Made by a program: the position numbers and the translations under genes
The notes under the pieces: generated by a model
Told to the model about the DNA's origin: nothing
Databases searched by the model: none
Seen by the model: only the letters and a program-made list of their open reading frames with translations
Part shown: positions 1 to 64,000 of the stretch, piece by piece
Position numbering within the stretch: position 1 is the first letter of the stretch
How the letters are laid out: every line of letters starts with the position of its first letter
Origin: a virus
Length of the DNA stretch: 64,000 nucleotides
Direction: 5' to 3' (one strand)
Virus record (IMG/VR): IMGVR_UViG_3300045988_165036
Location: 70,153-134,152 of that record

Positions 1-1134
1 ATTCAATTGACTTTTGAGTGTGAAAATCAAACGCAAGAAATTTCTCTCGGAGTTGATGCTGGAAGTAAACACATTGGCATTTCTGCAACAACAGAGAAAC
101 AAGTTTTGTATGAAGCAGACGTTGAATTAAGAAACGATATCGTAGATAAACTCTCTTCTCGTAGAGAAGCAAGAAGAACGAGAAGAAACAGATTGAGATA
201 TCGTCCCACAAGATTCAACAATCGAGTTCATTCAAAACACAAAGGTTGGCTTGCTCCAAGCATCGAGCAGAAAATCAATTCGCATATTCAGGCAATCAAA
301 AGACTTCATCAAATTCTTCCGATTTCAAAAATTATTGTGGAAACGGCGCAGTTTGATATTCAAAAAATTCAGAATCCAGATATTGAAGGAGAACAATATC
401 AACAAGGTGATCAAATGGGGTTTTGGAATGTACGTGAATATGTGCTTTTCAGAGATGATCACAAGTGTCAGTATTGTAAAGGAAAATCTAAAGACAATCG
501 ATTAAATGTTCATCATATTGAGGGTCGTAAGACGGGCGGAAACGCTCCGAATAATTTAATTACGTTGTGCGAAACCTGCCATAATGATTATCATCAAGGG
601 AAAATTCAGCTAAATATTAAGCGCGGAAAGAGCTTTCGAGATGCGACATTTATGGGCATTATGAGAAAGACATTGTTGTTGAGATTAAGGGAAATATATC
701 CGAATGTTCAAGAAACTTTTGGTTATATTACGAAGAACACCAGAATTGAAAATAGTCTTCCGAAAGAACATTATATAGACGCAAGATGTATTAGTGGAAA
801 TCCTTTAGCAAAACCGTTAGGATATTATCTTTATTAAAAATGTGTTAGAAGACAAAATCGTAAAATGACGAAAGATAATTTTATCAGAGGTGGAGTTAAA
901 AAAAGTAATCAGTTAGTTGGCGATGTCTTCGGATTTGGGTTATTTGATACGGTTGAATATCAAAAGAAGAAGTATTTTGTGTTTGGTAAACGAAAATCTG
1001 GATTTCTGGACATTAGAACACTTGATGGAGAAAAAGCTAACAACGGCTCTATAAGCTACAAAAAACTAAAATTAATTCAAAAGAATAATAATATATTAAC
1101 AGAAAGGAGTTTGTCAATTCCTACGCAACCATAA
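1..1134 (+). pseudogene. iscB: IscB-like OMEGA nuclease (RuvC-I, RRXRR bridge helix, HNH, RuvC-III, C-terminal TID-like tail). The 5' end is cut by the window edge, and there is one in-frame TAA at 835-837.
   Basis: ORFs 7-837 and 865-1134 share one frame and are separated only by TAA. Motifs seen: GVDAGSKHIG, RREARRTRRNRLRYR, IIVETAQFD, CQYC..NVHH..N..CETCH, HYIDA, then RRQNRK...GKRKSGF. The frame is open to position 1. Confidence 0.7.
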
Positions 1135-1344
1135 AGGGATTGCTGTTTCTTTGGCAATAGTATTATGAACGAGGCGGTCAAAGTTGGGTTTTATCCAAAA
1201 GATTTGTTTATACTTTTAGCGAAGAACCGGCTTGTGGCAGATTGGCAAATTCAGAATCAAAAGAACGCAAGAAAGTTTCATAGTTATTTTTGGGTCTTCG
1301 AAAAGTCTGACAAAAAAATAGAATATTAATTTTTGCAAAACCTC

Positions 1345-1373
1345 TTGACAAACAGGAGGTTTTGCGCTATAAT
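1345..1373 (+). promoter_or_regulatory. sigmaA-type promoter, TTGACA-17-TATAAT. The -35 box lies in the loop of an AAAACCTC/GAGGTTTT hairpin (1337-1363).
   Basis: Exact hexamers with a 17-nt spacer, upstream of tnpB copy 1. Confidence 0.6.
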
Positions 1374-1440
1374 AATAGTAGAAATGAAAGATTGGCTTTA
1401 TTTACAAAGGATTTTTGAAAAGGAGAGAAAAAAATGACTA

Positions 1441-2649
1441 TTGTTGACTTTTATAAGAAAGGTGAAAGCGATTATAAAAACAATTCGAGTAATGTTGCTT
1501 CCAAACAACAAACAGCAAACTAAATTATTTCAATATGCCAATACTGCTCGTTTTGCTTATAACTGGGCAATAGGAAGAGAACAAGAAAATTATAAGAATG
1601 GTGGAAAATTTATATCTGATGGAGACTTACGAAAAGAGTTTACACAATTAAAGAAAACTTCTGAATATGCGTGGCTAAACAATGTTTCTAACAATGTAAC
1701 AAAGCAAGCAATTAAAGATGCTTGTGAGGCGTACAAAAATTTCTTTAAGGGAATTACAAAGTCCCCACGATTTAAGAGTAAGAAATATTCAATGCCGAAA
1801 TTCTACCAAGATAATGTAAGAATTCAGTTTACAGACACACATGTAAAGATTGAGGGTTTTGCTACGTCTAAGAAAAAGAATAAGCAAAGACTTAACTGGA
1901 TAAGACTTGCCGAACGCGGAAGAACACCTATTGGAAATACAAAGTATATGAATCCACGCATTAAATATGATGGACTTAATTGGTATATCACAGTTGGAAT
2001 TGAATACGAAAATTCTACCGCTCCTCCAACCAACGAAGGTGTTGGAATCGATTTAGGCATTAAAGATTTGGCAATATGTTCTGACAAGAACAAGTATCAG
2101 AATATAAACAAAACCCAAAGAGTTAAGAAGTTAGAAAAAAGAAAGCGCAGGCTACAACGTTCCATATCAAGAAAATATGAGAATAATAAGAAAGGAGAGC
2201 GTTACTGCAAAACAAGCAATATTATAAAAAGTGAAAAAGAACTTTTAAAATTGAATCACAGACTAACGAATATTCGTCAGAACTACCTACATCAAACAAC
2301 ATCTGAAATTGTAAAACGAAAACCAAGTTTTATCTGTATGGAAGATTTGAATGTGAGTGGAATGATGAAGAATAAACATTTGTCTAAAGCAGTTCAGCAA
2401 CAAGGGTTTTATGAATTTAGGAGACAGATTGAATATAAGTCTGAGTGGAATAACATTCCAGTAATTATAGCAGATAGATTCTTCCCGAGTTCTAAGTTAT
2501 GTAGTTGTTGTGGAAATATCAAAAAGGATTTGAAACTTAGCGACCGCATTTACAAGTGTGAATGTGGAAATATCATAGATAGAGATTATCAAGCAAGTCT
2601 AAATCTGAAAAGACATGGAGAAATGTTATTAGAACAATCTGCATTATAA
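1441..2649 (+). CDS. tnpB: TnpB RNA-guided nuclease (IS200/IS605 OrfB family), copy 1. Probable start is GTG 1462.
   Basis: N-terminal IRVMLLPNNKQQ..FAYNWA. RuvC motifs GIDLGIKD, CMEDLNV, DRDYQASLN. Zinc finger CSCCG..CECG. Confidence 0.9.
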   Translation: MLTFIRKVKAIIKTIRVMLLPNNKQQTKLFQYANTARFAYNWAIGREQENYKNGGKFISDGDLRKEFTQLKKTSEYAWLNNVSNNVTKQAIKDACEAYKNFFKGITKSPRFKSKKYSMPKFYQDNVRIQFTDTHVKIEGFATSKKKNKQRLNWIRLAERGRTPIGNTKYMNPRIKYDGLNWYITVGIEYENSTAPPTNEGVGIDLGIKDLAICSDKNKYQNINKTQRVKKLEKRKRRLQRSISRKYENNKKGERYCKTSNIIKSEKELLKLNHRLTNIRQNYLHQTTSEIVKRKPSFICMEDLNVSGMMKNKHLSKAVQQQGFYEFRRQIEYKSEWNNIPVIIADRFFPSSKLCSCCGNIKKDLKLSDRIYKCECGNIIDRDYQASLNLKRHGEMLLEQSAL

Positions 2650-2818
2650 CACTTTCAAGTTAATGCAGATATGTACTGGCACGTTAGTCAGGAATTTACG
2701 CCTATAGAGTGTACAAGAACTTGTGAGTAGTATATCAGAAATGATTACAAAAGCATATACGATGAAATAGGAATGAAACATAAAAGTTTATAACTTTTTA
2801 TAAGTTTTCAGTAACGGA
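2500..2818 (+). ncRNA. Candidate omega/reRNA scaffold of tnpB copy 1. The guide would start at 2819 and overlap the primase start codon.
   Basis: Position overlaps the 3' end of tnpB plus a 170-nt ORF-free tail. The tail ends in ..CAGTAACGG, like the ..CACAACGG end of the copy-4 element. The boundary is inferred. Confidence 0.35.
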
Positions 2819-2825
2819 AGCCACG

Positions 2826-3836
2826 ATGCTCACAGATGTTAAACAAATGTTAATAGAAAACCCAGAGCACATCGTGGAATTGCTCGAAAGGTTTGAGTTC
2901 TGCCACATCCATCTCAAACGAACAGAAATTCGGTTTGCCCGTAACGAAGAAGGTGGTCAGAACATCTCAATTCGGCTCGAAGATAATCCTTCAATTTATG
3001 TTAAAGATTTCGTAACAAATGAGAACGGCGACATTATCGCGTATATAATGAAAAGTCGTTCGGTGAAGTTTGTCGAAGTCTTGTCGGAAATCAAGAGCGT
3101 TCTCGGGCTTGGAGACGATTGGGAGCCCCCAAAGCGCGATATGTTGTTCGGTGGATTTTATGACCGAATTGGAGAGGATAGACATATTGAGATTACGACG
3201 TATCCCGAATCGATTATGGACCAATATGTCGATAAGGGAAATCGGCGCTGGCTCGATGATAACATTTCACTTGCGGTTCAGCACGAGTTCGGGGTCAGAT
3301 TTGACCCGATAGAAGACCTGATTGTGTTTCCGTGGAGGTCGCCCGTCGGAGGAGAGATTATCGCAGTAAAAGCTCGCGTTAATCACCCGTTGGAAGATGG
3401 TCAACAGAAATATTGGTATGTTTACAAGGGCGCCGTCAGTAATTCTCTTTATGGTATTATGGAGAATTATAGCGGACTGTTTGGAAACGAAATTTGTGTT
3501 GTTGAAAGCGAAAAAGCCGTCCAGCAACTGGCGACAATGGGATATCGAAACACAGTGGCTCTTGGGTCGAGCAATTTGTCAGAGGAGCAGGCTCGGCTAA
3601 TTATGACGCTTTCTCCGACTTCCGTTGTGTTCTTGTTGGACGAAGGACTGGAAAAGGAACACACGATGAAAAATGTGGAAACATTGCGTCAGTATTGCGT
3701 ATTAAGAGATTTGCCGATTCGTTGGTGGAATTGGACGAAAAGCTCGGTTGTTGATGGGAGCGGGAAGAATAGTCCGACCGATTTGGGGAAAGAGAGGTTT
3801 GACAAGGTTATGAGAGAGGAGCTAGAAGTGATTTAA
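2826..3836 (+). CDS. DnaG-like Toprim primase
   Basis: Toprim-like VVESEKAVQQL ... VVFLLDEGLEKE. Sits directly upstream of the polymerase. Confidence 0.6.
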   Translation: MLTDVKQMLIENPEHIVELLERFEFCHIHLKRTEIRFARNEEGGQNISIRLEDNPSIYVKDFVTNENGDIIAYIMKSRSVKFVEVLSEIKSVLGLGDDWEPPKRDMLFGGFYDRIGEDRHIEITTYPESIMDQYVDKGNRRWLDDNISLAVQHEFGVRFDPIEDLIVFPWRSPVGGEIIAVKARVNHPLEDGQQKYWYVYKGAVSNSLYGIMENYSGLFGNEICVVESEKAVQQLATMGYRNTVALGSSNLSEEQARLIMTLSPTSVVFLLDEGLEKEHTMKNVETLRQYCVLRDLPIRWWNWTKSSVVDGSGKNSPTDLGKERFDKVMREELEVI

Positions 3837-4795
3837 TGGGCGCATTTAAAGATATAACTGGACAGCAATTCGGAGACTTCATCATCGACTCTTTTGACCC
3901 GACAAAAGGTAAGTATAAATATTATTGGAATTGTCATTGTGTAAAATGTGGTTATAAAAAATCAGTAGAAGGAAGCAGTATTAGAGCCGGAAATAGTACA
4001 AGATGTATTTGTGATAAGTCTTTTGGACGAAGAGAAAGTCTCGGATACGAAAAAGATATATCTGGAAAAGTTTATGGTGGTTTAACTGTTTTGGGCTATT
4101 GCGACACGAAAAGCACACGTTCAAGATGGCTGTGTAAATGCAATTGTGGGAACGAGGAAGTTTTTAGTATTTCACAATTAAAAAGAAGAAAAAATCTGAT
4201 GTGTTCCCAATGTGTGGAAAAATATAAAGATATAAGAAATGTGATTTCAGAAGAAAATTTAGACTCTAATGGGATTCCAATAAATATTGTTCAATCTACT
4301 CAAAGAAAACAAAACAAATATGAAATTCAAAACGATGAGACTATTATCAACGATAAAATTATTGTAGATAGTAAGTTTATGGATTGTTTGAAATCATTCG
4401 ATAGATACATTAGTATAGACAGCCGTGGATATGCATATTTTTCATATTGTGGTCAAGATGTATATTTACACAGACTTTTGACAAACACCTCATTATTTTT
4501 CGATACGAATGGCAAAGACATAGAAATAATCGATCATATAAACAGAAATAGATGCGATAACAGAATTGAAAATTTAAGAACGATTAAAAAATCTGAAAAC
4601 TCCATCAATTGTTCAGTATATTCAAATAATAAAAGTGGGTATAAAGGTATTTCTTGGCTTGAAAGATTACAAAAATGGCAAGTGAACATTCAATACAGAA
4701 AGATAAATTATTATGTTGGCGTGTTTGAAAATATTGATGATGCAATTTTAGCAAGAAAACGAGCAGAAATGGATTTATTTGGAAAGGTGAATTAA
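3836..4795 (+). CDS. Free-standing HNH homing endonuclease with an AP2-like C-terminal domain
   Basis: DHINRNRCDNRIENLR..K.EN (HNH), then YKGISW...WQVNI..YVGVF...A..AR (AP2-like). Confidence 0.7.
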   Translation: MGAFKDITGQQFGDFIIDSFDPTKGKYKYYWNCHCVKCGYKKSVEGSSIRAGNSTRCICDKSFGRRESLGYEKDISGKVYGGLTVLGYCDTKSTRSRWLCKCNCGNEEVFSISQLKRRKNLMCSQCVEKYKDIRNVISEENLDSNGIPINIVQSTQRKQNKYEIQNDETIINDKIIVDSKFMDCLKSFDRYISIDSRGYAYFSYCGQDVYLHRLLTNTSLFFDTNGKDIEIIDHINRNRCDNRIENLRTIKKSENSINCSVYSNNKSGYKGISWLERLQKWQVNIQYRKINYYVGVFENIDDAILARKRAEMDLFGKVN

Positions 4796-4797
4796 AA

Positions 4798-7700
4798 ATG
4801 CAAAATCTTCATCGGCATACTTCGTATTCAAATGTTTGTATTGCAGATTCTGCGGCAACAAATGAACAATATGCCAAAAGAGCGGTAGAATTGGGTCACA
4901 AAGTAATTAGTAGCGTCGAGCACGGGTGGCAGGGATATTATTATCAATGTTATGAACTTGCTCAAAAATATAATCTCAAATTTGTTTTTGGAGCAGAGGC
5001 ATATTGGGTAAAAGACAGGAAAAAAGAATATGAAGAAATTGATCCATTGACAGGAGAACCGTTAAAAAATAAAGACGGAACAATAAAGGCGCATAAAGAT
5101 AACTCTAATTGTCATATATTACTTCTTGCAAAAACAGAAATCGGAAGACGCGCCATCAACAAAATTCTTTCAGAGGCAAACGAAACGGGGTATTATTTTA
5201 GACCCCGTGTCGATCTCGAACTTCTTCTTTCCCTCCCTCCTGACGATGTGGTCGTAACAACTGCTTGTGTGGCATATTGGAAATATGAAGATATCGAAGA
5301 TATTACTCTTCGGTTGTGGAAACATTTTGGAAAAAACTTTTATCTGGAGATCCAAGCGCATAAAACAGAACAACAGAGAGAAATCTCCCGTAGAATTCTT
5401 TCCTTGTCGCGAAGATATGGAATTGAAATGATTGTTGGTCTTGACAGTCATTACATTTATCCGGAACAGGCACAGGAGAGAGAATATATTCTTGAAGCAA
5501 AAGACGTCCATTATAAAGACGAAGAGGGGTGGTATATGGACTATCCCGACGACGAAGAGGTTATGAGACGTTTTATGGAGCAAGGAGTTTTTACAAGGGA
5601 ACAGGTTCAAAGAGCGATGGATAACACGGACATCTCTCTAACGTTTGATGATTATGCAAAAGACAATCCTGTTTTCAGCAAAGATATTAAACTTCCTACT
5701 CTTTATCCGAATCTTTCACAAGAAGAAAGAAACAAAAAATATAGTGTTCTGATTAGTAAGCTTTTTAGAGAGTATGCAGAGAAACATCACATTACGGGAG
5801 AAGAGTATAAGAGATATCTTGAAGGAATCAAAATGGAAGTTCAGACGGTTAAAGATACCGGAATGGCCGATTACTTCCTTCTCGACTATGAAATCGTCAA
5901 AAGAGCGATTGAAAAAGGGGGCGTTTTGACAGACAGTGGAAGAGGATGTTTTACGTCTGACGCAATGGCTTTAACGATGGGCGGAATCAAACATATTAAC
6001 GAAGTTAAAGTTGGAGATTTTGTAATAGATCAAAACGGAAATCCGCAAAAAGTTGTTAACACAATGGAATATGATTGCGATGAGGAAATAGTTCAACTTC
6101 TTTATGCATATGGACCAAATACTCATAATCCATTGATTTGCACAAAAGATCACAAGATCTTGATTCATAGAAACGGGCAAAATTCTTGGATTGAAGCCGG
6201 GAAAATTCAGCAAGGAGACTATGTTTGTTCTCCGAAAATTCATTTCGAAAATCGAGCACCTGAATATATTGATTTAAATGATTATAATGTTTTTGGGTAT
6301 GATTTTGACGACGAATACATTTACGAATATCGTCCAGCTGCAAATGGTGTTGTTGAATTTAACTCCATTGATGTTTCTAAACACATTGGATGTTCCAAGC
6401 CGTGGGTTTTGCAAGTCGTTAAAAATCCTAATCGCACGAAGTTTAAGCATCCCGAATATGTGGACAGATTATTGAAATATACCGGATTTAGTTCTCTTCA
6501 AGAATATAGGGATTATTTAAAAAACTCTCATGTTATCAAGATTAAGAGATTTATAAAAAACGACGAGCTGTTCAACACGTGGATTGGTATGATGTATGGC
6601 GATGGATGGGTTCGCGGCGCGAAAGAATCTACAGAGGTTGGAATGGCGTTTTCTACCTATGGACACAAACAGTCTTACAACAGAGAGATTTGTATTAAAA
6701 TGATCGAACGTTTTGGTGCTCCGTATAATTGTGCCATCCATAAAACAAAACAATTGGAACAAATTATTATGAAGAGCCGCATCGTTAATGAATTTTGTAA
6801 AAATTTTCTATTCACAAGTAAGAAGGGAAAGGCAAAAATCTTTAATCAAGATTTATTTTATCAATCCGAAAATAACTTAAGCGCGCTATTAAACGGTTTA
6901 ACGATTACTGATGGGAGCATGGGAAAAGAAAAAAGAAGAGACAGCTTTGACAACACGTCTCAAAGCATTGTTGGAGCATATAAAATTTTAGTGTCGGCAG
7001 TCTCTCCTTGCCCCACAAGTCTGCTTGTCAGAAACGCATACGAAGATAGTAGAGGATATCATTCTCAGACTGGTTATAAAATAAGAGTTATGAAAGATAC
7101 GGACACTCATGTGCTTTCGGCGTATAGAACTCTTTCTGACAACAACTATGTTTATCTTCCTGTTTCTCAAATTAAGGCAATTGAGAAAAGCAAACGAAAA
7201 GTATATGACATTACCGTTGAAAATTCCCACAGTTATGTATTAGATAGCATAGTTGTTCATAATTCATCAGTTGGATATTTCACAAACACTCTTCTTGGTT
7301 TTTCAAAAGTCGATAGATTTCAAAGTCCGATAACTCTTTATCCTGAACGATTTATTAGTAAAACAAGAATTCTAGAAACCCATTCTCTTCCAGATATTGA
7401 TATGAACTGGGGAACCCCCGAAATTGCAGAAGAAGCACAGAAAGAAATTCTTGGAGACGACCACGCAATTCCAATGATCGCCTTCGGAACCTGTAAAAAG
7501 AAGTCGGCGTTTAAATTGTTCGCTCGTTCTCAAAATATGGATTTCGAACTGGCAAACACCATCTCTTCGCAAATTGCAGATTATGAAGAAGCAGTTAAAA
7601 ACGCAGAAGATGATGATAAAGATCAGATTGATATTTATGATTTTGTAGATAAAAAATATTCCAACTATATTGAACAGAGCAAAAAGTATTGGGGCATTAT

Positions 7701-9402
7701 TATGGATAAGAAGAAAGCTCCTTGTGCCTTTCTTCTTTATCAAGGCAATATCCGAGAAGAAATTGGTCTGATTAAATGTAAGTCGGAATCAACAGGAAAA
7801 GAATTTTTAACAGCCGTTGTAGACGGAGCGATTGCAGAAAATTATAAATTTCTAAAAAACGATATTCTTTGTGTAAGTATTGTTCTTTTGGTTGATAAGA
7901 TTTATCGTAGAATTGGAATTCCGCACAAAACGGTTGAAGAACTGAAAGATTTCGTTAAAAACGATCCAAAAACTTGGGACATTTATAAAAACGGATATAC
8001 TCTTGGGGTTAATCAGTGTGAGCAAGTAAGTTCTGCAAAGAAAATGATGCGCTTTCAAGCAAAAAACATTTCAGAACTTTCGGCGTGGATTGCCGCAATT
8101 CGCCCTGCTTTCAAGTCGATGTACTCCAAGTTTGAATCGAGGGAATCTTTTAGTTATGGAATTCCTGCCTTTGACAAACTCCTACAGACAGAAGAACTTC
8201 CGCAGTCGTGGATTTTGTATCAGGAGCAGTCGATGTCTGTTCTTTCGTATGCAGGATTTCCGATGGATGAATGTTATGGAATCATAAAGGCAATTGCTAA
8301 AAAACACCCCGAAAAGGTTCGTCCGTTGAAGGATAGATTTATCGAAGGATTCAAAAAGAGGATTGTTACAGAGGAAGGAATTGAAGAAACTCAAGCGCAG
8401 GAAATGAGCGAACGGGTTTGGCAAATCATCAACGACTCTTGCGGGTACGGTTTCAATTCTGCTCACGCATATTGTATGGCAATCGATAGTCTTTCTTGCG
8501 CAATGTTGAAAGCGAATTATCCATACGAATTTTATGAGGTGCTTTTACAGTTCCATTCAGATAGAGGAGAAAAAGATAAGGTTGGCGCTCTAAAAGCGGA
8601 AATGAAAAAGGCTTTTGGAATTCAAGAAGGTCCATATCGATTTGGAGAAGATAACCGAAAGTTTAATGCAATTCCGGAAAGAGGAATTATTCAACCGTCT
8701 CTCTTGTCAATTAAGGGATTGAGTCAGGATTTGGCAAACGACCTTTATGAACTTTCTAAAACAAAACGATTCGATAATTTTATAGACCTGTTGAGAGAAT
8801 TCGATCATATGAAATCAATGAATGTTGCGAAGTTGGATACATTGATTAAACTCAATTATTTCTCGCAATTCGCACCTATTGGAAAACTTCTGAACATTGT
8901 CGAGCTCTATAATAAGTTCGGAACCAGCAAAACACTCAAAGAATCTGACGTTTTGTCTCTTCCAACGCCTATTCAAGAAGTTATTGCAAAATATACCGTT
9001 AAACCGAAAACACAGTATAAAATCACAGATAGCGACGGAATGCTCCGGGAACTCGCGGGGTTGGTTGGAGAACGCCCGATTACGATGATGATGCGGCTGG
9101 AATGGGAGCAACAGTATTTGGGTTATTGCGCTTCTACCGACCCATCGCAACAGGGAAGTTGGTTAGTTCTGGACGCCGATACTAAATATTCTCCGAAGTT
9201 GACAATTTTTTCTATTTGGAGTGGAGAACAGCGTGTTGTTAAAGTCTCGAAGCGCGACTTCCAATCCAATCCTCTCACCAAAGGTGATACAATTCGTCTG
9301 ACTATCGAACAACGTCCGAAGGCGAAGCTCGTAGATGGACAGTGGGTTAAGGACGAAAACGTTAAAGAAGATTGGCTAAAATATTATTCAATTGTAAAGT
9401 AA
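4798..9402 (+). CDS. dnaE: DNA polymerase III alpha-type replicase (PHP + DnaE core) interrupted by an intein
   Basis: PHP N-terminus HRHTSYS..VEHG. The GRG|SSVGYF junction corresponds to the DnaE GRGSAAGS motif. Overall size and order match DnaE. Confidence 0.9.
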   Translation: MQNLHRHTSYSNVCIADSAATNEQYAKRAVELGHKVISSVEHGWQGYYYQCYELAQKYNLKFVFGAEAYWVKDRKKEYEEIDPLTGEPLKNKDGTIKAHKDNSNCHILLLAKTEIGRRAINKILSEANETGYYFRPRVDLELLLSLPPDDVVVTTACVAYWKYEDIEDITLRLWKHFGKNFYLEIQAHKTEQQREISRRILSLSRRYGIEMIVGLDSHYIYPEQAQEREYILEAKDVHYKDEEGWYMDYPDDEEVMRRFMEQGVFTREQVQRAMDNTDISLTFDDYAKDNPVFSKDIKLPTLYPNLSQEERNKKYSVLISKLFREYAEKHHITGEEYKRYLEGIKMEVQTVKDTGMADYFLLDYEIVKRAIEKGGVLTDSGRGCFTSDAMALTMGGIKHINEVKVGDFVIDQNGNPQKVVNTMEYDCDEEIVQLLYAYGPNTHNPLICTKDHKILIHRNGQNSWIEAGKIQQGDYVCSPKIHFENRAPEYIDLNDYNVFGYDFDDEYIYEYRPAANGVVEFNSIDVSKHIGCSKPWVLQVVKNPNRTKFKHPEYVDRLLKYTGFSSLQEYRDYLKNSHVIKIKRFIKNDELFNTWIGMMYGDGWVRGAKESTEVGMAFSTYGHKQSYNREICIKMIERFGAPYNCAIHKTKQLEQIIMKSRIVNEFCKNFLFTSKKGKAKIFNQDLFYQSENNLSALLNGLTITDGSMGKEKRRDSFDNTSQSIVGAYKILVSAVSPCPTSLLVRNAYEDSRGYHSQTGYKIRVMKDTDTHVLSAYRTLSDNNYVYLPVSQIKAIEKSKRKVYDITVENSHSYVLDSIVVHNSSVGYFTNTLLGFSKVDRFQSPITLYPERFISKTRILETHSLPDIDMNWGTPEIAEEAQKEILGDDHAIPMIAFGTCKKKSAFKLFARSQNMDFELANTISSQIADYEEAVKNAEDDDKDQIDIYDFVDKKYSNYIEQSKKYWGIIMDKKKAPCAFLLYQGNIREEIGLIKCKSESTGKEFLTAVVDGAIAENYKFLKNDILCVSIVLLVDKIYRRIGIPHKTVEELKDFVKNDPKTWDIYKNGYTLGVNQCEQVSSAKKMMRFQAKNISELSAWIAAIRPAFKSMYSKFESRESFSYGIPAFDKLLQTEELPQSWILYQEQSMSVLSYAGFPMDECYGIIKAIAKKHPEKVRPLKDRFIEGFKKRIVTEEGIEETQAQEMSERVWQIINDSCGYGFNSAHAYCMAIDSLSCAMLKANYPYEFYEVLLQFHSDRGEKDKVGALKAEMKKAFGIQEGPYRFGEDNRKFNAIPERGIIQPSLLSIKGLSQDLANDLYELSKTKRFDNFIDLLREFDHMKSMNVAKLDTLIKLNYFSQFAPIGKLLNIVELYNKFGTSKTLKESDVLSLPTPIQEVIAKYTVKPKTQYKITDSDGMLRELAGLVGERPITMMMRLEWEQQYLGYCASTDPSQQGSWLVLDADTKYSPKLTIFSIWSGEQRVVKVSKRDFQSNPLTKGDTIRLTIEQRPKAKLVDGQWVKDENVKEDWLKYYSIVK
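5947..7263 (+). mobile_element. Intein (439 aa) with a LAGLIDADG homing endonuclease
   Basis: Starts at Cys (GRG|CFTSDAMAL) and ends VVHN|S. Two LAGLIDADG-like blocks: WIGMMYGDGW and LLNGLTITDGS. Confidence 0.85.
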
Positions 9403-9452
9403 AGGAGAAAAGTTTATGAATGATTCACTAAAGTGGAATAGGAGGGCGAGCA

Positions 9453-9780
9453 ATGGAGCAGGTACATTAACGCGGACACTTTTCAAAAGTTTCTCGAAGA
9501 CAAAATTGAAGAAGCAAAACTTGACGAGGAGAACAGTTGCGGGGATGTATGCTACGATATGGCAGTCGAGGCAATAGAGTGTGCCTTTAGAGAGATATTG
9601 TCGGAATTAAAAAACGAGCCAACCGCCGACGTAGAAGAAATTAAACACGCTAAATGGGAAATGATCGGCAATTATAAGGTCGAATGTACAAATTGTCATC
9701 ACATTAGAGACATCAAAACACAATGCGGTTGGAATTTCTGCCCAGCTTGCGGCGCGAAGATGATGGAGGAAGAAAAATGA
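9453..9780 (+). CDS. Zn-ribbon small protein with an apparent +1 frameshift after codon 3
   Basis: ATG GAG CAG G|TAC ATT AAC: the long frame (..YINADTFQKF..ADVEEIKHAKW..CxxC..CxxCGAKM) has no start of its own. Paralog of 10381-10692. Confidence 0.45.
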
Positions 9781-10058
9781 CAAACAAAGAAGCGATAAAA
9801 TGTATTGAGAAACACAATGAACACCACAGCAAAAGCGAGCCATTCGCAGTCTATATAACGGAGGCATTAGCAATGGGGGTTGAAGCTCTCGAAAAACAGA
9901 TTCCGAAAAAACCAAAACCAGACAAGGAATACCTTCTTGACAGAGTATGCCCCAGATGCGGTTGTTATCTTGGAAATGTGCAATTTGTACCGAATAATTA
10001 TCTTTATTGTCAACGGTGCGGTCAAGCGTTAGATTTGAGTGAAGAAAATGAGAAATAA
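9777..10058 (+). CDS. Hypothetical Zn-ribbon protein
   Basis: ATGA overlap with the upstream gene. CPRCG..CQRCG. Confidence 0.55.
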   Translation: MTNKEAIKCIEKHNEHHSKSEPFAVYITEALAMGVEALEKQIPKKPKPDKEYLLDRVCPRCGCYLGNVQFVPNNYLYCQRCGQALDLSEENEK

Positions 10059-10368
10059 ATCAAGAAAACGCATAATGCACGAATTACGAATTGAAAACGA
10101 AAGACTTAAAGCCTCACTGCGGGGGTGCCGTGAAGAGCTATTCGGATATAAGCAAATGTATGATATACGAGAAATTAGCGGTGCCGTCCTTGTGCCGAAT
10201 TATGTGAGCGACGAAGAAAGGCAACAATATTTCAACCGATTCAAAATGGAAATGTCTCACAAAATTTGCGACTATGCTGATAGCAAAATACGCATCACAC
10301 GGATTGGCGAAGAGCCTTTCTTGGATTGCGTTAGATATGAAGCCAATGTCAAACTGGCGCTATTTTGA
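10039..10368 (+). CDS. Hypothetical protein
   Basis: ORF co-oriented in the operon. Confidence 0.5.
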   Translation: MKKMRNKSRKRIMHELRIENERLKASLRGCREELFGYKQMYDIREISGAVLVPNYVSDEERQQYFNRFKMEMSHKICDYADSKIRITRIGEEPFLDCVRYEANVKLALF

Positions 10369-10380
10369 TGGCGGGATAAA

Positions 10381-10692
10381 ATGTCTAATTATATTGATAG
10401 AGACCTTGCAATTGAAATGATAACAAATGATGCGCCCGACCTTGTTTATTATAACAAAAAAGATGCAGTAGATTGCCTTAAATGCGTTCCGCTTGCAGAT
10501 GTGGAAGAAGTGCGACATGCTAAGTGGATTTATAAAGGTCATCACGAGATGATGGGTCACGCATTTCAATGTTCTGCGTGTGAGCGATAGATGTTTACTA
10601 ATTCTCCAAACCACGTTGTCGAAGAATACCCCTATTGTCATTGTGGTGCGAAGATGGAAGACATCCAAGGATTTGGAGAAAACTATGATTGA
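10381..10692 (+). pseudogene. Zn-ribbon paralog with an in-frame TAG at 10588-10590
   Basis: ..FQCSACER*MFTNSPNHVVEEYPYCHCGAKM aligns to VECTNCHH..FCPACGAKM of the 9453 gene. The second Cys pair lies after the TAG. Confidence 0.5.
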
Positions 10693-10915
10693 TGAAGTAA
10701 GAGCTAAGAAAATTGTTGATGAGCTTGATAAGAGCTATCCAATGTTGGACTATCAAAAAGAATTGATGATAAATATACTAGTTAATGAACGCCCCGACTA
10801 TTCCTCTTATATTTTAAAGATGCAAAAACTTAATTTGTTATATCTACAATATGTAAATAATATATTGTGTAAATCATTATTATTTAACAGAAAAGGAGAC
10901 AAACGAAATGGATAA
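10685..10915 (+). CDS. Hypothetical protein
   Basis: ATGA overlap; start MIDEVRAKK. Confidence 0.5.
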   Translation: MIDEVRAKKIVDELDKSYPMLDYQKELMINILVNERPDYSSYILKMQKLNLLYLQYVNNILCKSLLFNRKGDKRNG

Positions 10916-11177
10916 TCAGAAATTTGTAGAACTTGCAAAAAAGGCTGTTGCAGATTATTTTAACAGCCACAAAGAAATTACCGACGAAGGTCGGCTAACG
11001 CCAGACGACGTCTATGTCGTATGGTTGTGTAAAACACTTCAAAACAACAAGGCTCTTTTGAGCACAAATGTTTGGGATGGCATGTATTACGAAGCAACAT
11101 ATAACGGTGATAAAAACGAAATGTATTTGGATGCCTACAAAAAATGGGACAACAAGTGTATTAAAAACGAAGAGTAA
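10908..11177 (+). CDS. Hypothetical protein
   Basis: ORF with GGAG RBS. Confidence 0.55.
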   Translation: MDNQKFVELAKKAVADYFNSHKEITDEGRLTPDDVYVVWLCKTLQNNKALLSTNVWDGMYYEATYNGDKNEMYLDAYKKWDNKCIKNEE

Positions 11178-11219
11178 ATAAAACTATAATTTCATTAGCA
11201 AGAAAGGAGAACAATTAAG

Positions 11220-11447
11220 ATGGATGTGCATTTTCCATGCAGTTTCGGGGATACGGTTTACTATATTTCCGAAGTTGACAATACGACAATAAAAGAAGCC
11301 GTCGTTAGAGGGTTCCGCTTTTATCAATATTATACATTATATGATGTGTATGATAAAGAAGAAAATCGCTATTTTGTACTTGAATCCGATGAAATATATT
11401 TTACGAAAGAAGAAGCAGAAGAGGCTCTCGAAGAAGGAGAACAATAA
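11220..11447 (+). CDS. Hypothetical protein. Its 3' part is duplicated as a fragment at 15378-15485.
   Basis: ORF with AAGGAG RBS. Confidence 0.55.
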   Translation: MDVHFPCSFGDTVYYISEVDNTTIKEAVVRGFRFYQYYTLYDVYDKEENRYFVLESDEIYFTKEEAEEALEEGEQ

Positions 11448-11449
11448 TT

Positions 11450-11701
11450 ATGGAATACAAAAAGACAAAACTCCCATTTGTATTGGGAAGAAAATACAAT
11501 AATCTTCTAAAAGATTATGAAGATGTGGTTTATAAGCTTGAAACTTTGTTGCTTACAGTAACCGGGAAGCTTTCAAAATCTACCTACCCGATCGATGTGA
11601 TGCTGTCTGAATCAATTCGACACACAGAAGAGTTGGTCGACGAGGCAGTTGAAAGAGTTCTGAAAGAAAGTTTGGAGGTCGATGATGGCGACACAAACTA
11701 A
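11450..11701 (+). CDS. Hypothetical protein
   Basis: ORF tightly packed in the operon. Confidence 0.5.
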   Translation: MEYKKTKLPFVLGRKYNNLLKDYEDVVYKLETLLLTVTGKLSKSTYPIDVMLSESIRHTEELVDEAVERVLKESLEVDDGDTN

Positions 11702-12725
11702 AAAATCATACCAGCAGCCAAAATTCTCATATTCTCGAACGGAAGTATATGAGAATTGTCCCTACCGATATTATCTTCAATATGTGAAAGGGCATTATAT
11801 TCCGGTAACAAGTCTTGCAATTTCATACGGACAAATTGTCCACAAAATAAATCAGCTCCAAACCGAGATGCTTCTCGCCGGGAAACCCATCGACTATCCG
11901 ATGCTGAAAGATTATTTCCAAAATGTGAACATTCCAAAGAAAAGTCCGAAAGACAAGGATGGAGATATTTTCGGAGTAAACATTCTTCGACGGATGTTCC
12001 CCGACGATTGGGAGGCTCTCGACAAAACAGGAAGAACATTCGAAGAGAAGGCACAAGCGTTTTTGGAAAGAGGGATTTATCGGCAAGAAGAGTATCTTGC
12101 AGAACATCCGGAACTCAAACTTTTTGCCGCAGAAATGCCGTTTGAATATTACTTCGACAAAGTTCTTTTCACGGGTTCAATTGACCGCGTTCTTCGATGC
12201 CGCGATGACCCGAAGCACTTTGTAATCCACGACCTAAAGACAAGTGCGGAAGCATATGACGAGAAGAAGCTGGCAAGTCCCCGACAGATGTGGGTTTATG
12301 TCGGGGCGCTAAAGGAGCGGTTTGGGGATGACATTCAAGTTGATTGTGAATACGAATTCCCGGTAGCGGAAGAAACGCGGAGGGCTGGAACTAAGGGTTG
12401 GGAGAAGCGTTGCGGAACGAAGATGCGAAAAATACTGGATAATATTTTCAACGAAAACTGGACGGCGCACCCGTCTCCGCTGTGCTTCTACTGCGCGTTT
12501 TGTAATAACAATCCGAATCAACCGGCAGGAGCGGTGAATCTTTGCCCGTATTATAGTCTCTGGACTCCACAGGATAGATCGTTTGCTGTTCGGCTCCCGT
12601 GGCAAGGAATTGAGATGGATGAAATTCAGCACAAAAAACTTGAACAGCTCGAAGCGCTGGATAACGAGTTCGCCGACAAAATTGAAGAAGAAGCGGCGGA
12701 ACTGGATGATGATTGGGACCTCTAA
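11682..12725 (+). CDS. Cas4/RecB-like PD-(D/E)XK exonuclease with a Cys cluster
   Basis: N-terminal YENCPYRYYLQYV, GSIDRV..IHDLKTS, C-terminal CFYCAFC...CPYY. Confidence 0.7.
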   Translation: MMATQTKKSYQQPKFSYSRTEVYENCPYRYYLQYVKGHYIPVTSLAISYGQIVHKINQLQTEMLLAGKPIDYPMLKDYFQNVNIPKKSPKDKDGDIFGVNILRRMFPDDWEALDKTGRTFEEKAQAFLERGIYRQEEYLAEHPELKLFAAEMPFEYYFDKVLFTGSIDRVLRCRDDPKHFVIHDLKTSAEAYDEKKLASPRQMWVYVGALKERFGDDIQVDCEYEFPVAEETRRAGTKGWEKRCGTKMRKILDNIFNENWTAHPSPLCFYCAFCNNNPNQPAGAVNLCPYYSLWTPQDRSFAVRLPWQGIEMDEIQHKKLEQLEALDNEFADKIEEEAAELDDDWDL

Positions 12726-12758
12726 AAAAAATAATTTAAAGAAATTTTTGAAAACCTC

Positions 12759-12787
12759 TTGACTTTTCTTATAAAGTGTAGTATAAT
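12759..12787 (+). promoter_or_regulatory. sigmaA-type promoter TTGACT-17-TATAAT
   Basis: Hexamers and spacer read directly. Confidence 0.55.
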
Positions 12788-12820
12788 ATAGTCAAGAAAA
12801 AAAGAGAGAGGTAAAGTAAA

Positions 12821-13345
12821 ATGGCTGAGGTAATTTTTTGCAAGTGTGGACACATCCATGTTGTATCGGATGAGCAGATCGATAAGGCAATTGCAAACAA
12901 CAAAGACCATTTGCTTATTTGTGCTGCCTGTGGGGCAACCTATGCAATTGGAGCTGATTATATGGGTTCTGAGGAAGGATACTACATGCATAGATATAAT
13001 CTCAATGAAGGAGAAATAATGTCTCCTGATAACATCAAGGAACGTTTCAGTGAAGTTGTTTATTCCAAGGGCTATGCGGTTCCCATGATGAACGGTTGCT
13101 TGGCGAATTATTATTTCGACGGAAGATTTTCTGACACAAGTGCACTCACGACAATCGAAATTAAGCATCGGATGTTTCAGGACCAGATTTCGTTTGAGGA
13201 AGCATTTAAACGAATTAACAAGGACAGATGTACTGTTAACATGAAACTGTTTATTTGCTGGACTCCTGATTCTGTGCTTAAGTGGTTGTGTTCGTATCAT
13301 ATCAAGGGATTCAACTGGTGTGGCACTGAATACGACGAGAAGTAA
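12821..13345 (+). CDS. Hypothetical Zn-ribbon protein, tandem paralog A
   Basis: FCKCGHIHVVS..LLICAACGA; C-terminal ..HIKGFNWCGTEYDEK. Confidence 0.6.
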   Translation: MAEVIFCKCGHIHVVSDEQIDKAIANNKDHLLICAACGATYAIGADYMGSEEGYYMHRYNLNEGEIMSPDNIKERFSEVVYSKGYAVPMMNGCLANYYFDGRFSDTSALTTIEIKHRMFQDQISFEEAFKRINKDRCTVNMKLFICWTPDSVLKWLCSYHIKGFNWCGTEYDEK

Positions 13346-13375
13346 ACTTTAAAAAAGAGAAAGAGGTAAGATAAA

Positions 13376-13855
13376 ATGTTTCAAGATGATGTTCTTTTCT
13401 GCGGCTGCGGCCACATTCATGTTGTATCTGGAAAGGATTATTCCGATGCTGTCGAAGCAGGCAAAGAGAATCTCCTGATCTGTGGTAACTGCGGGGCGAT
13501 GTACATTCATGGTGCAGAGGAGGTCGAGGGCGGCTATTCTCTGTATCGACACGAACTCCCTCAGAATCTCATGACAAGCGAAAACAACTACTCCACAGAC
13601 CTCACTGATTACCTGAAGAGATTTTATAAGGTGAACTATTCGGTGTGTTATGGTGTTCCGATGACCACTGGTTATTTCGCGGATACGCTTTTCTGTGGAA
13701 GCTTTCTCGACAATACGCACGATGATAATAACCAGCGGGTCGATATGACGAGGTTTCTTCAAATAACTCCCGACCACGTTCTCAAGATGGTAAGTCAATA
13801 CTACATCAGAGCCTTCAACTGGTCGAATACGAAATACGAACGGAAGACAGTATAA
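13376..13855 (+). CDS. Hypothetical Zn-ribbon protein, tandem paralog B
   Basis: FCGCGHIHVVS..LLICGNCGA; C-terminal ..YIRAFNWSNTKYERK. Same leader and RBS pattern as paralog A. Confidence 0.6.
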   Translation: MFQDDVLFCGCGHIHVVSGKDYSDAVEAGKENLLICGNCGAMYIHGAEEVEGGYSLYRHELPQNLMTSENNYSTDLTDYLKRFYKVNYSVCYGVPMTTGYFADTLFCGSFLDNTHDDNNQRVDMTRFLQITPDHVLKMVSQYYIRAFNWSNTKYERKTV

Positions 13856-13914
13856 GAAATACTAAAAATTAGAGTTTGTGGAAAACCTCTTCAAAACCAC
13901 GGAGAGGAAATATT

Positions 13915-14292
13915 ATGCTTACCACTTACAAAACTGCTGAACAGAAATATCTTTTCGAAGCCTACGCGAACGAAGAAGGATTCATCACTCAAGAAACCGT
14001 CGACAAGCTCTCCGATATGCTTTCCGATGATGTCTATGTTCGTCCGGAAGGAGGATGTGACTACAAGACGAAGGCGACCAATGCAGAAAAGAAGTTCCTT
14101 GCGCAGCTTCTCGGAGCTGGACTCTTGGCAATCAGAGACGGAGGCGAATTCTATTCGGTTGCGAATGCTCTTGAATATATGTTCGTGCGTTGGAACTCCG
14201 ACAGCAAGGGAAGACATCTGAACAGTTATTTGACTTTCTACTGTCCTCTCGCAAGACTGTGCGGAAGAGGGGAGAAAGAAAATGAAAAATAA
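13915..14292 (+). CDS. Hypothetical protein
   Basis: ATG after a GGAGAGG RBS. Confidence 0.5.
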   Translation: MLTTYKTAEQKYLFEAYANEEGFITQETVDKLSDMLSDDVYVRPEGGCDYKTKATNAEKKFLAQLLGAGLLAIRDGGEFYSVANALEYMFVRWNSDSKGRHLNSYLTFYCPLARLCGRGEKENEK

Positions 14293-14578
14293 AGGATTGA
14301 AGAGGGTAAGCAGGAGGCGTCTTAAGCAGATATATCCTAATAAGAAGCTTTCCATAGGACTTTCCTATTATGTCGGAATGACGACCGAACTGGAGTATGT
14401 ATTGATCGCCAAGATGAATTTCTTCGGAGGATTGATTACTATTCTTGGAGCTCCTGTTTTTATTCTGATTGAAGGAGTAGCGTCTTATAAGGAGACCCTT
14501 TTGTCTGACATTCATCGTGAGGAGTCCTGTACTATCCTCCAGGAAAATTACGAAAGATTGTTGAATAAAAGACTCTGA
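14282..14578 (+). CDS. Hypothetical membrane protein
   Basis: Hydrophobic segment FFGGLITILGAPVFILI. Confidence 0.45.
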   Translation: MKNKGLKRVSRRRLKQIYPNKKLSIGLSYYVGMTTELEYVLIAKMNFFGGLITILGAPVFILIEGVASYKETLLSDIHREESCTILQENYERLLNKRL

Positions 14579-14696
14579 GTTGAGACAGACTGAGTTCTTT
14601 TTGATGAGAAGAGGCGGAGGATGCTTCTCCTTCAAACAAAAATATTTTTTCAAAAGAAAGTTTTATTAAGAAAGAACAAGGAGGAACAACCTCACA

Positions 14697-14993
14697 ATGA
14701 CGAATATTTACGAGGCGTGCGACGGCAGACAATTTACCGACTATAAAACCGCTACAGACTACGAAACTTTATTACAAACTTTTGTGCTTTTCACCGATGA
14801 TGGAGATATTACCTTCGGTCTTGGTGCTGCGATGTATCTTTTTTGCCCTACGGTTGATAGTATTAACAACTTTAATCATTGCTATAAAGATAGACTGTCT
14901 CGTCTCATCGATGATAGAGTACCGGGGCTATATATTAAACAAGAGGGATGTTTTATGGATCCGATTTTTGTAAAGATGTCTTCGAATGAATAA
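14697..14993 (+). CDS. Hypothetical protein
   Basis: AAGGAGG RBS. Confidence 0.5.
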   Translation: MTNIYEACDGRQFTDYKTATDYETLLQTFVLFTDDGDITFGLGAAMYLFCPTVDSINNFNHCYKDRLSRLIDDRVPGLYIKQEGCFMDPIFVKMSSNE

Positions 14994-15050
14994 GTTGTTT
15001 TAGTTCGGCACAGTCTATTAAACATTAAAAATTAGAAAAGGAGAAGTTTT

Positions 15051-15194
15051 ATGAAAATTGTTTTGATTTGCTTAGCATCGCTAATTCTTGTTACGGTTTT
15101 GCTTTTTTTAATAGCCTGCTGTATGGTATCGGGAAGGTGCTCGAAGCAGGAAGAACTAAGGAATAGGATGACCGAGTATGAGGAGACTTTTTAA
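15051..15194 (+). CDS. Small membrane protein (47 aa), below the ORF-track cutoff
   Basis: AAGGAGAAG RBS; MKIVLICLASLILVTVLLFLIACC. Confidence 0.45.
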   Translation: MKIVLICLASLILVTVLLFLIACCMVSGRCSKQEELRNRMTEYEETF

Positions 15195-15377
15195 TTATTT
15201 CTTAGAGTGGTATTATAGAGAATGCTATGCTTGCAGATATAGGCATCGATGGGATGCGTGTTACGAATGCAAGTGTCGAGGAAAACATTCGCTGTGGCGA
15301 CGAAAATAGCTTCCTTTGAAGGATATAGATCATAAAAAAGAAAGGAAGATGGTTTTTATTATGAACAGAAATAATAA

Positions 15378-15485
15378 AATTTTTCAGAATATGATGTGTA
15401 TAATAAAGAAGAAGATGACTACTTTGTATTGGAATCAGACAACATATATTTTACGAGGGAAGAAGCGAAAGGAGAATTAAAATGA
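15378..15485 (+). pseudogene. Start-less fragment duplicating the C-terminus of the 11220-11447 gene
   Basis: EYDVYNKEEDDYFVLESDNIYFTREEA compared with YDVYDKEENRYFVLESDEIYFTKEEA. An in-frame TAA lies just upstream and there is no start codon. Confidence 0.55.
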
Positions 15486-15730
15486 ACGAAGCCTATCTTG
15501 TCGTGAAAGGGAGGAAAGAAATGAGTAAATGTGATTGCTATCAATTTGAAACCAAAAGACGCTATTTATCAAACATTGACAAAATAACTTACACATTGGC
15601 CACTGAAAGGCTTGCGCCCGAATATATTGATGAAGAAGTTGGTGTTTGTTATGGCACTAAAGAAAAAGATGTTTGTAATTGCGGTGGAGATTGGAGAGTA
15701 TTGGGGAACAGATCCGATTTATTATGTTGA
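15482..15730 (+). CDS. Hypothetical Cys-rich protein
   Basis: ORF from the track. Confidence 0.4.
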   Translation: MNEAYLVVKGRKEMSKCDCYQFETKRRYLSNIDKITYTLATERLAPEYIDEEVGVCYGTKEKDVCNCGGDWRVLGNRSDLLC

Positions 15731-15813
15731 CTCTAAAAACAAGGAAGAAGACGGAGCGGCGAAATTGTGTTGTAAAATTCTGGAAGCAATTCGGGTGTCA
15801 CGGGGAGGAATCG

Positions 15814-16125
15814 ATGGAGAAAATTCTTGAAAACACGCCAGAAACACACGAATATCTCGAATCGCTTCCAAAGATTTATATGATCGCCTGTTGGGCGGGA
15901 TATGGTGTTCGAGAATTTCCATTCGCTGGAAAGTATACGATAGATGGTATTCCGTTTGTGTGGATATATGACGACTGTAACGGGACTTGCGATTGTTATT
16001 TCGTGCGCAAATTAACTCACACAACAACCGGCTGGATTTATGCTTGGACGACAAGCAAGAGTCGCGCTGAAGAGATTGCGAGGGCATTAAATGAGGTTGC
16101 AGGGGAAGGTTGGAGGAATCAATGA
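15814..16125 (+). CDS. Hypothetical protein
   Basis: ATG after a GGGGAGGA RBS. Confidence 0.5.
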   Translation: MEKILENTPETHEYLESLPKIYMIACWAGYGVREFPFAGKYTIDGIPFVWIYDDCNGTCDCYFVRKLTHTTTGWIYAWTTSKSRAEEIARALNEVAGEGWRNQ

Positions 16126-16234
16126 TGTCAATTATCTTGTCTTCAATTGCTATCGTTTCATCTGTCGTTTCACTTTTCATTGTGCTTTCGATAGATCGAG
16201 ATAACGAGAATTAAATTATTTTTTCAAAAAGCCC

Positions 16235-16263
16235 TTGACAACTGAGGGCTTTTGTGGTATACT
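16235..16263 (+). promoter_or_regulatory. sigmaA-type promoter TTGACA-17-TATACT inside an AAAAGCCC/GGGCTTTT hairpin (16227-16253)
   Basis: Read directly. Confidence 0.6.
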
Positions 16264-16432
16264 GTTTCCAGAAAGAAAAAGGAGTAAGTACAATGTGTAA
16301 AAATATCTCAACAAACAACATTCTTTACAAAAATTTAGATGTTTCTACTCCTATCACAACAGAAGTGATTTTACCAAAAGATATGGTGATTTTTATACCA
16401 GAAGATTCGTTTGCAAAGGAAAGGGGATTAAA

Positions 16433-18772
16433 GTGTCAACAAGTAGAATTATCGTCGAGGGGTTTGTAAATAAGCAAATCTTTCCTCGGACAAAAGTAAA
16501 AAGTGGCGATTTCGCCATATTTACGTTTTCACCGGAAAGTGTAATCGGCGAAATCGACAAGCGGGCTAAAAATCCAAAATATAGAACCGACGATATAACA
16601 TTTAAGGGTCGTGTCCCCGAACTCGATGGCGGAACAAGATATAAAATAACCGCAGACCTCAAGCAGGACGCAAAATATGGCTGGCAGTATGATATCGTCA
16701 GCATTAACTCCGTTGTTAAACTCGACACAGAGGCAGATGTTAGAAAGTTTCTCGGTTATGTTTTTACGGAAAATCAAATCAACGCACTATACGAAGCATA
16801 TCCGAACCCCGTTGAGATTCTGGAGCGCGGAGATATCGAGGCGCTGTGTAAAATCAAGGGAATCAAAGAGGCAAAAGCAGAAAAGCTTTTAAGTAAGTAT
16901 AATGCCTCCAAAGATAGTAGTAAGGCATATATGACACTGTCGGAGTTTGGGCTGTCAAAGGCAACCATAAACCGTTTGGTTGAACATTATGGCTCCGCAG
17001 ATATTCTCGCCGAAAAAGTAAAAAATAACCCATACGCACTGATTGGAGAGGGCGTTCGAATCGGCTGGTCGAAGGCGGACGGTATGGCGTTGCGAAAAGG
17101 AATCCCAACAAATTCTCAGTTTCGAATTAACGCATATGCGCTGTATTATTTGAGAAACCTTGCGGAGCTTGACGGTCACACGTGGGTTCCGTTAGAAGCT
17201 CTTGGTTCCGGCATTAAAGGATTGTCCACAGATATCTCCACCGAAATGGTAAAAAGAGAACTTCAAGGAATGGTCGAAAACAAAACGCTGTTTTACGACA
17301 GGGAGACAAAGCGAATCGGACTTATGAAATATCGAAAGCTCGAAGAGATGATTTGTCGCGAGCTTTTGAGACTTCAGGACGCAGAGTGTCGCAAAATGGA
17401 GTTCGTTGAAGAGACAATCGCGGAGTGCGAGGAAACCGTTGGTTTCCAATATACCGAAGAACAGAAAGATGCGATACGAAATTTAGTGAATAAAAACGTC
17501 ATTTTAATGACGGCTCTCGGAGGTAGTGGCAAGACAACGTTGATGTATCCAGTCTCTCGGATCTTCAGAAGGAATGGATTAGGTTTCGAAATCTGCGCTC
17601 TCTCTGGGAAAGCATCGCTAAACCTTCATGAGATCACGAAAGAAGATGGTAAAACAATTCATCGCCTTCTTGGATGGAATCCAAAGTTCGGTGGACCGAC
17701 CTTCACAAAGAAAAATCCTCTAAAAACCGATGTCGTTATTTTGGACGAAGTTTCAATGGTCGGTGGAGAGTTGTTTTATTCGTTAATTTCTGCGATTCCC
17801 GATGGCGGTCGTCTGATTATGCTGGGAGACCCCGGGCAGTTGGAGTCAATTGGTTTGTGTAACCTGATTTCAGATATTCAAAACTCTAGGAAGATAACAA
17901 ACGTAAAACTGACAAAGATATTTCGTCAGGCGCAGCGCTCAGGGATAATCACGGACTCTCACAAGGTTTATAATCAAGTTCCAATTATCCCGCAGAAGTT
18001 CCACGGAGAAGAAATCCACGGAGAGCTAAAAGATCTAAAAATCATAACAAAGTCTTCTTCTGAAGAATGCCTCGAAACAATCAAAAGAGAGTTTAAGCGA
18101 CTTTACTTCGACGAGAATATTCCGATCGAAGACATTTTGATTCTTTCCGCAAAGCGTTCAATGGGAGATTTGTCTGGACTGTCAATCAACCACGAAATTC
18201 AGAGTATGATTCAATTCGAGGACGAAAACCCGCTAAAAATCACATATTCTGATGAAATCAAATATGATGTATTGTATCACGTTGGTGATAGAGTGATTGT
18301 GATGAAAAACAATTATGAGGCAAAAACACCAGAAGGAAATACAATAGAAATTTTTAATGGAAACATCGGTACAGTAATTGCTAAAGATAATTTCCGCCGA
18401 CAACTCGTTGTTCGTCTCACTCAAGGAGATGTCATCATTGAGGGAGATATGTTGCTTGAACTTCAACTCGGATATGCAATTTCTTGCCACCGAGCGCAAG
18501 GTTCCGGTTTTCCATACGTCATTGTGGCGTGCGACCCCGTGGCGTATCAACTTCTCACAAAGCAATGGTTGTATACGGCACTGTCGAGAGCAAAGAAGTA
18601 TTGTGTTCTTGTTGGGACAGACAAATCAATCAATCAGTGTATTAAAACAGACAGGGTGACAAGAAAATCAACGTGGCTTGCAGAGTTGCTGATGTTCCCC
18701 GAAAGAATTTGTTGTATTCGGATGACGGATTCAACGCAAGACGAAAGAATTCAAATAGATATGGAGGATTAA
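16433..18772 (+). CDS. RecD2-like SF1 DNA helicase
   Basis: Walker A LGGSGKTT, Walker B VILDEVSMV, GDPGQLESI, FRQ, CHRAQGSGF, LYTALSRAKK. Confidence 0.85.
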   Translation: MSTSRIIVEGFVNKQIFPRTKVKSGDFAIFTFSPESVIGEIDKRAKNPKYRTDDITFKGRVPELDGGTRYKITADLKQDAKYGWQYDIVSINSVVKLDTEADVRKFLGYVFTENQINALYEAYPNPVEILERGDIEALCKIKGIKEAKAEKLLSKYNASKDSSKAYMTLSEFGLSKATINRLVEHYGSADILAEKVKNNPYALIGEGVRIGWSKADGMALRKGIPTNSQFRINAYALYYLRNLAELDGHTWVPLEALGSGIKGLSTDISTEMVKRELQGMVENKTLFYDRETKRIGLMKYRKLEEMICRELLRLQDAECRKMEFVEETIAECEETVGFQYTEEQKDAIRNLVNKNVILMTALGGSGKTTLMYPVSRIFRRNGLGFEICALSGKASLNLHEITKEDGKTIHRLLGWNPKFGGPTFTKKNPLKTDVVILDEVSMVGGELFYSLISAIPDGGRLIMLGDPGQLESIGLCNLISDIQNSRKITNVKLTKIFRQAQRSGIITDSHKVYNQVPIIPQKFHGEEIHGELKDLKIITKSSSEECLETIKREFKRLYFDENIPIEDILILSAKRSMGDLSGLSINHEIQSMIQFEDENPLKITYSDEIKYDVLYHVGDRVIVMKNNYEAKTPEGNTIEIFNGNIGTVIAKDNFRRQLVVRLTQGDVIIEGDMLLELQLGYAISCHRAQGSGFPYVIVACDPVAYQLLTKQWLYTALSRAKKYCVLVGTDKSINQCIKTDRVTRKSTWLAELLMFPERICCIRMTDSTQDERIQIDMED

Positions 18773-18816
18773 TCGATGCTAATAATTTATATGGAGCGCA
18801 AGAGCACCCGTGGCTT

Positions 18817-20107
18817 TAGTCGTGGGATGAATTGCGCTTAGAATGTTATAAATTAAACAATATATTAAAAATCAAAAAGGAGGTGAAGGGCGTGGAAAAG
18901 GCTTATAAATACCGCATATACCCAAACGAACGGCAAAAAGAAATAATTGCAAAAACATTTGGTTGTTGCCGATTTGTATATAACAAATATCTTGCAGAAA
19001 AGATTGAATTATATAAAACCGAAAAGAAAAACATAACATATGTTAAATGTGCAAAAGCAATGTCTGAATTGAAAAACGAGCTTGAATGGCTTACGGAAGT
19101 CGATTCCACGGCTCTTCAATCCTCGTTAAAAGACTTAGATAACGCTTATAAAAAATTTTTCAAAGAACATGCGGGTTATCCAAAATTCAAAAGCAAGAAA
19201 GATAATCATAAGTCTTACAAATCTAAATACACAAATGGTAATATAGAATATCTGAACAACCACATTAAACTACCGAAACTTGGTTTGGTAAAAACGAGAA
19301 ACAAGTTAATACCGCAAGGAAGGATAGTTAATGCAACAATATCACAAGAACCAACTGGAAAGTATTTTGTATCGTTGTGTTGTGTGGGCGTGAATATTCA
19401 GCCATTACCAACCACAAACAATTTGGTCGGTATAGATTTGGGGATTAAAGAATTCTGTATAACCAGTGATGGTGAGCTTGTGAACAACCCGAAATATCTT
19501 AAACAATCTCTTGACAAGCTTGCGAAAGTGCAGAGAGAACTATCTCGAAAAACAAAAGGTGGCTCTAACCGCAATAAAGCAAGAATAAAAGTTGCGAGAT
19601 TGTACGAGAAGGTTTCTAATCAACGAAGAGACTTTTTGCAAAAACTTTCAACGCAAATAATAAAAGAAAATGACATGATTTGTCTCGAAGATTTGCAAGT
19701 TAAGAATATGGTTAAAAACCATAAACTTGCACGAGCAATCAACGATGTTTCTTGGTCGGAGTTTGTAAGAGAATTAGAATATAAAGCTCGTTGGTATGGA
19801 AGGACGGTAATTAAAGTCAGCAAATTCTTTCCGAGTTCACAGACTTGCAGTATTTGCGGTTGTAAAAATGCAGAAACAAAAAGTCTTAAGGTTAGAGAGT
19901 GGGATTGCCCCGTTTGTCACGCACACCATGACAGAGATGTAAATGCGGCGATAAATATTTTAAACGAAGGATTAAATGTTTGGCGGAATGAGAAAAATAT
20001 GTTATAATACAAACAACCGTTGGGACAACGGGGATAGCTTGGTAAATATTTCGACAGTGGTCGGAAATTCCCAAGAATCTCACGACTAAAGTCGCGAGAG
20101 GTTCAAC
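18817..20107 (+). mobile_element. IS200/IS605-type TnpB-only element (copy 2). Ends are inferred.
   Basis: Left-end hairpin CCCGTGGCtttaGTCGTGGG; right-end hairpin TCTCACGACtaaaGTCGCGAGA followed by GGTTCAAC. The left end is conserved with copy 3. Confidence 0.55.
18892..20007 (+). CDS. tnpB: TnpB RNA-guided nuclease, copy 2 (GTG start after GGAGG)
   Basis: [20 protein letters not shown]; [24 protein letters not shown]; CSICG..CPVC. Confidence 0.9.
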
Positions 20108-20207
20108 AGATTCACGAAATGTCTTACGGATACGAAGACTATCGTGATACCATCGTGAAATCATAGAAAGCTGTGATTGCTTCGAAGCGGAAGAAGACGG
20201 CGAATCT

Positions 20208-20558
20208 TTGATTGTGTTTTGTAAAAACGCGGTATATTCATACGACGAAAGCGTTCATTATGAGATAGAAGAAGTTGATGTTGATGATGAGATGGAGGGC
20301 GGAAGAATGAAAGATCAAAAACACATTCCCGGCAAGCCGATGTATTCCGTTGGAGATCGGGTTTCTTTTCAAATGACCATTGATGAAAATATTGAAATCT
20401 TCGACGGAACTATCGAAATTGTCGATAGATTTGGCGCGTGGGATATTGACTACCCCAGCGAACCCTCATACGACATTTTGGTTTGTAACTGGCGTGGAAG
20501 CGGAGAGATAATGCTCGTCAAACATATTAGAGAATCGGTAATCACGAAAAAATATTAA
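20208..20558 (+). CDS. Hypothetical protein. Start is uncertain because the frame is open from 20148.
   Basis: ORF from the track. Confidence 0.45.
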   Translation: MIVFCKNAVYSYDESVHYEIEEVDVDDEMEGGRMKDQKHIPGKPMYSVGDRVSFQMTIDENIEIFDGTIEIVDRFGAWDIDYPSEPSYDILVCNWRGSGEIMLVKHIRESVITKKY

Positions 20559-20577
20559 ATTATTTTCCATAAACCTC

Positions 20578-20606
20578 TTGACAACCAAGGTGTCTTGTGA
20601 TATAAT
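20578..20606 (+). promoter_or_regulatory. sigmaA-type promoter TTGACA-17-TATAAT (copy of the one at 21692)
   Basis: The stretch CTTGACAACCAAGGTGTCTTGTGATATAATAATA is identical at both sites. Confidence 0.6.
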
Positions 20607-20634
20607 AATAGTGGAAACGAAAGGAGGAAATAAA

Positions 20635-20958
20635 ATGGTTTGTGAAATTTGTGGGAAAAATTTTGAGCACAAAATGTATTATAGAGAATATTCTAATTGT
20701 TGTTCTGGAAGATGTTTTACAAGAAAATTTTGGAACAATATTATGGAGGAAAAAGACGAACACGTTATTGTAGACGGAACTTGTTATGTGATTGCCAATA
20801 CTCCGACCAACGGATTTTGTGGATTCGGTGGTTGTCGGTTTAAAATTAAAATGTTTGATACTGGAGAAGTTATAGAAACCAATAATCTTTGGTGTCAAGG
20901 AAAAATTCCAGAAGAATATCGTGACCAGTTCCCCGATACAGCTCAATTCATCGTATAA
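20635..20958 (+). CDS. Hypothetical Cys-rich protein
   Basis: AAGGAGG RBS; CEICG..CCSGRC. Confidence 0.55.
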   Translation: MVCEICGKNFEHKMYYREYSNCCSGRCFTRKFWNNIMEEKDEHVIVDGTCYVIANTPTNGFCGFGGCRFKIKMFDTGEVIETNNLWCQGKIPEEYRDQFPDTAQFIV

Positions 20959-20976
20959 AATTAGAGGAAAATTTTT

Positions 20977-21260
20977 ATGAAAAAAGAATTATTAGAATTG
21001 TTGTTTCAGTCCTGCTTGTTATATCACTTTTCGTTTTCTGCGGATGTGCTTCTTGTGAAAGAAGCTTTAAAAGCTGCAATGCGGATATTTCCGGCGGTTT
21101 GCATCGTACGGTAAATGTTTATTCGTTAGATGGTAAACTATTGGCGACATACGATGGCAAAATTGATATCGACGATAATACAAACGGTTCTGTTATGTTC
21201 GATCTTGACGGGAAGCGTTATGTTTATTATCATGCAATTGTAGAAGTTATAGAGAAATAG
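20977..21260 (+). CDS. Putative lipoprotein, frameshifted at an A6 tract immediately after the ATG
   Basis: With A7 the reading is MKKRIIRIVVSVLLVISLFVFCGC..(signal peptide and lipobox) continuing to TAG 21258. As given, the ATG frame stops after 45 codons. Confidence 0.5.
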
Positions 21261-21296
21261 TTTGAAAGTTATCAACAAACAAAAGGTGAAAACAAA

Positions 21297-21665
21297 ATGA
21301 TTACCAAAGAACAAATTGAAAAGATTATCGAGGAGAGATATTCTGATTATCCAAAGCTTCTTGAAACAACAATTCAAAAGATGGATACGAAATTTAAAAC
21401 AAGAGCGGCTCTTTACGGTGAAAGAAAGATTGAATATACTATCAACAATCCAGGCCCGGTCGTAGACCGTCTTTGCGGAGACCTCGCAAATTATTATACT
21501 ATGCTTGGGTTTTTCGGAGGTATTGATGTGAACGAAGCCGGAAATATCGTTGTTACACTGTCCATAGATCCTCCTGCAGAATCGGTTTCAACAGGTTCCG
21601 CAGATGCACCTCTGGTGCCAGCTGATACAGACGCTCCCGCAGAAATCCTGGAAGAAAATAAGTAA
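21297..21665 (+). CDS. Hypothetical protein
   Basis: ORF with a GGTGA RBS. Confidence 0.55.
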   Translation: MITKEQIEKIIEERYSDYPKLLETTIQKMDTKFKTRAALYGERKIEYTINNPGPVVDRLCGDLANYYTMLGFFGGIDVNEAGNIVVTLSIDPPAESVSTGSADAPLVPADTDAPAEILEENK

Positions 21666-21691
21666 AGCCATAAAGAAATTTACTAAAACCC

Positions 21692-21720
21692 CTTGACAAC
21701 CAAGGTGTCTTGTGATATAA
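21692..21720 (+). promoter_or_regulatory. sigmaA-type promoter TTGACA-17-TATAAT
   Basis: Duplicate of the 20578 promoter. Confidence 0.6.
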
Positions 21721-21768
21721 TAATATCAGAAGGAAGAGTCCTTCAAAATATTTTTGAGAGGAAAAATT

Positions 21769-21981
21769 ATGAGAAAGTTCTTTCAGAAGGTTTCCAAATT
21801 TACAAAGAGGTTTTGTCTGCCGATTTCGACAATTGCTATCGCAATCGTTGGTGGAATTTGCGGCTTCTTCTTCGACTCCGCTCTATTCGGGATTAATCCT
21901 GTATTTGCGGCATCGACCGAAGCGCTTCTTCTGGCAATGATTTACGTTGCACTGGAGACAAAAGGACAGAAACTCAATTAA
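21769..21981 (+). CDS. Small membrane protein
   Basis: Two hydrophobic segments; RBS GAGAGG. Confidence 0.5.
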   Translation: MRKFFQKVSKFTKRFCLPISTIAIAIVGGICGFFFDSALFGINPVFAASTEALLLAMIYVALETKGQKLN

Positions 21982-22001
21982 TCTTAAAGGAAGGTGACTT
22001 A

Positions 22002-22640
22002 TTGTTGGAAAATTTAGGTATTGTTATTCCCAAAAATGTGGAGAATCTTCAGCTCCCCGACCCCGATCTTCTTCATCAGTATGAAGATGAGGAAGCGAGA
22101 AGAATTTATCTTGAGGGGACAATTGGTACTGAAGACGATCCAATGAACGACAACTCGATTGGAATTGTTAAAAGAATTCTACGGTATAATCGAGAGGATG
22201 GGGGACTTTCTATTGAGGAAAGAAAGCCGATTATGCTTTATATCGACAGTCCCGGAGGTGATGTAACAGGCGCCCTCGTGTTGTGTCACATCATTATGAT
22301 GTCGAAAACACCGATTTATACTGTAAATATGTGTGCGTGTTTCAGTGCTTCGGGAGTCATTCTTGCCTGTGGGCACAAGAGATATGCGCTAAAGGGCTCA
22401 TCTGTTCTGATTCACAGTGGTTCAACATACCTTGGCGGAACACGTGAACAGGCAGACTCGGCAAAGAAGTTCGTTGATAAATCAGATAAGAAGTTCAATG
22501 ACATTCTCTTCAAAAAGACAAAGATTGACCAGAAGACCTATCGCTCGAAAGCTCCGAAAGATTGGTTTCTCGATGATGAGGAATGTCTGAAGTACGGCGT
22601 TATTGACGAAATCGTCGAAGACATTGATTCAATTCTCTAA
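22002..22640 (+). CDS. clpP: ClpP-family (S14) serine protease
   Basis: IDSPGGDVTGAL, ..ASGVILACG.., size about 210 aa. Confidence 0.75.
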   Translation: MLENLGIVIPKNVENLQLPDPDLLHQYEDEEARRIYLEGTIGTEDDPMNDNSIGIVKRILRYNREDGGLSIEERKPIMLYIDSPGGDVTGALVLCHIIMMSKTPIYTVNMCACFSASGVILACGHKRYALKGSSVLIHSGSTYLGGTREQADSAKKFVDKSDKKFNDILFKKTKIDQKTYRSKAPKDWFLDDEECLKYGVIDEIVEDIDSIL

Positions 22641-22741
22641 TCTTTTATTCAAAATAACCAAAAAATAACCCTAAACCGCAAGGTTGAGGAGGACAGACTT
22701 TTCAAACAATCTGCTCGTCCTCCGTTTTGGAAAGGATCTAT

Positions 22742-24172
22742 ATGAGCAAAAAGTCTAAAAGTAAAATTAACATAAAATTCTGCGGCGGAAACTCTTGGGA
22801 TGTAACCGGTTCAATGATATATATCGAAACCCCAAATCGGAAAATTCTTCTGGAATGTGGCTTATGGCAATCGACCGGAAGCACTCTCGAGAATTGGAAA
22901 ATTAATTCGAGAAGGTTTGATTTTAAGCCAAATAAACTTGATTATGTGTTTTCCTGTGATAGACACGTAGATCACACCGGACTAATCCCACAACTGTACG
23001 CCTCTGGGGCAACCTGCCCGATTATCGCTCCTCGCGGTTCTAAACCAATCGCAGAAATCTTGATGAGAGATAGCGCAAGGATTATCGCAGGAGATGCCGC
23101 TTCGCTTTCAGATAAGCTTGGACGAGAGTATGTTCCATTCTATCTTGATTCCGATGTTGACACGGCACTCGGATATTGGACGGAGTATCATGATGAAATC
23201 GTTACGCTGGACGAATTCGTAAAATTCAGATTTGTTCCATCCGGACACATTCCGTTTGCAAGACAGCTTGAATTGTGGATTACGGAAGGAAATGTGACAA
23301 AGAAAATCGTCTATACTTCCGACCTCGGAAATATTCATTTGCCAAAACCTTATACGGAACCGTTCAAGTCAGTTTTTGGACAAAGAGCAGACATTGTTAT
23401 TGCCGAATCGACATATGCGCACGAAGAAAAAATCGCCAATAAAAAGATGCGCAAAAAAGACCTTGAAAAACTTCGGATGGTTGTTGAGCAGACCTGTGTA
23501 GAACAACAAAGGAGGATTCTGATTCCGAGTTTTGCACTGGCAAGGACCCAGGAAATCTTAACTGTTTTATACGACCTGTTTTCAAAAAAAGATTTCGACA
23601 TTCCGGTGTATATCGACTCTCCGATGGGGCAGAACATTAGCCGTGCATACTGTGATGTTCTAGAAGGGGAAGCTGCAGAAGAGTGGCGAGAGGTTCTTGC
23701 TTGGAAAAATATTCATTTTGTTGGAGATTATATCGAAAGCAGGGAACTTCGCGATTCCGGGAAACCATGTATTGTAATTGCTTCTTCCGGGTTTATGGTC
23801 GCCGGACGCTCCGTTGCTTGGTGTGCAAGCCTTCTTCCGAATACGGACGACAGAATCGTTACGATTGGTTATGCTCCTCCGGGTTCAATGGCATATACGA
23901 TCAAGCAAGGTGAGCAGAAAACGATTTCAATCTCCGGAAAGAGATACACAAACCGTTGTCAAATTACAAATCTTGGAAGTTTTTCCTCACACATTCAAAG
24001 AGACAGTATTGTTAAAGAATATGGGAAGATAAACGCCGAAAAGTTGTTTCTTGTTCACGGAGATATGGAGGGAAGAGTCTCGATAAAACCAGAGATTGAA
24101 AAGGAACTCTCAAATAACAACCTGTCAACAAAGGTTGTTATTGTGCAAAAAAATATGATTGTAAGCATATAG
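22742..24172 (+). CDS. Metallo-beta-lactamase / beta-CASP hydrolase (RNase J / CPSF-like)
   Basis: CDRHVDHTGLIP (HxHxDH-type), later SGH, ESTYA, and HGD near the C-terminus. Confidence 0.6.
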   Translation: MSKKSKSKINIKFCGGNSWDVTGSMIYIETPNRKILLECGLWQSTGSTLENWKINSRRFDFKPNKLDYVFSCDRHVDHTGLIPQLYASGATCPIIAPRGSKPIAEILMRDSARIIAGDAASLSDKLGREYVPFYLDSDVDTALGYWTEYHDEIVTLDEFVKFRFVPSGHIPFARQLELWITEGNVTKKIVYTSDLGNIHLPKPYTEPFKSVFGQRADIVIAESTYAHEEKIANKKMRKKDLEKLRMVVEQTCVEQQRRILIPSFALARTQEILTVLYDLFSKKDFDIPVYIDSPMGQNISRAYCDVLEGEAAEEWREVLAWKNIHFVGDYIESRELRDSGKPCIVIASSGFMVAGRSVAWCASLLPNTDDRIVTIGYAPPGSMAYTIKQGEQKTISISGKRYTNRCQITNLGSFSSHIQRDSIVKEYGKINAEKLFLVHGDMEGRVSIKPEIEKELSNNNLSTKVVIVQKNMIVSI

Positions 24173-24197
24173 GTTATTTTTGTATGGAATTGAGGTG

Positions 24198-24587
24198 ATG
24201 TTTTTGAATGTTCTCGCAACAAAGGTAAAATTGACCAACCATGCACGGCAACGCATTTATGAGCGGTTTGGAAACCTCTCCGATCGCGAGATTTCAGACC
24301 TTGTAAGAAATGCAAGACTAAAAGGGCACACGATAGCAACGATGGATCAAGACCATTACGAATATGGGCTATACAAGCGTATCTTTCGGCGCGAGAGTGG
24401 GTCTCGTATGGTCCGATTATACAAGGACGCATACTTCGTTTTTGTTAGCGGTAACAAGACTGCTGGGTGTAAACTGTTGGTGACGGTGATTTTGTATGAT
24501 CTGGACTGGCGAGATAAAAGAGAAGCCTCTTTCCGGAAAGGAGAAGAAAGGGTTGAGAAAGATGACGATGACAAATCTAACCAATAA
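24198..24587 (+). CDS. Hypothetical protein
   Basis: ORF from the track. Confidence 0.45.
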   Translation: MFLNVLATKVKLTNHARQRIYERFGNLSDREISDLVRNARLKGHTIATMDQDHYEYGLYKRIFRRESGSRMVRLYKDAYFVFVSGNKTAGCKLLVTVILYDLDWRDKREASFRKGEERVEKDDDDKSNQ

Positions 24588-24957
24588 CCCTCAATCGGTA
24601 TTGCCGGACAAAGTAATTCTGGACGTACCAACTTTGAAAACCGGAGAGGAATATTGGTATATTATGACCAATGATTTCGAGAGTTGTGTCATCGGTTACG
24701 GAAAGCTGGTCAATCAAATCAATCGTATTAAGAGTCTGATTACGACAAGAAGCGCCTACGATTCGCAATTTGAAAAAATCTTAGTTTTTGAAAACCAGTT
24801 CGAAAAAGTATACGTATATTCTATAAGTAGAGTATTTTCAGAACTCGAAACTTTAGTAAAAACTGTTCGTGGAACATATCGAACCATTAGTTTTTCTGTT
24901 TCTGCGGTCGTTAAAGTACAAGAGATGGGAACGGATATAGTTAGACTTTTCAATTAA
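24562..24957 (+). CDS. Hypothetical protein
   Basis: ORF from the track. Confidence 0.45.
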   Translation: MTMTNLTNNPQSVLPDKVILDVPTLKTGEEYWYIMTNDFESCVIGYGKLVNQINRIKSLITTRSAYDSQFEKILVFENQFEKVYVYSISRVFSELETLVKTVRGTYRTISFSVSAVVKVQEMGTDIVRLFN

Positions 24958-25026
24958 AACTACGTCAATGGAGAGGAAATTGCAAATTCATCCGCAATCC
25001 TAAAATTAAATATTGATTAAAAAACT

Positions 25027-25057
25027 AAAAAAGATCCGATTTTTCAGATCTTTTTTT
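25027..25057 (+). terminator. Intrinsic terminator, AAAAAGATC..GATCTTTTTTT
   Basis: Hairpin plus T-run directly upstream of the next promoter. Confidence 0.6.
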
Positions 25058-25065
25058 AAAAGGGC

Positions 25066-25094
25066 TTGACAAACGAATGGAAATATAGTATAAT
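25066..25094 (+). promoter_or_regulatory. sigmaA-type promoter TTGACA-17-TATAAT
   Basis: Read directly. Confidence 0.6.
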
Positions 25095-25123
25095 AGGATC
25101 AGAAAAGGAAGGGGCTGAAAACT

Positions 25124-26410
25124 ATGATTACCAAAACTTATATGATTCCAGAAGAGAATGTCGAAAATTTGGAGAAGAAGTTCAACGCTGCGGCTCGCAA
25201 GATTCGCAAGATCAATCCTGAACTCGAACCAACAATGGCAAAAAGCAATCATACAATTATTCTCATACGCAAAATTGAGTTTCATACTTGCGACTGCCGC
25301 TCCGAGACGGCTGTTAAAGAAGTTCCTTATGAAGCCCGCAGAATTGAGCTGAAAATCCCGGACGAGGCTGTCTTTGTAGAAAACAATTGGGCGTTCGGCG
25401 GTTCCGTAGAACCCAGTGGAGTGGAGGGGAAAAACTTCGTTAATGTTAATTTATCTGGCAAGAATCTAGGATTTGTTGTTCCGTCAAAATATTTCACATC
25501 CGATTCTTGCACTTGCGACTACTGCAAGACAAACCGCAAGCGCAATAAAACCTATCTCGTTGTCAATCAGGAAACAGGTGAGTGGAAACAGCTCGGCAAA
25601 GAGTGTTTGAAGCTCTTCGTAACCGGAATCGATGTCGACGCAATCGCGACCTTCGAGTCTTTCATCAAAGAAGCGGAAGATATGACGAATCCGTCTGATG
25701 GGTTCTTTTATGAAAGAAGGTTCAGATTTGTGAAGGTTACAGATGCTCTTGCTTTCGCGTGTGCGGTTTACCGCGAAAGAGGCTATCTTGCGACGAGAGA
25801 TTTCGATGGTAATTCCAACGATCTTTGTAACAAGAATATTGTTCAAAGAAAACTGTCGAGGCTGTATGGATATGATAGCGACTTTCTGAACATCACCAGT
25901 TCTGTTCGTTGTAAAATTGATGAGATTAACCTTAAAATCGATTCTGCAATTGCGAGAGAAGATGTAGAAGTTTCTGTCGAGATGGTCAGCCGCCTTCCCG
26001 ATGATGCTTACTATAACAACCTCAAAGTGATCGTTTCCAACGAATATATTCCTCTTAACAAGTTCGGCCTTCTCGTTTCGATTCCGAAGGCAATTGACAG
26101 ATACGAAGAAGAAAAGAAGAGACGAGAAGAAAAAGAGAGACTTGCCGCAGAGTCCAATTATCTCGGCAAGGTCGGAGAGAAGATTTCGGTGAATTTCGTC
26201 TCCGGTCGCGAGGTCGCCTGTTGCGAAACACAGTTCGGACTTCTTCACATTTATGAGTTCAAGGATGCGAACGGGAACGCAGTCGTTTGGAAGAGCAGTT
26301 CGAGTAAAGATATTCCCGGAAGTGGTACAGTAACTGGAACAGTAAAGGCGCACGAGGAATACAACGGAATTAAACAAACGATTATTTTGAGAGCTAAAAT
26401 TGCAGCATAA
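25124..26410 (+). CDS. Hypothetical protein (428 aa)
   Basis: Protein-like composition, with a promoter and RBS upstream. The 343-aa antisense ORF is rejected. Confidence 0.6.
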   Translation: MITKTYMIPEENVENLEKKFNAAARKIRKINPELEPTMAKSNHTIILIRKIEFHTCDCRSETAVKEVPYEARRIELKIPDEAVFVENNWAFGGSVEPSGVEGKNFVNVNLSGKNLGFVVPSKYFTSDSCTCDYCKTNRKRNKTYLVVNQETGEWKQLGKECLKLFVTGIDVDAIATFESFIKEAEDMTNPSDGFFYERRFRFVKVTDALAFACAVYRERGYLATRDFDGNSNDLCNKNIVQRKLSRLYGYDSDFLNITSSVRCKIDEINLKIDSAIAREDVEVSVEMVSRLPDDAYYNNLKVIVSNEYIPLNKFGLLVSIPKAIDRYEEEKKRREEKERLAAESNYLGKVGEKISVNFVSGREVACCETQFGLLHIYEFKDANGNAVVWKSSSSKDIPGSGTVTGTVKAHEEYNGIKQTIILRAKIAA

Positions 26411-26425
26411 AAGGAGAAAGGTATT

Positions 26426-26713
26426 ATGAAAAGTAAAAGAATCAGAGTTGGAGATTTGGTAAGTTATAATAAAATAACCAATTTCGGGCCAGGGAGGGTT
26501 GTAAAAATTATACAAATGAGAACAGATATTAATAATTTTAAATATCCGGTTGCTTCATTCTACGGGGTGGAGCTTCCGGAGCCATTCGCAGATGGGTGCT
26601 CTTGCGAATATAGCGGTAAATGTGGAGATTTAGTTTTAGGGATGAGCGGGCGTGAGGATGGATGTGTTTGGGCGTTATTTGAAGAACTGGAATTATTAAA
26701 AAATAAAGAATGA
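26426..26713 (+). CDS. Hypothetical protein
   Basis: AAGGAG RBS. Confidence 0.5.
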   Translation: MKSKRIRVGDLVSYNKITNFGPGRVVKIIQMRTDINNFKYPVASFYGVELPEPFADGCSCEYSGKCGDLVLGMSGREDGCVWALFEELELLKNKE

Positions 26714-26733
26714 TTAGAAAGGAAAATATAAAA

Positions 26734-27642
26734 ATGGGAATTATCATTGACGGAAAGGCAATTGCCGAGAAAGACAACGAAATTACGGCGGCTAGAATTC
26801 AGAACCTTATCAAAAACGGACACGCAAGACCGAAGCTCGTTGTGATTCAGGTGGGGAACGATCCGGCTTCTTCGACATATGTTCGCAACAAGAAAATCGC
26901 CTGCGAGAAAGTGGGAATTTTGTGCGAAGATATTCACATTGATGAAGAGAGAAATCCTGGTCTTACAGAAATGAGAATCGTTGGAGAAATCCAGAAAGCG
27001 AACAGAGATGACAACGTTAACGGAATTTTGGTTCAGCTTCCGCTTCCGAAGGGGGTTAATGAAGAGACCGTACCCTTTGGGTTCATTCCTTGTACACCGG
27101 CAGGAATCATTCATATGCTGGATTCAATCTCTGTTCCTCACGACATCAACTTCGCAGGAAAGAACGCGGTTGTCATTGGGCGGTCTAACATTGTTGGAAA
27201 GCCGGTTTCAATTCTGCTTCAAAGAATGAATATGAATGTTACAATGCTTCATTCAAAGACTTCCGATGAAGATAAAAAATTTTATTGCCGTCACGCAGAC
27301 GTAATTGTTGTGGCAACCGGGCACGAAAATACACTCACAGACAGACATTTTTACGGAGACAAGAAGCCGATTATTATTGATGTCGGCATTCATCGCGGAG
27401 AAGATGGAAAGCTCCACGGAGACGTTTCAGAAGAAGTAAAAGCGAAGTATTCAAGTTATTACAGTCCCGTTCCCGGGGGCGTTGGTCCTCTCACAGTATC
27501 AATGCTTCTGAGAAATGTCGCTATCGCGGCAGAAAGAAGCTATCTAATTTTCAATGACAACCCTCCCCCGATTGTCAGAATTCCCAATGAGACGATCAGG
27601 ACGTTGATTCCTGTAAAGCAGATTATTTGTAAAGATATCTGA
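26734..27642 (+). CDS. folD: Bifunctional methylene-THF dehydrogenase/cyclohydrolase
   Basis: IIDGKAIA, VIQVGNDPASSTYVRNK, VNGILVQLPLP, VVIGRSNIVGKP, PVPGGVGPLTVSML. Confidence 0.85.
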   Translation: MGIIIDGKAIAEKDNEITAARIQNLIKNGHARPKLVVIQVGNDPASSTYVRNKKIACEKVGILCEDIHIDEERNPGLTEMRIVGEIQKANRDDNVNGILVQLPLPKGVNEETVPFGFIPCTPAGIIHMLDSISVPHDINFAGKNAVVIGRSNIVGKPVSILLQRMNMNVTMLHSKTSDEDKKFYCRHADVIVVATGHENTLTDRHFYGDKKPIIIDVGIHRGEDGKLHGDVSEEVKAKYSSYYSPVPGGVGPLTVSMLLRNVAIAAERSYLIFNDNPPPIVRIPNETIRTLIPVKQIICKDI

Positions 27643-27655
27643 AGGAGACAAAACA

Positions 27656-28183
27656 ATGGAAGAAAATGTAAACAGTAATGTTATATCGTCCAAACCTACA
27701 GGACTTCTGAAAGAAATCATTAGTGAGATGGACTGTCGTGACAAAGTTCGCAAATATCTTGATTCGATGGAAATTCCAGATCGGTTCTTCGCCTGTATGT
27801 TCGGAGAGCTCGTAAAGATTTTCGGCACAGCGCTTTTCGAACCAAATCCATATTATTATGATTCAGAAGAACGGGAGAAGTTCGTAGAAGGCGGAGCTGC
27901 CAACAACAAACTGCCTTATCCAAAGGATTATTCATATCGCGCTCAAATAGATACCGAGCTCACATACGAGGGAGGAACGGGCGGATGGTATAACGCTTTT
28001 AAAACAACCTGCTGGATTCTCGATATGGAATGGTTGCTCAGAGCTTACGAACAATTGAGTTGGATGAATTCCGATTATTTCGATGAATGGGTCGGAGACA
28101 AAATTATTGAATATCTGTTCGAAAAAGACAATTACTGTGAAAGAGATTACGAAATCTTTCTCAAAGGGAAAGGAGTTATTTGA
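27656..28183 (+). CDS. Hypothetical protein
   Basis: ORF with RBS. Confidence 0.5.
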   Translation: MEENVNSNVISSKPTGLLKEIISEMDCRDKVRKYLDSMEIPDRFFACMFGELVKIFGTALFEPNPYYYDSEEREKFVEGGAANNKLPYPKDYSYRAQIDTELTYEGGTGGWYNAFKTTCWILDMEWLLRAYEQLSWMNSDYFDEWVGDKIIEYLFEKDNYCERDYEIFLKGKGVI

Positions 28184-28947
28184 TGGAAAAGAAAAAGAAT
28201 AAAGACAAAATCAGTTTCCGAGTAACTTCTGAATTTCTGAAAGCATACGACATTACCCTTGAAAAGGCAGCAAACTCTTTATATTACGAAAGCGACTTTC
28301 GCTGTCAATCATTTTATCCAATCGAGCATTCATTACCCTGTAACGACTGTCCTTTTCAACATTTGTCGGATTATTGTACCGATCCGTTTATTGAAGACGG
28401 AGCTGGCTATAAGCGTACCTTCGAGCAATGGCAAGATTGGTTTTATAAACTTACTGGAATTAAAGATAACCGATTAAAGGAGGCTTTTATGAAAAAGGAC
28501 GAAGAAGCAAAACAACCCAAGCAAGAAGCTCAAATCAACGCAGACAACACCGAAAAGGTTTCTTATCAAACCGCAAAAGAAATTGCTGGAAATTATACCC
28601 TTGGAAATATCGCAGATGTAGCACAAAATAATTTCAATCTATTCACCAAAGAATTGGAAGAGAAAGCAAACGCCAAATACGAAGTCGAATATACTACTCT
28701 CGACTCCGATGGGCCCAAAACACAATATGTCCGAAAGGTCAGTGATCTCCTTTCTCTTATCAAAGAGTGGAACAAAGAGGCAATTAAATGGAACTTGATC
28801 GCCAATGGAAATATCTCCAAAATCCCGACTAATTTCAAAGATATCTATATCAAAGTCTACGACCCCGAAGAAGGCGTTGCCCTCTTCCAAGACGAATACA
28901 CTCTCAAATCCAAAAGACTCAAGCTTGCTTGGACAAGAGACGACTAA
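28180..28947 (+). CDS. Hypothetical protein
   Basis: ATGA-type overlap. Confidence 0.5.
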   Translation: MMEKKKNKDKISFRVTSEFLKAYDITLEKAANSLYYESDFRCQSFYPIEHSLPCNDCPFQHLSDYCTDPFIEDGAGYKRTFEQWQDWFYKLTGIKDNRLKEAFMKKDEEAKQPKQEAQINADNTEKVSYQTAKEIAGNYTLGNIADVAQNNFNLFTKELEEKANAKYEVEYTTLDSDGPKTQYVRKVSDLLSLIKEWNKEAIKWNLIANGNISKIPTNFKDIYIKVYDPEEGVALFQDEYTLKSKRLKLAWTRDD

Positions 28948-28980
28948 CCCCTTTTCGGCCAATTAAACACCAATAATCAC

Positions 28981-29005
28981 AGGGCATCTTCGGGTGCCCT
29001 CTTCT
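28981..29005 (+). terminator. Hairpin AGGGCA..TGCCCT after the last + gene of the block
   Basis: 6-bp GC-rich stem; weak T-run. Confidence 0.4.
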
Positions 29006-29188
29006 CATATTACCCCATCCAATATTATCCTCCGGTCTTATATTTATCTGTCTCCATAGCCCTCAAAATCGATTCTATTGCCCATCCAATACCACAATTT
29101 TTATATCCACCAATTCGTACCATTATTCCCTTATCCTCCCTCCATTTTCCACCATTTCTCCCCACTTTTATCCATCCACCTCTTCCAT

Positions 29189-29218
29189 TGTGGAAAATGT
29201 GGAAAACCCTGTGGAAAA
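29189..29218 (+). repeat. Three direct TGTGGAAAA boxes (29189, 29198, 29210)
   Basis: Read directly. One mismatch from the DnaA-box complement TGTGGATAA. Confidence 0.8.
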
Positions 29219-29557
29219 CTTACTCAAAATACTCAATCACATTCAAATACTGTTTAATTATTGCTTAAATATCCAAGAAATACCCAGAAAACCCTCTCTA
29301 GACATCCTTTGTACACAAATCATCATACGATTGGGTGATCTTATTATGGGTTTTATTATAGTTTATAGTCAGAAGACCGTTGGATAGATTACTTTCAAGG
29401 ATCATATATATCTGGGGAACCAAGTTTCCCCAAACCCCTTCCTTTTGCCCGAAAAGACTCCGTCTTTTCTCCTCGTCCCCTCACTTCGTTCGGGTCGCCG
29501 TCAAACCGTTTTTCATTTATCGAACCTTACGGTTCTCAAATGAAGAAACCGTAAACG

Positions 29558-29566
29558 TGTGGATAA
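29558..29566 (+). promoter_or_regulatory. Perfect DnaA-box complement TGTGGATAA
   Basis: 9 of 9 match to the reverse complement of TTATCCACA. Confidence 0.5.
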
Positions 29567-29640
29567 TTTGTTTTTAAAGGAAAAGGAAAGGGCGATGTAT
29601 TTGTTATTGTAAATGTTTTGTTAATTATAGATTGAAGGGA

Positions 29641-29669
29641 TTGACAGGAAGTGGAAAGTATGATATAAT
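29641..29669 (+). promoter_or_regulatory. sigmaA-type promoter TTGACA-17-TATAAT
   Basis: Read directly. It is followed by an ORF-free leader of about 470 nt. Confidence 0.55.
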
Positions 29670-30144
29670 AGAGGTGAGTAGGGAAGAATGAGAGAATAGA
29701 AAACTGGTACAACCAGCGTATTAAAGTAAGAAGGTTTATATAATACGCTAAGTGGACCACTTTTTGAAATTAAGATTTGGTTAAAATTTATTGATTAATA
29801 AGATCGGTTTAATGCGTTGGTTAGAAGTGTATGTTTAAAGATTGTGTGTGTGAGTGTGTTGTAAATTATGTTGAAAACTCAGCATATTGGTTATCAGTAT
29901 ATTGGTTAAGTGAGTGAATTAAGTAAATTTATAAATTAGTCTATGGAGATTATATGAGGTTTGTGTAAGTTTGTAAGTTTTGATATGATCTTTTCTTTCA
30001 AAATGAAAGTAAAAAAATAAAAAGATCTTGATAACATGTGGTCATGTTTTATCTAATAATATTTAACATAATATCAACATTTAAATGTTATTTGAATGTT
30101 AACTATATAATACTAAATATAAAACTAAACAAGGAGGAACTTTA

Positions 30145-31650
30145 ATGAAATTATTAAACGATACTAAAAATAATGCCGATACTAGTAATACTGAAGATTT
30201 AGAAAGTTTGCTGAATGATTTTGATCGAACTCTAAATCCAAATGCAGATCATGCAGATCATAACAACATGCGATCAAACGATGTGCGGTTAGAAGACAAG
30301 AAACACAAAAACCCAAATTGGAGAAAAGAGAACGAGAATCTTTCGTGTTACGCTCTGTCAAGATATTCCAATGAACCGGAAGATGATTTTGATTATTTCG
30401 ATCTGAATGCTTCATTGAAACAAATTCAAAAAAATATCATTATATCAAAAAAGGCTGAAAGTTTAGATATTGATTTATCAAAATTGGAAACTAATCACTT
30501 GTATAAAAACTGGAAAGAAGTTTGTGCGGATTTAAAAATTTCTTATAATGGCAACGGTCGGAATACCATAGAACAAAAGAAAATTGTTTTGGAAAATACA
30601 AAATATGAAAAGTGTGGAAATTCATATATATTTTATGAAATCAATCCGAATTATAAAAACGAGTTTTCTAAAAATAATGAAGTTACAAGGGTCAATTGCG
30701 TGGAAGCCATATTATCAAATGTTTTTTCGTCCGCGAATAATCAGCCAATTGCCTTGACAGCAAAATGTTGGTTTGAACTTCTTGGGCTAGTTGATGAAAA
30801 TTATTCTCCGTATAATAAAGAAAATAAAAAACGGTTAATGGCAACCGTAGAAAAAGATATACAAGAATATGAAATGACGATTGAGGATGGTTCTCCGATT
30901 ATCAGCTCCGCTGTTAAAACATCAACCGATTTCTTTTATACTAATACACAGGCTCGATTCAAAGAAGCATTATTCAATGCCTTTGATTCTCTCCAAAAAA
31001 GAGGGGCAATTATAGTTGATACTGTTGTCGGAGGTTTCCCATTAACTAAAGAACAAGTGGAAACAATAAAGGGAGCGGTTGAAAAAGATCCAGATGTTTC
31101 AATATATGATTTGAATATAAGGCTAAAAAGACAGATGATGTCGCTCGGAAGTTTAAATACGAAATATCTTGAATGCGAAGAAGAGACATTAAAGGATTTA
31201 AAAATGAATCGAACGGATTTGAAAATATTACGCAAGAATCCGGGTTTAGCTAAAAAATATTATGGAAGACTTGGAATTAAAACTGCTCTAAAAATTGGGA
31301 TGATTTATATATCCAGATTTTTCATAGTTTATCCATATTCTGATAACTGTAAAAAAGTATTCAAGACCCAATCGCAAGACAAAGATGTTCGAGCTTATGT
31401 TAAATATTTAATGCAGAGAGGAATTTTTGAATCGGCTAAAAACAAGATGCTGAAAGCAGACGGAAAAGGCGATTTCGGAACAGATAAATTTCTTGTTGCT
31501 AATTCGTATTTAATTGAAAAATTAATTAAAGAAAATAGAGAAAATTCAGAAGAAATGGTGAAATTTGGTATGATAAATGCTCAAAGGTTCGAAAAAAATA
31601 TTTCGGATGTTTTGTATACAGATGATGTAAACGATGGAGGAGAAGAATGA
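30145..31650 (+). CDS. Hypothetical protein (501 aa), very AT-rich
   Basis: AAGGAGG RBS; no motif recognised. Confidence 0.6.
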   Translation: MKLLNDTKNNADTSNTEDLESLLNDFDRTLNPNADHADHNNMRSNDVRLEDKKHKNPNWRKENENLSCYALSRYSNEPEDDFDYFDLNASLKQIQKNIIISKKAESLDIDLSKLETNHLYKNWKEVCADLKISYNGNGRNTIEQKKIVLENTKYEKCGNSYIFYEINPNYKNEFSKNNEVTRVNCVEAILSNVFSSANNQPIALTAKCWFELLGLVDENYSPYNKENKKRLMATVEKDIQEYEMTIEDGSPIISSAVKTSTDFFYTNTQARFKEALFNAFDSLQKRGAIIVDTVVGGFPLTKEQVETIKGAVEKDPDVSIYDLNIRLKRQMMSLGSLNTKYLECEEETLKDLKMNRTDLKILRKNPGLAKKYYGRLGIKTALKIGMIYISRFFIVYPYSDNCKKVFKTQSQDKDVRAYVKYLMQRGIFESAKNKMLKADGKGDFGTDKFLVANSYLIEKLIKENRENSEEMVKFGMINAQRFEKNISDVLYTDDVNDGGEE

Positions 31651-32456
31651 TAGCAGAAAATTTAAGCAGCAAGCAATATATGCTAAAATACGGAATAAAT
31701 ATAGAGGTTGGTCATGTCTACAAAAATTTTTTAGAAGTTTTGGAAGCAGTCGGTCTTCCTGTAGAGCTTTCTCAAAGTAAAAGTAGTAAAAGAAGAATTG
31801 TAGAGAGTTTAAAAGAACACACTATTTATAGAAGATCGGGACAAAAGTGGGTGTTCCAAGAAAATAATTATGGAAAAATTAAAGAATTTCCAGAGTTAGA
31901 AGAAGGGGAGGCTCTTTTGCCATATGATGATCGAGGGATATATTACATTAGCAATTTTGGAAGAATCTGGAATAGAAAAAATCGTGAATGGATTTCGAAA
32001 TATGAATATAAGGGAAGATATAAAGTGAGTCTTTATAGCCATCCACATATATTATCAAGAGTTGTTGCTATAACATTTATTCCGAATCCAGATAATAAAC
32101 CAGAGGTAAACCATAAAGATGAAAATCCAAAAAATGATAGAGTAGATAATCTTGAGTGGGTAACAAGAAAAGAAAATTTAAATTATGGCACAAGAACTCA
32201 AAGAGCTTCTGAAACCAGAGCGAAAAATCATCCCGGGAGCGGTTTCAATAAAGGAATGTCTCCTTCAGAAGAGGTTAAACAAAAGATAAGAAACACAATT
32301 AAAGAGAAATATCCAGAAGGTTGGGGTTCTTGGAATAAAGGGAAAAATAGAAAAAGATCTTCAAATTTTAAACAAAAAGCGATTCAGAAAATCAAAACAT
32401 TAATTCTTCAATATAATATATCTTTCGAGGATATTTATCCGCCATCAGACATTTAA
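31647..32456 (+). CDS. HNH homing endonuclease
   Basis: NHKDENPKNDRVDNLEWVTRKEN. Confidence 0.7.
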   Translation: MIAENLSSKQYMLKYGINIEVGHVYKNFLEVLEAVGLPVELSQSKSSKRRIVESLKEHTIYRRSGQKWVFQENNYGKIKEFPELEEGEALLPYDDRGIYYISNFGRIWNRKNREWISKYEYKGRYKVSLYSHPHILSRVVAITFIPNPDNKPEVNHKDENPKNDRVDNLEWVTRKENLNYGTRTQRASETRAKNHPGSGFNKGMSPSEEVKQKIRNTIKEKYPEGWGSWNKGKNRKRSSNFKQKAIQKIKTLILQYNISFEDIYPPSDI

Positions 32457-32542
32457 CCGCTCCCAGTTCGCCTTCGTTTTCTTCTACTATCTCCCCTCAA
32501 AAAATTTTTTCAAAAAATCTCAAACTTTTTTCTCAAACCCCC

Positions 32543-32571
32543 TTGACAAAACGCATTTTATGTGCTATACT
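32543..32571 (+). promoter_or_regulatory. sigmaA-type promoter TTGACA-17-TATACT driving the RNA island
   Basis: Read directly. Confidence 0.6.
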
Positions 32572-32576
32572 ATAAG

Positions 32577-32960
32577 CGTGAAAGGGAGAGAGCATCGGTT
32601 CTCGAGTAGGGAGCGGTTCAAAGCCTAGTGATGCCCGACACTGACCGCTCCCGAAGGCTCCATCGGACTCCTTCTCACTACCTCCTTTTTCAAGGGTGAA
32701 CAAGTGGCCCTTTCCCATGCGTTCCCTTGACGGGTGTGGCTCCGGTTAAATGCGCTGATAGTTTTCATAGTAAACTCTTTTCAAACGCGACGCCGGTCTT
32801 GGTGATGCTTGATCGGTATGACAAAGCGGTCGGACGCTTGACGGTCGGGACAGACCGGCATCCTTTCTAAAGAGTGTTAATTCAGTCGGAAGAATCCCCT
32901 ACTCATAATAGGACAGTCGCTGGTTCGAAGCCTTGAATTACCACCATCATCAAAATTCAA
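32577..32960 (+). ncRNA. Structured, ORF-free RNA ending in an imperfect tRNA-like module (D-arm and CAU anticodon arm, defective T-arm, ..ACCA)
   Basis: Helices GGGAGCGGT/ACCGCTCCC and GCCGGTCT/AGACCGGC, three CGGT-N2-3-GAC repeats, then ATTCagtcggaaGAAT and CCTActcataaTAGG. Confidence 0.4.
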
Positions 32961-32982
32961 TAATCAAAGGAGAGACCTCCAA

Positions 32983-33156
32983 ATGTTACCAATTATCGTA
33001 TCCGCAGTTCTGTCTCTTGCCACAATCGGATTCCTGATTTGGTTCTGGGCACGAACTCCGAGCAATCTCACCAAGTGGTATTGCGTCCCGGTGACGCTCT
33101 TCGGAGTAGCGGCAATCCTCGCATTCTGGTTCTTCGTAGTTCTTCCGATTCTCTGA
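32983..33156 (+). CDS. Small two-TM membrane protein (57 aa), below the track cutoff
   Basis: AAAGGAGAG RBS; MLPIIVSAVLSLATIGFLIWFW... Confidence 0.45.
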   Translation: MLPIIVSAVLSLATIGFLIWFWARTPSNLTKWYCVPVTLFGVAAILAFWFFVVLPIL

Positions 33157-33214
33157 TTGAGATGGCTGTCGGGAAAGACCGACACTCGTATCCTCCGCAT
33201 TTGCGGTCGATTAT

Positions 33215-33296
33215 GGCTCCGTGGCGAAATCGGTAAACGCATCCGATTTAAGATCGGATACCTGTGGGTTTAAGGGTTCGAATCCCTTCGGAGCTA
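33215..33296 (+). tRNA. tRNA-Leu (anticodon UAA), class II with a long variable arm
   Basis: Hand-folded: acceptor GGCTCCG/CGGAGCT, anticodon arm TCCGA-TTTAAGA-TCGGA, variable stem ACC/GGT, T-arm AAGGG-TTCGAAT-CCCTT. Confidence 0.8.
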
Positions 33297-34160
33297 CATC
33301 GGATTGTTTTTTGAACAGAGTTTAACTTGTCAGGTCATAACTGACATCCGATTCCAAGACGCTTGATTGGCAGCCTTCCTTAGTCTCTAAATAGTAATGG
33401 AAGCGCCCGACTCCCACGGAAGAGTGGAGCAACCTCACAGAGGAACAGAAATCCGCCGCTGTGTTGGATAAGTGACCGACGTTGACTGAACCGTCTCGTA
33501 AAAATTTCAGTGACAGTCTGGAGAGACAGACATCCATATGGGTGGGTGGTACTGGGGAGTGCAGAACATCATGTTGTAGAAAGTTAGTTCGACTCTAACC
33601 TCATCCGCCAGCAGACCGGTAGCGTTAACACATTCACCGACTCCCGGCTCAAAAAAATGTGGGGTTCTTTCCAAGGGTTTCTTAGCCTCTAAAAGCAAAC
33701 CCGATTTTATCCCCTTCAGAAGGGATGCGGTCCCGTTCAAGTCGGGCGAGGGGTTTAGAGCGTCTGCAGACGTCGGAGTACCGGCTCTACCGTTAAGGAA
33801 CCGGTGTAGGGCACGCTGGAGAACAGAGTCATTGCCCAGCGTGTAGTGTAACGAAGATTGAGCAATGATGGCGTCTCGGAAAGACGAGAAGAATCCATAC
33901 GATGTGGGATGTTCCCCGTCGAAATATGTGAAATTCATAGCTTGAGCCGTTACAGTCGGAAAGTATTCATAGGCACTCCTCCACCTGTCGCACCCCAGAA
34001 ATGGACACGCGGAAAAGGGAGAAAAATCGCCGACCCGCTGCGGGCGGGAGCGGTTCCTGTAGCTGCCTAATTGCGGCTACTGCTAATGGCAGTCTGATCA
34101 ACTGCTAAGTTCGGTGCCTAAGGGGTTAAATGGGCGCGATGGCCGTCACAGCCGAAACAT
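33297..34160 (+). ncRNA. Large GC-rich structured RNA candidate between two tRNAs (possibly GOLLD/ROOL-class). The core is likely 33611-34160.
   Basis: No credible ORF. Hand-counted 60-nt lines give 62-63% G+C, against 27% in a hand-counted coding line (4201-4260). Many local helices, for example CACGCTGG/CCAGCGTG, GTAGCTGC/GCGGCTAC, CGTCT/AGACG. Confidence 0.5.
33540..33610 (+). ncRNA. tRNA-like minihelix (acceptor, D-arm, T-arm, encoded CCA) without a canonical anticodon stem
   Basis: GGGTGGG/CTCATCC acceptor (2 G.U pairs), GTTAG-TTCGACT-CTAAC T-arm, G-CCA end. The middle forms only AACA-tca-TGTT. Confidence 0.45.
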
Positions 34161-34237
34161 TGTCGAGTAGCCAAGCGGTAAAGGTGACTGGTTTTGACCC
34201 AGTTATTACGTAGATTCGAATCCTGCCTCGACAGCCA
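34161..34237 (+). tRNA. tRNA-Gln (anticodon UUG), CCA encoded
   Basis: Acceptor TGTCGAG/CTCGACA (U1:A72, as in E. coli tRNA-Gln), anticodon arm ACTGG-TTTTGAC-CCAGT, T-loop TTCGAAT with an A:C closing pair. Confidence 0.7.
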
Positions 34238-34355
34238 GCGGAGAATCTCCGCTTCTCCAAAGTATCTTCAGGGCACCCGCCTCATCAAGTCCGATCTTGA
34301 ATTGGAAACTGGTGGGACGGGTTGTTCCGTATAAAAAGAAAGGAAATCATTTCCA

Positions 34356-34835
34356 ATGGGCATCACTCTCAACATCAACGTAAATTCCCCTATATATAAT
34401 AAGACTCCGACCTATAAACCGCTCCCGCAACTCACTCGTCGTCAGAGATCGTTTTTCGAGTCGGCTAAAGCAGCATCTATTTTATCAGATCACCCGCATT
34501 TCCATCTTGGTTGTGCTATTGCAGAAGGCTCTCGTATCATCTCATCAGGACACAATTCCGTTACGCGATGTTCTTTAATCCAACGGGAACTCGACAATAA
34601 CCAATTTGGCGGAGAACACAGGGGAGCTTGCCACGCCGAGACAGCCGCGTTGCTCCCGCTTATTCGTCAGAGAATCGATTTGGCCTCTTGTACTGCATAT
34701 CTATATCGCTCCCACAAAGACGGTTCCATTGCTATTTCTCGCCCTTGTAGCCGGTGTATGAGCCTTATGCGAGCGGTTGGGATTCGACGAGTTTTTTTCA
34801 CAGTGGAAGGCGGATATGCTGTAGAAGATATTTAG
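34356..34835 (+). CDS. dCMP / cytidine deaminase-family zinc enzyme
   Basis: CHAE ... PCSRC motif pair. Confidence 0.7.
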   Translation: MGITLNINVNSPIYNKTPTYKPLPQLTRRQRSFFESAKAASILSDHPHFHLGCAIAEGSRIISSGHNSVTRCSLIQRELDNNQFGGEHRGACHAETAALLPLIRQRIDLASCTAYLYRSHKDGSIAISRPCSRCMSLMRAVGIRRVFFTVEGGYAVEDI

Positions 34836-34939
34836 AGAACGAGACATATTATCTGGGGACTAGATAACCTGATTATGATAATCATAGCAGGTTGTCTTCA
34901 CATATATTAACAAATTACTATAAAAGAAAGGAAAACATT

Positions 34940-37285
34940 ATGTTTCTAAAACGTCTTATCCAATTTTTATCTCAAATTGACAGTGCTATATCGTCAAAAG
35001 ACAGACAGCAGGCCGAAGAATTGCTGACGAAGTTATCCGAAGCATTACAAGCCGAGCCAGATCTGTCAGAGCAAACCAAGACGGCATTTCTTGCATGGAT
35101 GAGAACCATTCAAACCAAGCTTTATGGTTCTTCATCAAAAACAGGGACCGATACGGAATCCCCAACGGAGCCAGATGTATCAACTGACATAGGTCCTGAT
35201 TCTGATGCAGAAACAGAAGTTAAACCAGAGATACCAAAGCCAGATCCGGCTCCTGATGTTCGCACTCCAATTGCTCCCGAAATAACAAAAGACCCGTTTC
35301 ATTACGTAGAATTGTCTGCCACTGATGGCGACGCAAATAAGATTTCCCTACAGACCGCGCTTAATACTGGTACAGACATCAAAATTCGCATACCTGGCAC
35401 GTATCCTGTAACTCCGCCCGTGCTGATTAAGTCACAAACCCTTGATCTAAATAATTCTACCATTAAGTTGAATGGCCGAAAATATAAGGGCGCACTGTTC
35501 TTTTTGAGTGGAGAGCAGCCGTCTATTCAGAATGGAACAATTCAAGGTAGTTTTGACGAACCGGCAGTGCCACTTAGCGACCCGAATTTCTTTGAAGGCG
35601 AGTCACTTATTGGTCTATATTCCTATGCCTATTCTAACGCAAAAATTTCCAACTTAAAGCTCCATCATAGTTGGGGCTATGCCGTTTGTGAACGAACAAA
35701 CGCCGAGGCTGCTACACTTCTCGGTCTACCGGATGGGAATATTGCCGCAATGGCACGCTGCTATGTTTATCTTGACCGCACAATGACCAAGAAGGAGTCC
35801 AAACCCGGATATCTGGGTGGACAAATGTCAACTACGGCTACCGGCGATTATGTTTATGAAACCGCTAAAATGGATTTGACACCGGCGTTGTCTTCTATAG
35901 CACCTAAACTGCGCGGACCGCAAACAAATTACCAGTATATCTCTGCCTCCAACGGATTGGGCTACTTCCGCATTATTAGTGATCGGCGCATTGAATATGA
36001 GTTCACAGTACCAGGAGAGTCAGAACCGGTTTGTCGCACCGCCCTACAAGGCGAGGCAGTCCGTATTCCCGATGGCGCAATTGATGTCAGTGTTACCACT
36101 TATTGCAAGACATCTAACGCCAGTGATTGGAAGATTGGAGAAGGCGCGGATGTGCGCGATGTCGGTTATGTGATTTACCTGAGTAACCATGTTGGAGGAT
36201 TGGATGTCCAAAATTGTGAAATGTCGTTCAACTCCTCTTTAGGGATGTGCGGCACAAGTCTTGGTGCTACTTACGTAAAGAACTGTACCAGTATCGGCAA
36301 TGGGCGCTTAAACCGCGATTCAAAGCCATCTCACACAACTGTTGGGTTTATTGACATCGAAGACAACCCTACTTGTTTTGTCAGTTTGGAAAACATTACC
36401 AGTGATTTGGAGACGAACGGCGCAATGTTGGGCGCCGTTACGGCAAGTGTCAAAAATTGGCGTGGAAGTACAGTTATCATTTATCGCGGATTGAGTGCGT
36501 GGGTAGAAAATTCTGATGCATATATTGGACTGTTTAGCAACGATACTCCTACCGAACTAATTATCAGAAACAGCGTAATTCGAGGAATGACTATAAATAA
36601 ATTGCCGGATTCTGTTCAAACCGAACACTGTACGTTTTATAACTGTCCCGTGCGCACTGTTAATGATTCTGATGGAAAGTACATCTATTCAAACACATAT
36701 ACCAGCGCGGGCAGTGCGCTAACGGGCTTGGTGAATATTTCCTTAACAACTCCAGGCGGATGGAATAGTGCAGGCTTGTCTACGCCCGAGGGTTCCCATG
36801 CGCAACTATTCATCAATGGTTCTGAAGACACGCCACTTGGTAAATGGAAGCCGATGATAGCTACTGGAGATTGCTTTGGGCTACAAGTAGACGATACAAT
36901 TTATCCTAATGGATTTACTATTTATGGCGCTAAAATCGCGCCCGGACAGTACCGTCATCCTACTAAGGTAGACGCCATGTTTGGCGTATTTGAGGACTGT
37001 GATTTTGATTTGTCCAAGCGTGAATTTTGTACCGTAGGCAAACATATGTATGACAAGCCGCTGGAGTTTAATTCTTGTACCATTCACAATGCCAACAATC
37101 CGTTGTTTGGTAGAAATGGCACGGCGGCATTTGGTGTCGGAAAGGGTACGGTGATAGTGTTTAAAAATTGTACCATTGATAAGAAGGACAACATTTGTGT
37201 TACACGCGCAAATACTCCCGGTATTGCCACGTCCGGCGTCCCCACAATTGAGTTTATTGACTGTACTTTCGGGGATGGATCATAA
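34940..37285 (+). CDS. Large secreted or structural-type protein with a P/D/E/T-rich linker and a probable beta-helix (tailspike or depolymerase-like)
   Basis: PTEPDVSTDIGPDSDAETEVKPEIPKPDPAPDV linker, then repetitive N/G/T-rich strands. Visibly GC-richer than neighbours. Confidence 0.35.
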   Translation: MFLKRLIQFLSQIDSAISSKDRQQAEELLTKLSEALQAEPDLSEQTKTAFLAWMRTIQTKLYGSSSKTGTDTESPTEPDVSTDIGPDSDAETEVKPEIPKPDPAPDVRTPIAPEITKDPFHYVELSATDGDANKISLQTALNTGTDIKIRIPGTYPVTPPVLIKSQTLDLNNSTIKLNGRKYKGALFFLSGEQPSIQNGTIQGSFDEPAVPLSDPNFFEGESLIGLYSYAYSNAKISNLKLHHSWGYAVCERTNAEAATLLGLPDGNIAAMARCYVYLDRTMTKKESKPGYLGGQMSTTATGDYVYETAKMDLTPALSSIAPKLRGPQTNYQYISASNGLGYFRIISDRRIEYEFTVPGESEPVCRTALQGEAVRIPDGAIDVSVTTYCKTSNASDWKIGEGADVRDVGYVIYLSNHVGGLDVQNCEMSFNSSLGMCGTSLGATYVKNCTSIGNGRLNRDSKPSHTTVGFIDIEDNPTCFVSLENITSDLETNGAMLGAVTASVKNWRGSTVIIYRGLSAWVENSDAYIGLFSNDTPTELIIRNSVIRGMTINKLPDSVQTEHCTFYNCPVRTVNDSDGKYIYSNTYTSAGSALTGLVNISLTTPGGWNSAGLSTPEGSHAQLFINGSEDTPLGKWKPMIATGDCFGLQVDDTIYPNGFTIYGAKIAPGQYRHPTKVDAMFGVFEDCDFDLSKREFCTVGKHMYDKPLEFNSCTIHNANNPLFGRNGTAAFGVGKGTVIVFKNCTIDKKDNICVTRANTPGIATSGVPTIEFIDCTFGDGS

Positions 37286-37302
37286 ACAGTGATTATAAAT
37301 CA

Positions 37303-37345
37303 ATTCTACGGTCTGTACAATAAGTAAAACGCTTAGATTTCTAAA
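37303..37345 (+). repeat. Intergenic motif copy 1 (ATTCTAcGGTctGTACAaTAAGTAAAA..)
   Basis: Aligns to 37845-37888. Confidence 0.7.
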
Positions 37346-37525
37346 TTTTTATCAATGGATGTATAAACTATACCCATAACAAACTATGTCCTAAAATCTA
37401 ATACTTTATCAATAAAAAAGGAGGTACTTTTCAATTTTTATAAAGAAAATATCCAGTCCCTTTCTTTCACCGGAATTTCAACTGACGAGCAAGAAACGGT
37501 TATTATATTTGGTCGAAACGGTGAT

Positions 37526-37810
37526 ATGGCTTCTGTAGAAACGACCGACTCTACAGTTCTTACGAAACTCAAAAAGTGTACTGATACAAGCCCCGACATA
37601 TATGAGCAAACCGTCGAATGGGTGCTTACAAACGTAACAACCAGTCCGAATGAATCTGACCCAACAAAAATCACATCTATTTGTTTTAAATGCCCTAAGA
37701 AACTTGTTTCTCTTAGGTTAAAGTCTGCCGTTCCAAGAGAATTGACAGATGAAGAGAGAGCAGAAATTGCGGAGCGCATGAGGGGCATTCGGAGAAACAA
37801 AGAAGATTAA
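37526..37810 (+). CDS. Hypothetical protein. The true start is uncertain because the frame is open from the RBS at 37417.
   Basis: ORF from the track. Confidence 0.45.
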   Translation: MASVETTDSTVLTKLKKCTDTSPDIYEQTVEWVLTNVTTSPNESDPTKITSICFKCPKKLVSLRLKSAVPRELTDEERAEIAERMRGIRRNKED

Positions 37811-37844
37811 AACAGTACAGGACCACATAGATGTCCCCACAATC

Positions 37845-37888
37845 GATTCTAAGGTTCGTACAGTAAGTAAAATACTGTAAATTTCAGA
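37845..37888 (+). repeat. Intergenic motif copy 2 (ATTCTAaGGTtcGTACAgTAAGTAAAA..)
   Basis: Aligns to 37303-37345. Confidence 0.7.
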
Positions 37889-37977
37889 AACAAGTTGTTT
37901 GGGGTATTATCTTGTACCCCAAACAAATAAACTTTCAAAATCATTATTAAATCAATGAAAAAAGGAGATATTTTGCC

Positions 37978-38304
37978 ATGAAGTATTATTCAGAAGTTCT
38001 TAACAAAAATTTCGACACCGTTGAAGACCTTGAGACTGCCGAGAAAAGAGAAAAGGAAAGAGTTATTGTGAAAACAAAAGAGGATGCGGCTCTAAAAGCA
38101 GAAATTGATGCCGCCAAGAAAATTCGTGATGATGCTAAGGCCGATTATTGTACCGCTCTTAATGCGTGTCATGAAGCTTTGTCTCGATGGAATGAGGCAG
38201 AAAAGAAACTGAGCGATGTGGAAGCAAAAAATAGATCTGTTATGGGTTCACCTAAAACAAGCGATGAACTTAAAAGACTTATAGAGAAATGGTTTTTTAT
38301 TTGA
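37978..38304 (+). CDS. Hypothetical coiled-coil protein
   Basis: AAGGAGA RBS; K/E/A-rich heptad-like sequence. Confidence 0.55.
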   Translation: MKYYSEVLNKNFDTVEDLETAEKREKERVIVKTKEDAALKAEIDAAKKIRDDAKADYCTALNACHEALSRWNEAEKKLSDVEAKNRSVMGSPKTSDELKRLIEKWFFI

Positions 38305-38334
38305 AGTTTTAGTACATAAAAATATATTATGTTT

Positions 38335-38368
38335 AAAAAAGGGCAATCCCATCGGACTGCCCTTTTTT
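38335..38368. terminator. Bidirectional intrinsic terminator, AAAAAAGGGCA..TGCCCTTTTTT
   Basis: Stem flanked by an A-run and a T-run at the convergence point. Confidence 0.7.
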
Positions 38369-38405
38369 ATGTGCCGCCGCGTTGCGGGGTTGGGCAACAA
38401 AAATA

Positions 38406-38456
38406 AAATTTTGGTTCTGGAAAATTTTGGGCGCGGCAAGCAAATTTTGGGCGCGG
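38406..38456 (+). repeat. Tandem units of about 20 nt, AAATTTTGG(G/T)(C/T)(G/C)(C/T)GG (two exact copies and one degenerate)
   Basis: AAATTTTGGGCGCGG at 38422 and 38442; AAATTTTGGTTCTGG at 38406. Confidence 0.75.
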
Positions 38457-38663
38457 TTCTATGAAAGGGGGCGGGTGGGAAAAATAGGCGGGCGCCGCGT
38501 AAAAGAAAAAATTATGCCCCGCCCTTTAAAAAAAATATCGCCCAGCGACATAATGATCCCTCTCGGATTTTTTAATTTGGTGTCGGGATCAAGACACCGG
38601 GAAGCTTTAGGGTTTGCTTCCCTCAAAATTATTTTCCCATCTTTCCGACGTCACCAAAAGGCG

Positions 38664-38706
38664 GGGCTGGGATAGCACCTGATAACGCTCAGATGCTTCA
38701 GGAAGC
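38664..38706 (-). repeat. Conserved hairpin element, copy B
   Basis: GGGCTGGGAT + AGCACCTGA-TAACGC-TCAGATGCT. See copy A at 44825. Confidence 0.75.
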
Positions 38707-39040
38707 GTAGAAATAGAAGAAACACGGTTTTCTTTATTTGCGGATGACCGTAAACCCAAACGGCTTTCACTTCATCTTAACTCACTTTATCTCAACGATG
38801 AAGTTCGATGAAAGCAAGAACAAAACATAAAAAAAAGACAATGCCAAAGGCACTCATTGCATCACCTCCTTTCTACTTCTCTACTTCGAAAAATAGAACA
38901 TCAGAAAGAAATAGATGGCAGATAAAACCCAGAACACAATTGCTTCAATCTTTCCACACATTTCTTTCGAGTCTTTCCAACATCGTCGAACCAAAAGCCC
39001 CAAAACCAGTAGAAGTATCATTAGCTTTCATCACCTCCTT

Positions 39041-39508
39041 TCATTTTCCAACAGAAATAATATTTTCCAATTTGACATCAAAAACATCAAGGTTTGATTT
39101 GATCCAATATGATGGGATAGTAATTGAGCGAACATCCTCTTCAGACGCAACTTCCCCATTTATATACCAACAAACCTTGACATTTCCTCCATTTGGAATA
39201 GTGGCGAATGTAATATACTTTTGTGAAGAATCGGATATCTTCTCTTTCATGATATTCCGATATCCATCGCACCACCTCCACCATTGAGTGTGTGTGGAAG
39301 TAATGGACTGAGACATTGTTGCTCTTCGTTCTTTTACCGCAGAAAGGTTAGAGTACGAGACTCCAACCCTAACAGTCGCTTCTACGATTTTCTCAATCTT
39401 ACAATCTTTGAATTTCGCAGAAGGTTTGACGTCTGTACGATATTTGATTCGTACAAATGCCCCATGCCTTAAAGACCTAACTTTCTCAATGATGCCAGTC
39501 ATAATCAA
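39041..39508 (-). CDS. Hypothetical protein
   Basis: ORF from the track. Confidence 0.5.
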   Translation of the reverse strand: MIMTGIIEKVRSLRHGAFVRIKYRTDVKPSAKFKDCKIEKIVEATVRVGVSYSNLSAVKERRATMSQSITSTHTQWWRWCDGYRNIMKEKISDSSQKYITFATIPNGGNVKVCWYINGEVASEEDVRSITIPSYWIKSNLDVFDVKLENIISVGK

Positions 39509-40116
39509 TTTTCCTCCTCATCATCATTCTTATCTTCGTCTTCGCTCCAACTGTCAATCTCTTCCTGAATCTCGTCATTCTCAAAAGCACACTCGCGATC
39601 AACAACAACTCTCGCAATGTCATCGGGATAAATCCAGTCAGTCGGGCAATCTGTCGACTCGAAGTTGCCATAGCCGTTGTAACAGAAGTAGTCGTGATTC
39701 GGATTGAAGTCTCCGTAGACGATGCTGCGGGCAATATCACTCGGGGTCATTCCTTCGCAGATTTCGTCGAATCTCTCCATCTCGATGATTTCGTCATCGT
39801 AATCATTGGTTTCGTAGCAATACTCGTTGTGGAGCGCCACTGCGTCCGAATCGTCCATATCCTCGATAATGCTCTTGATTGCCTCAACCTTCTCATCGTA
39901 AGTCTTCATAGTTTTGTTCTCCTTTTTATTTTCAATATTTTTGTTTTCGTTGGTGGTTTCAGTCAGAGTGCCGTTGTTGATTGTGTTGTTGACATAGTTC
40001 GTGAAGATTGTTCCAAGTTCGTCTGCGTCGTGGTTGTCTCCGAAAAGTGCCTTTATTTCTTCCAAAACCTGTCCTTCCGTGATGTTTTGTCCTGCTAAAT
40101 TGCGAAAAGTTCTCAT
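39505..40116 (-). CDS. Highly acidic hypothetical protein
   Basis: GGAGG RBS before MRTFRN; D/E-rich C-terminus. Confidence 0.5.
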   Translation of the reverse strand: MRTFRNLAGQNITEGQVLEEIKALFGDNHDADELGTIFTNYVNNTINNGTLTETTNENKNIENKKENKTMKTYDEKVEAIKSIIEDMDDSDAVALHNEYCYETNDYDDEIIEMERFDEICEGMTPSDIARSIVYGDFNPNHDYFCYNGYGNFESTDCPTDWIYPDDIARVVVDRECAFENDEIQEEIDSWSEDEDKNDDEEEN

Positions 40117-40134
40117 TTCTGTTTCCTCCATTTA

Positions 40135-40512
40135 TTATTTGATGTTGTTTTTATGAATTGCGTAGGTCCAATAGATGACATCGGTATTTGCGTCGATGAA
40201 TTTGTCTTCCACGAGACGCCCAACTCGATATATGACATAGTCGTCCATTTCATCGTAAAGTTCCACGGAGACAACCAATCCAAGCCAGTTGCCGTTTTCT
40301 CCAATCTGCGGAAGCTCCGAAAGCGAATCAACAACCCTCGCATTTCCGAACCACTGACGAACTTCCTCCAGTGTCTCCGAACAGTTCAGAAGATACTGAT
40401 TGAACGAGTAGTCGTATTCTTCTGGGGTTTCCTTCTTCAACTCTTCGAACTCCTTTCTCAATTCTTCCTCTGTGATGATTTCTCCAGTGTTAGTGTCTCT
40501 AAACTTTCTCAT
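40135..40512 (-). CDS. Hypothetical protein
   Basis: ORF from the track. Confidence 0.5.
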   Translation of the reverse strand: MRKFRDTNTGEIITEEELRKEFEELKKETPEEYDYSFNQYLLNCSETLEEVRQWFGNARVVDSLSELPQIGENGNWLGLVVSVELYDEMDDYVIYRVGRLVEDKFIDANTDVIYWTYAIHKNNIK

Positions 40513-40650
40513 ATTTTTCCTTTCTGCCTGGTTTTGCCGCCGGGCGCAGCTTTTCTAAAATTCTTATATTCCAAACTCTATTATACCGTTTTTTCCATGT
40601 TGATTTGTCTGTTGTAGCAAAGTCTCATTGTTTCGCTTCCTCAATACTTT

Positions 40651-40935
40651 TCACTGATTGTAATCAGCATATTTTTTCATAAGTCTCAAAAATTCAAAGG
40701 CTGCTTTTCCGTTCGGAGCGATGAGCCTTATATATTCAGGCTTTTCGATAATCTTAAACTCCAGCTCGTCAGCAAGCGAGAATGCCATCTTGTCGGAAGT
40801 CATCAAATGACCTTCCCGCTTCCAGAAAAGCCGCCGCTTGTCAACTTTCCAGTAAATTCCGTGATATTCGAGCGGAGTACCGTTCTTCGTCATGTCGAAC
40901 GGTACCAAGAAGAATGCGATTTTTTCGTTTTTCAT
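40651..40935 (-). CDS. Hypothetical protein
   Basis: ORF from the track. Confidence 0.5.
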   Translation of the reverse strand: MKNEKIAFFLVPFDMTKNGTPLEYHGIYWKVDKRRLFWKREGHLMTSDKMAFSLADELEFKIIEKPEYIRLIAPNGKAAFEFLRLMKKYADYNQ

Positions 40936-40996
40936 TTTTCTTTCCTTTCTCCCCCGTCAAGCCGATAGGACAACTAATTGTTAAATTTTTGTTAAT

Positions 40997-41137
40997 TCAG
41001 AACGGTAATGTGTCGCAACTCAAATGCCTGTCAAGCCAGTCGTAGGTCTTCGGAAAGCGATCCATCATCCAAGCCCAGAAATGTCTTCTTCTGCGTTTTT
41101 TCCGAGTCTCAATTGCACTTTGCCTTTGTTTCTTCAT
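40997..41137 (-). CDS. Small basic protein (46 aa), below the track cutoff
   Basis: ATGA overlap with the upstream gene; GGAGGG RBS; MKKQRQSAIETRKKRRRRH. Confidence 0.45.
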   Translation of the reverse strand: MKKQRQSAIETRKKRRRRHFWAWMMDRFPKTYDWLDRHLSCDTLPF

Positions 41138-41487
41138 ATCTTTCCCTCCTTTCTCAATTCGTTAAAATTCTTCATTGTCGTATATTTCCAACCGTCGCAG
41201 TCAGTCATATACCAAATGATAACCGGGTTATTGTCTTTGTCAAGTGCCACTCCTTTGAACTGTAAAGCCAAGTCGTCGTTGCTTCTTGCGTCTACGTTCG
41301 TGTTCCAGATTGCGGCATATTCTCCACTCGAAGTGTAAGGAAGTCCGTAGGTCAGTTCGACGTTCCTCTCACGCTTTCCGTGAACAATCCGCAGACTTTT
41401 GTCGAGCCATTTCACTGCGGCAACGGCAATCTTGTACTGATTTTTGTAGTCGGTCCATTCTCTTACTTCATTCGGATAAATTTCCAT
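41134..41487 (-). CDS. Hypothetical protein
   Basis: ORF from the track. Confidence 0.5.
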   Translation of the reverse strand: MEIYPNEVREWTDYKNQYKIAVAAVKWLDKSLRIVHGKRERNVELTYGLPYTSSGEYAAIWNTNVDARSNDDLALQFKGVALDKDNNPVIIWYMTDCDGWKYTTMKNFNELRKEGKI

Positions 41488-41559
41488 TTTGGAATTCCTT
41501 TCTTCGGTTTTATTGAGGTTATCCGAAAACTCATAATTTTTTAGTTTCGTAGCTATAAT

Positions 41560-41853
41560 TCAGTCAATGTTGTCGAACACGTCAGTCGCAATTGCCTGCT
41601 TCGAGTCCGCTGTCACGCAGACTCCACGGCACCGGTCGTAATTGTTGTCGAGGAAGAAGATATATTCTTCGCCGTTGCTGTAAACAGCGTATTCTACGCC
41701 CTTCCATCCACTGTTTGCATGTTTAACGGTGGGGGAGACATATCTCTCCACAAATGCGCTCTTCGAGAGTTGGCATTCGCTCATTTCACGGAAATGAAGT
41801 TCCTTAAATCCCTTTTCCTCGAGATCGTGCGGGTAAACTTTGTTCTGTTTCAT
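41560..41853 (-). CDS. Hypothetical protein
   Basis: ORF from the track. Confidence 0.5.
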   Translation of the reverse strand: MKQNKVYPHDLEEKGFKELHFREMSECQLSKSAFVERYVSPTVKHANSGWKGVEYAVYSNGEEYIFFLDNNYDRCRGVCVTADSKQAIATDVFDNID

Positions 41854-41870
41854 TGTTTTATTCTCCTTTT

Positions 41871-42047
41871 TTAATCTTCGGCTTCATAAACTTCTGTTGT
41901 AGCATCTACGATTTTTCCGTAAGAGTAGTCGAAGTCTCCACTTTCTTGCGTTTCCTTAAATTTTTCCTTTGCCTCATTTTCATCATTGGCCTCTACATAA
42001 AAAGTATGAGACAAAATTTCTTTGTAAATAACAACGTAGGTCTTCAT
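41871..42047 (-). CDS. Hypothetical small acidic protein
   Basis: Internal ATG (MKTYVVIYKE), chosen to avoid overlap with 42097-42564. Confidence 0.45.
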   Translation of the reverse strand: MKTYVVIYKEILSHTFYVEANDENEAKEKFKETQESGDFDYSYGKIVDATTEVYEAED

Positions 42048-42096
42048 AGTTTTATCCTTTCTGCTCGTTTGATGGTCGAATCGCCCAACCAATTGT

Positions 42097-42564
42097 TTAA
42101 ATTGATTCGATATGCGCTGGGACGAGACGGAACCGAGCGTATCTCGGATATTCCAGATAATTGTCAAATTCCTGTGCTGTCATTCTGTTGATGATACCTT
42201 CCATCTGATTCCAATAGAACGGACCTGCGAGGAAGTAGAAACATTTGCTTTCAATTTCCCTTCCAGTTTCCTCATCGAAATAGATGAAAAGTTTCGCAGA
42301 ATATTTCAAACCATCTTCATAATAAAATCCGATATCCTCAATTCTGCGAATTTTGTCGATGTCGCGGATGTTTGCGTTATTGCTTAGTTTCGTTTTTACT
42401 TTATCCGTCTCCTTTCTTTTTCTTTCTTCTTTGTTCAATGATTCATAGTATTTCATCGTCTCTTCACTCGCAGAAGATTCGACGATAAGCTTGTTGTCGT
42501 CGGTGATTTCATAATAACCTGTAAGCCTTGGTCTTCCATTGACAATGTGTTTGATGTGATACAT
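42097..42564 (-). CDS. Hypothetical protein
   Basis: ORF from the track. Confidence 0.5.
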   Translation of the reverse strand: MYHIKHIVNGRPRLTGYYEITDDNKLIVESSASEETMKYYESLNKEERKRKETDKVKTKLSNNANIRDIDKIRRIEDIGFYYEDGLKYSAKLFIYFDEETGREIESKCFYFLAGPFYWNQMEGIINRMTAQEFDNYLEYPRYARFRLVPAHIESI

Positions 42565-42565
42565 T

Positions 42566-42829
42566 TCATTTCACCTCCTTCTTGTCTAAAGATGGAATAT
42601 ACTGGAAGGCGATGTCATACATCTTCCTTCCGGTGATTTGGTCTTTAAATGTTTGGATGGACACTCCATCTCGAAGATTGCTGTCGTAGCCGTTCTCGTC
42701 AGCCCATTCTGTGATGACTTTTGTTGCCAGTGGTGTAACATAAACGTAGAGGTCGTAGTAATAATGATCAATGTCTTCAGGCGGATAACCCGCTTCAAGC
42801 AGGCGTTCCATAAGAGATTTGTTATTCAT
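42566..42829 (-). CDS. Hypothetical protein
   Basis: AAGGAGGTG RBS. Confidence 0.5.
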   Translation of the reverse strand: MNNKSLMERLLEAGYPPEDIDHYYYDLYVYVTPLATKVITEWADENGYDSNLRDGVSIQTFKDQITGRKMYDIAFQYIPSLDKKEVK

Positions 42830-42953
42830 TTATCTCACCTCCTTTTAATAATCATGAAAATTGGAATAATTCCAAAAAGGAACAATCCTTTGACCGTTTT
42901 AATAGTATCATTATATTGATACCCTTTTGTAAAAACTTTCCAAACAAACATAA

Positions 42954-43148
42954 TTAGTTTTCCTCCTTTCTCAGTCTTTCGACGATTTTGTTTTCAAGAT
43001 CGTAGTAGGTATCACCGAAGATGCGAGCCTCATCTTCTTCATCTGCTCTCCATTTGTCGGGAAGCGTGATGTCGAGTTCGTCGAGCAGTTCCTCGAAAAT
43101 GTCGATGATGTCGGCGGCGAGATTAGTGATGTTGTTGTTGGTGTCCAT
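42954..43148 (-). CDS. Hypothetical acidic protein
   Basis: ORF from the track. Confidence 0.45.
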   Translation of the reverse strand: MDTNNNITNLAADIIDIFEELLDELDITLPDKWRADEEDEARIFGDTYYDLENKIVERLRKEEN

Positions 43149-43200
43149 AATTTGTTTCCTTTCTGCCTTTCGGCTTTAAAATTGTGGTTTTATTTAAGCT

Positions 43201-43500
43201 TTAAACCAGCTCGATGTCTTTCTTGGCGACATACCAGCAACCATCGCCTTTGGTTTTACCTTCTGGCCAACGAATATGATATGGAGCGATATAATCGATA
43301 CTTTCAATTCCAATAACTACTCCAATTGTTCCCTTTGGCGGGAAATAACCAGATTCTTTGTCCTCTTTGGAATCTTCTGTGATATACCGAACTTTGTCAC
43401 CAATCTCAATTCCCCGGATTTTAGTCTCTCCTCTGAGACATTCATAACAATTGTCTGTACAGTTGGTTGTAGCCTTTGCAATTTCGCAATACTGTGCCAT
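43201..43500 (-). CDS. Hypothetical protein
   Basis: ATG (MAQYCEIAK) after an RBS. Confidence 0.5.
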   Translation of the reverse strand: MAQYCEIAKATTNCTDNCYECLRGETKIRGIEIGDKVRYITEDSKEDKESGYFPPKGTIGVVIGIESIDYIAPYHIRWPEGKTKGDGCWYVAKKDIELV

Positions 43501-43516
43501 TTTCTTTTTCCCCTTT

Positions 43517-43789
43517 TTATATATCAAAATATTTTTTAGCGTATTGATCAATGAATATGTCAACGGGCGTTTCCTTAACTGTAAGCATTCGACACAGGGC
43601 GTCAATTTGGAGGTCTGTTTCTTGTATCATCAATATTCTTTTAACCCAAGATTTTCTATCCTCAACAGTCCTTTTATTAAGAAACGGTCTTTTTGAAAAA
43701 ATCAAAAAGTCATCCAACATTTGGATCTTGTCGTCCACATATTGCTCTTTGGTTCTTTCTTCATTGTAAATGTTTGCGAATTTTCCCAT
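43517..43789 (-). CDS. Hypothetical protein
   Basis: AAAGGAGAA RBS before MGKFANIY. Confidence 0.5.
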   Translation of the reverse strand: MGKFANIYNEERTKEQYVDDKIQMLDDFLIFSKRPFLNKRTVEDRKSWVKRILMIQETDLQIDALCRMLTVKETPVDIFIDQYAKKYFDI

Positions 43790-43805
43790 TTTCAGTTTTC
43801 TCCTT

Positions 43806-44477
43806 TTAATTAAAAATTTTGTAAAATTCAGTAGCAAAAACGACTCTTGTTGTAATTGCCGATTCACTTTGATTTGCAGGGCGTTCGAATACAAGCATGA
43901 ATTCTTTTGCTGCGTTCTCTGGACTATTGGTTTCTTTCAAGAACCTAAACAATTTTGAAAACTCTGGCGTTTTTAGAATTTCGATTAATGTTTCAACTTG
44001 TGTCCTCACATTAGAAACCGATGTCCCATTTGTTCTTGCCATATCAAAAAGGATTTGCTTGAATGAATAATAGGTAAATTGCCATAAGCCATAACCAGCC
44101 GCATCATGGACAAAGTCTATTTCTCCTTTATCTGCAAGGTTTGTATATTCGACATCGGAAATGGCGAACTTGCGGTTATAGAAGTTCTCCAAGTTGTTAG
44201 GGCACAGATCAGATTCCGCTTTTGCGTTGGCAAGGATTCCACAAGCTCCGGCGGGGGAAATTCCGAATTCAACAAGAGTATCATAAACCTGCCTCTCAAC
44301 AGAAACAGGTTTATGAACAACATCATTAGTTGTTTTGATGGTTGAAACCGTGTATTCTTCTGAAGTTTTAATGTCCGGATCACCCGATGTGCCAATATAA
44401 AAAGCGAAGAAAAATACGAGAGCAATGGAGATCAATAAAATAGTAATGACGATGCAACCCCATGTTTTTGTTTTCAT
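43806..44477 (-). CDS. Peptidoglycan hydrolase with an N-terminal TM anchor (phage tail-lysozyme-type domain)
   Basis: N-terminal TM WGCIVITILLISIALVFFFAF; GACGILANAKAES ... AAGYGLWQFT. Confidence 0.55.
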   Translation of the reverse strand: MKTKTWGCIVITILLISIALVFFFAFYIGTSGDPDIKTSEEYTVSTIKTTNDVVHKPVSVERQVYDTLVEFGISPAGACGILANAKAESDLCPNNLENFYNRKFAISDVEYTNLADKGEIDFVHDAAGYGLWQFTYYSFKQILFDMARTNGTSVSNVRTQVETLIEILKTPEFSKLFRFLKETNSPENAAKEFMLVFERPANQSESAITTRVVFATEFYKIFN

Positions 44478-44478
44478 T

Positions 44479-44766
44479 TTAGTTATCCTCCTTTGTATTT
44501 GCGATAGTGTTGATTAAACGTAAGCAAATCTTTCTTGTTGCACCGCCCATTCCTCTGATCGATTTAATGTTCTCGATCATTTCTTCAAATTCTCCACGGT
44601 AATAATAGTCAAGCAATTTTAACCAATTATCATATCCTCCAATAGTGTCTTTGTGTCTCGCGTAAAATAATCTACGCAAAAGTTCGTCTCTTGCTTCGGC
44701 TACGATGTCTCGATCATAGAAGTTAACTGTGCTGTTGTTGATGGAGATGTTCTTGATTGGCTTCAT
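44479..44766 (-). CDS. Hypothetical protein
   Basis: AAAGGAG RBS. Confidence 0.5.
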   Translation of the reverse strand: MKPIKNISINNSTVNFYDRDIVAEARDELLRRLFYARHKDTIGGYDNWLKLLDYYYRGEFEEMIENIKSIRGMGGATRKICLRLINTIANTKEDN

Positions 44767-44824
44767 AGAGAAACTCCTTTCTGCACTTTACCCTGTGCAA
44801 CGGGAAATATGCCCTTGGTGTTTA

Positions 44825-44867
44825 GGGCTGGGATGGCGCTCGATAACGCTCGAACGCCTCAGAGAGC
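44825..44867 (-). repeat. Conserved hairpin element, copy A
   Basis: GGGCTGGGAT + GGCGCTCGA-TAACGC-TCGAACGCC. Same loop and flank as copy B, with four compensatory stem changes. Confidence 0.75.
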
Positions 44868-44878
44868 AAGTTTGAGAA

Positions 44879-45064
44879 TTAATAACGATTGTCGCACCAA
44901 TCGCTTGTTGTGTCCTCGACGAGAGCCTTTTCTCTGCGCTCCCGGTCTTCGCAGATACAACAGAATATTTCATCTTCTGTGAATCCACTGTCGCGAAGGT
45001 GATCGATGAGGGCTTCTTCGGCGTAGGTGAGGTCGAGAGATGCGAGAGTTGCGGTGGTTTTCAT
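44879..45064 (-). CDS. Hypothetical protein
   Basis: ATG MKTTATLASL. Confidence 0.45.
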   Translation of the reverse strand: MKTTATLASLDLTYAEEALIDHLRDSGFTEDEIFCCICEDRERREKALVEDTTSDWCDNRY

Positions 45065-45164
45065 AAAGTAATCCTTTCTGGGTTTTCCTCTGTAATCCAC
45101 GTTGGGTGTCTTGGAAAGCCCACGAAAAAAAATGGTACAAAACCAAATATACATTCTTGTATCA

Positions 45165-45990
45165 TCTTTTCATTTTAAAAAAACTTATATATGTTCTTGT
45201 CTCGCATAAAAATTCCAACCCCTATTTATTTCCCCAATCCGTACACCTATCATCCAAACCAAAATCACAATCTGCCTCTCCCAACGGTTTTATCGCACCA
45301 CAATCCAAATCAATCAACTCCCAGCCACCCTATGCCCCAATCCTAAGTCGCACGCCTTCGTCTCACGCCTTTCACATTCTTTCGCGATATCTTCTCCCTC
45401 CCCTCCACCGCCATATTCCTATTATATCACACCCACATCCAAAAATCATCAACAAATTATAAACATTTTGCATTCTTCACATTAATCTATACTCTATAAC
45501 TCGCCAGCCCCACCATTTGTGCAACAACTGTCTACACAATTCTCCCAACCCCATCCCACCAAATTCAAATTAACCAAACCAAAATTATACCATCAACCCA
45601 ACCTTATTCTCGCACGCCCGCAATCTTTCACATAAATTCTCTCGCAAATGTGAAAAATCTTCACAAGAACTTTTACAAAATGTGAAAATTACAACCACTC
45701 GAAAATTTCGACAAGTTCTGCCACATCTCCACTACCACCCAAATTCGCGCCAAAACTATCTAAAAACTAATACTTTTCGAGCAAAATTCCAACAACCCAT
45801 TATAACCATCTTCATCCGGTTTCAATCAAAAAATTGTCTTGAAACCCTCTGAAAACACCCAAATTCACCAATTTTAACGAATTAAAAACACATCATCTGT
45901 TTTTAATCGATTTTCAACCCGTTACAAATTGTAACGGACTACCGTTATATTTGAATCTAACCGCCTCGAATTCGAAACCTTTGAAAGTCA
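45165..45990. other. Non-coding tract of about 0.8 kb, almost G-free on the + strand, with six TTTCACA / TGTGAAA boxes
   Basis: 45541-45600 has 0 G in 60 nt. Boxes at 45370, 45476, 45626, 45648(rc), 45659 and 45680(rc). Confidence 0.7.
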
Positions 45991-45991
45991 C

Positions 45992-46022
45992 AAAAAAAAA
46001 GAGCCGGTCTTTCAACCGACTC
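45992..46022 (-). terminator. Intrinsic terminator of the 47.3-46.0 kb minus operon
   Basis: Minus strand reads GAGTCGGTtgaaagACCGGCTC followed by T9. Confidence 0.7.
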
Positions 46023-46038
46023 TCAAATATTAAAACCT

Positions 46039-46316
46039 TTACCACAAAACAATTAATAACCCATCATCTTCTCGACTATCGTTAACGACTTTAATGAGAT
46101 ATCCCTTATTCCTCAAAAATTCCGCCAAATCAGATATCTTCATCCCTGAACCTGCAAGGAAAAGCTCGCCGCACTCTAAAACTACCCTGCTGTATCCTGC
46201 CATCGCAGAGTTCTTTATTTTATCTTTCACATACTTAACCACACCGGGATATTTTTTGTCGAAAGAAAGTTTTCCCCTCCTGTTACAAATTTTCAGTGCT
46301 TTTTTGCCGTAAACAT
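46039..46316 (-). CDS. Hypothetical protein, frameshifted at an A6 tract 4 codons after a well-placed ATG
   Basis: AAGGAG-5nt-ATG TTT ACG GCA AAAAAA. With A7 it reads MFTAKKALKICNRRGKLSF.. to the stop at 46039. Confidence 0.45.
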
Positions 46317-46318
46317 AT

Positions 46319-46792
46319 TTACTCCTTATTTTCAATTGGTTTTTCGGAAACAATCTGAACCTCGTATCCAAGTTTCCGTTCGGTTTCTTCAAGAGTCATT
46401 ACCTTTGCGGACGAGTCGGGACGTTGAACCGCAACATAAACATAATAGGGCGATTGTACCTTTGCTGATGGCGTGAGAGGAGACTCAGAGTGTCCTTGCT
46501 GGAGAGAAATATCTCGGCAAGGTTCATAACATGCCTGTGTTGATATGAGCGTACAATCTTTTGGTTTATTAATTGTTTTCAAATGGATTATCCCGTCCAT
46601 CGGAACACACAAATCGGGTATAATCAATTGGTATCTCTCTTCGTCTTTACCAGTACAATCAATCTGCACATCAAGATGAACGTCGCCAAGAGAGTCAGTC
46701 CAGGCTCTATAAATATGAGTAGACCTTTCAATGAACCTTGCGTTGCACAAGTCAATTTCGGTATTAGCTACATAACTGTTATATAAATCCAT
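46319..46792 (-). CDS. Hypothetical protein
   Basis: ORF from the track. Confidence 0.5.
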   Translation of the reverse strand: MDLYNSYVANTEIDLCNARFIERSTHIYRAWTDSLGDVHLDVQIDCTGKDEERYQLIIPDLCVPMDGIIHLKTINKPKDCTLISTQACYEPCRDISLQQGHSESPLTPSAKVQSPYYVYVAVQRPDSSAKVMTLEETERKLGYEVQIVSEKPIENKE

Positions 46793-46929
46793 AATTTATT
46801 CTTTTTCCAATTCCAAAAAAACTATATATTCCCCCCGTCTTCGCCCAAAATGTCTTTTACAATTACGGCAGATTATACCGTACCGGGTGTATTTTCAAGG
46901 TATCGATTCAAAATTATACCCAGACGGGG

Positions 46930-47160
46930 TTAGTTAGGTTTTATAGCATTACTGCCAGATGTTGGCGGCGCAGGTGGTTCCAAACGGCCTTTTGACGGTT
47001 GATAACCACAGGCTCGATCTTGTTTAAACATACTCTCCTCCAGCGCCTCAATAGCGACTTTCAATACCTCTTTGGAAACGCGGTACACATAATCTTCGTC
47101 GAGCCAATCTGCTACACGAACGTGATTCTTTAATTTTTCCAACGCTTCTTGTTTTATCAT
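46930..47160 (-). CDS. Hypothetical protein
   Basis: ATGA overlap with the upstream mini-ORF. Confidence 0.5.
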   Translation of the reverse strand: MIKQEALEKLKNHVRVADWLDEDYVYRVSKEVLKVAIEALEESMFKQDRACGYQPSKGRLEPPAPPTSGSNAIKPN

Positions 47161-47237
47161 CGCCCGAGCACCGCCTTATAAAACTCAATAATGCCAATAA
47201 CAAGCACAACAACCATCAACGCTCCAAATCCGCTCAT
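47157..47237 (-). CDS. 26-aa hydrophobic peptide
   Basis: GGTGG RBS; MSGFGALMVVVLVIGIIEFYKAVLGR. Confidence 0.35.
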   Translation of the reverse strand: MSGFGALMVVVLVIGIIEFYKAVLGR

Positions 47238-47277
47238 CGCGCATTTCCACCTTTTTATTTTTTCTTTTTCTGATAAC

Positions 47278-47306
47278 AGTATAACACAAAACCTATTGTT
47301 TGTCAA
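47278..47306 (-). promoter_or_regulatory. sigmaA-type promoter TTGACA-17-TATACT with the -35 box in an AAAACCT/AGGTTTT hairpin
   Basis: Read on the minus strand. Confidence 0.6.
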
Positions 47307-47332
47307 GAGGTTTTGCGTTATTTTTAAAAAAA

Positions 47333-48181
47333 TTATGATTTTTTCTGCCGTTTTCTATTATAAAACCAATTCACAATTTTATTAATAGTTTCATAAATTC
47401 TATTCATCAACTTGTTTCTTGGCCTGCGTTTCAAAAGAGAGAAATCATCTTCTTGGTCTGTTGTACCCCACGCTTCGTTAATTTCGAAATCAAACGGCAA
47501 TGTAAAATATCCATCTCCTGCGTAAAAAATACCCCAAGAATTTTGAATAATCCAACCCTTTTCGTTCCACCCAACAATCAGAACACAATGCCTATCGGAG
47601 TTCTCCGCGTCTTGCGGATAAGAATATGTATCATTGGCAATGTATGCCTTCTTTTTGCAGGTCATCGATGCGACGACGGGTCCGTGATTCATCAGCGCGG
47701 TTTTAATTCCCTCGGGAGTTCTAACGCGATAATAAGAACCGATCCGATGCGGATATGCGAGTTCTCGATATTCCACCACCTTCTTATTGACATTCTTAAT
47801 TGCGTCTGCCGTGTTATGGTTCCCGGGGCAATCTGTATAATAGCAGTCTCCGTATTTTTGAATCGTCTTGAGCGCATCACGAATCGCCATACCATCTCCG
47901 ATATAATAACCGACATCCCGTGTTCCGTAAATAAATTCCGTGCTGAATTTGCGATACTTTCCGGTTTCGATTAAGTTATGATATTCAACAAGCGACGAAA
48001 TAGCGTGGGCAACACAAGTTGGTTTCATCCCCTGATTTTTAATGTTGACCTTTTTAGGAAGTTCAAATGTTTTGGGGAAATTTTGACTCGCAATAATCTG
48101 ATAGTCTCTTGCATCATACGGGCTTTCAATAACCTGTGTCTGTGAAAGCTCTCGATCAAGCGTCATTTCTTTTTCGAACAT
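47333..48181 (-). CDS. Papain-family (C1) cysteine peptidase
   Basis: NQGMKPTCVAHA (catalytic Cys), HCVLIVGW..IQNSWG (His/Asn region). Confidence 0.7.
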   Translation of the reverse strand: MFEKEMTLDRELSQTQVIESPYDARDYQIIASQNFPKTFELPKKVNIKNQGMKPTCVAHAISSLVEYHNLIETGKYRKFSTEFIYGTRDVGYYIGDGMAIRDALKTIQKYGDCYYTDCPGNHNTADAIKNVNKKVVEYRELAYPHRIGSYYRVRTPEGIKTALMNHGPVVASMTCKKKAYIANDTYSYPQDAENSDRHCVLIVGWNEKGWIIQNSWGIFYAGDGYFTLPFDFEINEAWGTTDQEDDFSLLKRRPRNKLMNRIYETINKIVNWFYNRKRQKKS

Positions 48182-48473
48182 TATTCCATATCCCTTTCTG
48201 TTTTATCTCTTTTGCTTTTTGTTCTCTTTCCATATTTCTGATAATTGTTTTTTCTTTGTCTGAATCGTCTGGAACTTCTGATACATCTTCCCCAGTCTCA
48301 CCACCGTATTTCTTTGCATCTATAAACATGGCATCGTCTATCCAATCAATATTTGCGTGAGAAACACCCTCGTTATTTGCTGTTTTTAAATAAAGTTTTA
48401 ATTCTTCATCGGATAAAACGACTGTTTTATTACTCTTCAATTGTGCTCGATAGTCTTTGAAACGGTTAGCCAT
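48156..48473 (-). CDS. Hypothetical protein
   Basis: ORF from the track. Confidence 0.45.
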   Translation of the reverse strand: MANRFKDYRAQLKSNKTVVLSDEELKLYLKTANNEGVSHANIDWIDDAMFIDAKKYGGETGEDVSEVPDDSDKEKTIIRNMEREQKAKEIKQKGIWNNVRKRNDA

Positions 48474-48478
48474 TGGGT

Positions 48479-49030
48479 TTAATTGTTCTCCTCTTTCGTT
48501 TGAAATTTTTTATTCAGTCCACACGGATTAAACTCCGTGCATAATCCGCCACGATATTGGCAAAGCGGAACGAGAAATCCATCAAGTTCTGGATTTGTTT
48601 CAATTGCCTTGCGACATATTTCTTTTACAACCTCTCTTGTTTCAGGAGATGCTTGTGCACAAAGTCTTTTGTGAGCAATTGTGATTAGTTCTTCTACATT
48701 CATATACCAACACATATCTACAGGCGCTCCTTGCGGGGCAAGATTTCTGTCAAAACTTTCCTGACGATCGTTGCGCTGTGTTTTTATAAACGGAGTTGCG
48801 TGAACGTGACGCACAAGATGTGTTGCCACCCACGACGGAATGTTTTTGATTCGAAAACAGAAATTAAGGGTTCTAATGGGGCTGTGTTGTGCCCCAATTA
48901 GTTTTCGTTTCCATTCCATTGTCGGTTCTTTATTCGAGTCTTTTCCGACAGTGACAAGCGTGCATTTTTTACACAACATCCAATCTTCCGCATCTGGATG
49001 CTTTAATACTTCTACTTCGAAATTTTCCAA
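48479..49030 (-). CDS. thyX: Divergent ThyX-family (flavin-dependent thymidylate synthase-like) protein
   Basis: HSPIRTLNFCFRIKNIPSWVATHLVRHVHAT..TQR aligns to ThyX [33 protein letters not shown]. RHR is RHV here, and the protein is short (183 aa). Confidence 0.55.
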   Translation of the reverse strand: MENFEVEVLKHPDAEDWMLCKKCTLVTVGKDSNKEPTMEWKRKLIGAQHSPIRTLNFCFRIKNIPSWVATHLVRHVHATPFIKTQRNDRQESFDRNLAPQGAPVDMCWYMNVEELITIAHKRLCAQASPETREVVKEICRKAIETNPELDGFLVPLCQYRGGLCTEFNPCGLNKKFQTKEENN

Positions 49031-49047
49031 TTTAATAAGCCTCGCTG

Positions 49048-49521
49048 TTAATTTCTATGAAATTTAGGGTTGTCGCGCTCATACGGCAACCGAGTATACC
49101 ACAATTCGTCTACAAGATTTGAAAATCTGTCTCTGTACATAATTTGGTCATACACATCGACCTTTGCCCGATCTCCAAAACATTGATTGCTAATATGTTT
49201 GTCTGCGAATCCAACCCAATCAAAATTTTTATCGTCTGTTACATCGAGAGAAGATGTTTCAGGATTGCGTCCTCCAATCCACGGAGAAAGGATAATTCGT
49301 CCTTCCTCCGTTTTGGAAACGATTAATTCCCACTCACACTTCGCCCAAAATCTATACTGAAACTCGCCTTTAAGCTTCTGAGAGAATTCCTCTTTACTTG
49401 CGCATTTCTTTTTTAGTCTTTTGATAAAATCTTCCTGATACTTTAAGACGTCATAGTTTTCGATTCTGTCTGCATTAAAATTATGATGTTTAACAAACAG
49501 GTTAAATTTATTCATCTTCAT
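49048..49521 (-). CDS. Hypothetical protein
   Basis: RBS before MKMNKFNLF. Confidence 0.5.
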   Translation of the reverse strand: MKMNKFNLFVKHHNFNADRIENYDVLKYQEDFIKRLKKKCASKEEFSQKLKGEFQYRFWAKCEWELIVSKTEEGRIILSPWIGGRNPETSSLDVTDDKNFDWVGFADKHISNQCFGDRAKVDVYDQIMYRDRFSNLVDELWYTRLPYERDNPKFHRN

Positions 49522-49981
49522 TTTCCTCTTCCGGACAATCATCTTCTAATTCGCAAGAATTGATTTCATAATAATTCTTTCCGACCACTACAAAATAATC
49601 ATTAATGTCATTTTCGTTTGATTGGAACACTGCGATAAAAGTATCTCCAGTTCCGTTATAACAATATCCGCAATTACTTCTAAGATATGTCTGAACCGTC
49701 TCATCAATCATATTGCGAATTTCTTCGTCTGGAAGTTTTACAGCTCCTTCAGATACACCAAACCGAAAATACTTTTTCGGAAATGCTTCTCCGGCAGAAA
49801 GCGGCTTATGAAATGCTTTGTCTTTAGTTTTGGGAAGCAACATTAACTGTTCTTCCCCACAGCAAGGACAACAATAGAGACTTTCGTCAGTTTCAATTTC
49901 TATCTCTGCTCCACAATTATTACAAACATAATAAACCATCTTTTTTTCTTCTTTTGGTTTTCCCTGTTTAATAATTCTCAT
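49508..49981 (-). CDS. Hypothetical Zn-ribbon protein
   Basis: GGAGGAAGGAG RBS; CNNCG..CPCCG. Confidence 0.5.
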   Translation of the reverse strand: MRIIKQGKPKEEKKMVYYVCNNCGAEIEIETDESLYCCPCCGEEQLMLLPKTKDKAFHKPLSAGEAFPKKYFRFGVSEGAVKLPDEEIRNMIDETVQTYLRSNCGYCYNGTGDTFIAVFQSNENDINDYFVVVGKNYYEINSCELEDDCPEEENEDE

Positions 49982-50038
49982 TTTCTTTTTCTTCTCCTTC
50001 CTCCAGAACCTCACCGGTTTCTGGATCAATAATCATTT

Positions 50039-51300
50039 GGTCAACAACCCACAAGCTAAGGCTTGATGGGCTTGTAGCTCGATACGACTTCGTTATTACA
50101 TTTAATGGTGTAATAATTTATTCGTAAGCATAAACTACCTATCAGGACATGAGCTTGCCCCTAAAATTCTTTTTCCCTCTGTTAAAATATTCTTTGCAGC
50201 ATTAACATCTCTGTCGTGTACTGTACCGCACTCTGGACAGGTCCATTCTCTAATCCACAGTGGTTTCCTTCCTGTAACACGCCCACAACACGAACAAATT
50301 TGCGAACTGGGAAACCATCTATCAATTTTCTGGACTGTTCGACCTTTATCTAATGCTTTATATTCTAACATATTTACAAATTCAGACCAGCCAACATCAG
50401 AAATGCTTAATGCTAAATGATGATTGTTCATAAGACCTTTTACATTCAAATCTTCTAAAGCTATCACTTGGTTCTCGTTTGTAAGCCTATAGGAAATTTT
50501 ATGTAAATAATCTTTTCTTTGGTTGGCGATATGCTGATGTAACTTAGCAACTTTTAATTTCTGATTATTATAATTATTGCTACCTCGCTCCATTTTACTT
50601 AGCTTTCTTTGTTTTCGTTTCAACTTCGGCAATTCTTTTTTCAAAGATTGTAATGCCGGAAACTTCTCACCATCAGAACAAATAACCAAGTCTTTTAACC
50701 CCAAATCAATACCGACTTCCTTATTTACTGGCTCTAATTTTTCTGTTATTTCTTCATCCTTCCATAGAATAGCAATATAAAATTCACCAGTGGGCGTCAT
50801 AGAAATAGTACATAATTTTGCAGTCCCAGTTTTATGGCGATGATTAACAATCTTTACATATCCCAGTTTTGGCAACTTAATGTTATTTTCTGTAACTGGA
50901 TAACCAAAAGAAGTCATGGTTTTATAACTATTTTTAAGCTTCTTTTTACTTTTATACTTTGGAAATCCAATATTTTTTTCTTTGAAAAATTTAAAAAATG
51001 CAGATTGCAAATCCATCTGAGTAAAACACAATGCCATAGAGTCAACTTCTTTTAACCATTCAAATTCTTTTTTATAAAAAGCAGGAGTATTAATTTTGCT
51101 CTTTTGATATTTTTTATAATATTTAATATTATCATATAACGCTTGATTCCAATACCATCTACAACAACCAAAAGTTTTAATTATGATCTGCTTTTGTTCA
51201 TCAGCGGGGTAACATCTTATTTTGTATGCCTTAATAATTTTTACCTCCTAATATAACATTCTATTTTTTGCAATTCCTCCCATCGGCTAAAGCCAATGGG
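50039..51300 (-). mobile_element. IS200/IS605-type TnpB-only element (copy 3). Ends are inferred.
   Basis: Left-end hairpin CCCATTGGCtttaGCCGATGGG starts right after the upstream stop codon. Right-end hairpin CCCATCAAGCcttaGCTTGTGGG followed by TTGTTGACC. Confidence 0.5.
50135..51238 (-). CDS. tnpB: TnpB RNA-guided nuclease, copy 3. No canonical start; ATT ATT lies at the expected position after GGAGG.
   Basis: (I)[22 protein letters not shown] upstream of the track's internal Met. [24 protein letters not shown]; CSCCG..CPECG. Confidence 0.8.
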
Positions 51301-51301
51301 A

Positions 51302-52437
51302 TTACTCGTCAAACTTCTTTTGAACCTGTTTCGGAATCTTTTTCAACTTAAATCGTCTTCCAAGATATTCTTCTCCGTCCGCGCACTCAACCGGCGCATA
51401 TGCGTCCTTTTCTTCAATAACATCTAAAATCTGTTCGTCAAGCAAACTCCAAGCAAAGTCCCAGTTGAATTTTGAATAACTCTGCGAAAGTGCTTTAATG
51501 TATGTCAATGCGTCCATCGAAGCCATTTCAAGTTCATCATATTCGGTACGAAGTTCATCTCGAATCGAATCAAGAATTTCCATTCGAATTTCGTCTGCTT
51601 GTTCTTCGCCAGAATTGTTAAAAATCTGATTGACAATTGTGATTGCTTTTTTGTCATTGAATTTCCGATACATATCTCGGAATTTGCCAAGAATCTCCGG
51701 GTCGAACTTATACTCATCAAGATCATAATACGGAAGTAGGCTGACGCAATTTTTGTTGTACTGTATGTCAAAATCCGTATCTTCAACCATATGGCACAAA
51801 ATGTTCATCGTACAATTCGTGTTTAAAACCGGGGAAAATTGATGATAATTTCTGATAAAATTTTTCTCTTCTGGCGTTTTGTTCTCTTTTGTCAGAAGTT
51901 TCTTTAATCTCGTCCGATATGTGCATTTTGCGATTTCGTCGTATCTCTTTTCGTGTGTTTTATACGAAGTATTCAATTCTGGATATAAATATCTAAAGAA
52001 ATACGGTTTCTTGTTAATAACAAGGGAGTTATGATATCTCTTTGCTTTAATTACATCCTCCGGGTCATCTTTTTCAACCTTCTGTGTGCGAAGCCATTCG
52101 TCTTTCGGAGGGCCTTTTGCTTCAACGCCCTTAATTCGGTCGATTTCCTGTCCGTTGATTTCGCGAAGAAGCTTTTTACGCAACTCTATTTCATCTCGCT
52201 GACGTTTTTGGTCTGGTCTCTGGAACAATGGAAGCATTGCTTCAAGCTGCGTGGAATAATTGCTATATGTTCCGACCTTCGTTCCAAATCCACGCAAGTC
52301 TGTTTTTACGAATTCACGGTGGCAGATTTTGTGAACAGGAGCCGATTTTTTGTCGTAGCTAATTGGATTTGTCACATCTTTCATCGAACCTTTTAGGAGA
52401 ATTTCGTTGTCTGATGACATTACTAGGTCCCCATCGA
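51302..52437 (-). CDS. YonO-like / RdRP-fold single-subunit RNA polymerase, exon 2
   Basis: Begins ..(F)DGDLVMSSDNE. In frame with exon 1 after intron removal. Confidence 0.6.
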
Positions 52438-52692
52438 CTGTTATACCCTCGGTTTCCCGATATTTATTAGGGGAGTAGACTATACGATCATCGTTGATAT
52501 TATCTCGGATGCCTTTGGTAGTCGTTGAGAGCTATGGCTTTTCATATCTCTGCGGATTGTCCAATCCAAAACGTTTTTACTTGATCAAATTGGCGTTATC
52601 CAATCTTTAAGTAGTTTTGGCTCTAAGGAGTTTCCCGCATATTCAGGATTTTTATTACGCATCACTACGTAAGCGACCTCGACGTTTTCTTA
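52438..52692 (-). mobile_element. Group I intron (255 nt, no ORF) in the RNA polymerase catalytic motif
   Basis: Exon GCGATT pairs with intron GGTCGC (U.G at the splice site). The last base is G. Core strings CTCAACGACTA and GATCGTATAGTCT are present. Splicing yields SDSDFDGD. Confidence 0.65.
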
Positions 52693-54346
52693 AATCGCTG
52701 TCCGAATGTCTTAATGTGCTCAAATCATAAATCGAATAAATTATTCCGCTTTCAATCCATTTATACCATTTATCCGCTTCGCTACTTTTATATAACTTAC
52801 AATGATTGACTTCGTGTTTGTCCAGAAGCGGGGACCGACATAACACAATGTCTTTTTCAGGATCATATCTCTTGTTCCAGAAATTTGAATAAATATATTC
52901 TCCAGGAACCTCGCCTTTTGGATCAAGTCCCAACGCACTTCGACACTGTGCAATTGGATCTGAAATCATAAACGAATAATTGCCTCTAACCCAAATCTTT
53001 CCAATCTTTGCTTGAATAATACTTCGAATCAAGTTACGATAGATCTTTCGTTGAACATATGTGTCTTTTAGAAAGTCTGTATTTTTTACGACAGCCTTCA
53101 TTGCGAGGCTTTGCGCTCTCGTATAAACATCGTTATACTCAATCTGATAATTTTCTGAAAATCCCCCAAGCGAATACAGCATCGCATATAACGGATCTCC
53201 GGAGCAAACCTTCTTAATCCAATCAATTGTTGGTTGAACAAGGTTTTTAATGTCATCTTTATCGATATTCAAAACCTGAATTATCTGATAATTCGCAAGA
53301 ACCCATTCATCATCAAACTTTCGGTTATATCTCGAAACGCCCCAACCAATTTGTGCCATTTCGATATATTCAGAATAATCTTCCCAGCTTGAATAATACT
53401 TATGCATCTTGAACTGTGATTCTGAAAGAAGAACATCGATTTCGTCAACTTTATATGGATGCCCCCATTTGTCATAAATATATTCAATTCCATTTTCTTT
53501 CGCATATGCGTGAAAATCGAACGGGACAAGGTTTCCTTTAACGAATATTGAACGAACGACATATGAACTTGCAACATATCCAAGATTCATTTCCTGTGAC
53601 CATTTTTGCGCCATTTCCGGAGAAACGAGTCCTTGCCCATCACAAGAATTCATAGTGATATCGAGAATTCTTTCTTCAACCTTCTTCTTTCCATTTTCGT
53701 CCGTTGTGATCCAGTCCAACTTTTGGTTTGGAACTATTGTGAAAAAGTCTTTAATGACACAAACGCGCGGAGTTGAGACCCACAAAATTGATGATGTAGA
53801 AAGAGCAAAATATGCTGAAAGTTTAGCAAGATTGAACTCTTTAACGCGATTGTTGAAATCACACATTAATCTATTAGTTAATTCTTCTGCGATTTCGGCA
53901 TTAACCATTAAAACACAATTATGTCTAATTTGTCCAGCAGATGCACTAAATCGAACATATCGGATTCCATTAACATAAAAGCCGGATTTTGAAATTCTTT
54001 TATATTCTTCTTTCTTTTTTACTTCAACAACAACGAAGTCTTTAACAAATAGTGTATTTAGGATTGCTTGCCAAAATATTTTAGCTTCTTTACTTCGTCC
54101 CTTTTTTTTTGCTCTATGGAGAGAGTTTCGAAGAAATTGAATATTTGAAAAAATTTCTTTGTAATTTCTGTTGTCGCCACGAATTTTTCGTGCTTGGTCA
54201 AACGCAATATTATCTCCGCAAGAAACTAAGCATCCTTCTTGCGCCGCTCGGCGTGGAGTATAATCTTTAATATCTAAATTATTTTCGCAAATAAATGCGG
54301 AAGAGAGCTTGTAAATCTGATACAAATTCTGTTCTCTAATTGGCAT
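52693..54346 (-). CDS. YonO-like / RdRP-fold single-subunit RNA polymerase, exon 1
   Basis: VLCRSPLLDKHEV (compare beta-prime NRAPTLH) and ..LRHSDSD|F at the exon end. The track ORF continues into the intron for 12 codons. Confidence 0.6.
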
Positions 54347-54885
54347 TATTCCACCTCTAATTGAAATGCTTGTTTTACCTTTTCTCTTAAGTCGTCAAGA
54401 GAGCCATTGTTAATAATTATTTCATCATATTCAAAAAATGTATTCATTTCTGTTTCTGAAATATGTGATTTTTGTTCCGGAGTAAGTCCGTTGTCAAAAT
54501 TCGGTCTTTCGATACGAATATTTTTATAGTCAAAATCCAGAAATCCAAGAGCCTCATTCTTATAACGACAATCTGGAATTAACATATATTCTTCTGAACA
54601 TCCAAAAGCAATCTGTCGAGCAATATTAACCCAGCATTGCGGATTGTTCTGCCGATAATATGTTCCGACGCTTTGAAGAATCGTTCTTCCAATTGGTTCT
54701 TTGTCGCCTTTAATCCAATTATATGAATTTTCACACAACGACTTAAGAGCATCGGCAAAATGATATACAAGAACCGTCTTTCCTGCTTTTTCCAATTCTT
54801 CTTTCAAGAATGTCGCACTTTGATCTTTTCCGTGTCTCGCGAATCCTGAAAACAAAATAATTTTAGTCGATTTCACAGTTAGCAC
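54346..54885 (-). CDS. dNMP kinase-like P-loop protein
   Basis: ILFSGFARHGKD P-loop; size about 180 aa; nucleotide-metabolism neighbours. Confidence 0.5.
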   Translation of the reverse strand: MLTVKSTKIILFSGFARHGKDQSATFLKEELEKAGKTVLVYHFADALKSLCENSYNWIKGDKEPIGRTILQSVGTYYRQNNPQCWVNIARQIAFGCSEEYMLIPDCRYKNEALGFLDFDYKNIRIERPNFDNGLTPEQKSHISETEMNTFFEYDEIIINNGSLDDLREKVKQAFQLEVE

Positions 54886-55511
54886 CTCTCCATAAACACA
54901 TCTGAATTTTTAAGAGCAAACTCTAAAGTTTCGATTATCTCTTTCCAGCTATTCATTATATAAAGAGGCTCGCTCGTCATGTCTGTTCGATTCCAATAAA
55001 AGTCTCGATTATTTTTAAATAAAATTTTTATATTCGCGTTGCTCCCAATCAAACAATCTGTTCGATCATCAATCTGAATTCCATAATCCATATCGATATG
55101 AGATTTATCGAAGTTCTGTTTTTCCTTTGAATCAAATCTGCAGCCAACAACTTTCGCTTTTGGAAGATGTTCTTTAAAATATTTTTGTTTATGTTCAATA
55201 TTAGATTTATGTCCTTTTGTTACAATATTCCATTCAAAATCATTTTCGTGTTTAAGATAAAAATTTTCAAAATCTGGATTAACTTTTACGGTATTAAAAA
55301 ATTCTTCCGAGTCATATATTTCAACTATTCTTTCGTTTGTCATATACGGGAACAAAGACCGATATTTCCAATCTCGAAGCTCCTCGTGTGTTTTAGGTGG
55401 ATTGATATTGTCTTGTCGATTAACAATATCAATAAAAGCTTTTGATGATTCTAAAATTGTATCATCAGCGTCTATGAAAAGCTTAATTTTCCTCTGTTGA
55501 ATATTATTCAT
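54879..55511 (-). CDS. HAD-family 5'(3')-deoxyribonucleotidase
   Basis: FIDADDTI (DxDxT) at the N-terminus; ..IDDR near the C-terminus. Confidence 0.6.
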   Translation of the reverse strand: MNNIQQRKIKLFIDADDTILESSKAFIDIVNRQDNINPPKTHEELRDWKYRSLFPYMTNERIVEIYDSEEFFNTVKVNPDFENFYLKHENDFEWNIVTKGHKSNIEHKQKYFKEHLPKAKVVGCRFDSKEKQNFDKSHIDMDYGIQIDDRTDCLIGSNANIKILFKNNRDFYWNRTDMTSEPLYIMNSWKEIIETLEFALKNSDVFMERC

Positions 55512-55605
55512 ATAAATTAGCTGAAGTATGTAACTGAAAACATTGCATCAATAATCCTCCTGTTTTATTGTTTAGAGAATTCTGACATTCTCTTTTCTTG
55601 ACTAT

Positions 55606-55634
55606 ATTATATCATAAATTTATGCTTTTGTCAA
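55606..55634 (-). promoter_or_regulatory. sigmaA-type promoter TTGACA-17-TATAAT for the minus block
   Basis: Read on the minus strand. Confidence 0.55.
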
Positions 55635-55778
55635 GTGTATTTTATAAATTTTTTATTTTTTTTAAAATCATAAATTTTTTATAAAAATGAAAATAAATAA
55701 GATAAGTAAAAATAAAAATATCAGAATAAGGATTATGATGTTCATAATATGTTTACAAAATTTTTTTTAAGATATGTA

Positions 55779-55807
55779 TTGACAAAATGATTTTTTTGGT
55801 GTATAAT
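55779..55807 (+). promoter_or_regulatory. sigmaA-type promoter TTGACA-17-TATAAT with no ORF downstream for about 200 nt
   Basis: Read directly. Confidence 0.5.
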
Positions 55808-55978
55808 AGGGGTGGTTGGGCGGGAATAGATAATAAGAATAAGTATATAATATAATATATATAATACTTGATATTAGTGATATATAGATACTAGTAATAA
55901 ATATTAATAATATATAATAACGTGCGCGTATACAATAAGAAGTAGGAAAAATAAAAACAAAGAAATTTCTAAAACCTC

Positions 55979-56006
55979 TTGACAAAATGGGTTTTTATGG
56001 TATACT
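55979..56006 (+). promoter_or_regulatory. sigmaA-type promoter TTGACA-16-TATACT with an AAAACC/GGTTTT hairpin around the -35 box
   Basis: Read directly. Confidence 0.55.
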
Positions 56007-56040
56007 GTATATGAGTAAAAAGACGATTGGAGGATTGTTG

Positions 56041-56595
56041 GTGAAAAATAAAGAAATCAAGGCAGTTTATGATTCGTTTATAAAAGACGGAACGGAAACA
56101 ACGGAGGAGCTCGAAGATTCTTTCCTGCCATCTGTGAAAAATAAAGACGCAAAAAGAAAACTTCTTGGGAAGATGAAAGAGATTTGGCTTGAGAAAATTC
56201 AAAATCAATTGCTTGACGAGCTCATGATATCGTTTTACGATCTTGAAATTGAGTTTTTGAAGTCGATGCCGAACGAAAAGATAAAAAGATTATTTTATTC
56301 ATTACTTTGCTTCGAAAAACTTTACTGGAATGAGTCGGGATGGATTCGTTTTGAGATTGATGAGCTTGCGGAGTTGAGCGGGTTAAAAACCTTGAAGTGC
56401 GAAGATTTTTCCGACTTGGTTCCGTTCGGATTAAAGATGCGAGTAATTGGGAGCAAGAATGCTGTCTCGACATATTATTCAATTGGCTGGACGACAGAGA
56501 AACAAACTGGGAAACATCGAGAAAAGAAGGTTGTGGATGTTTTGGGGATTGAGTGTGCGAAGAAGTTTTGGGAGGTTGTGAATGGAACTCGTTGA
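56041..56595 (+). CDS. Hypothetical protein (GTG start after GGAGG; ATG 56011 is the alternative)
   Basis: ORF from the track. Confidence 0.5.
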   Translation: MKNKEIKAVYDSFIKDGTETTEELEDSFLPSVKNKDAKRKLLGKMKEIWLEKIQNQLLDELMISFYDLEIEFLKSMPNEKIKRLFYSLLCFEKLYWNESGWIRFEIDELAELSGLKTLKCEDFSDLVPFGLKMRVIGSKNAVSTYYSIGWTTEKQTGKHREKKVVDVLGIECAKKFWEVVNGTR

Positions 56596-57376
56596 TAGAG
56601 AAAAAGCCTGTCAGGAAATTCTTGCGACAAGAAGATATATCGAAGGACCTCTTGAAAACACGCAAGACAACTGGATCCTCCAATATTTAAAAGGGCGACT
56701 TCACAAAAATATGAACGAATCGTATGAGATATGGAAAGAAATTTTTGAATCGAAACACGGAGAAGATTCTAACGGCTGGATGGGCGAATTTATGAGTCGT
56801 TGGGATCGGTTGGATTGTTTGCCGATTTCATCTGTAAAAAATAAAAAAATTTATCAAAGAGAAATAGATCTTATCAACTCTTGTCAACTAAAGACAATTT
56901 GGCAAAAGCAGGTCTTGTTGGTTGCGATTTGTTATTTTAAGTTTAGTGGAGAAAAAGCAATATCCGATTTCCCAATGGGGAGTTTTGGAAAATATGTTAA
57001 GGACGCCCCTTCGTATATAACCGAAAATATGGCGTGGGAAATTCTTCAAGAATCTGTGCGTGTTGGATTATTCAAGTGTTCAGAAAAAAAGCAATGGGAT
57101 TATATGAACGGCGGATATTACGAATTGAGAGTATATGAATTTCAAGATCGGAAATACGCAGACGATATTGTTTCTTTTGAAATTTGGAACGCATACGATG
57201 TTTCGAAATATTCCGGATGGTTTGATACCACTTTAATTTGTCAAAAGTGTGGGAAAAGATTTGTTGGCAACTGTAGAACGAAACGGTTTATTTGTAAAGA
57301 TTGTTGGAAAGAAGATCTTAAAATAAGAAATAAAACGATAAAAAAAAGGTCGCGTCACAAGGAAGTCGAAAATTGA
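56582..57376 (+). CDS. Hypothetical protein with a C-terminal Zn-ribbon
   Basis: CQKCG..CKDC. Confidence 0.5.
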   Translation: MELVDREKACQEILATRRYIEGPLENTQDNWILQYLKGRLHKNMNESYEIWKEIFESKHGEDSNGWMGEFMSRWDRLDCLPISSVKNKKIYQREIDLINSCQLKTIWQKQVLLVAICYFKFSGEKAISDFPMGSFGKYVKDAPSYITENMAWEILQESVRVGLFKCSEKKQWDYMNGGYYELRVYEFQDRKYADDIVSFEIWNAYDVSKYSGWFDTTLICQKCGKRFVGNCRTKRFICKDCWKEDLKIRNKTIKKRSRHKEVEN

Positions 57377-57556
57377 CATTCTTGAAAACGGCTAAAAAGT
57401 ATGATTTTTGGCTGGTTTTAAAGAATGTCACAAGGAATTCGTTGTTTCCTCTATGAGAAGAAGAATAATAAAAAAAATAAATAAAAGCTGAATTTTAGTT
57501 ACCAGAACGAGCAATCGTTCGCAGGGGCGGCGTTACGACGTCGCCCCTTACCCTAT

Positions 57557-57632
57557 GCCTTTTTAGTTCAGTTGGTGGAACGTTTGACTGTTAATCAAAA
57601 TGTCGTTGGTTCGAGTCCAGCAAAAGGCGCCA
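57557..57632 (+). tRNA. tRNA-Asn (anticodon GUU), CCA encoded
   Basis: Canonical 76-nt cloverleaf folded by hand: GCCTTTT/AAAAGGC, GTTC..GAAC, TTTGA-CTGTTAA-TCAAA, GTTGG-TTCGAGT-CCAGC. Confidence 0.85.
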
Positions 57633-57713
57633 GATCGTCCCTCGGCTTCCCACGGGTCCGAGGGCAAATATTGGAAAGTAGCAAATCGGCAATAAATTGG
57701 AGGAATAAGTTAT

Positions 57714-58136
57714 TTGTTAGAAAGTAATAAAGAAAAAGGAAGAATGGGACTGGCGTTAGCAATAAGCTATTTTACCTTTTGCGGATATACTGTTTCGACA
57801 CCGCTTAATGATACGCAGTGGTATGATTTGATTATTGAAAAGAATGGTAGACTTGAAACTGTGCAGTGTAAATTTACGGGCTCCAAAGATAATTCAATTA
57901 ATTTAAAACAGTGTGGTGGAACTAGTGGAAAAGCTTATGATAGCATTCTAAATCATAAAAATTTGGACTGGTTGTTTTGTGCTGATTTAAATATGAATAT
58001 GTATTTAATTCCTGTTAAAGACATATTTGCATCTAAAAATACCAAATCTATTAAATTAAATTGTTTCCCAAATTCAAATGGACGAGGGTTTCAGACATAT
58101 TTATATAAGGTAGAAATTCCAAATTTATTAGTGTGA
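57714..58136 (+). CDS. Possible PD-(D/E)XK-type nuclease
   Basis: YDLIIEKNGRLETVQCK resembles a D..E.K core. The call is weak. Confidence 0.35.
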   Translation: MLESNKEKGRMGLALAISYFTFCGYTVSTPLNDTQWYDLIIEKNGRLETVQCKFTGSKDNSINLKQCGGTSGKAYDSILNHKNLDWLFCADLNMNMYLIPVKDIFASKNTKSIKLNCFPNSNGRGFQTYLYKVEIPNLLV

Positions 58137-58211
58137 TTTTTAGCACCTTTCCAACCATAACAAAATTCGTCTGCCGACAGCAGACAATAAGATTAAAAGG
58201 AGATTTGATGG

Positions 58212-59411
58212 ATGGTAGACGAAAAGTATCAAATAAGAGACGGAGAGTCGATCGATGATTATATGATTCGAGTGAGCGCTCTCGGTCAGCAGAATCGTTT
58301 AACTTGGCAGGAAATTGCAGACATTATCAACGAAGAGACAGACCTGTCTTTTAGTGAGTCAAAGTATCGCAAGAATTATCGCACATATTGTAAGGGTGTA
58401 GAAGCCGGAGCAAGAAGTATGGAAGAGGAAGATGAAATCGAGTCTGACCCTGCAATTTCTAAATTGATTGATGCAAAAATCAATATGCAAAAAGAGCGTT
58501 TCAAATTAAGCGATGAACGCACACAAGCAAACGCATATATCAGACGACTTGCTCGAGAAGAAACAATCAAAGAGATTGGACTTCAGGCTGCTCGTGAGAT
58601 GAATGCAAAGAAGATGCTTGAGCCGGAGATGCTTTCTGAAAATAATGGAATTAATTCTGCGATTCTTGAAATTTCTGATTGGCATCTTGGTCTTGATTTT
58701 GAAAATTATTGGAATAAGTATAATTTGGATGAAACAAAACGACGGGTTTCTCTTTTGAGAGACAAAACAATTGAGAAGTGTCTCGCAAATAATGTTAAAG
58801 AGCTTTATGTTGTTAATTTGTCTGATCTTATCGCGGGCCGTATTCATCTGTCGATTCGCCTTGAAAGCAGAATCGATGTGATTTCGCAAACAATGTTGGC
58901 GGCGGAGCTCGTTAGTGAGATGTTGATGGATTTTGCAAAGTATTTTGAAGTTCATTATTATGATTGTTTGGATAATCATAGTCGTCTGGAACCAAACAAG
59001 AAGGACGCAATGGATTTGGAATCGCTTGCAAGAATTATTCCGTGGTATTTGTCTGAAAGAGTCGGCAAATTTGTGAACATCCATCAGAATAATTTTGGTG
59101 ATGATATAATCACGTTTGAGACAAAAGGATATAAAATTCTTGGAGTCCACGGTGATAAAGATAAGCCGAATGTTGTTGTCAAAAATCTTACGTGTATGAC
59201 GCACGAGCATTATGATTTGGTTTTGACTGCCCACCTGCATCATTTTAGTGCAGATGAACAGAATGAAACGCTTGTTGTAAGCAACGGCTCTCTTATGGGA
59301 ACCGATACTTATACAGCAAATTTGAGACTTTCAAGTAAAGCATCTCAAAACCTAATTGTTGTGACAGATAATTCTGTTGCAGAGGCGATTTATAGAATCG
59401 TTTTGAATTAA
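58212..59411 (+). CDS. Metallophosphoesterase-family protein with an N-terminal HTH-like region
   Basis: ISDWHLG, LSDLIAGRIH, GVHGDKD, TAHLHH. Confidence 0.55.
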   Translation: MVDEKYQIRDGESIDDYMIRVSALGQQNRLTWQEIADIINEETDLSFSESKYRKNYRTYCKGVEAGARSMEEEDEIESDPAISKLIDAKINMQKERFKLSDERTQANAYIRRLAREETIKEIGLQAAREMNAKKMLEPEMLSENNGINSAILEISDWHLGLDFENYWNKYNLDETKRRVSLLRDKTIEKCLANNVKELYVVNLSDLIAGRIHLSIRLESRIDVISQTMLAAELVSEMLMDFAKYFEVHYYDCLDNHSRLEPNKKDAMDLESLARIIPWYLSERVGKFVNIHQNNFGDDIITFETKGYKILGVHGDKDKPNVVVKNLTCMTHEHYDLVLTAHLHHFSADEQNETLVVSNGSLMGTDTYTANLRLSSKASQNLIVVTDNSVAEAIYRIVLN

Positions 59412-59499
59412 ACAAGAAGATTGATTCGAACCGCCCTAAAACTTCGGGAGGTTCATTTTGTTATAAAAGGTGTTTTAAAGGAAGGGGGAAAACTCTCAT

Positions 59500-60798
59500 A
59501 TGATTTATAAGAAGCGTGTTGGCGATCGGAAGTATGTTGGAAACAAACCTCCAGAACCACCAGCATTAAAATACCAGTCGATGGAGCTTTTTGACAAACC
59601 TCGTAAACAGGCGGTTTGCGATTGCTGCACGACAACCAGAACAATTGAAGAATTTCCATATGTTTCCGGCGCAGACATTTATGTGGTAGGGGAAAATGGG
59701 CGCAGAAGAGCAACATTTTGTATGTATTGCTGCGTTAAGTTTTGCGAGCGTATGGAAGAAAAATATGGAAACCAATATAAAGCATTATATAGATTATGTG
59801 CCTTTATCGGTCTGTATTATGACGACGCCCTTGCACACCGCGTATGGGAAGAAGATAGGGAATATGAGAACGGAGAAAAAGTAAGTGAATTTATTTCTCC
59901 GTATGAACTATATATAAGAGCTGTTCAAGACGATCCTCGACTTGAACGTAAATCGTTTATGGATGAAGGAGATGTGCCGTTTGAATACATCGTTCAAAAG
60001 CAGCGCAACCTTTCTATAACGGAAGAACTATCAGAGCAGGGGCGCAGAGACAGACAGGAAATAATGGAGAAATTCCACTACGACCCCTTTGAAAAAGAAC
60101 CGGCAAAAGACAGAGGAAGGTTGTATGCCGACCTCGTAACACTTTACGATGACGCAATGGCAACAGACCTTGTTCGTCAGCGTGCGGCAATTGAGGTTGT
60201 TAAATCTTTTTATCGAATCGATACGATTGGTCAAACGATTCAGGAACTTCAGGCGTCGCCGCAATTAATGGTTGACAACGCAAAGGTTTTGAAAGACCTA
60301 ATTGATCAAAAATCAAAAGAGACGGCAATGGTTACGTCGTTCTCCAAAGACCACGGATTCGCAGAGCGTTATCAGACCGGTAAAACAAAAGGCGCTGGTA
60401 CGTTGTCGAGTGTTGTCAGAGATGGCTTCTATAACCACTTCGACAAGTTGGCTGTTAATAAGTTTGATATCGAAACTTCGAACGCAATGAGACAGGTGGC
60501 AGATATTAGTGCCGCTTCGATGATGAATCAAATTCAGTTATCAAGTGACGATTTCCGCAAGATGGTGGAAGAACAAGCAGAAAAGATTAGAGAACTAACA
60601 GAACAGGTTGCGGAGTTGTCCGAAGCAAACCGGCTGTTTAAAGAAAAAGAAATCAAACAGCAGCTTCTGGATGAATATGTTAAAGATCTGAAAGAGAAGG
60701 GAATTACTGATAATGAGGTAATTAGAGAAGCCGTCAAAAAAGCGCAAACTAAAACATATTATCCGAAAGACGGATTGACGGATGGTGATGGACAATGA
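59500..60798 (+). CDS. Hypothetical protein immediately upstream of terL (terS candidate by position only)
   Basis: ATGA overlap with the terL start. Confidence 0.4.
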   Translation: MIYKKRVGDRKYVGNKPPEPPALKYQSMELFDKPRKQAVCDCCTTTRTIEEFPYVSGADIYVVGENGRRRATFCMYCCVKFCERMEEKYGNQYKALYRLCAFIGLYYDDALAHRVWEEDREYENGEKVSEFISPYELYIRAVQDDPRLERKSFMDEGDVPFEYIVQKQRNLSITEELSEQGRRDRQEIMEKFHYDPFEKEPAKDRGRLYADLVTLYDDAMATDLVRQRAAIEVVKSFYRIDTIGQTIQELQASPQLMVDNAKVLKDLIDQKSKETAMVTSFSKDHGFAERYQTGKTKGAGTLSSVVRDGFYNHFDKLAVNKFDIETSNAMRQVADISAASMMNQIQLSSDDFRKMVEEQAEKIRELTEQVAELSEANRLFKEKEIKQQLLDEYVKDLKEKGITDNEVIREAVKKAQTKTYYPKDGLTDGDGQ

Positions 60799-60942
60799 TT
60801 TCGGTTTATAATAAAAAGTCAAATGTCGAAATCAACGCCCGTCGCTTGGAGCAACTTGAACAATGGGGTTCAATTATTCAATACGGGAGGCAAAACCCCG
60901 TTTGGTTTATTGAACAAATTTTGGGATGTCCGTTATTAGACT
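60795..60942 (+). CDS. terL: Terminase large subunit, exon 1
   Basis: ..WFIEQILGCPLLD, then the first base of a Tyr codon. Confidence 0.65.
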
Positions 60943-62695
60943 TAGATGTTTGTTACAAATAGGTCGCTTACACAGAAATGTGTTTGAATAATAATCTATC
61001 GAAATGCTGGAACTTCGTAAAGCTTACATACCAAAGCAAAGTGATGAAAAACGCACAGGTGTGATGGTTGCGAAAGCGTAAAAAAGTTGTGAGATGGAGT
61101 ATGGTTAAATCCTAACCTCTGTATAAAAATCGAAAATCAGCAGGAAAGCCCCGAAAAGGGGAATCCTCAACGACTAGAACGAAAGTTCGTAGCCAACAAG
61201 TGATTGGTTGGCGAAGTGGTAGACGTCCATTGTAGTGGACGAAGATATAGTCTGCGCTCATATGAAAGTATGAGGTGGTTTTAATAGTCACAGAACAGGA
61301 GTAGCGTCCTGTATAACTAAACCGATATAATTGCGGGACAGAGGGTAGCCCCCTTTGTTGAATTGCTGGTAACAATTTAACTTACCGCATTTATATATTT
61401 TACACTGACTTTTTACCAGAAAGGAGGTGCAACGATGATTAAGTCTTTTAAAATTAGATTATTCCCAACAAAAGAACAAGAAGAATTAATGTGGAAACAC
61501 GTTAATTCGTGCAGATTTATTTGGAATTACATGCTCGAAAAACAGATTTCGAGAGAAAACAATAATGAGAAACCTTTATCGGCATATGATATGATAAATT
61601 TGATATCTCCGATGAAACAACAAAAAGAGTTTGAGTGGTTAAAAGATGTGTCCAATAGCAGTTTGTGTAAAACTTGCTTAGATTTAGGTAGCGCGTTTTC
61701 TAGATTTTTTAAAAAGCAAAATAGATTTCCGAAATTTAAATCGAAAAAGAACCAAAGACACTCTTGTCCCGCTAGAAACGAACGTCTTTATTTTATTGAT
61801 GACAGTAGGTTGTTTATTGAAAAAATCGGTAAAATTAAATATAAATCTGATTTAAGTTTTTCAAAAGATCAAAGATTTTTGAATGTTAGATTAATTGAAA
61901 ATATGGGAAAATGGTTTGTCTATTTTGTAATGAAGTGCGAGAATCAAGCACCGGTTTTGACAGATAAGCCAATGGGAATAGATTTAGGAATAAAAGAGAC
62001 TATGGTAGTCGCTTATGGTAATGAGTCTATAATCTTTCACAATATAAATAAAAGTAAAAAAGTGAGAGAATTAAAGAAAAGAATTCGTAATTTACAAAGA
62101 GTGATTTCTCGTAAATACGAAGCGAATCGTGTGGGCAAAAAATACATTAAAACCAATAATATTATAAAATTGGAGAATAAATTAAGAAAATTGTACGCGC
62201 GATTGAACGGAATCCGATATAATTATATTCATCAGTGTACTCATAACCTTATTTCATTATTGCCTTGTAGAGTCGTAATGGAAGATTTAAATGTTATGGG
62301 AATGATGAAAAATAAACATCTTTCAAAAGCAATACAAGAACAGTGCTTTTGTGAGATAATTCGGCAAATGAAATATAAGTGTGAATGGAATGGAATACCA
62401 TTTATACAAGTAGATAGGTTTTATCCAAGTAGTAAAACCTGTTCTTGTTGTGGTACTATTAATAAAAGATTAACACTTTCTGACAGAACTTTTATTTGTC
62501 CAGAATGCGGATTTACAATTGATAGAGATTACCAAGCGGCGCTTAATTTAATGAGATACGAAGTTTAATTACAGAGACTTCGGTCTTGAGGTATCGTTGT
62601 ACCTTTATGCTGTGGAGCGTCATATAAACTTAAGTAGCTTTATGCGAAAGAGGACGCTGTGAATCAGTGAGTTTAGTTTTTTCTAAACACAACGG
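60943..62695 (+). mobile_element. IStron: group I intron core (about 60943-61400) + tnpB + 3' omega-RNA / 3' splice-site region
   Basis: See the first finding (60943-62695). Confidence 0.7.
61435..62568 (+). CDS. tnpB: TnpB RNA-guided nuclease, copy 4 (inside the terL intron)
   Basis: IKSFKIRLFPT..CRFIWNY; [24 protein letters not shown]; CSCCG..CPECG. Confidence 0.9.
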   Translation: MIKSFKIRLFPTKEQEELMWKHVNSCRFIWNYMLEKQISRENNNEKPLSAYDMINLISPMKQQKEFEWLKDVSNSSLCKTCLDLGSAFSRFFKKQNRFPKFKSKKNQRHSCPARNERLYFIDDSRLFIEKIGKIKYKSDLSFSKDQRFLNVRLIENMGKWFVYFVMKCENQAPVLTDKPMGIDLGIKETMVVAYGNESIIFHNINKSKKVRELKKRIRNLQRVISRKYEANRVGKKYIKTNNIIKLENKLRKLYARLNGIRYNYIHQCTHNLISLLPCRVVMEDLNVMGMMKNKHLSKAIQEQCFCEIIRQMKYKCEWNGIPFIQVDRFYPSSKTCSCCGTINKRLTLSDRTFICPECGFTIDRDYQAALNLMRYEV

Positions 62696-64000
62696 ACCAG
62701 AAGTTTATGATTATGGGCGGCTGGACTGCTCAAAAGGCAATATATGTTCAATCGCGTGGTAGTGGTAAATCTTTCGTTGCTTCGCTAATTATTATGGCGA
62801 AAACAATTCTCTATCCGGCATATTCCGCATATATTATGGCTCCGACTGCTCGTCAGTCGAATGAATTGTTCAACAAGATCAAAGACATTGCGCTCCACAA
62901 CATTCAAACTCTCGCAGGAAACGATGTGTTTTTGGGAGAAACCGTTAAAACGAACGGTAATGCAACTGGTTTCGTAACTGCGTCAGGAGACCCACACGTT
63001 GATTTATACAATGGTTCGAGTATTACGGCGCTGAACGGTAGCCCGAAGGGACTTGTGTCAATGCGTTCTTCTGGAAACTTTTATGATGAGGCAGGAAAGC
63101 TGTCTTACGACTTCTTTAGCTTAACAGAGCCGTTTACAATCGTTAGTTCTGACTTCCGCGCCGGAGTTGATCCGGAGGTATATCCAAAGAATGTTCCGAA
63201 CCAATGTTATTACTTTTCTTCCGCCGAAGATACAAGCACATATTTGTGGCAGTTATATCGCGACGGAGCGAAGAGAATGGCGATGGGTTTTACTGATTAT
63301 TTTGTTTGCGATATTAGCTGTCAAATGCCGCTGCATCCGACAATGAACGGAAAGCCGTATACGCCGCTTTTCCCGAAGGAAGACGTGGATGCCGCAATGC
63401 GTTCCAATGAATATAGAGCGAAACGTGAGTATTACAACCTGTTTGACCTTACGGGCGGAGTTGACAATATCGTTTCTAACGACAGTATTTATCGAAACGA
63501 AAAGCAATATTTACCTCTCACAACCAATCCAGATCCAAAATCCGGAAAGAAATATATTATTACAATCGACCCTGCGCATCAGATTGATAACTCTTTTTGT
63601 CTGATTACAGAAGTTTGGAAAGATAAAGAAAAGGGCTGGATGGGTCGTTTTGTGAACGGTTACAATATGATAAAATTATTGCCGAACGGCGATAAAAAAT
63701 TATATACGATGCCGGAGGCGGTTGAATTTATCAAAGAGGTTATGGTTTGTTACAACGGTGCCGCCCCTGATTGGGAAAACATTATTCTATTTGTTGAACC
63801 CGGTTCTGGTGGAGGCGGCTTGATGATTGCCGACTTCTTGCGACAGGATTGGGTTGATAAAAATGGAAAACAGCATCGTGGCGTTATCGATATGCAAGAT
63901 GAAAATAGTGCAAAAGAAAGATTTAATTATCCAAACGCGATTGAAGATGTTCTGCATCTTTATACACCGCAAAAGTTTAAAAATTCGATGTTTGCCGCGC
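62696..64000 (+). CDS. terL: Terminase large subunit, exon 2 (continues beyond the window; absent from the supplied ORF track)
   Basis: Stop-free from 62677 to 64000. (Y)QKFMIMGGW, Walker A SRGSGKS, Walker B NFYDEAG, nuclease ITIDPAHQ. Confidence 0.8.

What the first reader, a model, noticed from the sequence alone, without database searches (positions are those of the whole stretch)
33297..34160. ORF-free, GC-rich, heavily base-paired RNA candidate of 0.55-0.86 kb between tRNA-Leu and tRNA-Gln (GOLLD/ROOL-like context)
The track shows only short antisense-looking ORFs between tRNA-Leu (ends 33296) and tRNA-Gln (starts 34161). Composition jumps here. Hand counts of 33721-33780 and 34021-34080 give 37/60 and 38/60 G+C, against 16/60 in a hand-counted coding line (4201-4260). 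Many stable local helices are visible: TGTCAG/CTGACA, GTCTG/CAGAC, CACGCTGG/CCAGCGTG, CGTCT/AGACG, CCCGC/GCGGG and GTAGCTGC/GCGGCTAC. The region lies downstream of a strong promoter at 32543 and in the same orientation as the tRNAs. Giant ornate RNAs such as GOLLD and ROOL are known to sit in phages and prophages next to tRNAs, sometimes with an embedded tRNA. The stretch after the embedded tRNA-like element (33611-34160, 550 nt) is about ROOL size. I cannot assign the family from memory of its consensus. It could equally be a new class.
Basis: partly seen in the sequence, partly recalled or inferred. Interest (0 to 1): 0.8.

Follow-up and report, generated by a model that had tools for sequence, protein, structure and literature searches.

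The report
Shuffled phage tRNA and tRNA-mimic cassette array
The flagged stretch is real, conserved non-coding RNA in a human-gut phage, but it is not one giant GOLLD/ROOL-type RNA: it is a string of small structured RNA cassettes, including a tRNA look-alike with no anticodon, separated by a recurring hairpin and reshuffled between related phages.

Summary
Several helices show compensatory changes in related phages.

No Rfam family matches, GOLLD and ROOL included. Folding energy is barely better than shuffled sequence (z -1.75).

About 40 related human-gut phage loci show the interval is the distal part of a 1.7-kb array (32543-34252). It runs from one strong sigma-70 promoter to a dCMP deaminase gene.

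The array is built from 40-190-nt modules that are gained, lost, duplicated and sometimes reordered between phages. Non-tRNA modules end in a covarying hairpin ("J": TGACA, 5-bp stem, G-R-N-A-G-A loop). The 5' end of a tRNA or tRNA-like element usually follows 6-8 nt later.

One module (33540-33610) is a cloverleaf with G3:U70 and an encoded CCA, but its anticodon arm is replaced by a short triloop hairpin.

The closest known analogue is the T4 tRNA cluster, which carries co-transcribed stable RNAs and a homing endonuclease. Function is unknown; I favour RNase P/Z-processed tRNAs plus tRNA mimics serving as counter-defence.

The parts
31647..32456 (+). Free-standing HNH homing-endonuclease gene directly upstream of the array
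   Evidence: It matches PHROG HNH endonuclease families. The gene is present at this position in only some related loci, and is absent or a remnant in others. A second HNH ORF lies inside or after the array in L026.
32543..32571 (+). Sigma-70-type promoter of the array (TTGACA, 17 nt, TATACT, extended TG)
   Evidence: It is the best promoter match in 31500-35500, 11 of 12. The promoter plus leader is conserved in essentially all related arrays.
32575..32843 (+). Leader RNA module m1
   Evidence: It is conserved at 78-96% in most related arrays, but only its first ~100 nt (75-80%) is detectable in the most distant loci (L015, L019, L032). It has no ORF and is always the first module after the promoter. 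Its structure was not analysed further.
32844..32859 (+). J hairpin 1 (GTCGG GACAGA CCGGC), preceded by TTGACG
32876..32946 (+). Degenerate tRNA-Met(CAU)-like element with a CCACCA tail
   Evidence: It is found only with relaxed ARAGORN settings. ARAGORN calls a standard tRNA-Met at the same position in L005, L006, L025 and L033.
32983..33156 (+). ORF57, a small hydrophobic protein gene embedded in the RNA array
   Evidence: It has a good Shine-Dalgarno sequence, is conserved in 13 distinct protein variants, and its substitutions by codon position are 54/9/68, as expected for coding sequence.
33167..33184 (+). J hairpin 2 (TGTCGG GAAAGA CCGACA)
33215..33297 (+). tRNA-Leu(UAA)
   Evidence: ARAGORN and Rfam tRNA at 62.7 bits.
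33298..33404 (+). Module m4: trailer with an outer stem UCGGAU/AUCCGA enclosing UGUCAG-GUCAUAA-CUGACA (33328-33346). The inner hairpin looks like a tRNA-Met anticodon arm.
Evidence: It is shared with L003, L004, L040 and others. Compensatory changes occur in the inner hairpins of L004.
33405..33510 (+). Module m5: spacer RNA whose sequence is almost invariant
   Evidence: It is nearly identical in 11 distinct loci. That includes genomes whose deaminase is only 53-56% identical in protein: 96.9% nt to L015 and about 90% to L019. A 19-mer from it finds 21 further metagenome contigs.
33516..33531 (+). J hairpin 3 (GTCTG GAGAGA CAGAC), followed by AUCCAUAU and then the tRNA-like element
33540..33610 (+). 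Module m6: anticodon-less tRNA mimic. It has a 7-bp acceptor stem with G3:U70, a D arm, a T arm (GUUAG-UUCGACU-CUAAC), discriminator G, and an encoded CCA. A 4-bp stem with a UCA triloop replaces the anticodon arm.
   Evidence: Default ARAGORN and the Rfam tRNA model do not call it. The cloverleaf stems are 100% paired in 9 distinct homologues, with compensatory changes at 4:69, 5:68, 6:67 and in the T stem. G3:U70 is kept in 12 of 14 distinct copies, A73 in 10 of 14, and CCA in 10 of 14.
33611..33703 (+). Module m7: two hairpins after the tRNA mimic
   Evidence: It is shared at 90-95% with L005, L019, L026, L033 and L039, with too little variation to test covariation. A weak JUMPstart/ops-like match at 33609-33626 (E 0.79) is probably chance.
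33711..33753 (+). Module m8: acceptor/T-arm-like minihelix (CCCCUU ... CCCG-UUCAAGU-CGGG ... GAGGGG)
   Evidence: It is present in 19 of 30 loci. Some copies carry the compensatory pair CCCUCU/AGAGGG. In L041/L042 it starts exactly 8 nt after a J hairpin, the position a tRNA normally takes.
33758..33871 (+). Module m9: hairpins CGUCUGCAGACG, ACCGG..CCGGU and CACGCUGG..CCAGCGUG
   Evidence: In the first 30 loci it is shared only with L015-L018 (80.6% identity), where it lies after, not before, the homologue of 33905-34032. It is also present in metagenome loci L053, L054, L064 and L066. Compensatory changes occur in two hairpins.
33874..33889 (+). J hairpin 4 (TCTCG GAAAGA CGAGA)
   Evidence: In L015 and L066 the same m9+J unit is followed by an intrinsic terminator.
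33900..33969 (+). Module m10: boundary hairpin J' (GAUGUGGGA-UGU-UCCCCGUC) plus two small hairpins with 7-nt loops
   Evidence: It is optional: absent in L001, L029, L031 and L041-44. The J' sequence recurs at another block boundary in relatives. One stem is CCG/CGG in most copies and UCG/CGA in L006.
33970..34160 (+). Module U: a 190-nt multi-hairpin RNA ending 4 nt before tRNA-Gln. It consists of a long irregular hairpin pairing UCCUC with GAGGA, then CCCGC/GCGGG, GUAGCUG/CGGCUAC, GCAGU-CUGAUCA-ACUGC, and a 3' domain closed by UUCGG/CCGAA.
   Evidence: Its 51 pairs are 97.4% paired in 11 sequences. Eight cells changed on both sides against 3.0 in shuffles, reached by 0 of 500 shuffles. CCCGC/GCGGG alternates with CCCAC/GUGGG, CCUAC/GUAGG and UCCGC/GCGGA. 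Whole sub-domains are swapped or expanded between loci. The window copy has a 5-nt deletion that removes the UCGGU-GCC-ACCGA hairpin. U is absent from several arrays: L019, L032, L048 and L066.
34161..34237 (+). tRNA-Gln(UUG) with encoded CCA
   Evidence: ARAGORN and Rfam at 52.6 bits. In L003, L005 and L006 it is replaced by a Gln-anticodon tRNA-like element with a non-canonical T loop.
34238..34252 (+). Hairpin GCGGAG-AAU-CUCCGC followed by UUCUCC: a weak terminator-like end of the array
   Evidence: This was read directly from the sequence. The terminator scan does not call it.

Best explanation
The interval is the distal two-thirds of a 1.7-kb non-coding operon of tRNAs, tRNA mimics and small RNAs (32543-34252). 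It belongs to an uncultivated human-gut phage, probably one that infects Bacillota.

Shown: one strong host-type promoter heads the operon. The operon is a chain of small modules: two canonical tRNAs (Leu-UAA, Gln-UUG), degenerate or mimic tRNAs, hairpin-cluster spacer RNAs and one tiny membrane-protein ORF. In the window four non-tRNA modules (m1, the ORF57 segment, m5, m9) end in a covarying hairpin, J. A tRNA or tRNA-like 5' end usually follows 6-8 nt later (AYYCAUAU|G); in the window this holds cleanly only for J3, the other three gaps being 16, 30 and 10 nt. Module content is hypervariable among related phages, while the frame (promoter plus leader at one end, deaminase at the other) is fixed.

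Inferred: the array is transcribed early by host RNA polymerase as one precursor. RNase P then cuts at each tRNA or tRNA-like 5' end, and RNase Z or exonucleases trim the 3' ends. This tRNA punctuation would release the tRNAs, the anticodon-less mimic (possibly chargeable with alanine) and spacer RNAs. The spacer RNAs would have 3' ends capped by J.

Further inferred: the mosaic pattern arises by recombination at the repeated J and J' junctions and at tRNA-like sequences, probably stimulated by the adjacent free-standing HNH endonucleases.

Most speculative step: the varying repertoire serves counter-defence. Real tRNAs would replace cleaved host tRNAs. Anticodon-defective mimics and spacer RNAs would act as decoys or sponges for host tRNA-directed nucleases, toxins or tRNA-handling enzymes.
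For: Promoter and common orientation.

Non-coding status.

Modular mosaic: homology breakpoints are sharp at 32870, 33185, 33405, 33510-33530, 33608, 33705, 33753, 33768, 33890, 33905, 33970, 34030, 34082 and 34166. About 40 different module architectures sit in a constant frame. Modules are reordered in L003, L015 and L026.

Conservation: modules are 85-97% identical in nucleotides between genomes whose flanking deaminase is only 53-56% identical in protein.

J hairpin: it occurs 4 times in the array and nowhere else in the 64-kb window. There are 29 distinct instances with at least 9 different stems but a fixed loop and flanks. Pairs are 138 Watson-Crick, 7 G.U on the + strand and 0 A.C. Covariation exceeds all 500 shuffles. 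Of 57 distinct J contexts, 20 have a recognised tRNA or tRNA-like start exactly 8 nt downstream. Most of the remainder have unrecognised tRNA-like sequences at 6-8 nt.

tRNA mimic.

Compensatory changes in the m8, m9 and U helices.

End of the unit: terminators directly follow the last cassette in L015 and L066.

Precedent: the T4 tRNA cluster is a ~1.75-kb primary transcript. It yields eight tRNAs, the species I and II RNAs and the segB homing-endonuclease mRNA (PMC2330249). SegB-type endonucleases are associated with phage tRNA genes and drive amplification of anti-defence tRNAs (PMC13096335).

Leader sequence, from my own knowledge rather than a test here: U at -1 and A at -4 match reported leader preferences of bacterial RNase P.
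Against: There are no expression or end-mapping data, so co-transcription, RNase P/Z processing and stability of the spacer RNAs are all inferred.

J instances were collected with a pattern that required at least 4 of 5 pairs, so the 100% pairing is partly by construction.

In the window itself two of the four J hairpins are not followed by a clean tRNA. J1 precedes a degenerate tRNA-Met-like element 16 nt away. J4 precedes the non-tRNA module m10.

tRNA-Gln has no J. It is preceded by the closing helix of module U.

G3:U70 is not universal (12 of 14 copies), and the window copy has G73 rather than A73.

Nothing ties any module to a defence system.

High nucleotide identity could reflect recent horizontal transfer rather than selection.
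Confidence: 0.6

Rival explanations
1. A single large ornate RNA of a new class, analogous to GOLLD or ROOL. It would span roughly m8 to U (33711-34160 here, 550-1700 nt in relatives). It would have conserved ends and a hypervariable middle or linker, and would fold as one unit and perhaps multimerise.
For: The order m8 ... m10-U-tRNA-Gln is kept in most loci, and in most of them this stretch contains no J hairpin and no called tRNA. The minimal arrays L041/L042 are essentially leader-J-[m8...U]-tRNA-Gln. GOLLD has a conserved 3' region, a variable 5' region and sometimes tRNAs in its linker, and it sits in phage tRNA islands (PMC12286853).
Against: No Rfam family matches, even at E<=10. Blocks inside this stretch are reordered between loci: L003 differs from L001, L005, L006, L026 and L042. 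m9 lies on either side of m10/Ua. U and m8 are each missing from several arrays. Sub-domains of U are swapped wholesale. No long-range pairing survives these swaps. The first alifold proposal for a long-range closing helix breaks in 2 of 6 sequences and is incompatible with the alternative 3' domain. MFE is not better than shuffled sequence. A further tRNA-like element and J'-type boundary hairpins lie inside the 'middle'.
Confidence: 0.1
2. A graveyard of decayed tRNA genes and recombination scars. Only the canonical tRNAs and ORF57 would be functional. The rest would be remnants carried along and homogenised by homing-endonuclease-driven gene conversion between co-infecting phages.
For: Many pieces look like tRNA parts: an anticodon-arm-like hairpin at 33328-33346, T-arm-like hairpins in m8 and m10, and a degenerate tRNA-Met at 32876. 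HNH genes flank or invade the array. The window copy of U carries a hairpin-destroying 5-nt deletion. High identity between otherwise distant genomes fits recent transfer.
Against: Non-tRNA helices keep pairing through compensatory changes: J, m6, m8, m9 and U. m5 is nearly invariant while the tRNA-like element beside it diverges, 96.9% against 84.7% to L015. The mimic m6 keeps intact acceptor, D and T arms and CCA in 14 distinct versions, yet never regains a normal anticodon arm. The J loop and flanks are invariant across at least 9 stem variants.
Confidence: 0.2
3. The J motifs act at the DNA level. They could be promoters for a phage RNA polymerase that start transcription exactly at tRNA +1. 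They could also be recognition or recombination sites for the HNH endonuclease or another enzyme. Under this view cassettes are expressed or moved individually.
For: The motif is long (about 30 bp from TGACA to ATAT) and ends directly at the first base of the downstream tRNA, as T7-class promoters do at +1. Hairpin promoters are known from phage N4 (my own knowledge, not tested here). J copies coincide with homology breakpoints.
Against: All 7 non-Watson-Crick stem pairs are G.T on the + strand and none is A.C. That is what an RNA hairpin in the + transcript predicts. It is the opposite of what a template-strand hairpin promoter predicts. Double-stranded recognition would not require covarying stems. 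No phage RNA polymerase was looked for or identified in the window. Breakpoints at J are equally explained by homologous recombination between repeated sequences.
Confidence: 0.07
4. A protein-coding gene hidden by sequencing errors, for example the 143-aa antisense ORF at 33507-33938.
For: The minus-strand frame stays open over the 349 nt aligned in L026 and L039.
Against: There is no Pfam hit. Substitutions are depleted at codon position 3 (109/118/66). Indels among homologues are mostly 1, 2, 4 or 5 nt. Homology breakpoints cut the ORF into four independently distributed modules.
Confidence: 0.01

Closest known systems
Phage T4 tRNA gene cluster, with the species I and II stable RNAs and the segB homing endonuclease
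   Same: It is one promoter-driven precursor of about 1.7 kb carrying several tRNAs, non-tRNA stable RNAs of unknown function and an embedded small mRNA. A free-standing homing endonuclease is associated with it. Gene content varies between related phages (PMC2330249; PMC13096335).
   Different: There is no sequence or Rfam relationship. Here canonical tRNAs are the minority. There is a dedicated covarying hairpin 6-8 nt upstream of tRNA starts. There are tRNA mimics with defective anticodon arms. Mosaicism is much finer, at 40-190 nt. The endonuclease is HNH rather than GIY-YIG. Expression and processing are not shown here.
GOLLD (RF01998) and ROOL (RF03087) large ornate RNAs
   Same: They are phage-encoded, non-coding, located in or next to tRNA islands, of unknown function, and can have a tRNA inside or adjacent (PMC12286853).
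   Different: Neither covariance model matches, even at E<=10. There is no fixed large architecture. Modules shuffle, swap and drop out. The largest coherent unit is about 190-255 nt.
tRNA mimics and tRNA punctuation: the tmRNA tRNA-like domain, bacterial YrlA RNAs, MALAT1 mascRNA, and mitochondrial tRNA punctuation (my own knowledge, not tested here)
   Same: These are tRNA-shaped elements without decoding function that are recognised by RNase P, RNase Z or the CCA-adding enzyme, or that define processing sites in a longer transcript. tmRNA also uses G3:U70 for alanylation without an anticodon.
   Different: m6 is a contiguous 71-nt cloverleaf with a triloop hairpin where the anticodon arm should be. 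ARAGORN does not call it as tmRNA and no Rfam family matches. Charging and processing are untested.
Phage tRNAs as counter-defence against tRNA-cleaving immunity, for example T6 tRNA-Tyr against Septu
   Same: This is a variable phage tRNA locus next to a homing endonuclease. Its content changes quickly in the way expected of an arms-race locus (PMC13096335).
   Different: No defence system, target or phenotype is known here. Several elements cannot decode at all.

Membership tests
GOLLD RNA (Rfam RF01998) | Match to the family covariance model | tested here: not met
   No GOLLD match was found at gathering score in the window or in L001-L006. None was found at E<=10 in 32300-34500 or at E<=5 in the 3.8-kb L005 array.
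GOLLD RNA (Rfam RF01998) | [quoted passage not shown] | tested here: not met
   The 3' unit U is about 190 nt, has interchangeable sub-domains, and is absent from several arrays. Blocks are reordered between loci.
GOLLD / ROOL | Encoded in phages or prophages near tRNA islands | tested here: met
   PHROG annotations are phage-type. The locus lies between tRNA-Leu and tRNA-Gln.
GOLLD / ROOL | Homo-oligomeric nanocage (14-mer or 8-mer) | not testable with these tools
   This needs SEC or cryo-EM of the transcript.
ROOL RNA (Rfam RF03087) | Match to the family covariance model, with its ~580-nt multi-pseudoknot architecture | tested here: not met
   No ROOL match was found in the same searches. 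No conserved long-range or pseudoknot pairing was found.
Phage tRNA gene cluster with co-transcribed stable RNAs (T4 type) | Several tRNA genes in one orientation behind one promoter | tested here: met
   The window has two canonical tRNAs and two or three tRNA-like elements on the + strand behind the 32543 promoter. Relatives carry up to 5 canonical tRNAs.
Phage tRNA gene cluster with co-transcribed stable RNAs (T4 type) | Non-tRNA stable RNAs made from the same precursor | tested here: inconclusive
   Structured, covarying non-tRNA modules are present. There are no transcript data.
Phage tRNA gene cluster with co-transcribed stable RNAs (T4 type) | Free-standing homing endonuclease gene in or beside the cluster | tested here: met
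   An HNH gene lies at 31647-32456. Its presence varies among relatives, and L026 has a second HNH ORF.
Canonical tRNA (tested for element 33540-33610) | Acceptor, D and T stems of a cloverleaf | tested here: met
   All 16 pairs are 100% paired in 9 distinct sequences, and 4 pairs show compensatory change.
Canonical tRNA (tested for element 33540-33610) | A 5-bp anticodon stem with a 7-nt loop, and detection by tRNA models | tested here: not met
   A 4-bp stem with a 3-nt loop (UCA or AAG) takes its place. Default ARAGORN and Rfam tRNA at E<=10 do not call it.
Alanine-accepting tRNA-like RNA (AlaRS identity set) | G3:U70 wobble pair in the acceptor stem, A73 and a CCA end | tested here: inconclusive
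   G3:U70 is present in 12 of 14 distinct copies, including the window, while neighbouring pairs covary. A73 is present in 10 of 14, but the window has G73. CCA is present in 10 of 14. Charging itself cannot be tested here.
tmRNA | tRNA-like domain plus a tag reading frame, as detected by ARAGORN or Rfam | tested here: not met
   ARAGORN found no tmRNA and Rfam found no tmRNA match.
Protein-coding gene | A conserved open frame with a third-position substitution bias and indels in multiples of 3 | tested here: not met
   ORF57 in the same array passes this test and serves as a contrast.

The most novel reading that the evidence does not exclude
The array is a fast-evolving RNA counter-defence island. 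It would hold a diversified library of tRNA mimics whose anticodon arms are deleted or deformed. Examples are the anticodon-less m6, which may be chargeable with alanine, the 6-nt-loop cloverleaves in relatives, and the m8 minihelix. It would also hold hairpin-capped spacer RNAs. These would be released from one precursor at a dedicated punctuation hairpin (J) and would act as decoys for host tRNA-directed nucleases, toxins or tRNA-handling enzymes. Adjacent HNH endonucleases would drive cassette exchange between co-infecting phages. The near-invariant m5 would then be either an endonuclease target or an RNA that works through its primary sequence.
Probability: 0.25. Interest if true: 0.8.

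Novelty: new variant of a known kind. Interest (0 to 1): 0.55.

Why it matters
Phage tRNA islands are usually read as codon-usage helpers or, more recently, as replacements for host tRNAs cut by immune nucleases. In this locus most of the island is not decodable tRNA.

It holds conserved, covarying tRNA mimics and small structured RNAs, arranged as exchangeable cassettes behind a shared hairpin. If these RNAs are made and processed as proposed, phages would diversify RNA decoys much as they diversify anti-defence proteins.

The locus would also supply a compact natural punctuation signal for multi-RNA operons. It further warns that G+C-rich, ORF-free stretches beside phage tRNAs are not automatically giant ornate RNAs.

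Tried and rejected
Rfam at gathering and permissive thresholds was run on the window, on sub-regions and on related arrays. It found only tRNAs and chance-level hits to AdoCbl-II, JUMPstart and snoRNA models.

BLAST of the region against GenBank phages found no match.

MFE z-scores are not informative.

A first RNAalifold model of 33903-34162 proposed a long-range closing helix. I rejected it because it breaks in L001/L004 and cannot form with the alternative 3' domain.

The genome-contig scan with the m8 core returned only two unrelated GC-rich MAG hits, so no host or prophage clue emerged.

The viral contigs pattern scans returned only the six contigs already found through the deaminase.

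Deaminase homologues P0061 (L021-L024) lie in an unrelated context and were dropped.

ARAGORN at very low thresholds over-calls and was used only as a pointer.

I considered and set aside the following for lack of any supporting feature or model hit: RNase P RNA, T-box, group I intron, retron, CRISPR-like array and integron attC analogies.

No covariance model was built. nhmmer, MAFFT and pair counting were enough, and the 265-position model was likely to exceed the calibration limit.
Full report
**1. What is in the window**

The window is phage DNA. PHROG hits include a DNA polymerase, an exonuclease V/Dda-like helicase, an HNH endonuclease and a dCMP deaminase. It has no nucleotide match in GenBank phages. 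The nearest cultured relatives of its RecD-like helicase are Thomasclavelia ramosa and SPbeta-like phages, at 29-36% identity. Related contigs come from human-gut metagenomes.

ARAGORN and Rfam place tRNA-Leu(UAA) at 33215-33297 and tRNA-Gln(UUG) at 34161-34237. The interval is 51.0% G+C against a window mean of 38.7%, which is the 99.5th percentile. The raised G+C covers the whole of 32580-34240 (50.8%), and the downstream genes are also 45-47%. The only strong promoter nearby is at 32543, TTGACA-17-TATACT.

**2. It is not coding**

The only sizeable ORF is antisense (33507-33938, 143 aa) and has no Pfam hit. Its substitutions among homologues are depleted at codon position 3 (109/118/66). 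Indels among homologues are mostly 1, 2, 4 or 5 nt.

A 57-codon ORF at 32983-33156, in the same array but outside the flagged interval, behaves differently. It is conserved as a hydrophobic peptide and shows a coding substitution pattern of 54/9/68.

**3. It is not a known RNA family, and energy gives no signal**

cmscan against Rfam 15 found only tRNAs and two RAGATH-18 copies elsewhere in the window. Permissive searches were run on 32300-34500, on 33530-33770 and on the longest related array. They gave nothing for GOLLD, ROOL or any other large RNA. Related loci gave only tRNAs.

MFE z-scores are -1.75 on the + strand, -1.36 on the - strand, and -0.36 for 33905-34160 alone. The case for structure therefore rests on comparative data.

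**4. Relatives show a cassette array**

Relatives were fetched in three ways:
- the downstream deaminase in IMG/VR gave six loci, L001-L006;
- exact-protein look-ups of deaminase homologues at 53-92% identity gave further loci;
- a 19-mer from the locus gave 21 metagenome contigs.

All share the same frame. A 400-500-aa protein gene comes first, sometimes followed by an HNH gene. Then come the promoter and leader, a gene-poor stretch of 1.3-3.8 kb, and the deaminase.

Inside the frame, homology to the window is cut into blocks with sharp, recurrent breakpoints. Almost every locus has a different set of blocks and tRNAs. Several kinds of rearrangement occur:
- In L015-L017, L026 and L045 the tRNA-like block precedes the 33405-33531 block.
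- In L015 and L064 the homologue of 33768-33890 lies after the homologue of 33905-34032.
- The order of blocks between m8 and U differs in L003 from that in L001, L005, L006, L026 and L042.

Blocks are 85-97% identical in nucleotides between genomes whose deaminases are only 53-56% identical in protein. Block 33405-33510 is almost invariant. A single conserved tertiary fold cannot tolerate this behaviour. An array of semi-independent units can.

**5. The punctuation hairpin**

One hairpin recurs at 32844-32859, 33167-33184, 33516-33531 and 33874-33889, and nowhere else in the 64 kb. It has a 5-6-bp G+C-rich stem and a G-R-N-A-G-A loop.

Across loci there are 29 distinct versions. The left flank (TGACA/TGGCR) and the loop are fixed, but at least nine different stems occur. 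All stems are paired: 138 Watson-Crick pairs, 7 G.U on the + strand and no A.C. Covariation exceeds all 500 shuffles and all slid controls. One caveat applies: instances were collected with a pattern that required at least 4 of 5 pairs.

The G.U-only asymmetry points to an RNA hairpin in the + transcript. It argues against a template-strand DNA hairpin.

The hairpin ends each non-tRNA module. About 8 nt follow it (consensus AYYCAUAU), and then comes the first base of a tRNA or tRNA-like element. Of 57 distinct contexts, 20 have a recognised tRNA or tRNA-like start exactly 8 nt downstream. Most of the rest have unrecognised tRNA-like sequences at 6-8 nt. Two are followed by intrinsic terminators at the end of the array.

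A second boundary hairpin, GACG[CU]GGGA-UGU-UCCCCGUC, starts module m10 (33900) and another block in relatives.

**6. The tRNA-like element**

Element 33540-33610 starts 8 nt after the third hairpin. Its acceptor, D and T stems are fully paired in nine distinct homologues. Compensatory changes occur at 4:69, 5:68, 6:67 and in the T stem.

The anticodon arm is replaced by a 4-bp stem with a triloop, in two sequence versions that both keep this shape. tRNA models therefore miss it.

Pair 3:70 is G.U in 12 of 14 distinct copies. The discriminator is A in 10 of 14, though it is G in the window. CCA is encoded in 10 of 14. G3:U70 is the main AlaRS identity element and, in tmRNA, works without an anticodon (established knowledge, not tested here). 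The element may therefore be an alanine-accepting mimic, but this is unproven.

Relatives carry other deformed tRNAs, for example a perfect cloverleaf with a 6-nt anticodon loop. Module m8 (33711-33753) is an acceptor/T-arm-like minihelix with compensatory variants. In L041/L042 it sits exactly where a tRNA would, 8 nt after a J hairpin.

**7. The remaining modules**

- m4 (33298-33404) contains a tRNA-Met-like anticodon arm.
- m9 (33758-33871) has three hairpins, two with compensatory changes relative to L015.
- U (33970-34160) is the largest coherent unit, at 190 nt, and ends 4 nt before tRNA-Gln.

The five hairpin domains of U are 97.4% paired in 11 sequences. Covariation is modest but above control: 8 doubly changed cells against 3.0 expected, reached by 0 of 500 shuffles. 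The helix CCCGC/GCGGG also appears as CCCAC/GUGGG, CCUAC/GUAGG and UCCGC/GCGGA. One hairpin is replaced by an 80-nt insert in some loci. The interior of the 3' domain, closed by UUCGG/CCGAA, exists in two unrelated versions.

The window copy has a 5-nt deletion that removes one conserved hairpin. U is missing from some arrays.

**8. Mechanism**

Three things are shown: the architecture, the covariation and the hypervariability. The rest is inferred.

I infer that the 32543 promoter drives one ~1.7-kb precursor. RNase P cuts at each tRNA or tRNA-like 5' end, and the U(-1)/A(-4) leader fits known preferences (my own knowledge). 3' processing then releases tRNAs, mimics and spacer RNAs, and the spacer RNAs have 3' ends protected by the J hairpin.

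This is the logic of the T4 tRNA cluster. There a ~1.75-kb transcript yields eight tRNAs, the species I and II RNAs and the segB mRNA (PMC2330249).

The fine mosaic is best explained by recombination at the repeated junctions. The free-standing HNH genes that come and go at the array edges probably promote it. SegB does this for T-even tRNA regions, including amplification of anti-defence tRNAs (PMC13096335).

A counter-defence role for the non-decoding RNAs is a hypothesis only.

**9. Verdict**

The GOLLD/ROOL reading is not supported as family membership, and is unlikely as a single-large-RNA architecture. A residual version, m8 to U acting as one variable RNA, gets about 10%.

The locus is a new variant of a known kind, the phage tRNA cluster with co-transcribed stable RNAs. 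It has three features I could not find described:
- the J punctuation hairpin;
- an anticodon-less, G3:U70 tRNA mimic;
- cassette-level hypervariability.

Interest is moderate.

Noticed in passing
window 2701-2773 and 62609-62670 (+): Two RAGATH-18 RNA matches above the Rfam gathering score (69.4 and 55.8 bits) lie far from the array.
   Followed up: no
window 32983-33156 (+): A 57-aa hydrophobic ORF with a good ribosome-binding site sits inside the RNA array. It is conserved in most related arrays and shows a coding substitution pattern. The L063 copy has two in-frame stops.
   Followed up: partly
window 31647-32456; L026 4129-4866; L015 1897-2691; L019 1497-2306: HNH endonuclease genes are variably present at the upstream edge of the array. 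In L026, L028, L030 and L051 one lies between tRNA-Gln and the deaminase. Remnants of 30-60 aa remain in some loci.
   Followed up: partly
window 33405-33510: Module m5 is almost invariant across phages that are otherwise very divergent, and is more conserved than the neighbouring tRNA-like element. This suggests a constraint on primary sequence, such as a base-pairing target, a protein site or an endonuclease site. No explanation was found.
   Followed up: partly
window 33609-33626: A weak JUMPstart/ops-like match (CAGCAGA..CGGUAGCGUU, E 0.79). Relatives have CGGCAGCGUU, so it is probably chance.
   Followed up: partly
window 33977-34027: In module U an anti-Shine-Dalgarno-like UCCUCC pairs with a Shine-Dalgarno-like GGGAG(G)A. 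No start codon follows.
   Followed up: no
window 34113-34121 compared with L001-L006: The window copy of U lacks 5 nt (ACCGA) that form the conserved hairpin UCGGU-GCC-ACCGA in all other v1-type copies.
   Followed up: yes
L003 ~3786-3853; L005 and L006 ~3197-3265: In these loci tRNA-Gln is replaced by a Gln-anticodon (UUG) tRNA-like sequence with a non-canonical T loop (GGCAGCA). ARAGORN does not call it.
   Followed up: partly
L015 4835-4899; L019 4244-4299: A second copy of the array's promoter-like sequence lies directly upstream of the deaminase in the more distant relatives. In L015 it follows a terminator that ends the array.
   Followed up: partly
L003, L002, L005, L006 and L015 (e.g. 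L003 2561-2631): A perfect cloverleaf with a 6-nt anticodon loop (GCUUAU), which ARAGORN calls 'tRNA-??? (tt)', is 92-99% identical between distant genomes.
   Followed up: partly
window 9402-11682, 14300-16433, 20000-22000, 28947-30145, 37285-38808, 40600-42100, 44477-46319: These stretches have no ORF of 120 aa or more. They may hold many small genes or further non-coding regions.
   Followed up: no
L026 10235-10480: An IS605 OrfB/TnpB (Cas12f-like) gene fragment lies about 5 kb downstream of the array in one relative.
   Followed up: no

Follow-up and report, generated by a model that had tools for sequence, protein, structure and literature searches.

The locus considered here raises the question of whether a phage RNA polymerase gene is broken, genuinely divided into two, or interrupted by an element that is removed from its RNA. 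Two minus-strand open reading frames (ORFs) lie one after the other in the 64,000-nt stretch of viral DNA that we analyzed, hereafter the window. The first (54346..52655) encodes 563 amino acids, and the ORF list and its translation show a C-terminal part, ...CRSPLLDKHEV...LRHSDSD, that is followed by 12 codons (LRKRRGRLRSDA) and closed by a double stop, UAAUAA. The second (52420..51302) is preceded in frame by codons for (F)DGDLV. An initial annotation, made from the letters of the window, proposed that the two are halves of a YonO-like polymerase gene of about 929 codons, separated by an ORF-less group I intron of 255 nt that lies within the metal-binding motif. Deletion of 52692..52438 (255 nt, minus strand) joins GAT T/TC GAT GGG GAC, where the slash marks the junction, and restores SDSDFDGD in a spliced ORF of 929 codons with DFDGD at amino acids 551-555. 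The insertion point therefore falls after the first base of the Phe codon in the catalytic DFDGD motif. Exon 1 (52693..54346) comprises 551 codons plus that first base, ending in ...LRHSDSD and a T, and exon 2 (51320..52437) begins TC GAT GGG GAC CTA GTA ATG, which encodes (F)DGDLVM, and runs from (F)DGDLVMSSD... to ...KKIPKQVQ, where homology with uninterrupted alleles breaks. Across the junction, the predicted ligated exon sequence is GACAGCGATT joined to TCGATGGGGAC.

Examination of related phages clearly shows the same gene without the insert. The spliced protein identified 776 homologues at E<=1e-10, nearly all of which are single proteins of 920-975 amino acids. Exon 1 is co-linear with two uninterrupted examples, P0001 and P0002, the first of which (95% identical protein) reads ...ASDSDFDGDICLSSD..., giving SDSDFDGD(LVMSSD) as predicted, while the second (86% identical protein) reads ...HSDSDFDGDLVMSSD... 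and matches the predicted junction residue for residue. In the DNA alignment of the encoding contigs, exactly 52692..52438 (255 nt) is absent from locus L004 (91% DNA identity) and from locus L005 (79%), which fixes both ends of the insert where they had been proposed. The same intron is present in locus L006, with 2 differences in 255 nt, and protein P0029, which ends ...SDSDLRKRRGRLRSDA, represents the same intron-bearing allele in a different metagenome and in a cluster of 36 member sequences. The junction and the 255-nt insert are far beyond chance.

The identity of the interrupted gene was assessed from the spliced protein. Pfam RdRP (PF05183) matches amino acids 111-601 with 33.1 bits against a cut-off of 23.8, phrog_8308 matches the protein in one piece, and both tblastn and BLASTP against SPβ YonO return a single segment of about 500-550 amino acids at 28% identity (BLASTP E=2e-39). 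Each of these matches crosses the junction unbroken, and the two ORFs are therefore halves of one gene rather than members of unrelated families. The halves also correspond to two separate families, phrog_25339 and phrog_35857, indicating that other phage records are annotated as split. The YonO counterpart of DFDGD is DNDGD at 535-539, and an R-x-P motif (CRSPLL...) lies upstream of the DFDGD triad in the spliced protein. R504, P506, D549, D551, D553, G554 and D555 are invariant in 48 homologues, placing the intron within the catalytic motif as anticipated. SPβ YonO has been shown by experiment to be a DNA-dependent RNA polymerase that serves late genes, and its activity requires the Asp triad (PMC5467207). 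The PDB yielded no match to the spliced protein in a sequence search. Structure prediction, a check that had been suggested for the spliced product, was applied to the uninterrupted P0002, and the AlphaFold model obtained (pLDDT 88, pTM 0.82) shares its fold with QDE-1 and RDR2. Foldseek returned RDR2 at 2.5e-18 and QDE-1 at 2e-17, with a TM of ~0.45 over ~930 columns, and matches to maize and Arabidopsis RDR2 and Neurospora QDE-1 have E values of 1e-15 to 1e-18; weaker matches are to the two-barrel polymerases of phages P74 (gp62) and P32 (gp64) and of the crAss-like phage phi14:2. We conclude that the spliced gene encodes a single-subunit RNA polymerase of the YonO/QDE-1 two-barrel type, and that it belongs to a large (~110-170 kb) gut phage. 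By extrapolation from YonO, to which it is 28% identical, the window polymerase would carry out DNA-templated RNA synthesis and may have a late-gene role. A megablast search of the gene against GenBank phages matched the 3' 50 nt of the intron and nothing else, indicating that there is no close cultured relative, and no relative turned up when GTDB genomes were scanned for a prophage or a host.

The insert has the anatomy of a compact group I ribozyme. Exon GCGAUU (52698..52693) pairs with intron GGUCGC (52678..52673) to form a P1 of 6 bp, in which the splice-site U52693 is in a U·G pair, and exon 2 UCGAUG (52437..52432) pairs with intron CGUCGA (52684..52679) to form a P10 of 6 bp, the intron strand of which adjoins the P1 strand on its 5' side. 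Together the two intron strands constitute the internal guide sequence (52673..52684; intron nt 9-20), and the last base of the intron is G52438 (nt 255). The U at the splice site, its P1 pairing and the terminal G, all of which had been pointed out initially, are present in the sequence. Downstream of the guide, P2 (nt 21-27/32-38) has 7 bp and a GUGA loop, P3 (nt 46-48/179-181) has 3 bp, P4 (nt 54-59/137-142) has 6 bp, and P5 (nt 64-66/131-133) has 3 bp and is extended by P5a, P5b and P5c (nt 73-127) of 7, 5 and 6 bp. P6 (nt 143-150/157-164) is paired at seven of its eight positions, P7 (nt 170-174/211-215) is GACUA/UAGUC, formed by CTCAACGACTA and GTATAGTCT, both of which are present, P8 (nt 182-185/201-204) has 4 bp, P9 (nt 221-223/245-247) has 3 bp, and P9a (nt 233-236/241-244) has 4 bp and a GAAA loop. 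P3 is merely 3 bp in the register of the intron family described below, and the window P8 deviates from that register. The structure model has no P7.1/P7.2 between P7 and P3' and is therefore not placed in a subgroup. The double stop that closes the 563-amino acid ORF is at intron nt 36-41, and no ORF of at least 80 amino acids was found in the 255 nt, in keeping with the description of the intron as ORF-less.

A search with the Rfam Intron_gpI model (RF00028), proposed at the outset as a check, had a divided outcome. The model aligns over its full length (positions 1-253) to 52702..52456, and the E value in a search of 701 nt is 0.0043, but the 21.3 bits are below the RF00028 gathering score of 50, a cut-off that is the curator's and not a structural definition. 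The same model gives 19.7 bits to the yonO intron of phage phi3T. Elsewhere in the window the terminase gene (terL) carries an IStron-like element, to which Intron_gpI gives 70.6 bits. Whole-window Rfam scans, at the gathering threshold and with permissive settings, recovered neither the polymerase intron nor the terL intron; both were recovered solely by local scans. Minimum-free-energy folding found P1 and P2, missed the pseudoknotted core and was not much better than shuffles (z=-1.94), an outcome to be expected of a ribozyme with a pseudoknot.

Stronger evidence for the fold comes from relatives of the intron itself. IMG/VR was fished with a 15-mer from P7/J7-3, which returned 119 loci, 40 of them with a full core, and 25 non-redundant family loci were aligned with the window and with the copy in phage c-st (alignment A1, 27 sequences). 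Covariation was counted on a structure written from another member, L062, with 500 shuffles and slid partners as controls. Standard pairs account for 94.2% of cells in the 27-sequence alignment, compared with 75% in the shuffled controls and no more than 48% in the slid ones, and 27 of the 41 pairs (214 cells) have changes on both sides, including in the P3/P7 pseudoknot context. None of the 500 shuffles reached the observed percentage paired or the observed covariation score. P3, P4, P5, P5a, P6, P8, P9 and P9a are each supported, whereas P7 is invariant in the family because its sequence was the bait. A profile HMM of 20 family members, from which the window and its nearest relative were excluded, matches 52651..52441 by nhmmer with E=1.2e-39. 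P1, P10 and the terminal G, together with a covarying P2-P9 core, identify the insert as a group I intron, and its splicing is predicted.

The genes that members of the family interrupt are nrdD (at the glycyl-radical motif), tape-measure genes and genes of the DnaE-like type, and their location in phage genes indicates that they are genuine phage introns. Over its 3' ~45 nt (P9/P9a), the window intron shares 94-100% identity with unannotated stretches that lie within split genes of 210 GenBank phages, Twort-like and SPβ-like phages among them; one such stretch lies between the terminase fragments of Twort and another within the split yonO of phi3T. Locus L030, in which an intron of the same ribozyme lineage occupies the same site, has both halves of the guide altered together with its exons, such that P1 is GUGACU with GGCCAC and P10 is UUGAC with GUUAA.

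The anatomy observed, the membership in an intron family, the exact absence of the insert from relatives and the purifying selection on both exons (see below) make it very probable that a 255-nt ORF-less group I intron splits a YonO/QDE-1-type polymerase gene in its DFDGD codons and is spliced out, with recombination as its most likely means of spread; the catalysis, its timing and the mechanism of mobility are what we infer. Transcription of the gene is presumably the work of the host RNA polymerase, and ribosomes that enter the intron would halt at UAAUAA, ahead of the catalytic core, while the RNA would fold into the P1-P10 group I architecture. Guanosine bound at P7 would attack after U52693, at the U·G pair in P1, and the freed 5' exon, held by P1 beside the P10-held 3' exon, would attack after G52438 to give GAU U/UC GAU GGG GAC. 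The spliced mRNA alone would encode the complete Asp triad and hence an active polymerase, which by analogy with SPβ YonO would transcribe late genes, whereas unspliced mRNA would give a 563-amino acid fragment that retains just one catalytic Asp of the three. The phage's own polymerase, and by the same analogy its late transcription, would therefore hinge on self-splicing of an RNA, a dependence that the initial annotation had also envisaged.

Many group I introns need chaperones or maturases. It is conceivable, although rather unlikely in our estimation, that the window intron is likewise not autonomous in vivo and requires a host or phage protein cofactor for efficient splicing, in which case polymerase production would be conditional. 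The short P3 (3 bp) and the idiosyncratic P8 are the features of the window intron that point this way. Nevertheless, its set of helices is complete, GNRA-type loops cap P2 (GUGA) and P9a (GAAA), the intron belongs to a large ORF-less phage family of the same compact design, and no candidate cofactor is evident near it.

Given that the window carries the intron, we sought to determine if the gene shows signs of function. Between the window and L006, both of which bear the intron, dS is 0.49 and dN/dS is 0.037 (0.040 in exon 1, 0.032 in exon 2). Strong purifying selection has acted on the two exons in the presence of the intron, and therefore the insert must be removed from the RNA; dN/dS serves here as the best stand-in for splicing data.

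The 3' end of the gene has been altered by a second insertion. Alignment of L004 with the window by blastn leaves a gap of exactly 51319..50040, corresponding to an IS605-family insertion of 1280 nt (50040..51319, minus strand) that contains tnpB only; the tnpB ORF (50135..51037, minus strand) matches Pfam OrfB_IS605 and Cas12f1-like_TNB. The ancestral 3' end of the polymerase gene, QMIIDPETGEVLEEGEEKENENY followed by a stop, is displaced to 49968..50039 on the minus strand and matches the C-terminus of P0001, with the last 23 codons at 50039..49971. The present protein instead reads ...KKIPKQVQ and then KKFDE and a stop (51319..51302) that are supplied by the insertion sequence. The expected product of about 929 amino acids thus holds as to length, the spliced ORF having 929 codons, but its last five residues are not those of the ancestral polymerase. 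We also considered the element as an IStron; only ~100 nt separate the exon end from tnpB and there is no ribozyme signal, and it is therefore treated as a plain insertion sequence. An intein in a DnaE-like gene and TnpB insertion sequences are further elements of the window.

This second disruptive insertion at 51319..50040 and the sub-threshold Rfam score are what could be expected if the insert were a dead, non-splicing remnant and the polymerase gene of the window genome a pseudogene. We consider this very unlikely in view of the dN/dS of 0.037 over both exons of intron-bearing alleles at a dS of 0.49. In addition, the core helices are all intact, P1 and P10 match the present exons, and the same intron allele occurs in independent metagenomes (L006, and the 36 sequences of the P0029 cluster). 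The insertion sequence removes just a tail that is poorly conserved among homologues and has low pLDDT in the P0002 model, and loss of this tail is probably tolerated for that reason. The truncation does weigh against the favored explanation, as it may affect the fitness of the window allele.

A further reading is a genuinely split polymerase, the 563-amino acid and 372-amino acid ORFs being translated separately and then assembling, as in the split β' of some phages and cyanobacteria. The halves are indeed separate entries in GenBank and PHROGs (c-st CST179/CST178; phrog_25339/phrog_35857), and an ATG lies 18 nt into exon 2. However, the break is inside a codon of DFDGD, and separate translation would lose D553, G554 and D555, which are invariant in the 48 homologues; mutation of the corresponding Asp triad of YonO abolishes RNA synthesis (PMC5467207). 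Moreover, the spacer is a conserved ribozyme and not an intergenic region, leaving this arrangement scarcely credible, and on this evidence we rejected it. Even though the window genome is rich in elements (the DnaE-like intein, the TnpB insertion sequences and the IStron-like element), an intein, group II intron, MITE or insertion sequence was likewise rejected as virtually inconceivable for the insert, as the in-frame stops at intron nt 36-41 exclude an intein, the sole Rfam match is to group I, 255 nt is too small for a group II intron and a transposase ORF is absent.

With the group I intron as the favored explanation, we examined the same motif in related phages. Fifty related IMG/VR loci are mostly on phage contigs of 50-170 kb. 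Twelve fetched loci (IMG/VR, ENA metagenome and GenBank) have an insertion in the DxDGD motif, at one of two insertion points that are 5 nt apart, and at least five other introns of related phages lie no more than 5 bases from the site of the window intron. At the first point, site A (GAY T^TY GAY GGN GAY), the introns of the window, L006 (255 nt) and L030 (262 nt) form one ribozyme lineage. A second lineage, which begins ...CAGGGUCCGC... and for which an Rfam search of one member (L026) gave no match, occupies the same site as ORF-less introns of 313-317 nt in L023, L026 and L028 and as larger introns in L015 and L017 (1047 and 1032 nt) and in L016 and L018 (947 and 948 nt). The ORFs of these larger introns have a GIY-YIG-like motif, read by eye, and in Pfam match only NUMOD3, at or just below the cut-off. 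At the second point, site B (GAY TTY GAY^GGN GAY), phage c-st carries a 317-nt intron of the window lineage (nhmmer E=1.9e-24, full length), L002 an intron of 948 nt with Pfam NUMOD4 and HNH_3 matches, and L014 one of 1174 nt with LAGLIDADG_3. Other intron sites are near amino acid 626 in the yonO genes of phi3T and Goe14 and near amino acid 645 in L031. Selfish introns therefore repeatedly target the codons that are most conserved in a minimal two-barrel RNA polymerase, at two sites separated by 5 nt and with at least two lineages of ribozyme and three families of endonuclease.

The occupants of these sites change over short distances. Among relatives whose proteins are 94-97% identical, the motif is empty in some and contains an ORF-less, a GIY-YIG-like or a LAGLIDADG intron in others. 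One insertion sequence, 99.8% identical among the window, L015 and L016, occupies the same position at the 3' end of the gene in all three, yet their introns differ, indicating recent turnover at the site. The window and L006 differ by 0.8% mismatches in the 60 nt on either side of the intron, compared with 10.2% elsewhere (P=3e-5), whereas the window and the empty L004 allele differ by 41.7% within 30 nt on either side, compared with 8.5% elsewhere (P=5e-12). These flanking-exon patterns are co-conversion-like and fit a gene-conversion-type spread. No endonuclease gene is evident near the window intron, the nearest HNH_3 ORFs being at 3836-4795 and 31647-32456. The suggestion that its placement is typical of homing introns thus applies indirectly, through the presence/absence polymorphism of the intron among relatives and the co-conversion-like tract; homing in the strict sense, by an endonuclease of its own, is unsupported. 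Being without an endonuclease, the intron most likely spreads or persists via recombination and co-conversion of flanking exons between co-infecting relatives, and it may exploit, or block, the endonucleases of rival introns at the same motif. Its movement could be explained by recombination between co-infecting phages, by breaks made by a rival endonuclease or by an endonuclease ORF that an ancestral form had and later lost.

That group I introns interrupt essential phage genes at conserved codons is a classical finding, as in T4 td, nrdB and nrdD, the SPO1 DNA polymerase gene and Twort (see references in PMC11620839). The window intron resembles these, and those of the Bastille DNA polymerase gene and of SPβ bnrdE and bnrdF, in its compact group I ribozyme, its location in highly conserved codons of an essential gene, the in-frame stop near its 5' end and its presence in some relatives but not in others. 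Unlike them, its host gene is a YonO-like RNA polymerase gene and the window copy is without an endonuclease ORF. It is thus a real but fairly ordinary selfish intron in an essential gene, and what it adds is the intron hotspot at DxDGD and a correction of annotation.

The closest parallels in position are from nucleus-forming Pseudomonas jumbo phages. In ΦPA3, the gp210 intron adjoins the catalytic Asp codons of the gene for a β-like subunit of the virion RNA polymerase, and its endonuclease is a weapon against co-infecting relatives (PMC11620839); a mobile intron also lies between gp273 and gp274 of 201φ2-1 (PMC2919709). As in the window, a group I intron is found at the catalytic Asp codons of a phage RNA polymerase gene. 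Unlike the window gene, these genes encode multisubunit β-like proteins, whereas the window enzyme is of the single-subunit QDE-1/YonO type and its intron lies in a β'-type DxDGD loop and has no endonuclease. The weapon model of ΦPA3 suits the endonuclease-bearing introns of L002 and L014-L018. A more speculative extension, to which we give a low but appreciable probability, is that the DxDGD codons are a contested homing hotspot at which the window intron is retained as an "intron vaccine" that protects the phage, its presence at site A destroying the site A and site B recognition sequences of rival endonucleases, with late transcription possibly conditional on folding of the ribozyme. The rivals would be endonucleases of the GIY-YIG-like, HNH and LAGLIDADG kinds, with which other introns cut the polymerase gene of a co-infecting relative, and the window intron would, if this were true, be the defensive counterpart of ΦPA3 gp210 in phage-phage competition. 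The hotspot, which parallels ΦPA3 and ΦKZ, offers a natural system for intron turnover, endonuclease competition and exclusion among co-infecting gut phages.

Among YonO-like genes themselves, the window protein shares with SPβ YonO 28% identity over 549 amino acids (E=2e-39), the R-x-P motif and the DxDGD triad (PMC5467207), but is ~90 amino acids longer and is from an uncultured gut phage; SPβ yonO is uninterrupted, and the yonO genes of phi3T and Goe14 are split elsewhere, near amino acid 626. A literature search combining YonO and intron found no report of introns in YonO-like genes. The c-st gene, CST179/CST178/CST177, has an intron of the same ribozyme lineage in the same motif, but with an insertion point 5 nt downstream (DMD/GD, site B), a length of 317 nt and no intron annotated in the record, which describes the parts as "YonO-homolog N-ter only / C-ter only". 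In a survey of jumbo phages, the N-terminal fragment from c-st (BAE47877) is given as a YonO-like enzyme, with the intron unmentioned (PMC7824862). In c-st, phi3T, Goe14 and many gut-phage contigs, each YonO-like gene is annotated as two or three "hypothetical" ORFs with no link between them, and PHROGs has separate families for the halves; recognizing the introns restores the full-length polymerase in annotation.

Introns interrupt the DxDGD codons of related YonO-like genes at two sites 5 nt apart (loci L001, L002, L014-L018, L023, L026, L028 and L030 of related phages), and at least two ribozyme lineages occupy them. In the phage c-st, the ribozyme lineage of the window intron is found, but at the other site (GAY TTY GAY^GGN GAY) rather than at site A (GAY T^TY GAY GGN GAY). 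The endonuclease ORF is of the LAGLIDADG family in the L014 intron and HNH in that of L002, and the ORFs in the L015-L018 introns are GIY-YIG-like by a motif read by eye, their sole Pfam match being NUMOD3. A second insert lineage at site A is represented by L023 5673-5989, L026 5631-5944 and L028 5631-5943, together with the introns of L015-L018. It carries ...CAGGGUCCGC... in its 5' sequence, and the L026 insert, which was scanned for the lineage, gave no Rfam match. A 45-nt P9/P9a module at the 3' end is common to this lineage and the window intron.

The 3' module of the window intron, CUACUCCCCUAAUAAAUAUCGGGAAACCGAGGGUAU (52446-52482, minus strand), is 94-100% identical across phage introns in 210 GenBank phage records, and phages with a near-identical copy include those of Staphylococcus, Listeria, Enterococcus, Bacillus, Lactobacillus and Brochothrix. 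Outside this module, the introns of those phages could not be aligned with the window intron by BLAST.

The uninterrupted allele, L004, has 25 mismatches in 60 nt at its empty site (around 4440-4530), many of them synonymous, as compared to 91% overall identity to the window. This local divergence could mark an allele that resists endonuclease, or could be a scar left when conversion and loss of an intron took place earlier.

Interruption also affects yonO of some SPβ-like phages, near aa 626. The insert of phi3T (L058 3158-3572, approximately 415 nt) is ORF-less and matches the Rfam group I model at 19.7 bits (E=0.01), and that of Goe14 (L003 4483-5787) contains a GIY-YIG ORF. The pieces are entered as separate genes, yonO_1 and yonO_2, in the records of both phages.

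A second group I intron of the window, at 60941-61274, scores 70.6 bits against an Rfam threshold of 50 (E=7e-18), and was absent from the results of both Rfam scans that covered the whole window. It opens a 1753-nt IStron-like element (60943-62695, plus strand), in which it is followed by TnpB (61435-62568) and a RAGATH-18 RNA (Rfam; 62609-62670). Deletion of 60943-62695 from the sequence creates the junction ...ILGCPLLD|YQKFMIMGGW...SRGSGKS, and the resulting product has a match to phrog_2, terminase large subunit, that spans this junction (E=1.6e-22).

The 64-kb window has four TnpB genes, two with RAGATH-18 directly 3' (Rfam). TnpB at 1441-2649 is adjoined by a RAGATH-18 match at 2701-2773, and TnpB at 18832-20007 by a weak 'Ref70' match at 20011-20076. 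Guide RNAs of TnpB derived from RAGATH-18 have been published (PMC11061315), and the RAGATH-18 matches are consistent with such a role. A 1280-nt IS605-family insertion (50040-51319, minus strand), with tnpB as its sole gene and no ribozyme seen, interrupts the end of the polymerase gene, severing the last 23 codons and displacing the ORF end to 49968-50039 (minus strand). It is missing in L004, and is present at the same position, 99.8% identical, in L015 and L016.

The phage genome is densely populated by selfish elements. A 1534-aa DNA polymerase III alpha-like protein (4798-9402, plus strand) contains an intein at aa 441-822 (Pfam Intein_splicing, 46.8 bits; PT-HINT), and HNH_3 is encoded by free-standing ORFs at 3836-4795 and 31647-32456. 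Transfer RNA genes are located at 33215-33296, 34161-34234 and 57557-57629, all on the plus strand.

Follow-up and report, generated by a model that had tools for sequence, protein, structure and literature searches.

An uncultured phage carries a large terminase gene (terL) whose reading frame is interrupted by 1753 nt of additional sequence. This arrangement raises the question of what the insertion is, how terminase could still be produced from the split gene, and how such an insertion could spread. The gene lies near one end of the window, by which we mean the whole 64,000-nucleotide stretch of DNA analyzed here (positions 70,153 to 134,152 of IMG/VR record IMGVR_UViG_3300045988_165036). 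A megablast search against cultured phages produced a single 80-nt match within tnpB to Staphylococcus phages, and no tblastn match to TerL exceeded 30% identity.

A first-pass annotation proposed that terL is split at 60943-62695 by an IStron, that is, a group I intron carrying an intact tnpB gene. Rfam models, TnpB protein models and a colinear TerL product agree in confirming this observation, and the anatomy of the element is given in Table 1. As in IStrons generally, a 5' group I ribozyme is followed by a TnpB ORF in the same orientation, a 3' guide-RNA scaffold adjoins the 3' splice site, and the ends of the element are the splice sites, such that the host ORF is exactly re-formed once it is taken out, and no target sequence is duplicated. 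To our knowledge, only in IStrons do the same bases serve at once as ribozyme, transposon end and guide RNA.

The annotation also singled out the location in a phage packaging gene and the coincidence of 3' splice site and guide boundary as deserving attention, which overstated the novelty. IStrons were described previously in the Clostridium botulinum phages c-st and D-1873 (PMC4227781), and the identity of the 3' splice site with the junction of scaffold and guide is a general, experimentally studied IStron property (PMC10690162). Mechanistic work on the IStron/TnpB family has likewise been published (PMC10690162, PMC11061315, PMC4227781).

Table 1. Features of the split terL locus, in window coordinates
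Feature	Position	Strand	Basis
terL exon 1 (49 codons plus first base of Tyr50 codon)	60795-60942	+	Colinear with N-termini of 18 aligned homologues
Whole IStron (group I intron, tnpB and guide-RNA scaffold; no tnpA)	60943-62695	+	Rfam, Pfam/NCBIfam, empty sites
P1 hairpin; 5' strand GACU/UA (slash, splice site) 60939-60944, internal guide sequence UAGGUC 60960-60965	60939-60965	+	Fold
Group I core: P2 60970-60983; P3 60995-61001 / 61217-61223	60968-61276	+	RF00028, RNAalifold
Group I core, P7: GACUA 61172-61176 / UAGUC 61248-61252	60968-61276	+	Motif coordinates
P8, GTCCATTGTAGTGGAC	61225-61240	+	Motif read
J8/7 (61241-61247) and P7 3' strand, GAAGATATAGTCTG	61241-61254	+	Motif read
P9	61257-61274	+	Motif coordinates
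Spacer between core and tnpB, including Shine-Dalgarno AAAGGAGGTG (61420-61429)	61277-61434	+	94-100% identical in three sister IStrons
Long-range helix 5' arm, AGGUGCAACGAU, spanning Shine-Dalgarno and AUG	61425-61436	+	Inverted repeat I18, 12/12 pairs
tnpB, 377 aa, IS607/RAGATH-18 class	61435-62568	+	Pfam and NCBIfam TnpB models, E = 4.5e-89
Variable cassette in tnpB, codons ~23-172, N-terminal TID/REC lobe	61500-61940	+	43-47% aa identity between sister IStrons
Predicted guide-RNA (reRNA / omega-RNA) scaffold, 127 nt	62569-62695	+	Rfam RF03064
Scaffold hairpin 1	62574-62587	+	
Scaffold hairpin 2	62589-62604	+	Loop and 3' arm 62593-62604 form the long-range helix 3' arm
Scaffold terminal hairpin GTTTAG/CTAAAC, 6 bp	62671-62688	+	
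Conserved end CAACGG	62690-62695	+	Last base, G62695, ends the intron
Predicted guide of unspliced transcripts, first 20 nt of exon 2, ACCAGAAGTTTATGATTATG	62696-62715	+	Position relative to scaffold end
terL exon 2, running off window end; Walker A SRGSGKS and other terminase motifs	62696-64000	+	Spliced-protein alignment

Conceptual removal of the element restores terL

Re-reading of the sequence bore out the proposed gene structure. The terL ATG at 60795 overlaps the TGA of an upstream ORF (59500-60798), and exon 1 ends in ILGCPLLD. In the unspliced frame, translation would continue as L-D-V-C-Y-K and reach a TAG at 60960-60962, a stop codon that falls inside the internal guide sequence of the ribozyme. 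An open frame runs from 62677 past the window end. Joining T60942, the base that precedes the intron, to A62696, the base that follows the final intron base G62695, produces PLLD-Y-QKFMIMGGW in frame; the predicted spliced junction reads ...CCGTTATTAGACT joined to ACCAGAAGTTTATG. T60942 is assigned to the exon because the alignment of homologues requires that the Tyr50 codon of TerL be kept.

The conceptual spliced protein is gapless and colinear with more than 100 intron-less homologues, and it matches phrog_2 (terminase large subunit) with E = 1.6e-22. In its gap-free alignment to homologues of 34-97% identity, D49 and Q51 hardly vary, and either Y or F occupies position 50. Both exons are open and in phase, and the exon 2 protein is 97% identical to that of relatives. 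Moreover, precise empty sites without the intron occur at exactly the same position in six relatives (L001, L002, L069, L070, L071 and L072). The annotation had noted that its reading would fail if TerL homologues genuinely started at the MIMGGW methionine. The homologues all carry the 49-residue N-terminal peptide, and only one predicted protein, the 513-aa P0002 of contig L001, starts at MILGGW. Even there the exon-1 sequence is contiguous and directly upstream, and it was left uncalled because of an in-frame TAA.

A group I ribozyme occupies the 5' part of the element

The Rfam model Intron_gpI (RF00028) matches 60941-61274 over its full length (model positions 1-253) with 70.6 bits, relative to a gathering threshold of 50 (E = 2.4e-17). 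This score was obtained in a 2.2-kb scan. When the whole window was scanned with Rfam, the speed filters dropped the match, whether the gathering or the E-value mode was used. Thus, absence of matches in large scans is not evidence of absence, and the J8/7 string GA[AT]GATATAGTC can serve as a second, cheap screen for such ribozymes.

An RNAalifold analysis of nine related ribozymes predicts 74 pairs, 44 of which exhibit compensatory double changes, and recovers P2, P3, P4, P5, P6, P8 and P9; P7 is invariant and therefore uninformative. Because the covariance-model scores exceed curated thresholds and compensatory changes are this frequent, the match is not attributable to chance. Among the core strings named previously, the P8-like and the J8/7-P7 type segments are upheld by the model, whereas the "AGAC/GTCT P7" is not: AGAC at 61220-61223 is part of P3, on its 3' side.

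The P1 helix proposed for the 5' splice site, in which GACUUA (60939-60944) pairs with UAGGUC (60960-60965), is the unconstrained minimum-energy fold of 60931-60968 (6 bp, -8.0 kcal/mol). It places a wobble pair, U60942.G60962, at the 5' splice site, which together with the terminal G62695 is characteristic of group I introns. The guide sequence can also form a 7-bp pairing with 60946-60951, which is the P1 alignment of Rfam and is preferred by a naive maximum-pair search. A splice site near 60950 was rejected, because the product would be out of frame or three residues longer, and only 60942 yields a product that is colinear with all homologues. A search for P10 pairing of exon 2 with the region of the guide sequence gave nothing convincing, and counts from a promoter and terminator scan of the element were not usefully above shuffled expectation.

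TnpB and its predicted guide RNA

The tnpB product retains the RuvC residues D183, E283 and D365 and the zinc-finger cysteines C336/C339 and C355/C358, as anticipated from first inspection. The gene is open in all eight copies compared, and dN/dS is 0.08 relative to L003 of the terL lineage. TnpB is thus under purifying selection. The best solved relative is 8IAZ_A (E = 6.9e-60), which we take to be the IS607 TnpB of ISFba1. TnpB requires a short DNA motif, the TAM, beside its target.

The hallmarks of this TnpB class according to Ren et al. 2024 (PMC11061315) are present, namely a protein of the ~380-390-aa type whose RuvC triad is intact, followed by a RAGATH-18 RNA. However, the left flank of the element, AGACT, shares only A(-5) and G(-4) with the TAM AGGAG and is unlike the published TAMs of RAGATH-18/IS607 TnpBs in general (AGGAG, GAGGG, TGGG). 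A candidate TAM, AGNNT, is present in 7 of 12 family members examined. The TAM-contacting residues of ISFba1 are not conserved here, and some are within an ISFba1-specific insertion according to a multiple alignment. An attempt to deduce TAM specificity from these contacts by pairwise alignment (N122 kept, N121 replaced by R) was abandoned, because the multiple alignment places them in that insertion.

The proposal that the 127 nt downstream of tnpB constitute an omega-RNA scaffold gained support from a RAGATH-18 match (RF03064) at 62609-62670, with 55.8 bits relative to a threshold of 44.9; thus, both covariance-model searches suggested for the element were positive. The element terminus, ...CACAACGG at 62688-62695, includes an AACGG end that is conserved at the 3' splice site in 13 elements, beyond which the sequences are unrelated. 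The loop of hairpin 2, UCGUUG, is complementary to CAACGG, and this pairing may form a scaffold pseudoknot. The part of the scaffold 3' of RAGATH-18 is only 25 nt long, versus 64 nt in ISFba1, and this shortening counts against the competence of what is presumably a guide-RNA scaffold.

A predicted long-range helix (61425-61436 with 62593-62604) closes the tnpB ORF as a loop. The duplex has a calculated energy of -25.5 kcal/mol, versus -6.0 for the competing local hairpin, and is shared by seven relatives from the clade of this IStron (z -3.3 to -7.6). It is absent from a second TnpB element in the window (1441-2817), from the c-st IStron and from L018.

Relationship to known elements

By its TnpB and guide RNA the element is IS607-type, and its nearest class is the "group B" IStrons, which include BcISt1 of the Bacillus cereus group, CbISt3 and CbISt4 of phages c-st and D-1873, and the CboIStron of Zedaveinyte et al. 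(PMC4227781, PMC10690162). In common with these, it has a 5' group I ribozyme, an IS607-class TnpB (51% identical to that of the c-st copy, L039) and a 3' scaffold ending in CGG at the splice site; lack of target-site duplication, occurrence in phages and the existence of tnpA-less copies are further shared properties. Unlike group B, however, the element is inserted after AGACT and not at a site ending in GG (AGGG, TGGG, GAGG), and the 5' exon ends in U within an uninterrupted P1, whereas group B has G followed by an internal loop. The terminal hairpin has 6 bp, whereas the AU-rich (>80%) 3' stems of group B have 15-34 bp; long AU-rich 3' stems are present in L033, L039 and L041. The helix between Shine-Dalgarno sequence and scaffold and the location in terL also distinguish the element from its c-st counterpart.

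Group B elements can encode an IS607-type serine recombinase (ORF A), and neither this ORF nor a remnant of it is present here. Among the ORFs of 60943-62695 no tnpA was found, tnpB being the sole ORF; the room between ribozyme core and tnpB amounts to 158 nt. The element is best described as an IStron with a TnpB of the IS607/RAGATH-18 class, and as non-autonomous for want of tnpA.

Group A IStrons (IS200/IS605-type, represented by CdISt1 of Clostridioides difficile; PMC4227781) resemble the element in their canonical U in P1, their short, balanced 3' hairpin and the commonness of TnpB-only copies. In contrast to group A, the flank is TAGACT and not TTGAT, ATTAT or TTTAT, the end is ACGG (CGG) and not TCAG, the guide RNA is of RAGATH-18 type, and TnpB shares no more than 29% identity with its group A counterpart in L043. 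Group A elements do occur in the same phage lineage, in terL at codon ~460 (L002), in a yomW-like gene (L009) and in the gene upstream of terL (L043), and these do exhibit the group A target and 3'-end features.

The ISFba1 IS607 TnpB (Ren et al. 2024, PMC11061315; 8IAZ) is similar in its conserved RuvC triad, in having its scaffold outside the coding sequence and in a RAGATH-18 core that lies 40 nt downstream of the stop codon. The present element differs from ISFba1 in being embedded in an intron, as well as in its scaffold length, flank (AGACT versus the TAMs AGGAG and GAGGG) and TAM contacts.

Group I introns that encode homing endonucleases reside in late and DNA-metabolism genes of phages, and introns of this kind are also found in the large-terminase genes of Bacillus cereus prophages (term-IVS1 and term-IVS2; PMC2504315). 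They share with our element the self-splicing type (predicted for the latter), a location in an essential phage gene, a stop codon at or near the intron start and different P1 domains at different sites, and homing in mixed infections is the expected route of spread (PMC2504315). Unlike the nucleases of these introns, which are protein-only, TnpB with its scaffold is RNA-guided, so that the 3' exon, together with a short TAM, would define its target.

Sister copies differ in two cassettes

At least three further samples or assemblies (L003, L004 and L043/L053) have the same element at the identical position in terL. Sister IStrons split a yomX-like gene (L005-L013), where the conceptual spliced product is colinear with intact 375-aa homologues, and a yomW-like gene (L014). 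The element is present or absent among phages that are 97-99% identical. Other IS607-type elements are found in the same genomes, as at 1441-2817 of the window.

The backbones of the terL, yomX-like and yomW-like IStrons are 94-100% identical, and differences are confined to two cassettes, the P1 region and tnpB codons ~23-172, which are about 45-60% identical between sister copies. Within tnpB, dS is 1.57 in the cassette versus 0.10-0.12 in its flanks. By analogy with ISFba1, this segment is probably the TAM-reading lobe, because the TAM-contacting residues of ISFba1 TnpB (61-160; PMC11061315) are N-terminal of D194, which aligns with D183. The internal guide sequence covaries with its own 5' exon in all three cases: GUAU/UGGUAC in L005, AAGAU/GUCUU in L014 and GACU/UAGGUC in terL.

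The near-identical backbones in three genes, coupled with the presence/absence polymorphism, suggest recent movement. An intron-less yomW-like allele (L065) with a 20/20 match to the guide of the sister IStron coexists in the same sample series, its flank (AAAAT) differing at position -3; thus, any cleavage is not sweeping all alleles. The intron-less terL allele of L071 has the flank AGATT and two mismatches to the predicted guide. An L005 splice site after GAGTAT, which is intergenic, was rejected, since in-frame analysis and intact homologues place it after CAGTAT at 3497 in the yomX-like gene. In L015, the positions based on P1 and on reading frame differ by one base.

A model for splicing and homing

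An IStron that self-splices and spreads by TnpB-driven homing is, with good confidence, the best overall explanation of the locus. Every test that we ran supports the original reading of an intron and TnpB element in terL. The sequences establish the anatomy, the exact colinearity of the conceptual product, the empty sites, the ribozyme covariation, purifying selection on tnpB and the mosaic of cassettes; splicing, DNA cutting by TnpB, its TAM, homing and what the long-range helix does are predictions of the model. Transcription of terL would run through the element, and the first 334 nt would fold as the ribozyme, with UAGGUC pairing to the last exon bases GACU and the U.G wobble at the splice site. 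Long-range pairing of the tnpB ribosome-binding site with scaffold hairpin 2 may loop out the ORF and bring G62695 near the catalytic core. Self-splicing would then join 60942 to 62696 and restore terL. Unspliced transcripts would yield both TnpB and a guide RNA consisting of the 127-nt scaffold and ~16-20 nt of exon 2. In relatives that co-infect or already reside in the host, this complex is expected to cut terL alleles that lack the intron and have a permissive 5' motif (candidate AGNNT), and repair from the intron-bearing copy would insert the element. Such homing by TnpA-less IStrons is a published hypothesis, and according to a 2026 review, TnpB-mediated intron homing "awaits experimental validation" (PMC13565253). 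At new sites, the two matched cassettes (the P1 guide sequence and the TAM-reading N-lobe of TnpB) would have been swapped on a constant backbone.

A more specific version of this model is tentative, and we would not call it the likelier outcome. The element may be a phage-specialised, retargetable RNA-guided homing intron that has colonised terL, yomX-like and yomW-like genes by means of matched "address" cassettes, homing without a transposase. Perhaps the guide sequence pairs with the 5' exon end while the TnpB N-lobe reads the same bases as DNA, a pairing of roles that we put forward with some reserve. It is equally conjectural that the guide is updated automatically from the 3' exon, leading to homing and possibly to exclusion of intron-less competitors in mixed infections.

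An unlikely alternative is that the element is only a passenger, a spliced but immobile relic that is near-neutral and vertically inherited, because TnpB or its RNA is inactive or terL offers no permissive TAM. TnpA-less IStrons are indeed non-autonomous (PMC10690162), and a relic would also be consistent with the lack of tnpA, with a flank unlike known TAMs (PMC11061315, PMC10690162), with the shortened 3' scaffold and with the coexistence of intron-less alleles, one of them a perfect target. However, tnpB is intact in all compared copies and selected in the terL lineage, its catalytic triad and zinc finger are retained, and RAGATH-18 and the ...CAACGG end are conserved. The near-identical backbones in three genes and the polymorphism among close relatives likewise argue against simple inheritance.

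Somewhat less probable still is movement by a route other than TnpB, either by reverse splicing, of which group I introns are capable (PMC4227781), followed by reverse transcription and recombination, or by an IS607 TnpA acting in trans, with TnpB only maintaining copies. What a target must offer looks like a short stretch of complementarity to P1 (4-6 nt), different from site to site, and the IS607-type elements of the same genomes (window 1441-2817) might supply a recombinase. However, IS607 TnpA strictly requires a GG core dinucleotide (PMC10690162), which the junctions CT/TA (left) and GG/AC (right) lack, and no tnpA was seen next to any copy examined. Reverse splicing, for its part, leaves the joint exchange of TAM lobe and guide sequence unexplained. 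Finally, that terL is simply broken in a defective prophage, the insertion staying in the RNA, is very improbable: relative L001 does have an in-frame TAA in terL, but the ribozyme scores above threshold with strong covariation, both exons are open and in phase with a conserved exon 2, and independent samples show the same layout, which also affects three different essential late genes.

Under the preferred reading of a self-splicing, TnpB-homing IStron, this phage lineage provides a natural test bed, since it combines tnpA-less elements, a selected TnpB, essential late genes and presence/absence polymorphism. It also offers three near-identical backbones in which nothing but the P1 guide sequence and the TAM lobe of TnpB has changed. 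If the pairing of cassettes is functional, one short DNA motif would be recognised twice, by an RNA helix and by a protein domain, and the two would be re-specified together. The copies would then represent natural TAM variants on a constant and compact (377 aa) nuclease scaffold. There is also a consequence for annotation, in that split terL, yomX-like and yomW-like genes are called as fragments, such as the 513-aa P0002.

An IStron interrupts the phage terL gene

The IStron in terL is real, and the first-pass annotation interpreted it correctly. The gene opens with an ATG at 60795, which overlaps the TGA of the ORF at 59500-60798, and its first exon ends ...ILGCPLLD, after which the frame meets TAG at 60960-60962. 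A second open frame runs from 62677 beyond the window end. Joining T60942 to A62696, as had been proposed, gives ...PLLD-Y-QKFMIMGGW... in frame. The conceptual spliced TerL (484 aa inside the window) matches phrog_2, terminase large subunit, and has 147 relatives, mostly 560-650 aa long and covering 100% of the query; no cultured relative has a TerL above 30% identity. When 18 of these relatives are aligned, the junction is free of gaps, D49 and Q51 hardly vary, and Y or F occupies position 50.

TerL homologues that begin at the methionine of MIMGGW had been named as evidence against a split gene. The sole such protein, P0002, is encoded on a relative's contig (L001) with exon-1 sequence immediately upstream, and its short gene call is explained by an in-frame TAA. 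The L001 insertion site is intact (...CTCGATT|ACCAGAAG...), and the site is likewise uninterrupted in five more contigs (L002, L069, L070, L071, and L072). The insertion produced no target duplication, and the T that precedes the intron has to belong to the exon. L001 carries the closest intron-less terL allele (97% aa identity). Its TAA (L001 136-138) corresponds to a TTA in the window, three codons before the insertion site, and could be an assembly error, the mark of a defective phage, or something else.

A 2.2-kb Rfam scan matched full-length Intron_gpI at 60941-61274 with 70.6 bits (gathering score 50, E = 2.4e-17), so the covariance-model check suggested earlier upholds a group I intron. 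It went unreported when the entire 64-kb window was scanned, whether in gathering or in E-value mode; speed filters and long P5 insertions hide such introns in large scans. The predicted P1, GACUUA/UAGGUC with U60942.G60962 at the 5' splice site, is the unconstrained MFE of 60931-60968 and agrees with the earlier proposal. An alternative 7-bp P1 pairing, followed by the Rfam alignment, was rejected because its product is out-of-frame or longer. RNAalifold analysis of nine ribozymes of the family recovered P2-P9, with double compensatory changes in 44 of 74 pairs. The P7 previously assigned to AGAC/GTCT was wrong: this AGAC belongs to the 3' strand of P3, and P7 lies elsewhere (Table).

Five loci with close ribozyme relatives (L045, L048, L050, L052, and L054) share the same P2 and J8/7 strings. 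An ORF of TnpB size (300 aa or more) is lacking from the 2.2 kb downstream or, in L052 and L054, which end ~0.6-0.9 kb past the ribozyme motif, from the locus. This pattern suggests that nuclease cargo is gained and lost among ribozyme relatives.

Intact tnpB and a predicted RNA switch

The ORF at 61435-62568 matches three Pfam families (HTH_OrfB_IS605, OrfB_IS605, and Cas12f1-like_TNB) and NCBIfam "RNA-guided endonuclease TnpB" (E = 4.5e-89). Its closest solved relative is 8IAZ (E = 6.9e-60), which we take to be ISFba1 IS607 TnpB. Alignment to 8IAZ confirms the reported RuvC residues (D183, E283, and D365) and zinc finger (C336/C339 and C355/C358). The gene is open in eight of eight compared copies, with dN/dS of 0.08 between the window and Logan assembly L003, and at least 7989 TnpB relatives are found at E <= 1e-30.

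The guide-RNA scaffold expected 3' of tnpB corresponds to a RAGATH-18 match at 62609-62670 (55.8 bits, threshold 44.9, in the 2.2-kb scan). IS607-family TnpBs use a guide RNA ("reRNA") with RAGATH-18 as its core (Ren et al., PMC11061315). The IStron ends ...CACAACGG; an ...AACGG end followed by unrelated sequence is common to 13 related elements, including the intron-less TnpB element ending at 2817.

The segment AGGUGCAACGAU (61425-61436) spans the tnpB Shine-Dalgarno sequence and AUG, and every base of it can pair with 62593-62604, where hairpin 2 of the scaffold has its loop and 3' arm. The predicted duplex has ~-25 kcal/mol versus -6 for the local hairpin. This long-range helix is predicted in seven members of the IStron clade (z = -3.3 to -7.6 relative to windows taken from each member's own ORF), with a compensatory G-C to A-U change in relative L019, and is not predicted in the window's intron-less element, the c-st IStron, or relative L018. 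The hairpin 2 loop, UCGUUG, is also complementary to the conserved 3' end CAACGG, presumably forming the pseudoknot known from the scaffolds of TnpB guide RNAs (PMC10690162).

Three mutually exclusive pairings would follow, and we infer a clade-specific RNA switch from these predicted structures. The ORF-closing helix would be splicing-competent with translation off, the local hairpin with pseudoknot would be guide RNA, and the open state would permit translation. Such a switch is in keeping with the "antagonistic conflict" that has been published for splicing and guide RNA formation.

Relation to known IStrons

A CGG terminus and an IS607-type ORF B define the "group B" IStrons of Tourasse (PMC4227781), and the window element has both. 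Unlike group B, its target does not end in GG, its last exon base is the U of a continuous P1, and its 3' hairpin has 6 bp. Unlike group A, it has neither a TTGAT-like target nor a TCAG end. It therefore fits neither published group cleanly. No tnpA lies within 60943-62695, and the junctions are devoid of the GG core that IS607 TnpA needs (PMC10690162). "Numerous" independent intron-associated tnpB clades were reported by Zedaveinyte et al. (PMC10690162), whose unpublished trees may already include this one.

Much of the background is established. The two IStron groups, including copies in C. botulinum phages (PMC4227781), and RAGATH-18 guide RNAs (PMC11061315) have been described. Transposon ends, splice sites, and guide junction are known to coincide, and splicing to compete with guide RNA (PMC10690162, PMC13521648). 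Prophage terminase genes are known to contain group I introns, and at different sites homologous introns carry different P1 (PMC2504315). Spread of TnpA-less IStrons by intron homing is a published hypothesis (PMC13565253). In an incomplete search of the literature, no paper was found on an IStron in a terminase gene or on paired cassette exchange. What is added here is mainly comparative: recent movement between essential late genes within a single phage lineage, and a backbone-plus-address-cassette architecture, which opens TnpB-driven intron homing and TAM re-specification to direct tests.

Mobility and proposed exchange of address cassettes

The same element occupies the same terL site in Logan assemblies L003 and L004 (95.7% nucleotide identity) and in IMG/VR UViG_3300045988_158589 (L043/L053; 99.1%). 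Copies with 76% identical TnpB reside in pig-gut phage contigs adjoining YomW, YomV, and YomU homologues, a neighborhood that points to an SPbeta-like structural module. Contigs L005-L013 have the element within a yomX-like gene, which it interrupts after ...GCTCAGTAT; the 375-aa spliced product runs colinear with uninterrupted homologues (P0241, 95% identical, 984 member sequences), and L065-L068 have empty sites. The L014 copy interrupts a yomW-like gene after ...TTTTAAGAT, and the spliced product is colinear with an intact 223-aa protein.

The terL, yomX-like, and yomW-like elements are 94-100% identical over 60982-61472 and 61958-62695, and two blocks (Table) are only ~36-68% identical in all three pairwise comparisons. 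Between the terL and yomX-like elements, the tnpB cassette (alignment columns 23-175) has dS of 1.57 and dN of 0.48, versus 0.10-0.12 and 0.018 for the rest of tnpB. These values point to replacement of the cassette via recombination with distant alleles, rather than fast local evolution. Among sister elements, TnpB identity is 96% over residues 173-377 and 43-47% over residues 23-172. The TAM-contacting residues of ISFba1 TnpB (N61, N62, K80, K83, Y117, N121, N122, and S160; PMC11061315) are all N-terminal of its D194, which aligns with D183 of the window protein; thus, the variable block corresponds to the TID/REC1 lobe.

In each element, the guide sequence pairs with the 5' exon of its host gene: (UA)GGUC with GACU in terL, (UG)GUAC with GUAU in the yomX-like gene, and GUCUU with AAGAU in the yomW-like gene. 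The last exon bases must act as both P1 partner and TAM (PMC10690162, PMC13565253). Because these bases are read twice, the simplest reading of the alignments is that guide sequence and TnpB lobe were exchanged jointly.

Family 5' exons end in AGACT, AGTAT, AGAGT (twice), AGGCT, AGAAC, and AGAAT, with AAGAT, AAGTT, TGGGT, TGGTT, and TTGGC or ATGGT as exceptions. AGNNT is only a candidate TAM pattern; it has A(-5) and G(-4) in common with the published TAM AGGAG. All sampled intron-less alleles differ from the intron-bearing allele in the last five exon bases (CGATT, GGACT, GGATT, AGATT, and TGACT for terL, AATAC for yomX-like, and AAAAT for yomW-like). In most of them the guide is also mismatched at 2-6 positions; in the yomW-like allele it is matched at 20 of 20. 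In this small sample, the last-five-base differences are compatible with resistant alleles, exon-P1 co-adaptation, or ordinary divergence.

Features of the window and of relative L009 (own coordinates)
Feature	Position	Strand	Details
P3, 3' strand includes AGAC	61220-61223		
P7	61172-61176 / 61248-61252		
Divergent block 1	first ~40 nt of element		P1 loop and guide sequence
Divergent block 2	~61500-61940		tnpB codons ~23-172
tRNA genes (three)	33215-33296, 34161-34234, 57557-57629	+	
IscB gene	7-1134, cut by window start	+	NCBIfam NF040563, E = 1.2e-91
Second TnpB element	1441-2817	+	402-aa ORF; RAGATH-18 at 2701-2773, 69.4 bits
HNH endonuclease ORF	3836-4795	+	phrog_99, E = 3e-35
L009 RAGATH-18-type IStron	3498-5269		yomX-like gene
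L009 group A IStron	~5870-7718		yomW-like gene (group A there in L009-L011)

Other selfish elements in the phage lineage

The window is phage DNA, encoding a DNA polymerase, helicase, exonucleases, and tRNAs, and selfish elements abound in the lineage. The IscB gene has an in-frame TAA at 835-837, after which the same frame resumes IscB-like C-terminal sequence to TAA 1132-1134; it is either a pseudogene or read through. The second TnpB element has neither a group I intron nor a predicted Shine-Dalgarno/scaffold long-range helix; it ends GTAACGG, and the ATG of a primase-like ORF follows 8 nt later. The HNH ORF, between the primase-like gene and that of a 1534-aa DNA polymerase, may be another homing element.

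In L002, whose TerL is 84% identical, the window's insertion site is empty, and a group A IStron (L002 6030-7869) splits terL near codon 460. It is inserted after TTTAAT, ends GGTTCAG, and has a 59.2-bit group I match and a 366-aa TnpB. L009 (also L010 and L011) carries two IStrons of different classes ~600 nt apart in neighboring late genes. The 96-99% identical IMG/VR phage L043 has a group A (IS605-type) IStron in the gene upstream of terL, with junctions ...ATCGAT|TAAACAAA...GGTTCAG|ACGATTGG. Its precise empty site is window 60222|60223, inside ORF 59500-60798; L043 therefore combines IStrons of two classes in neighboring genes, 720 nt from each other.
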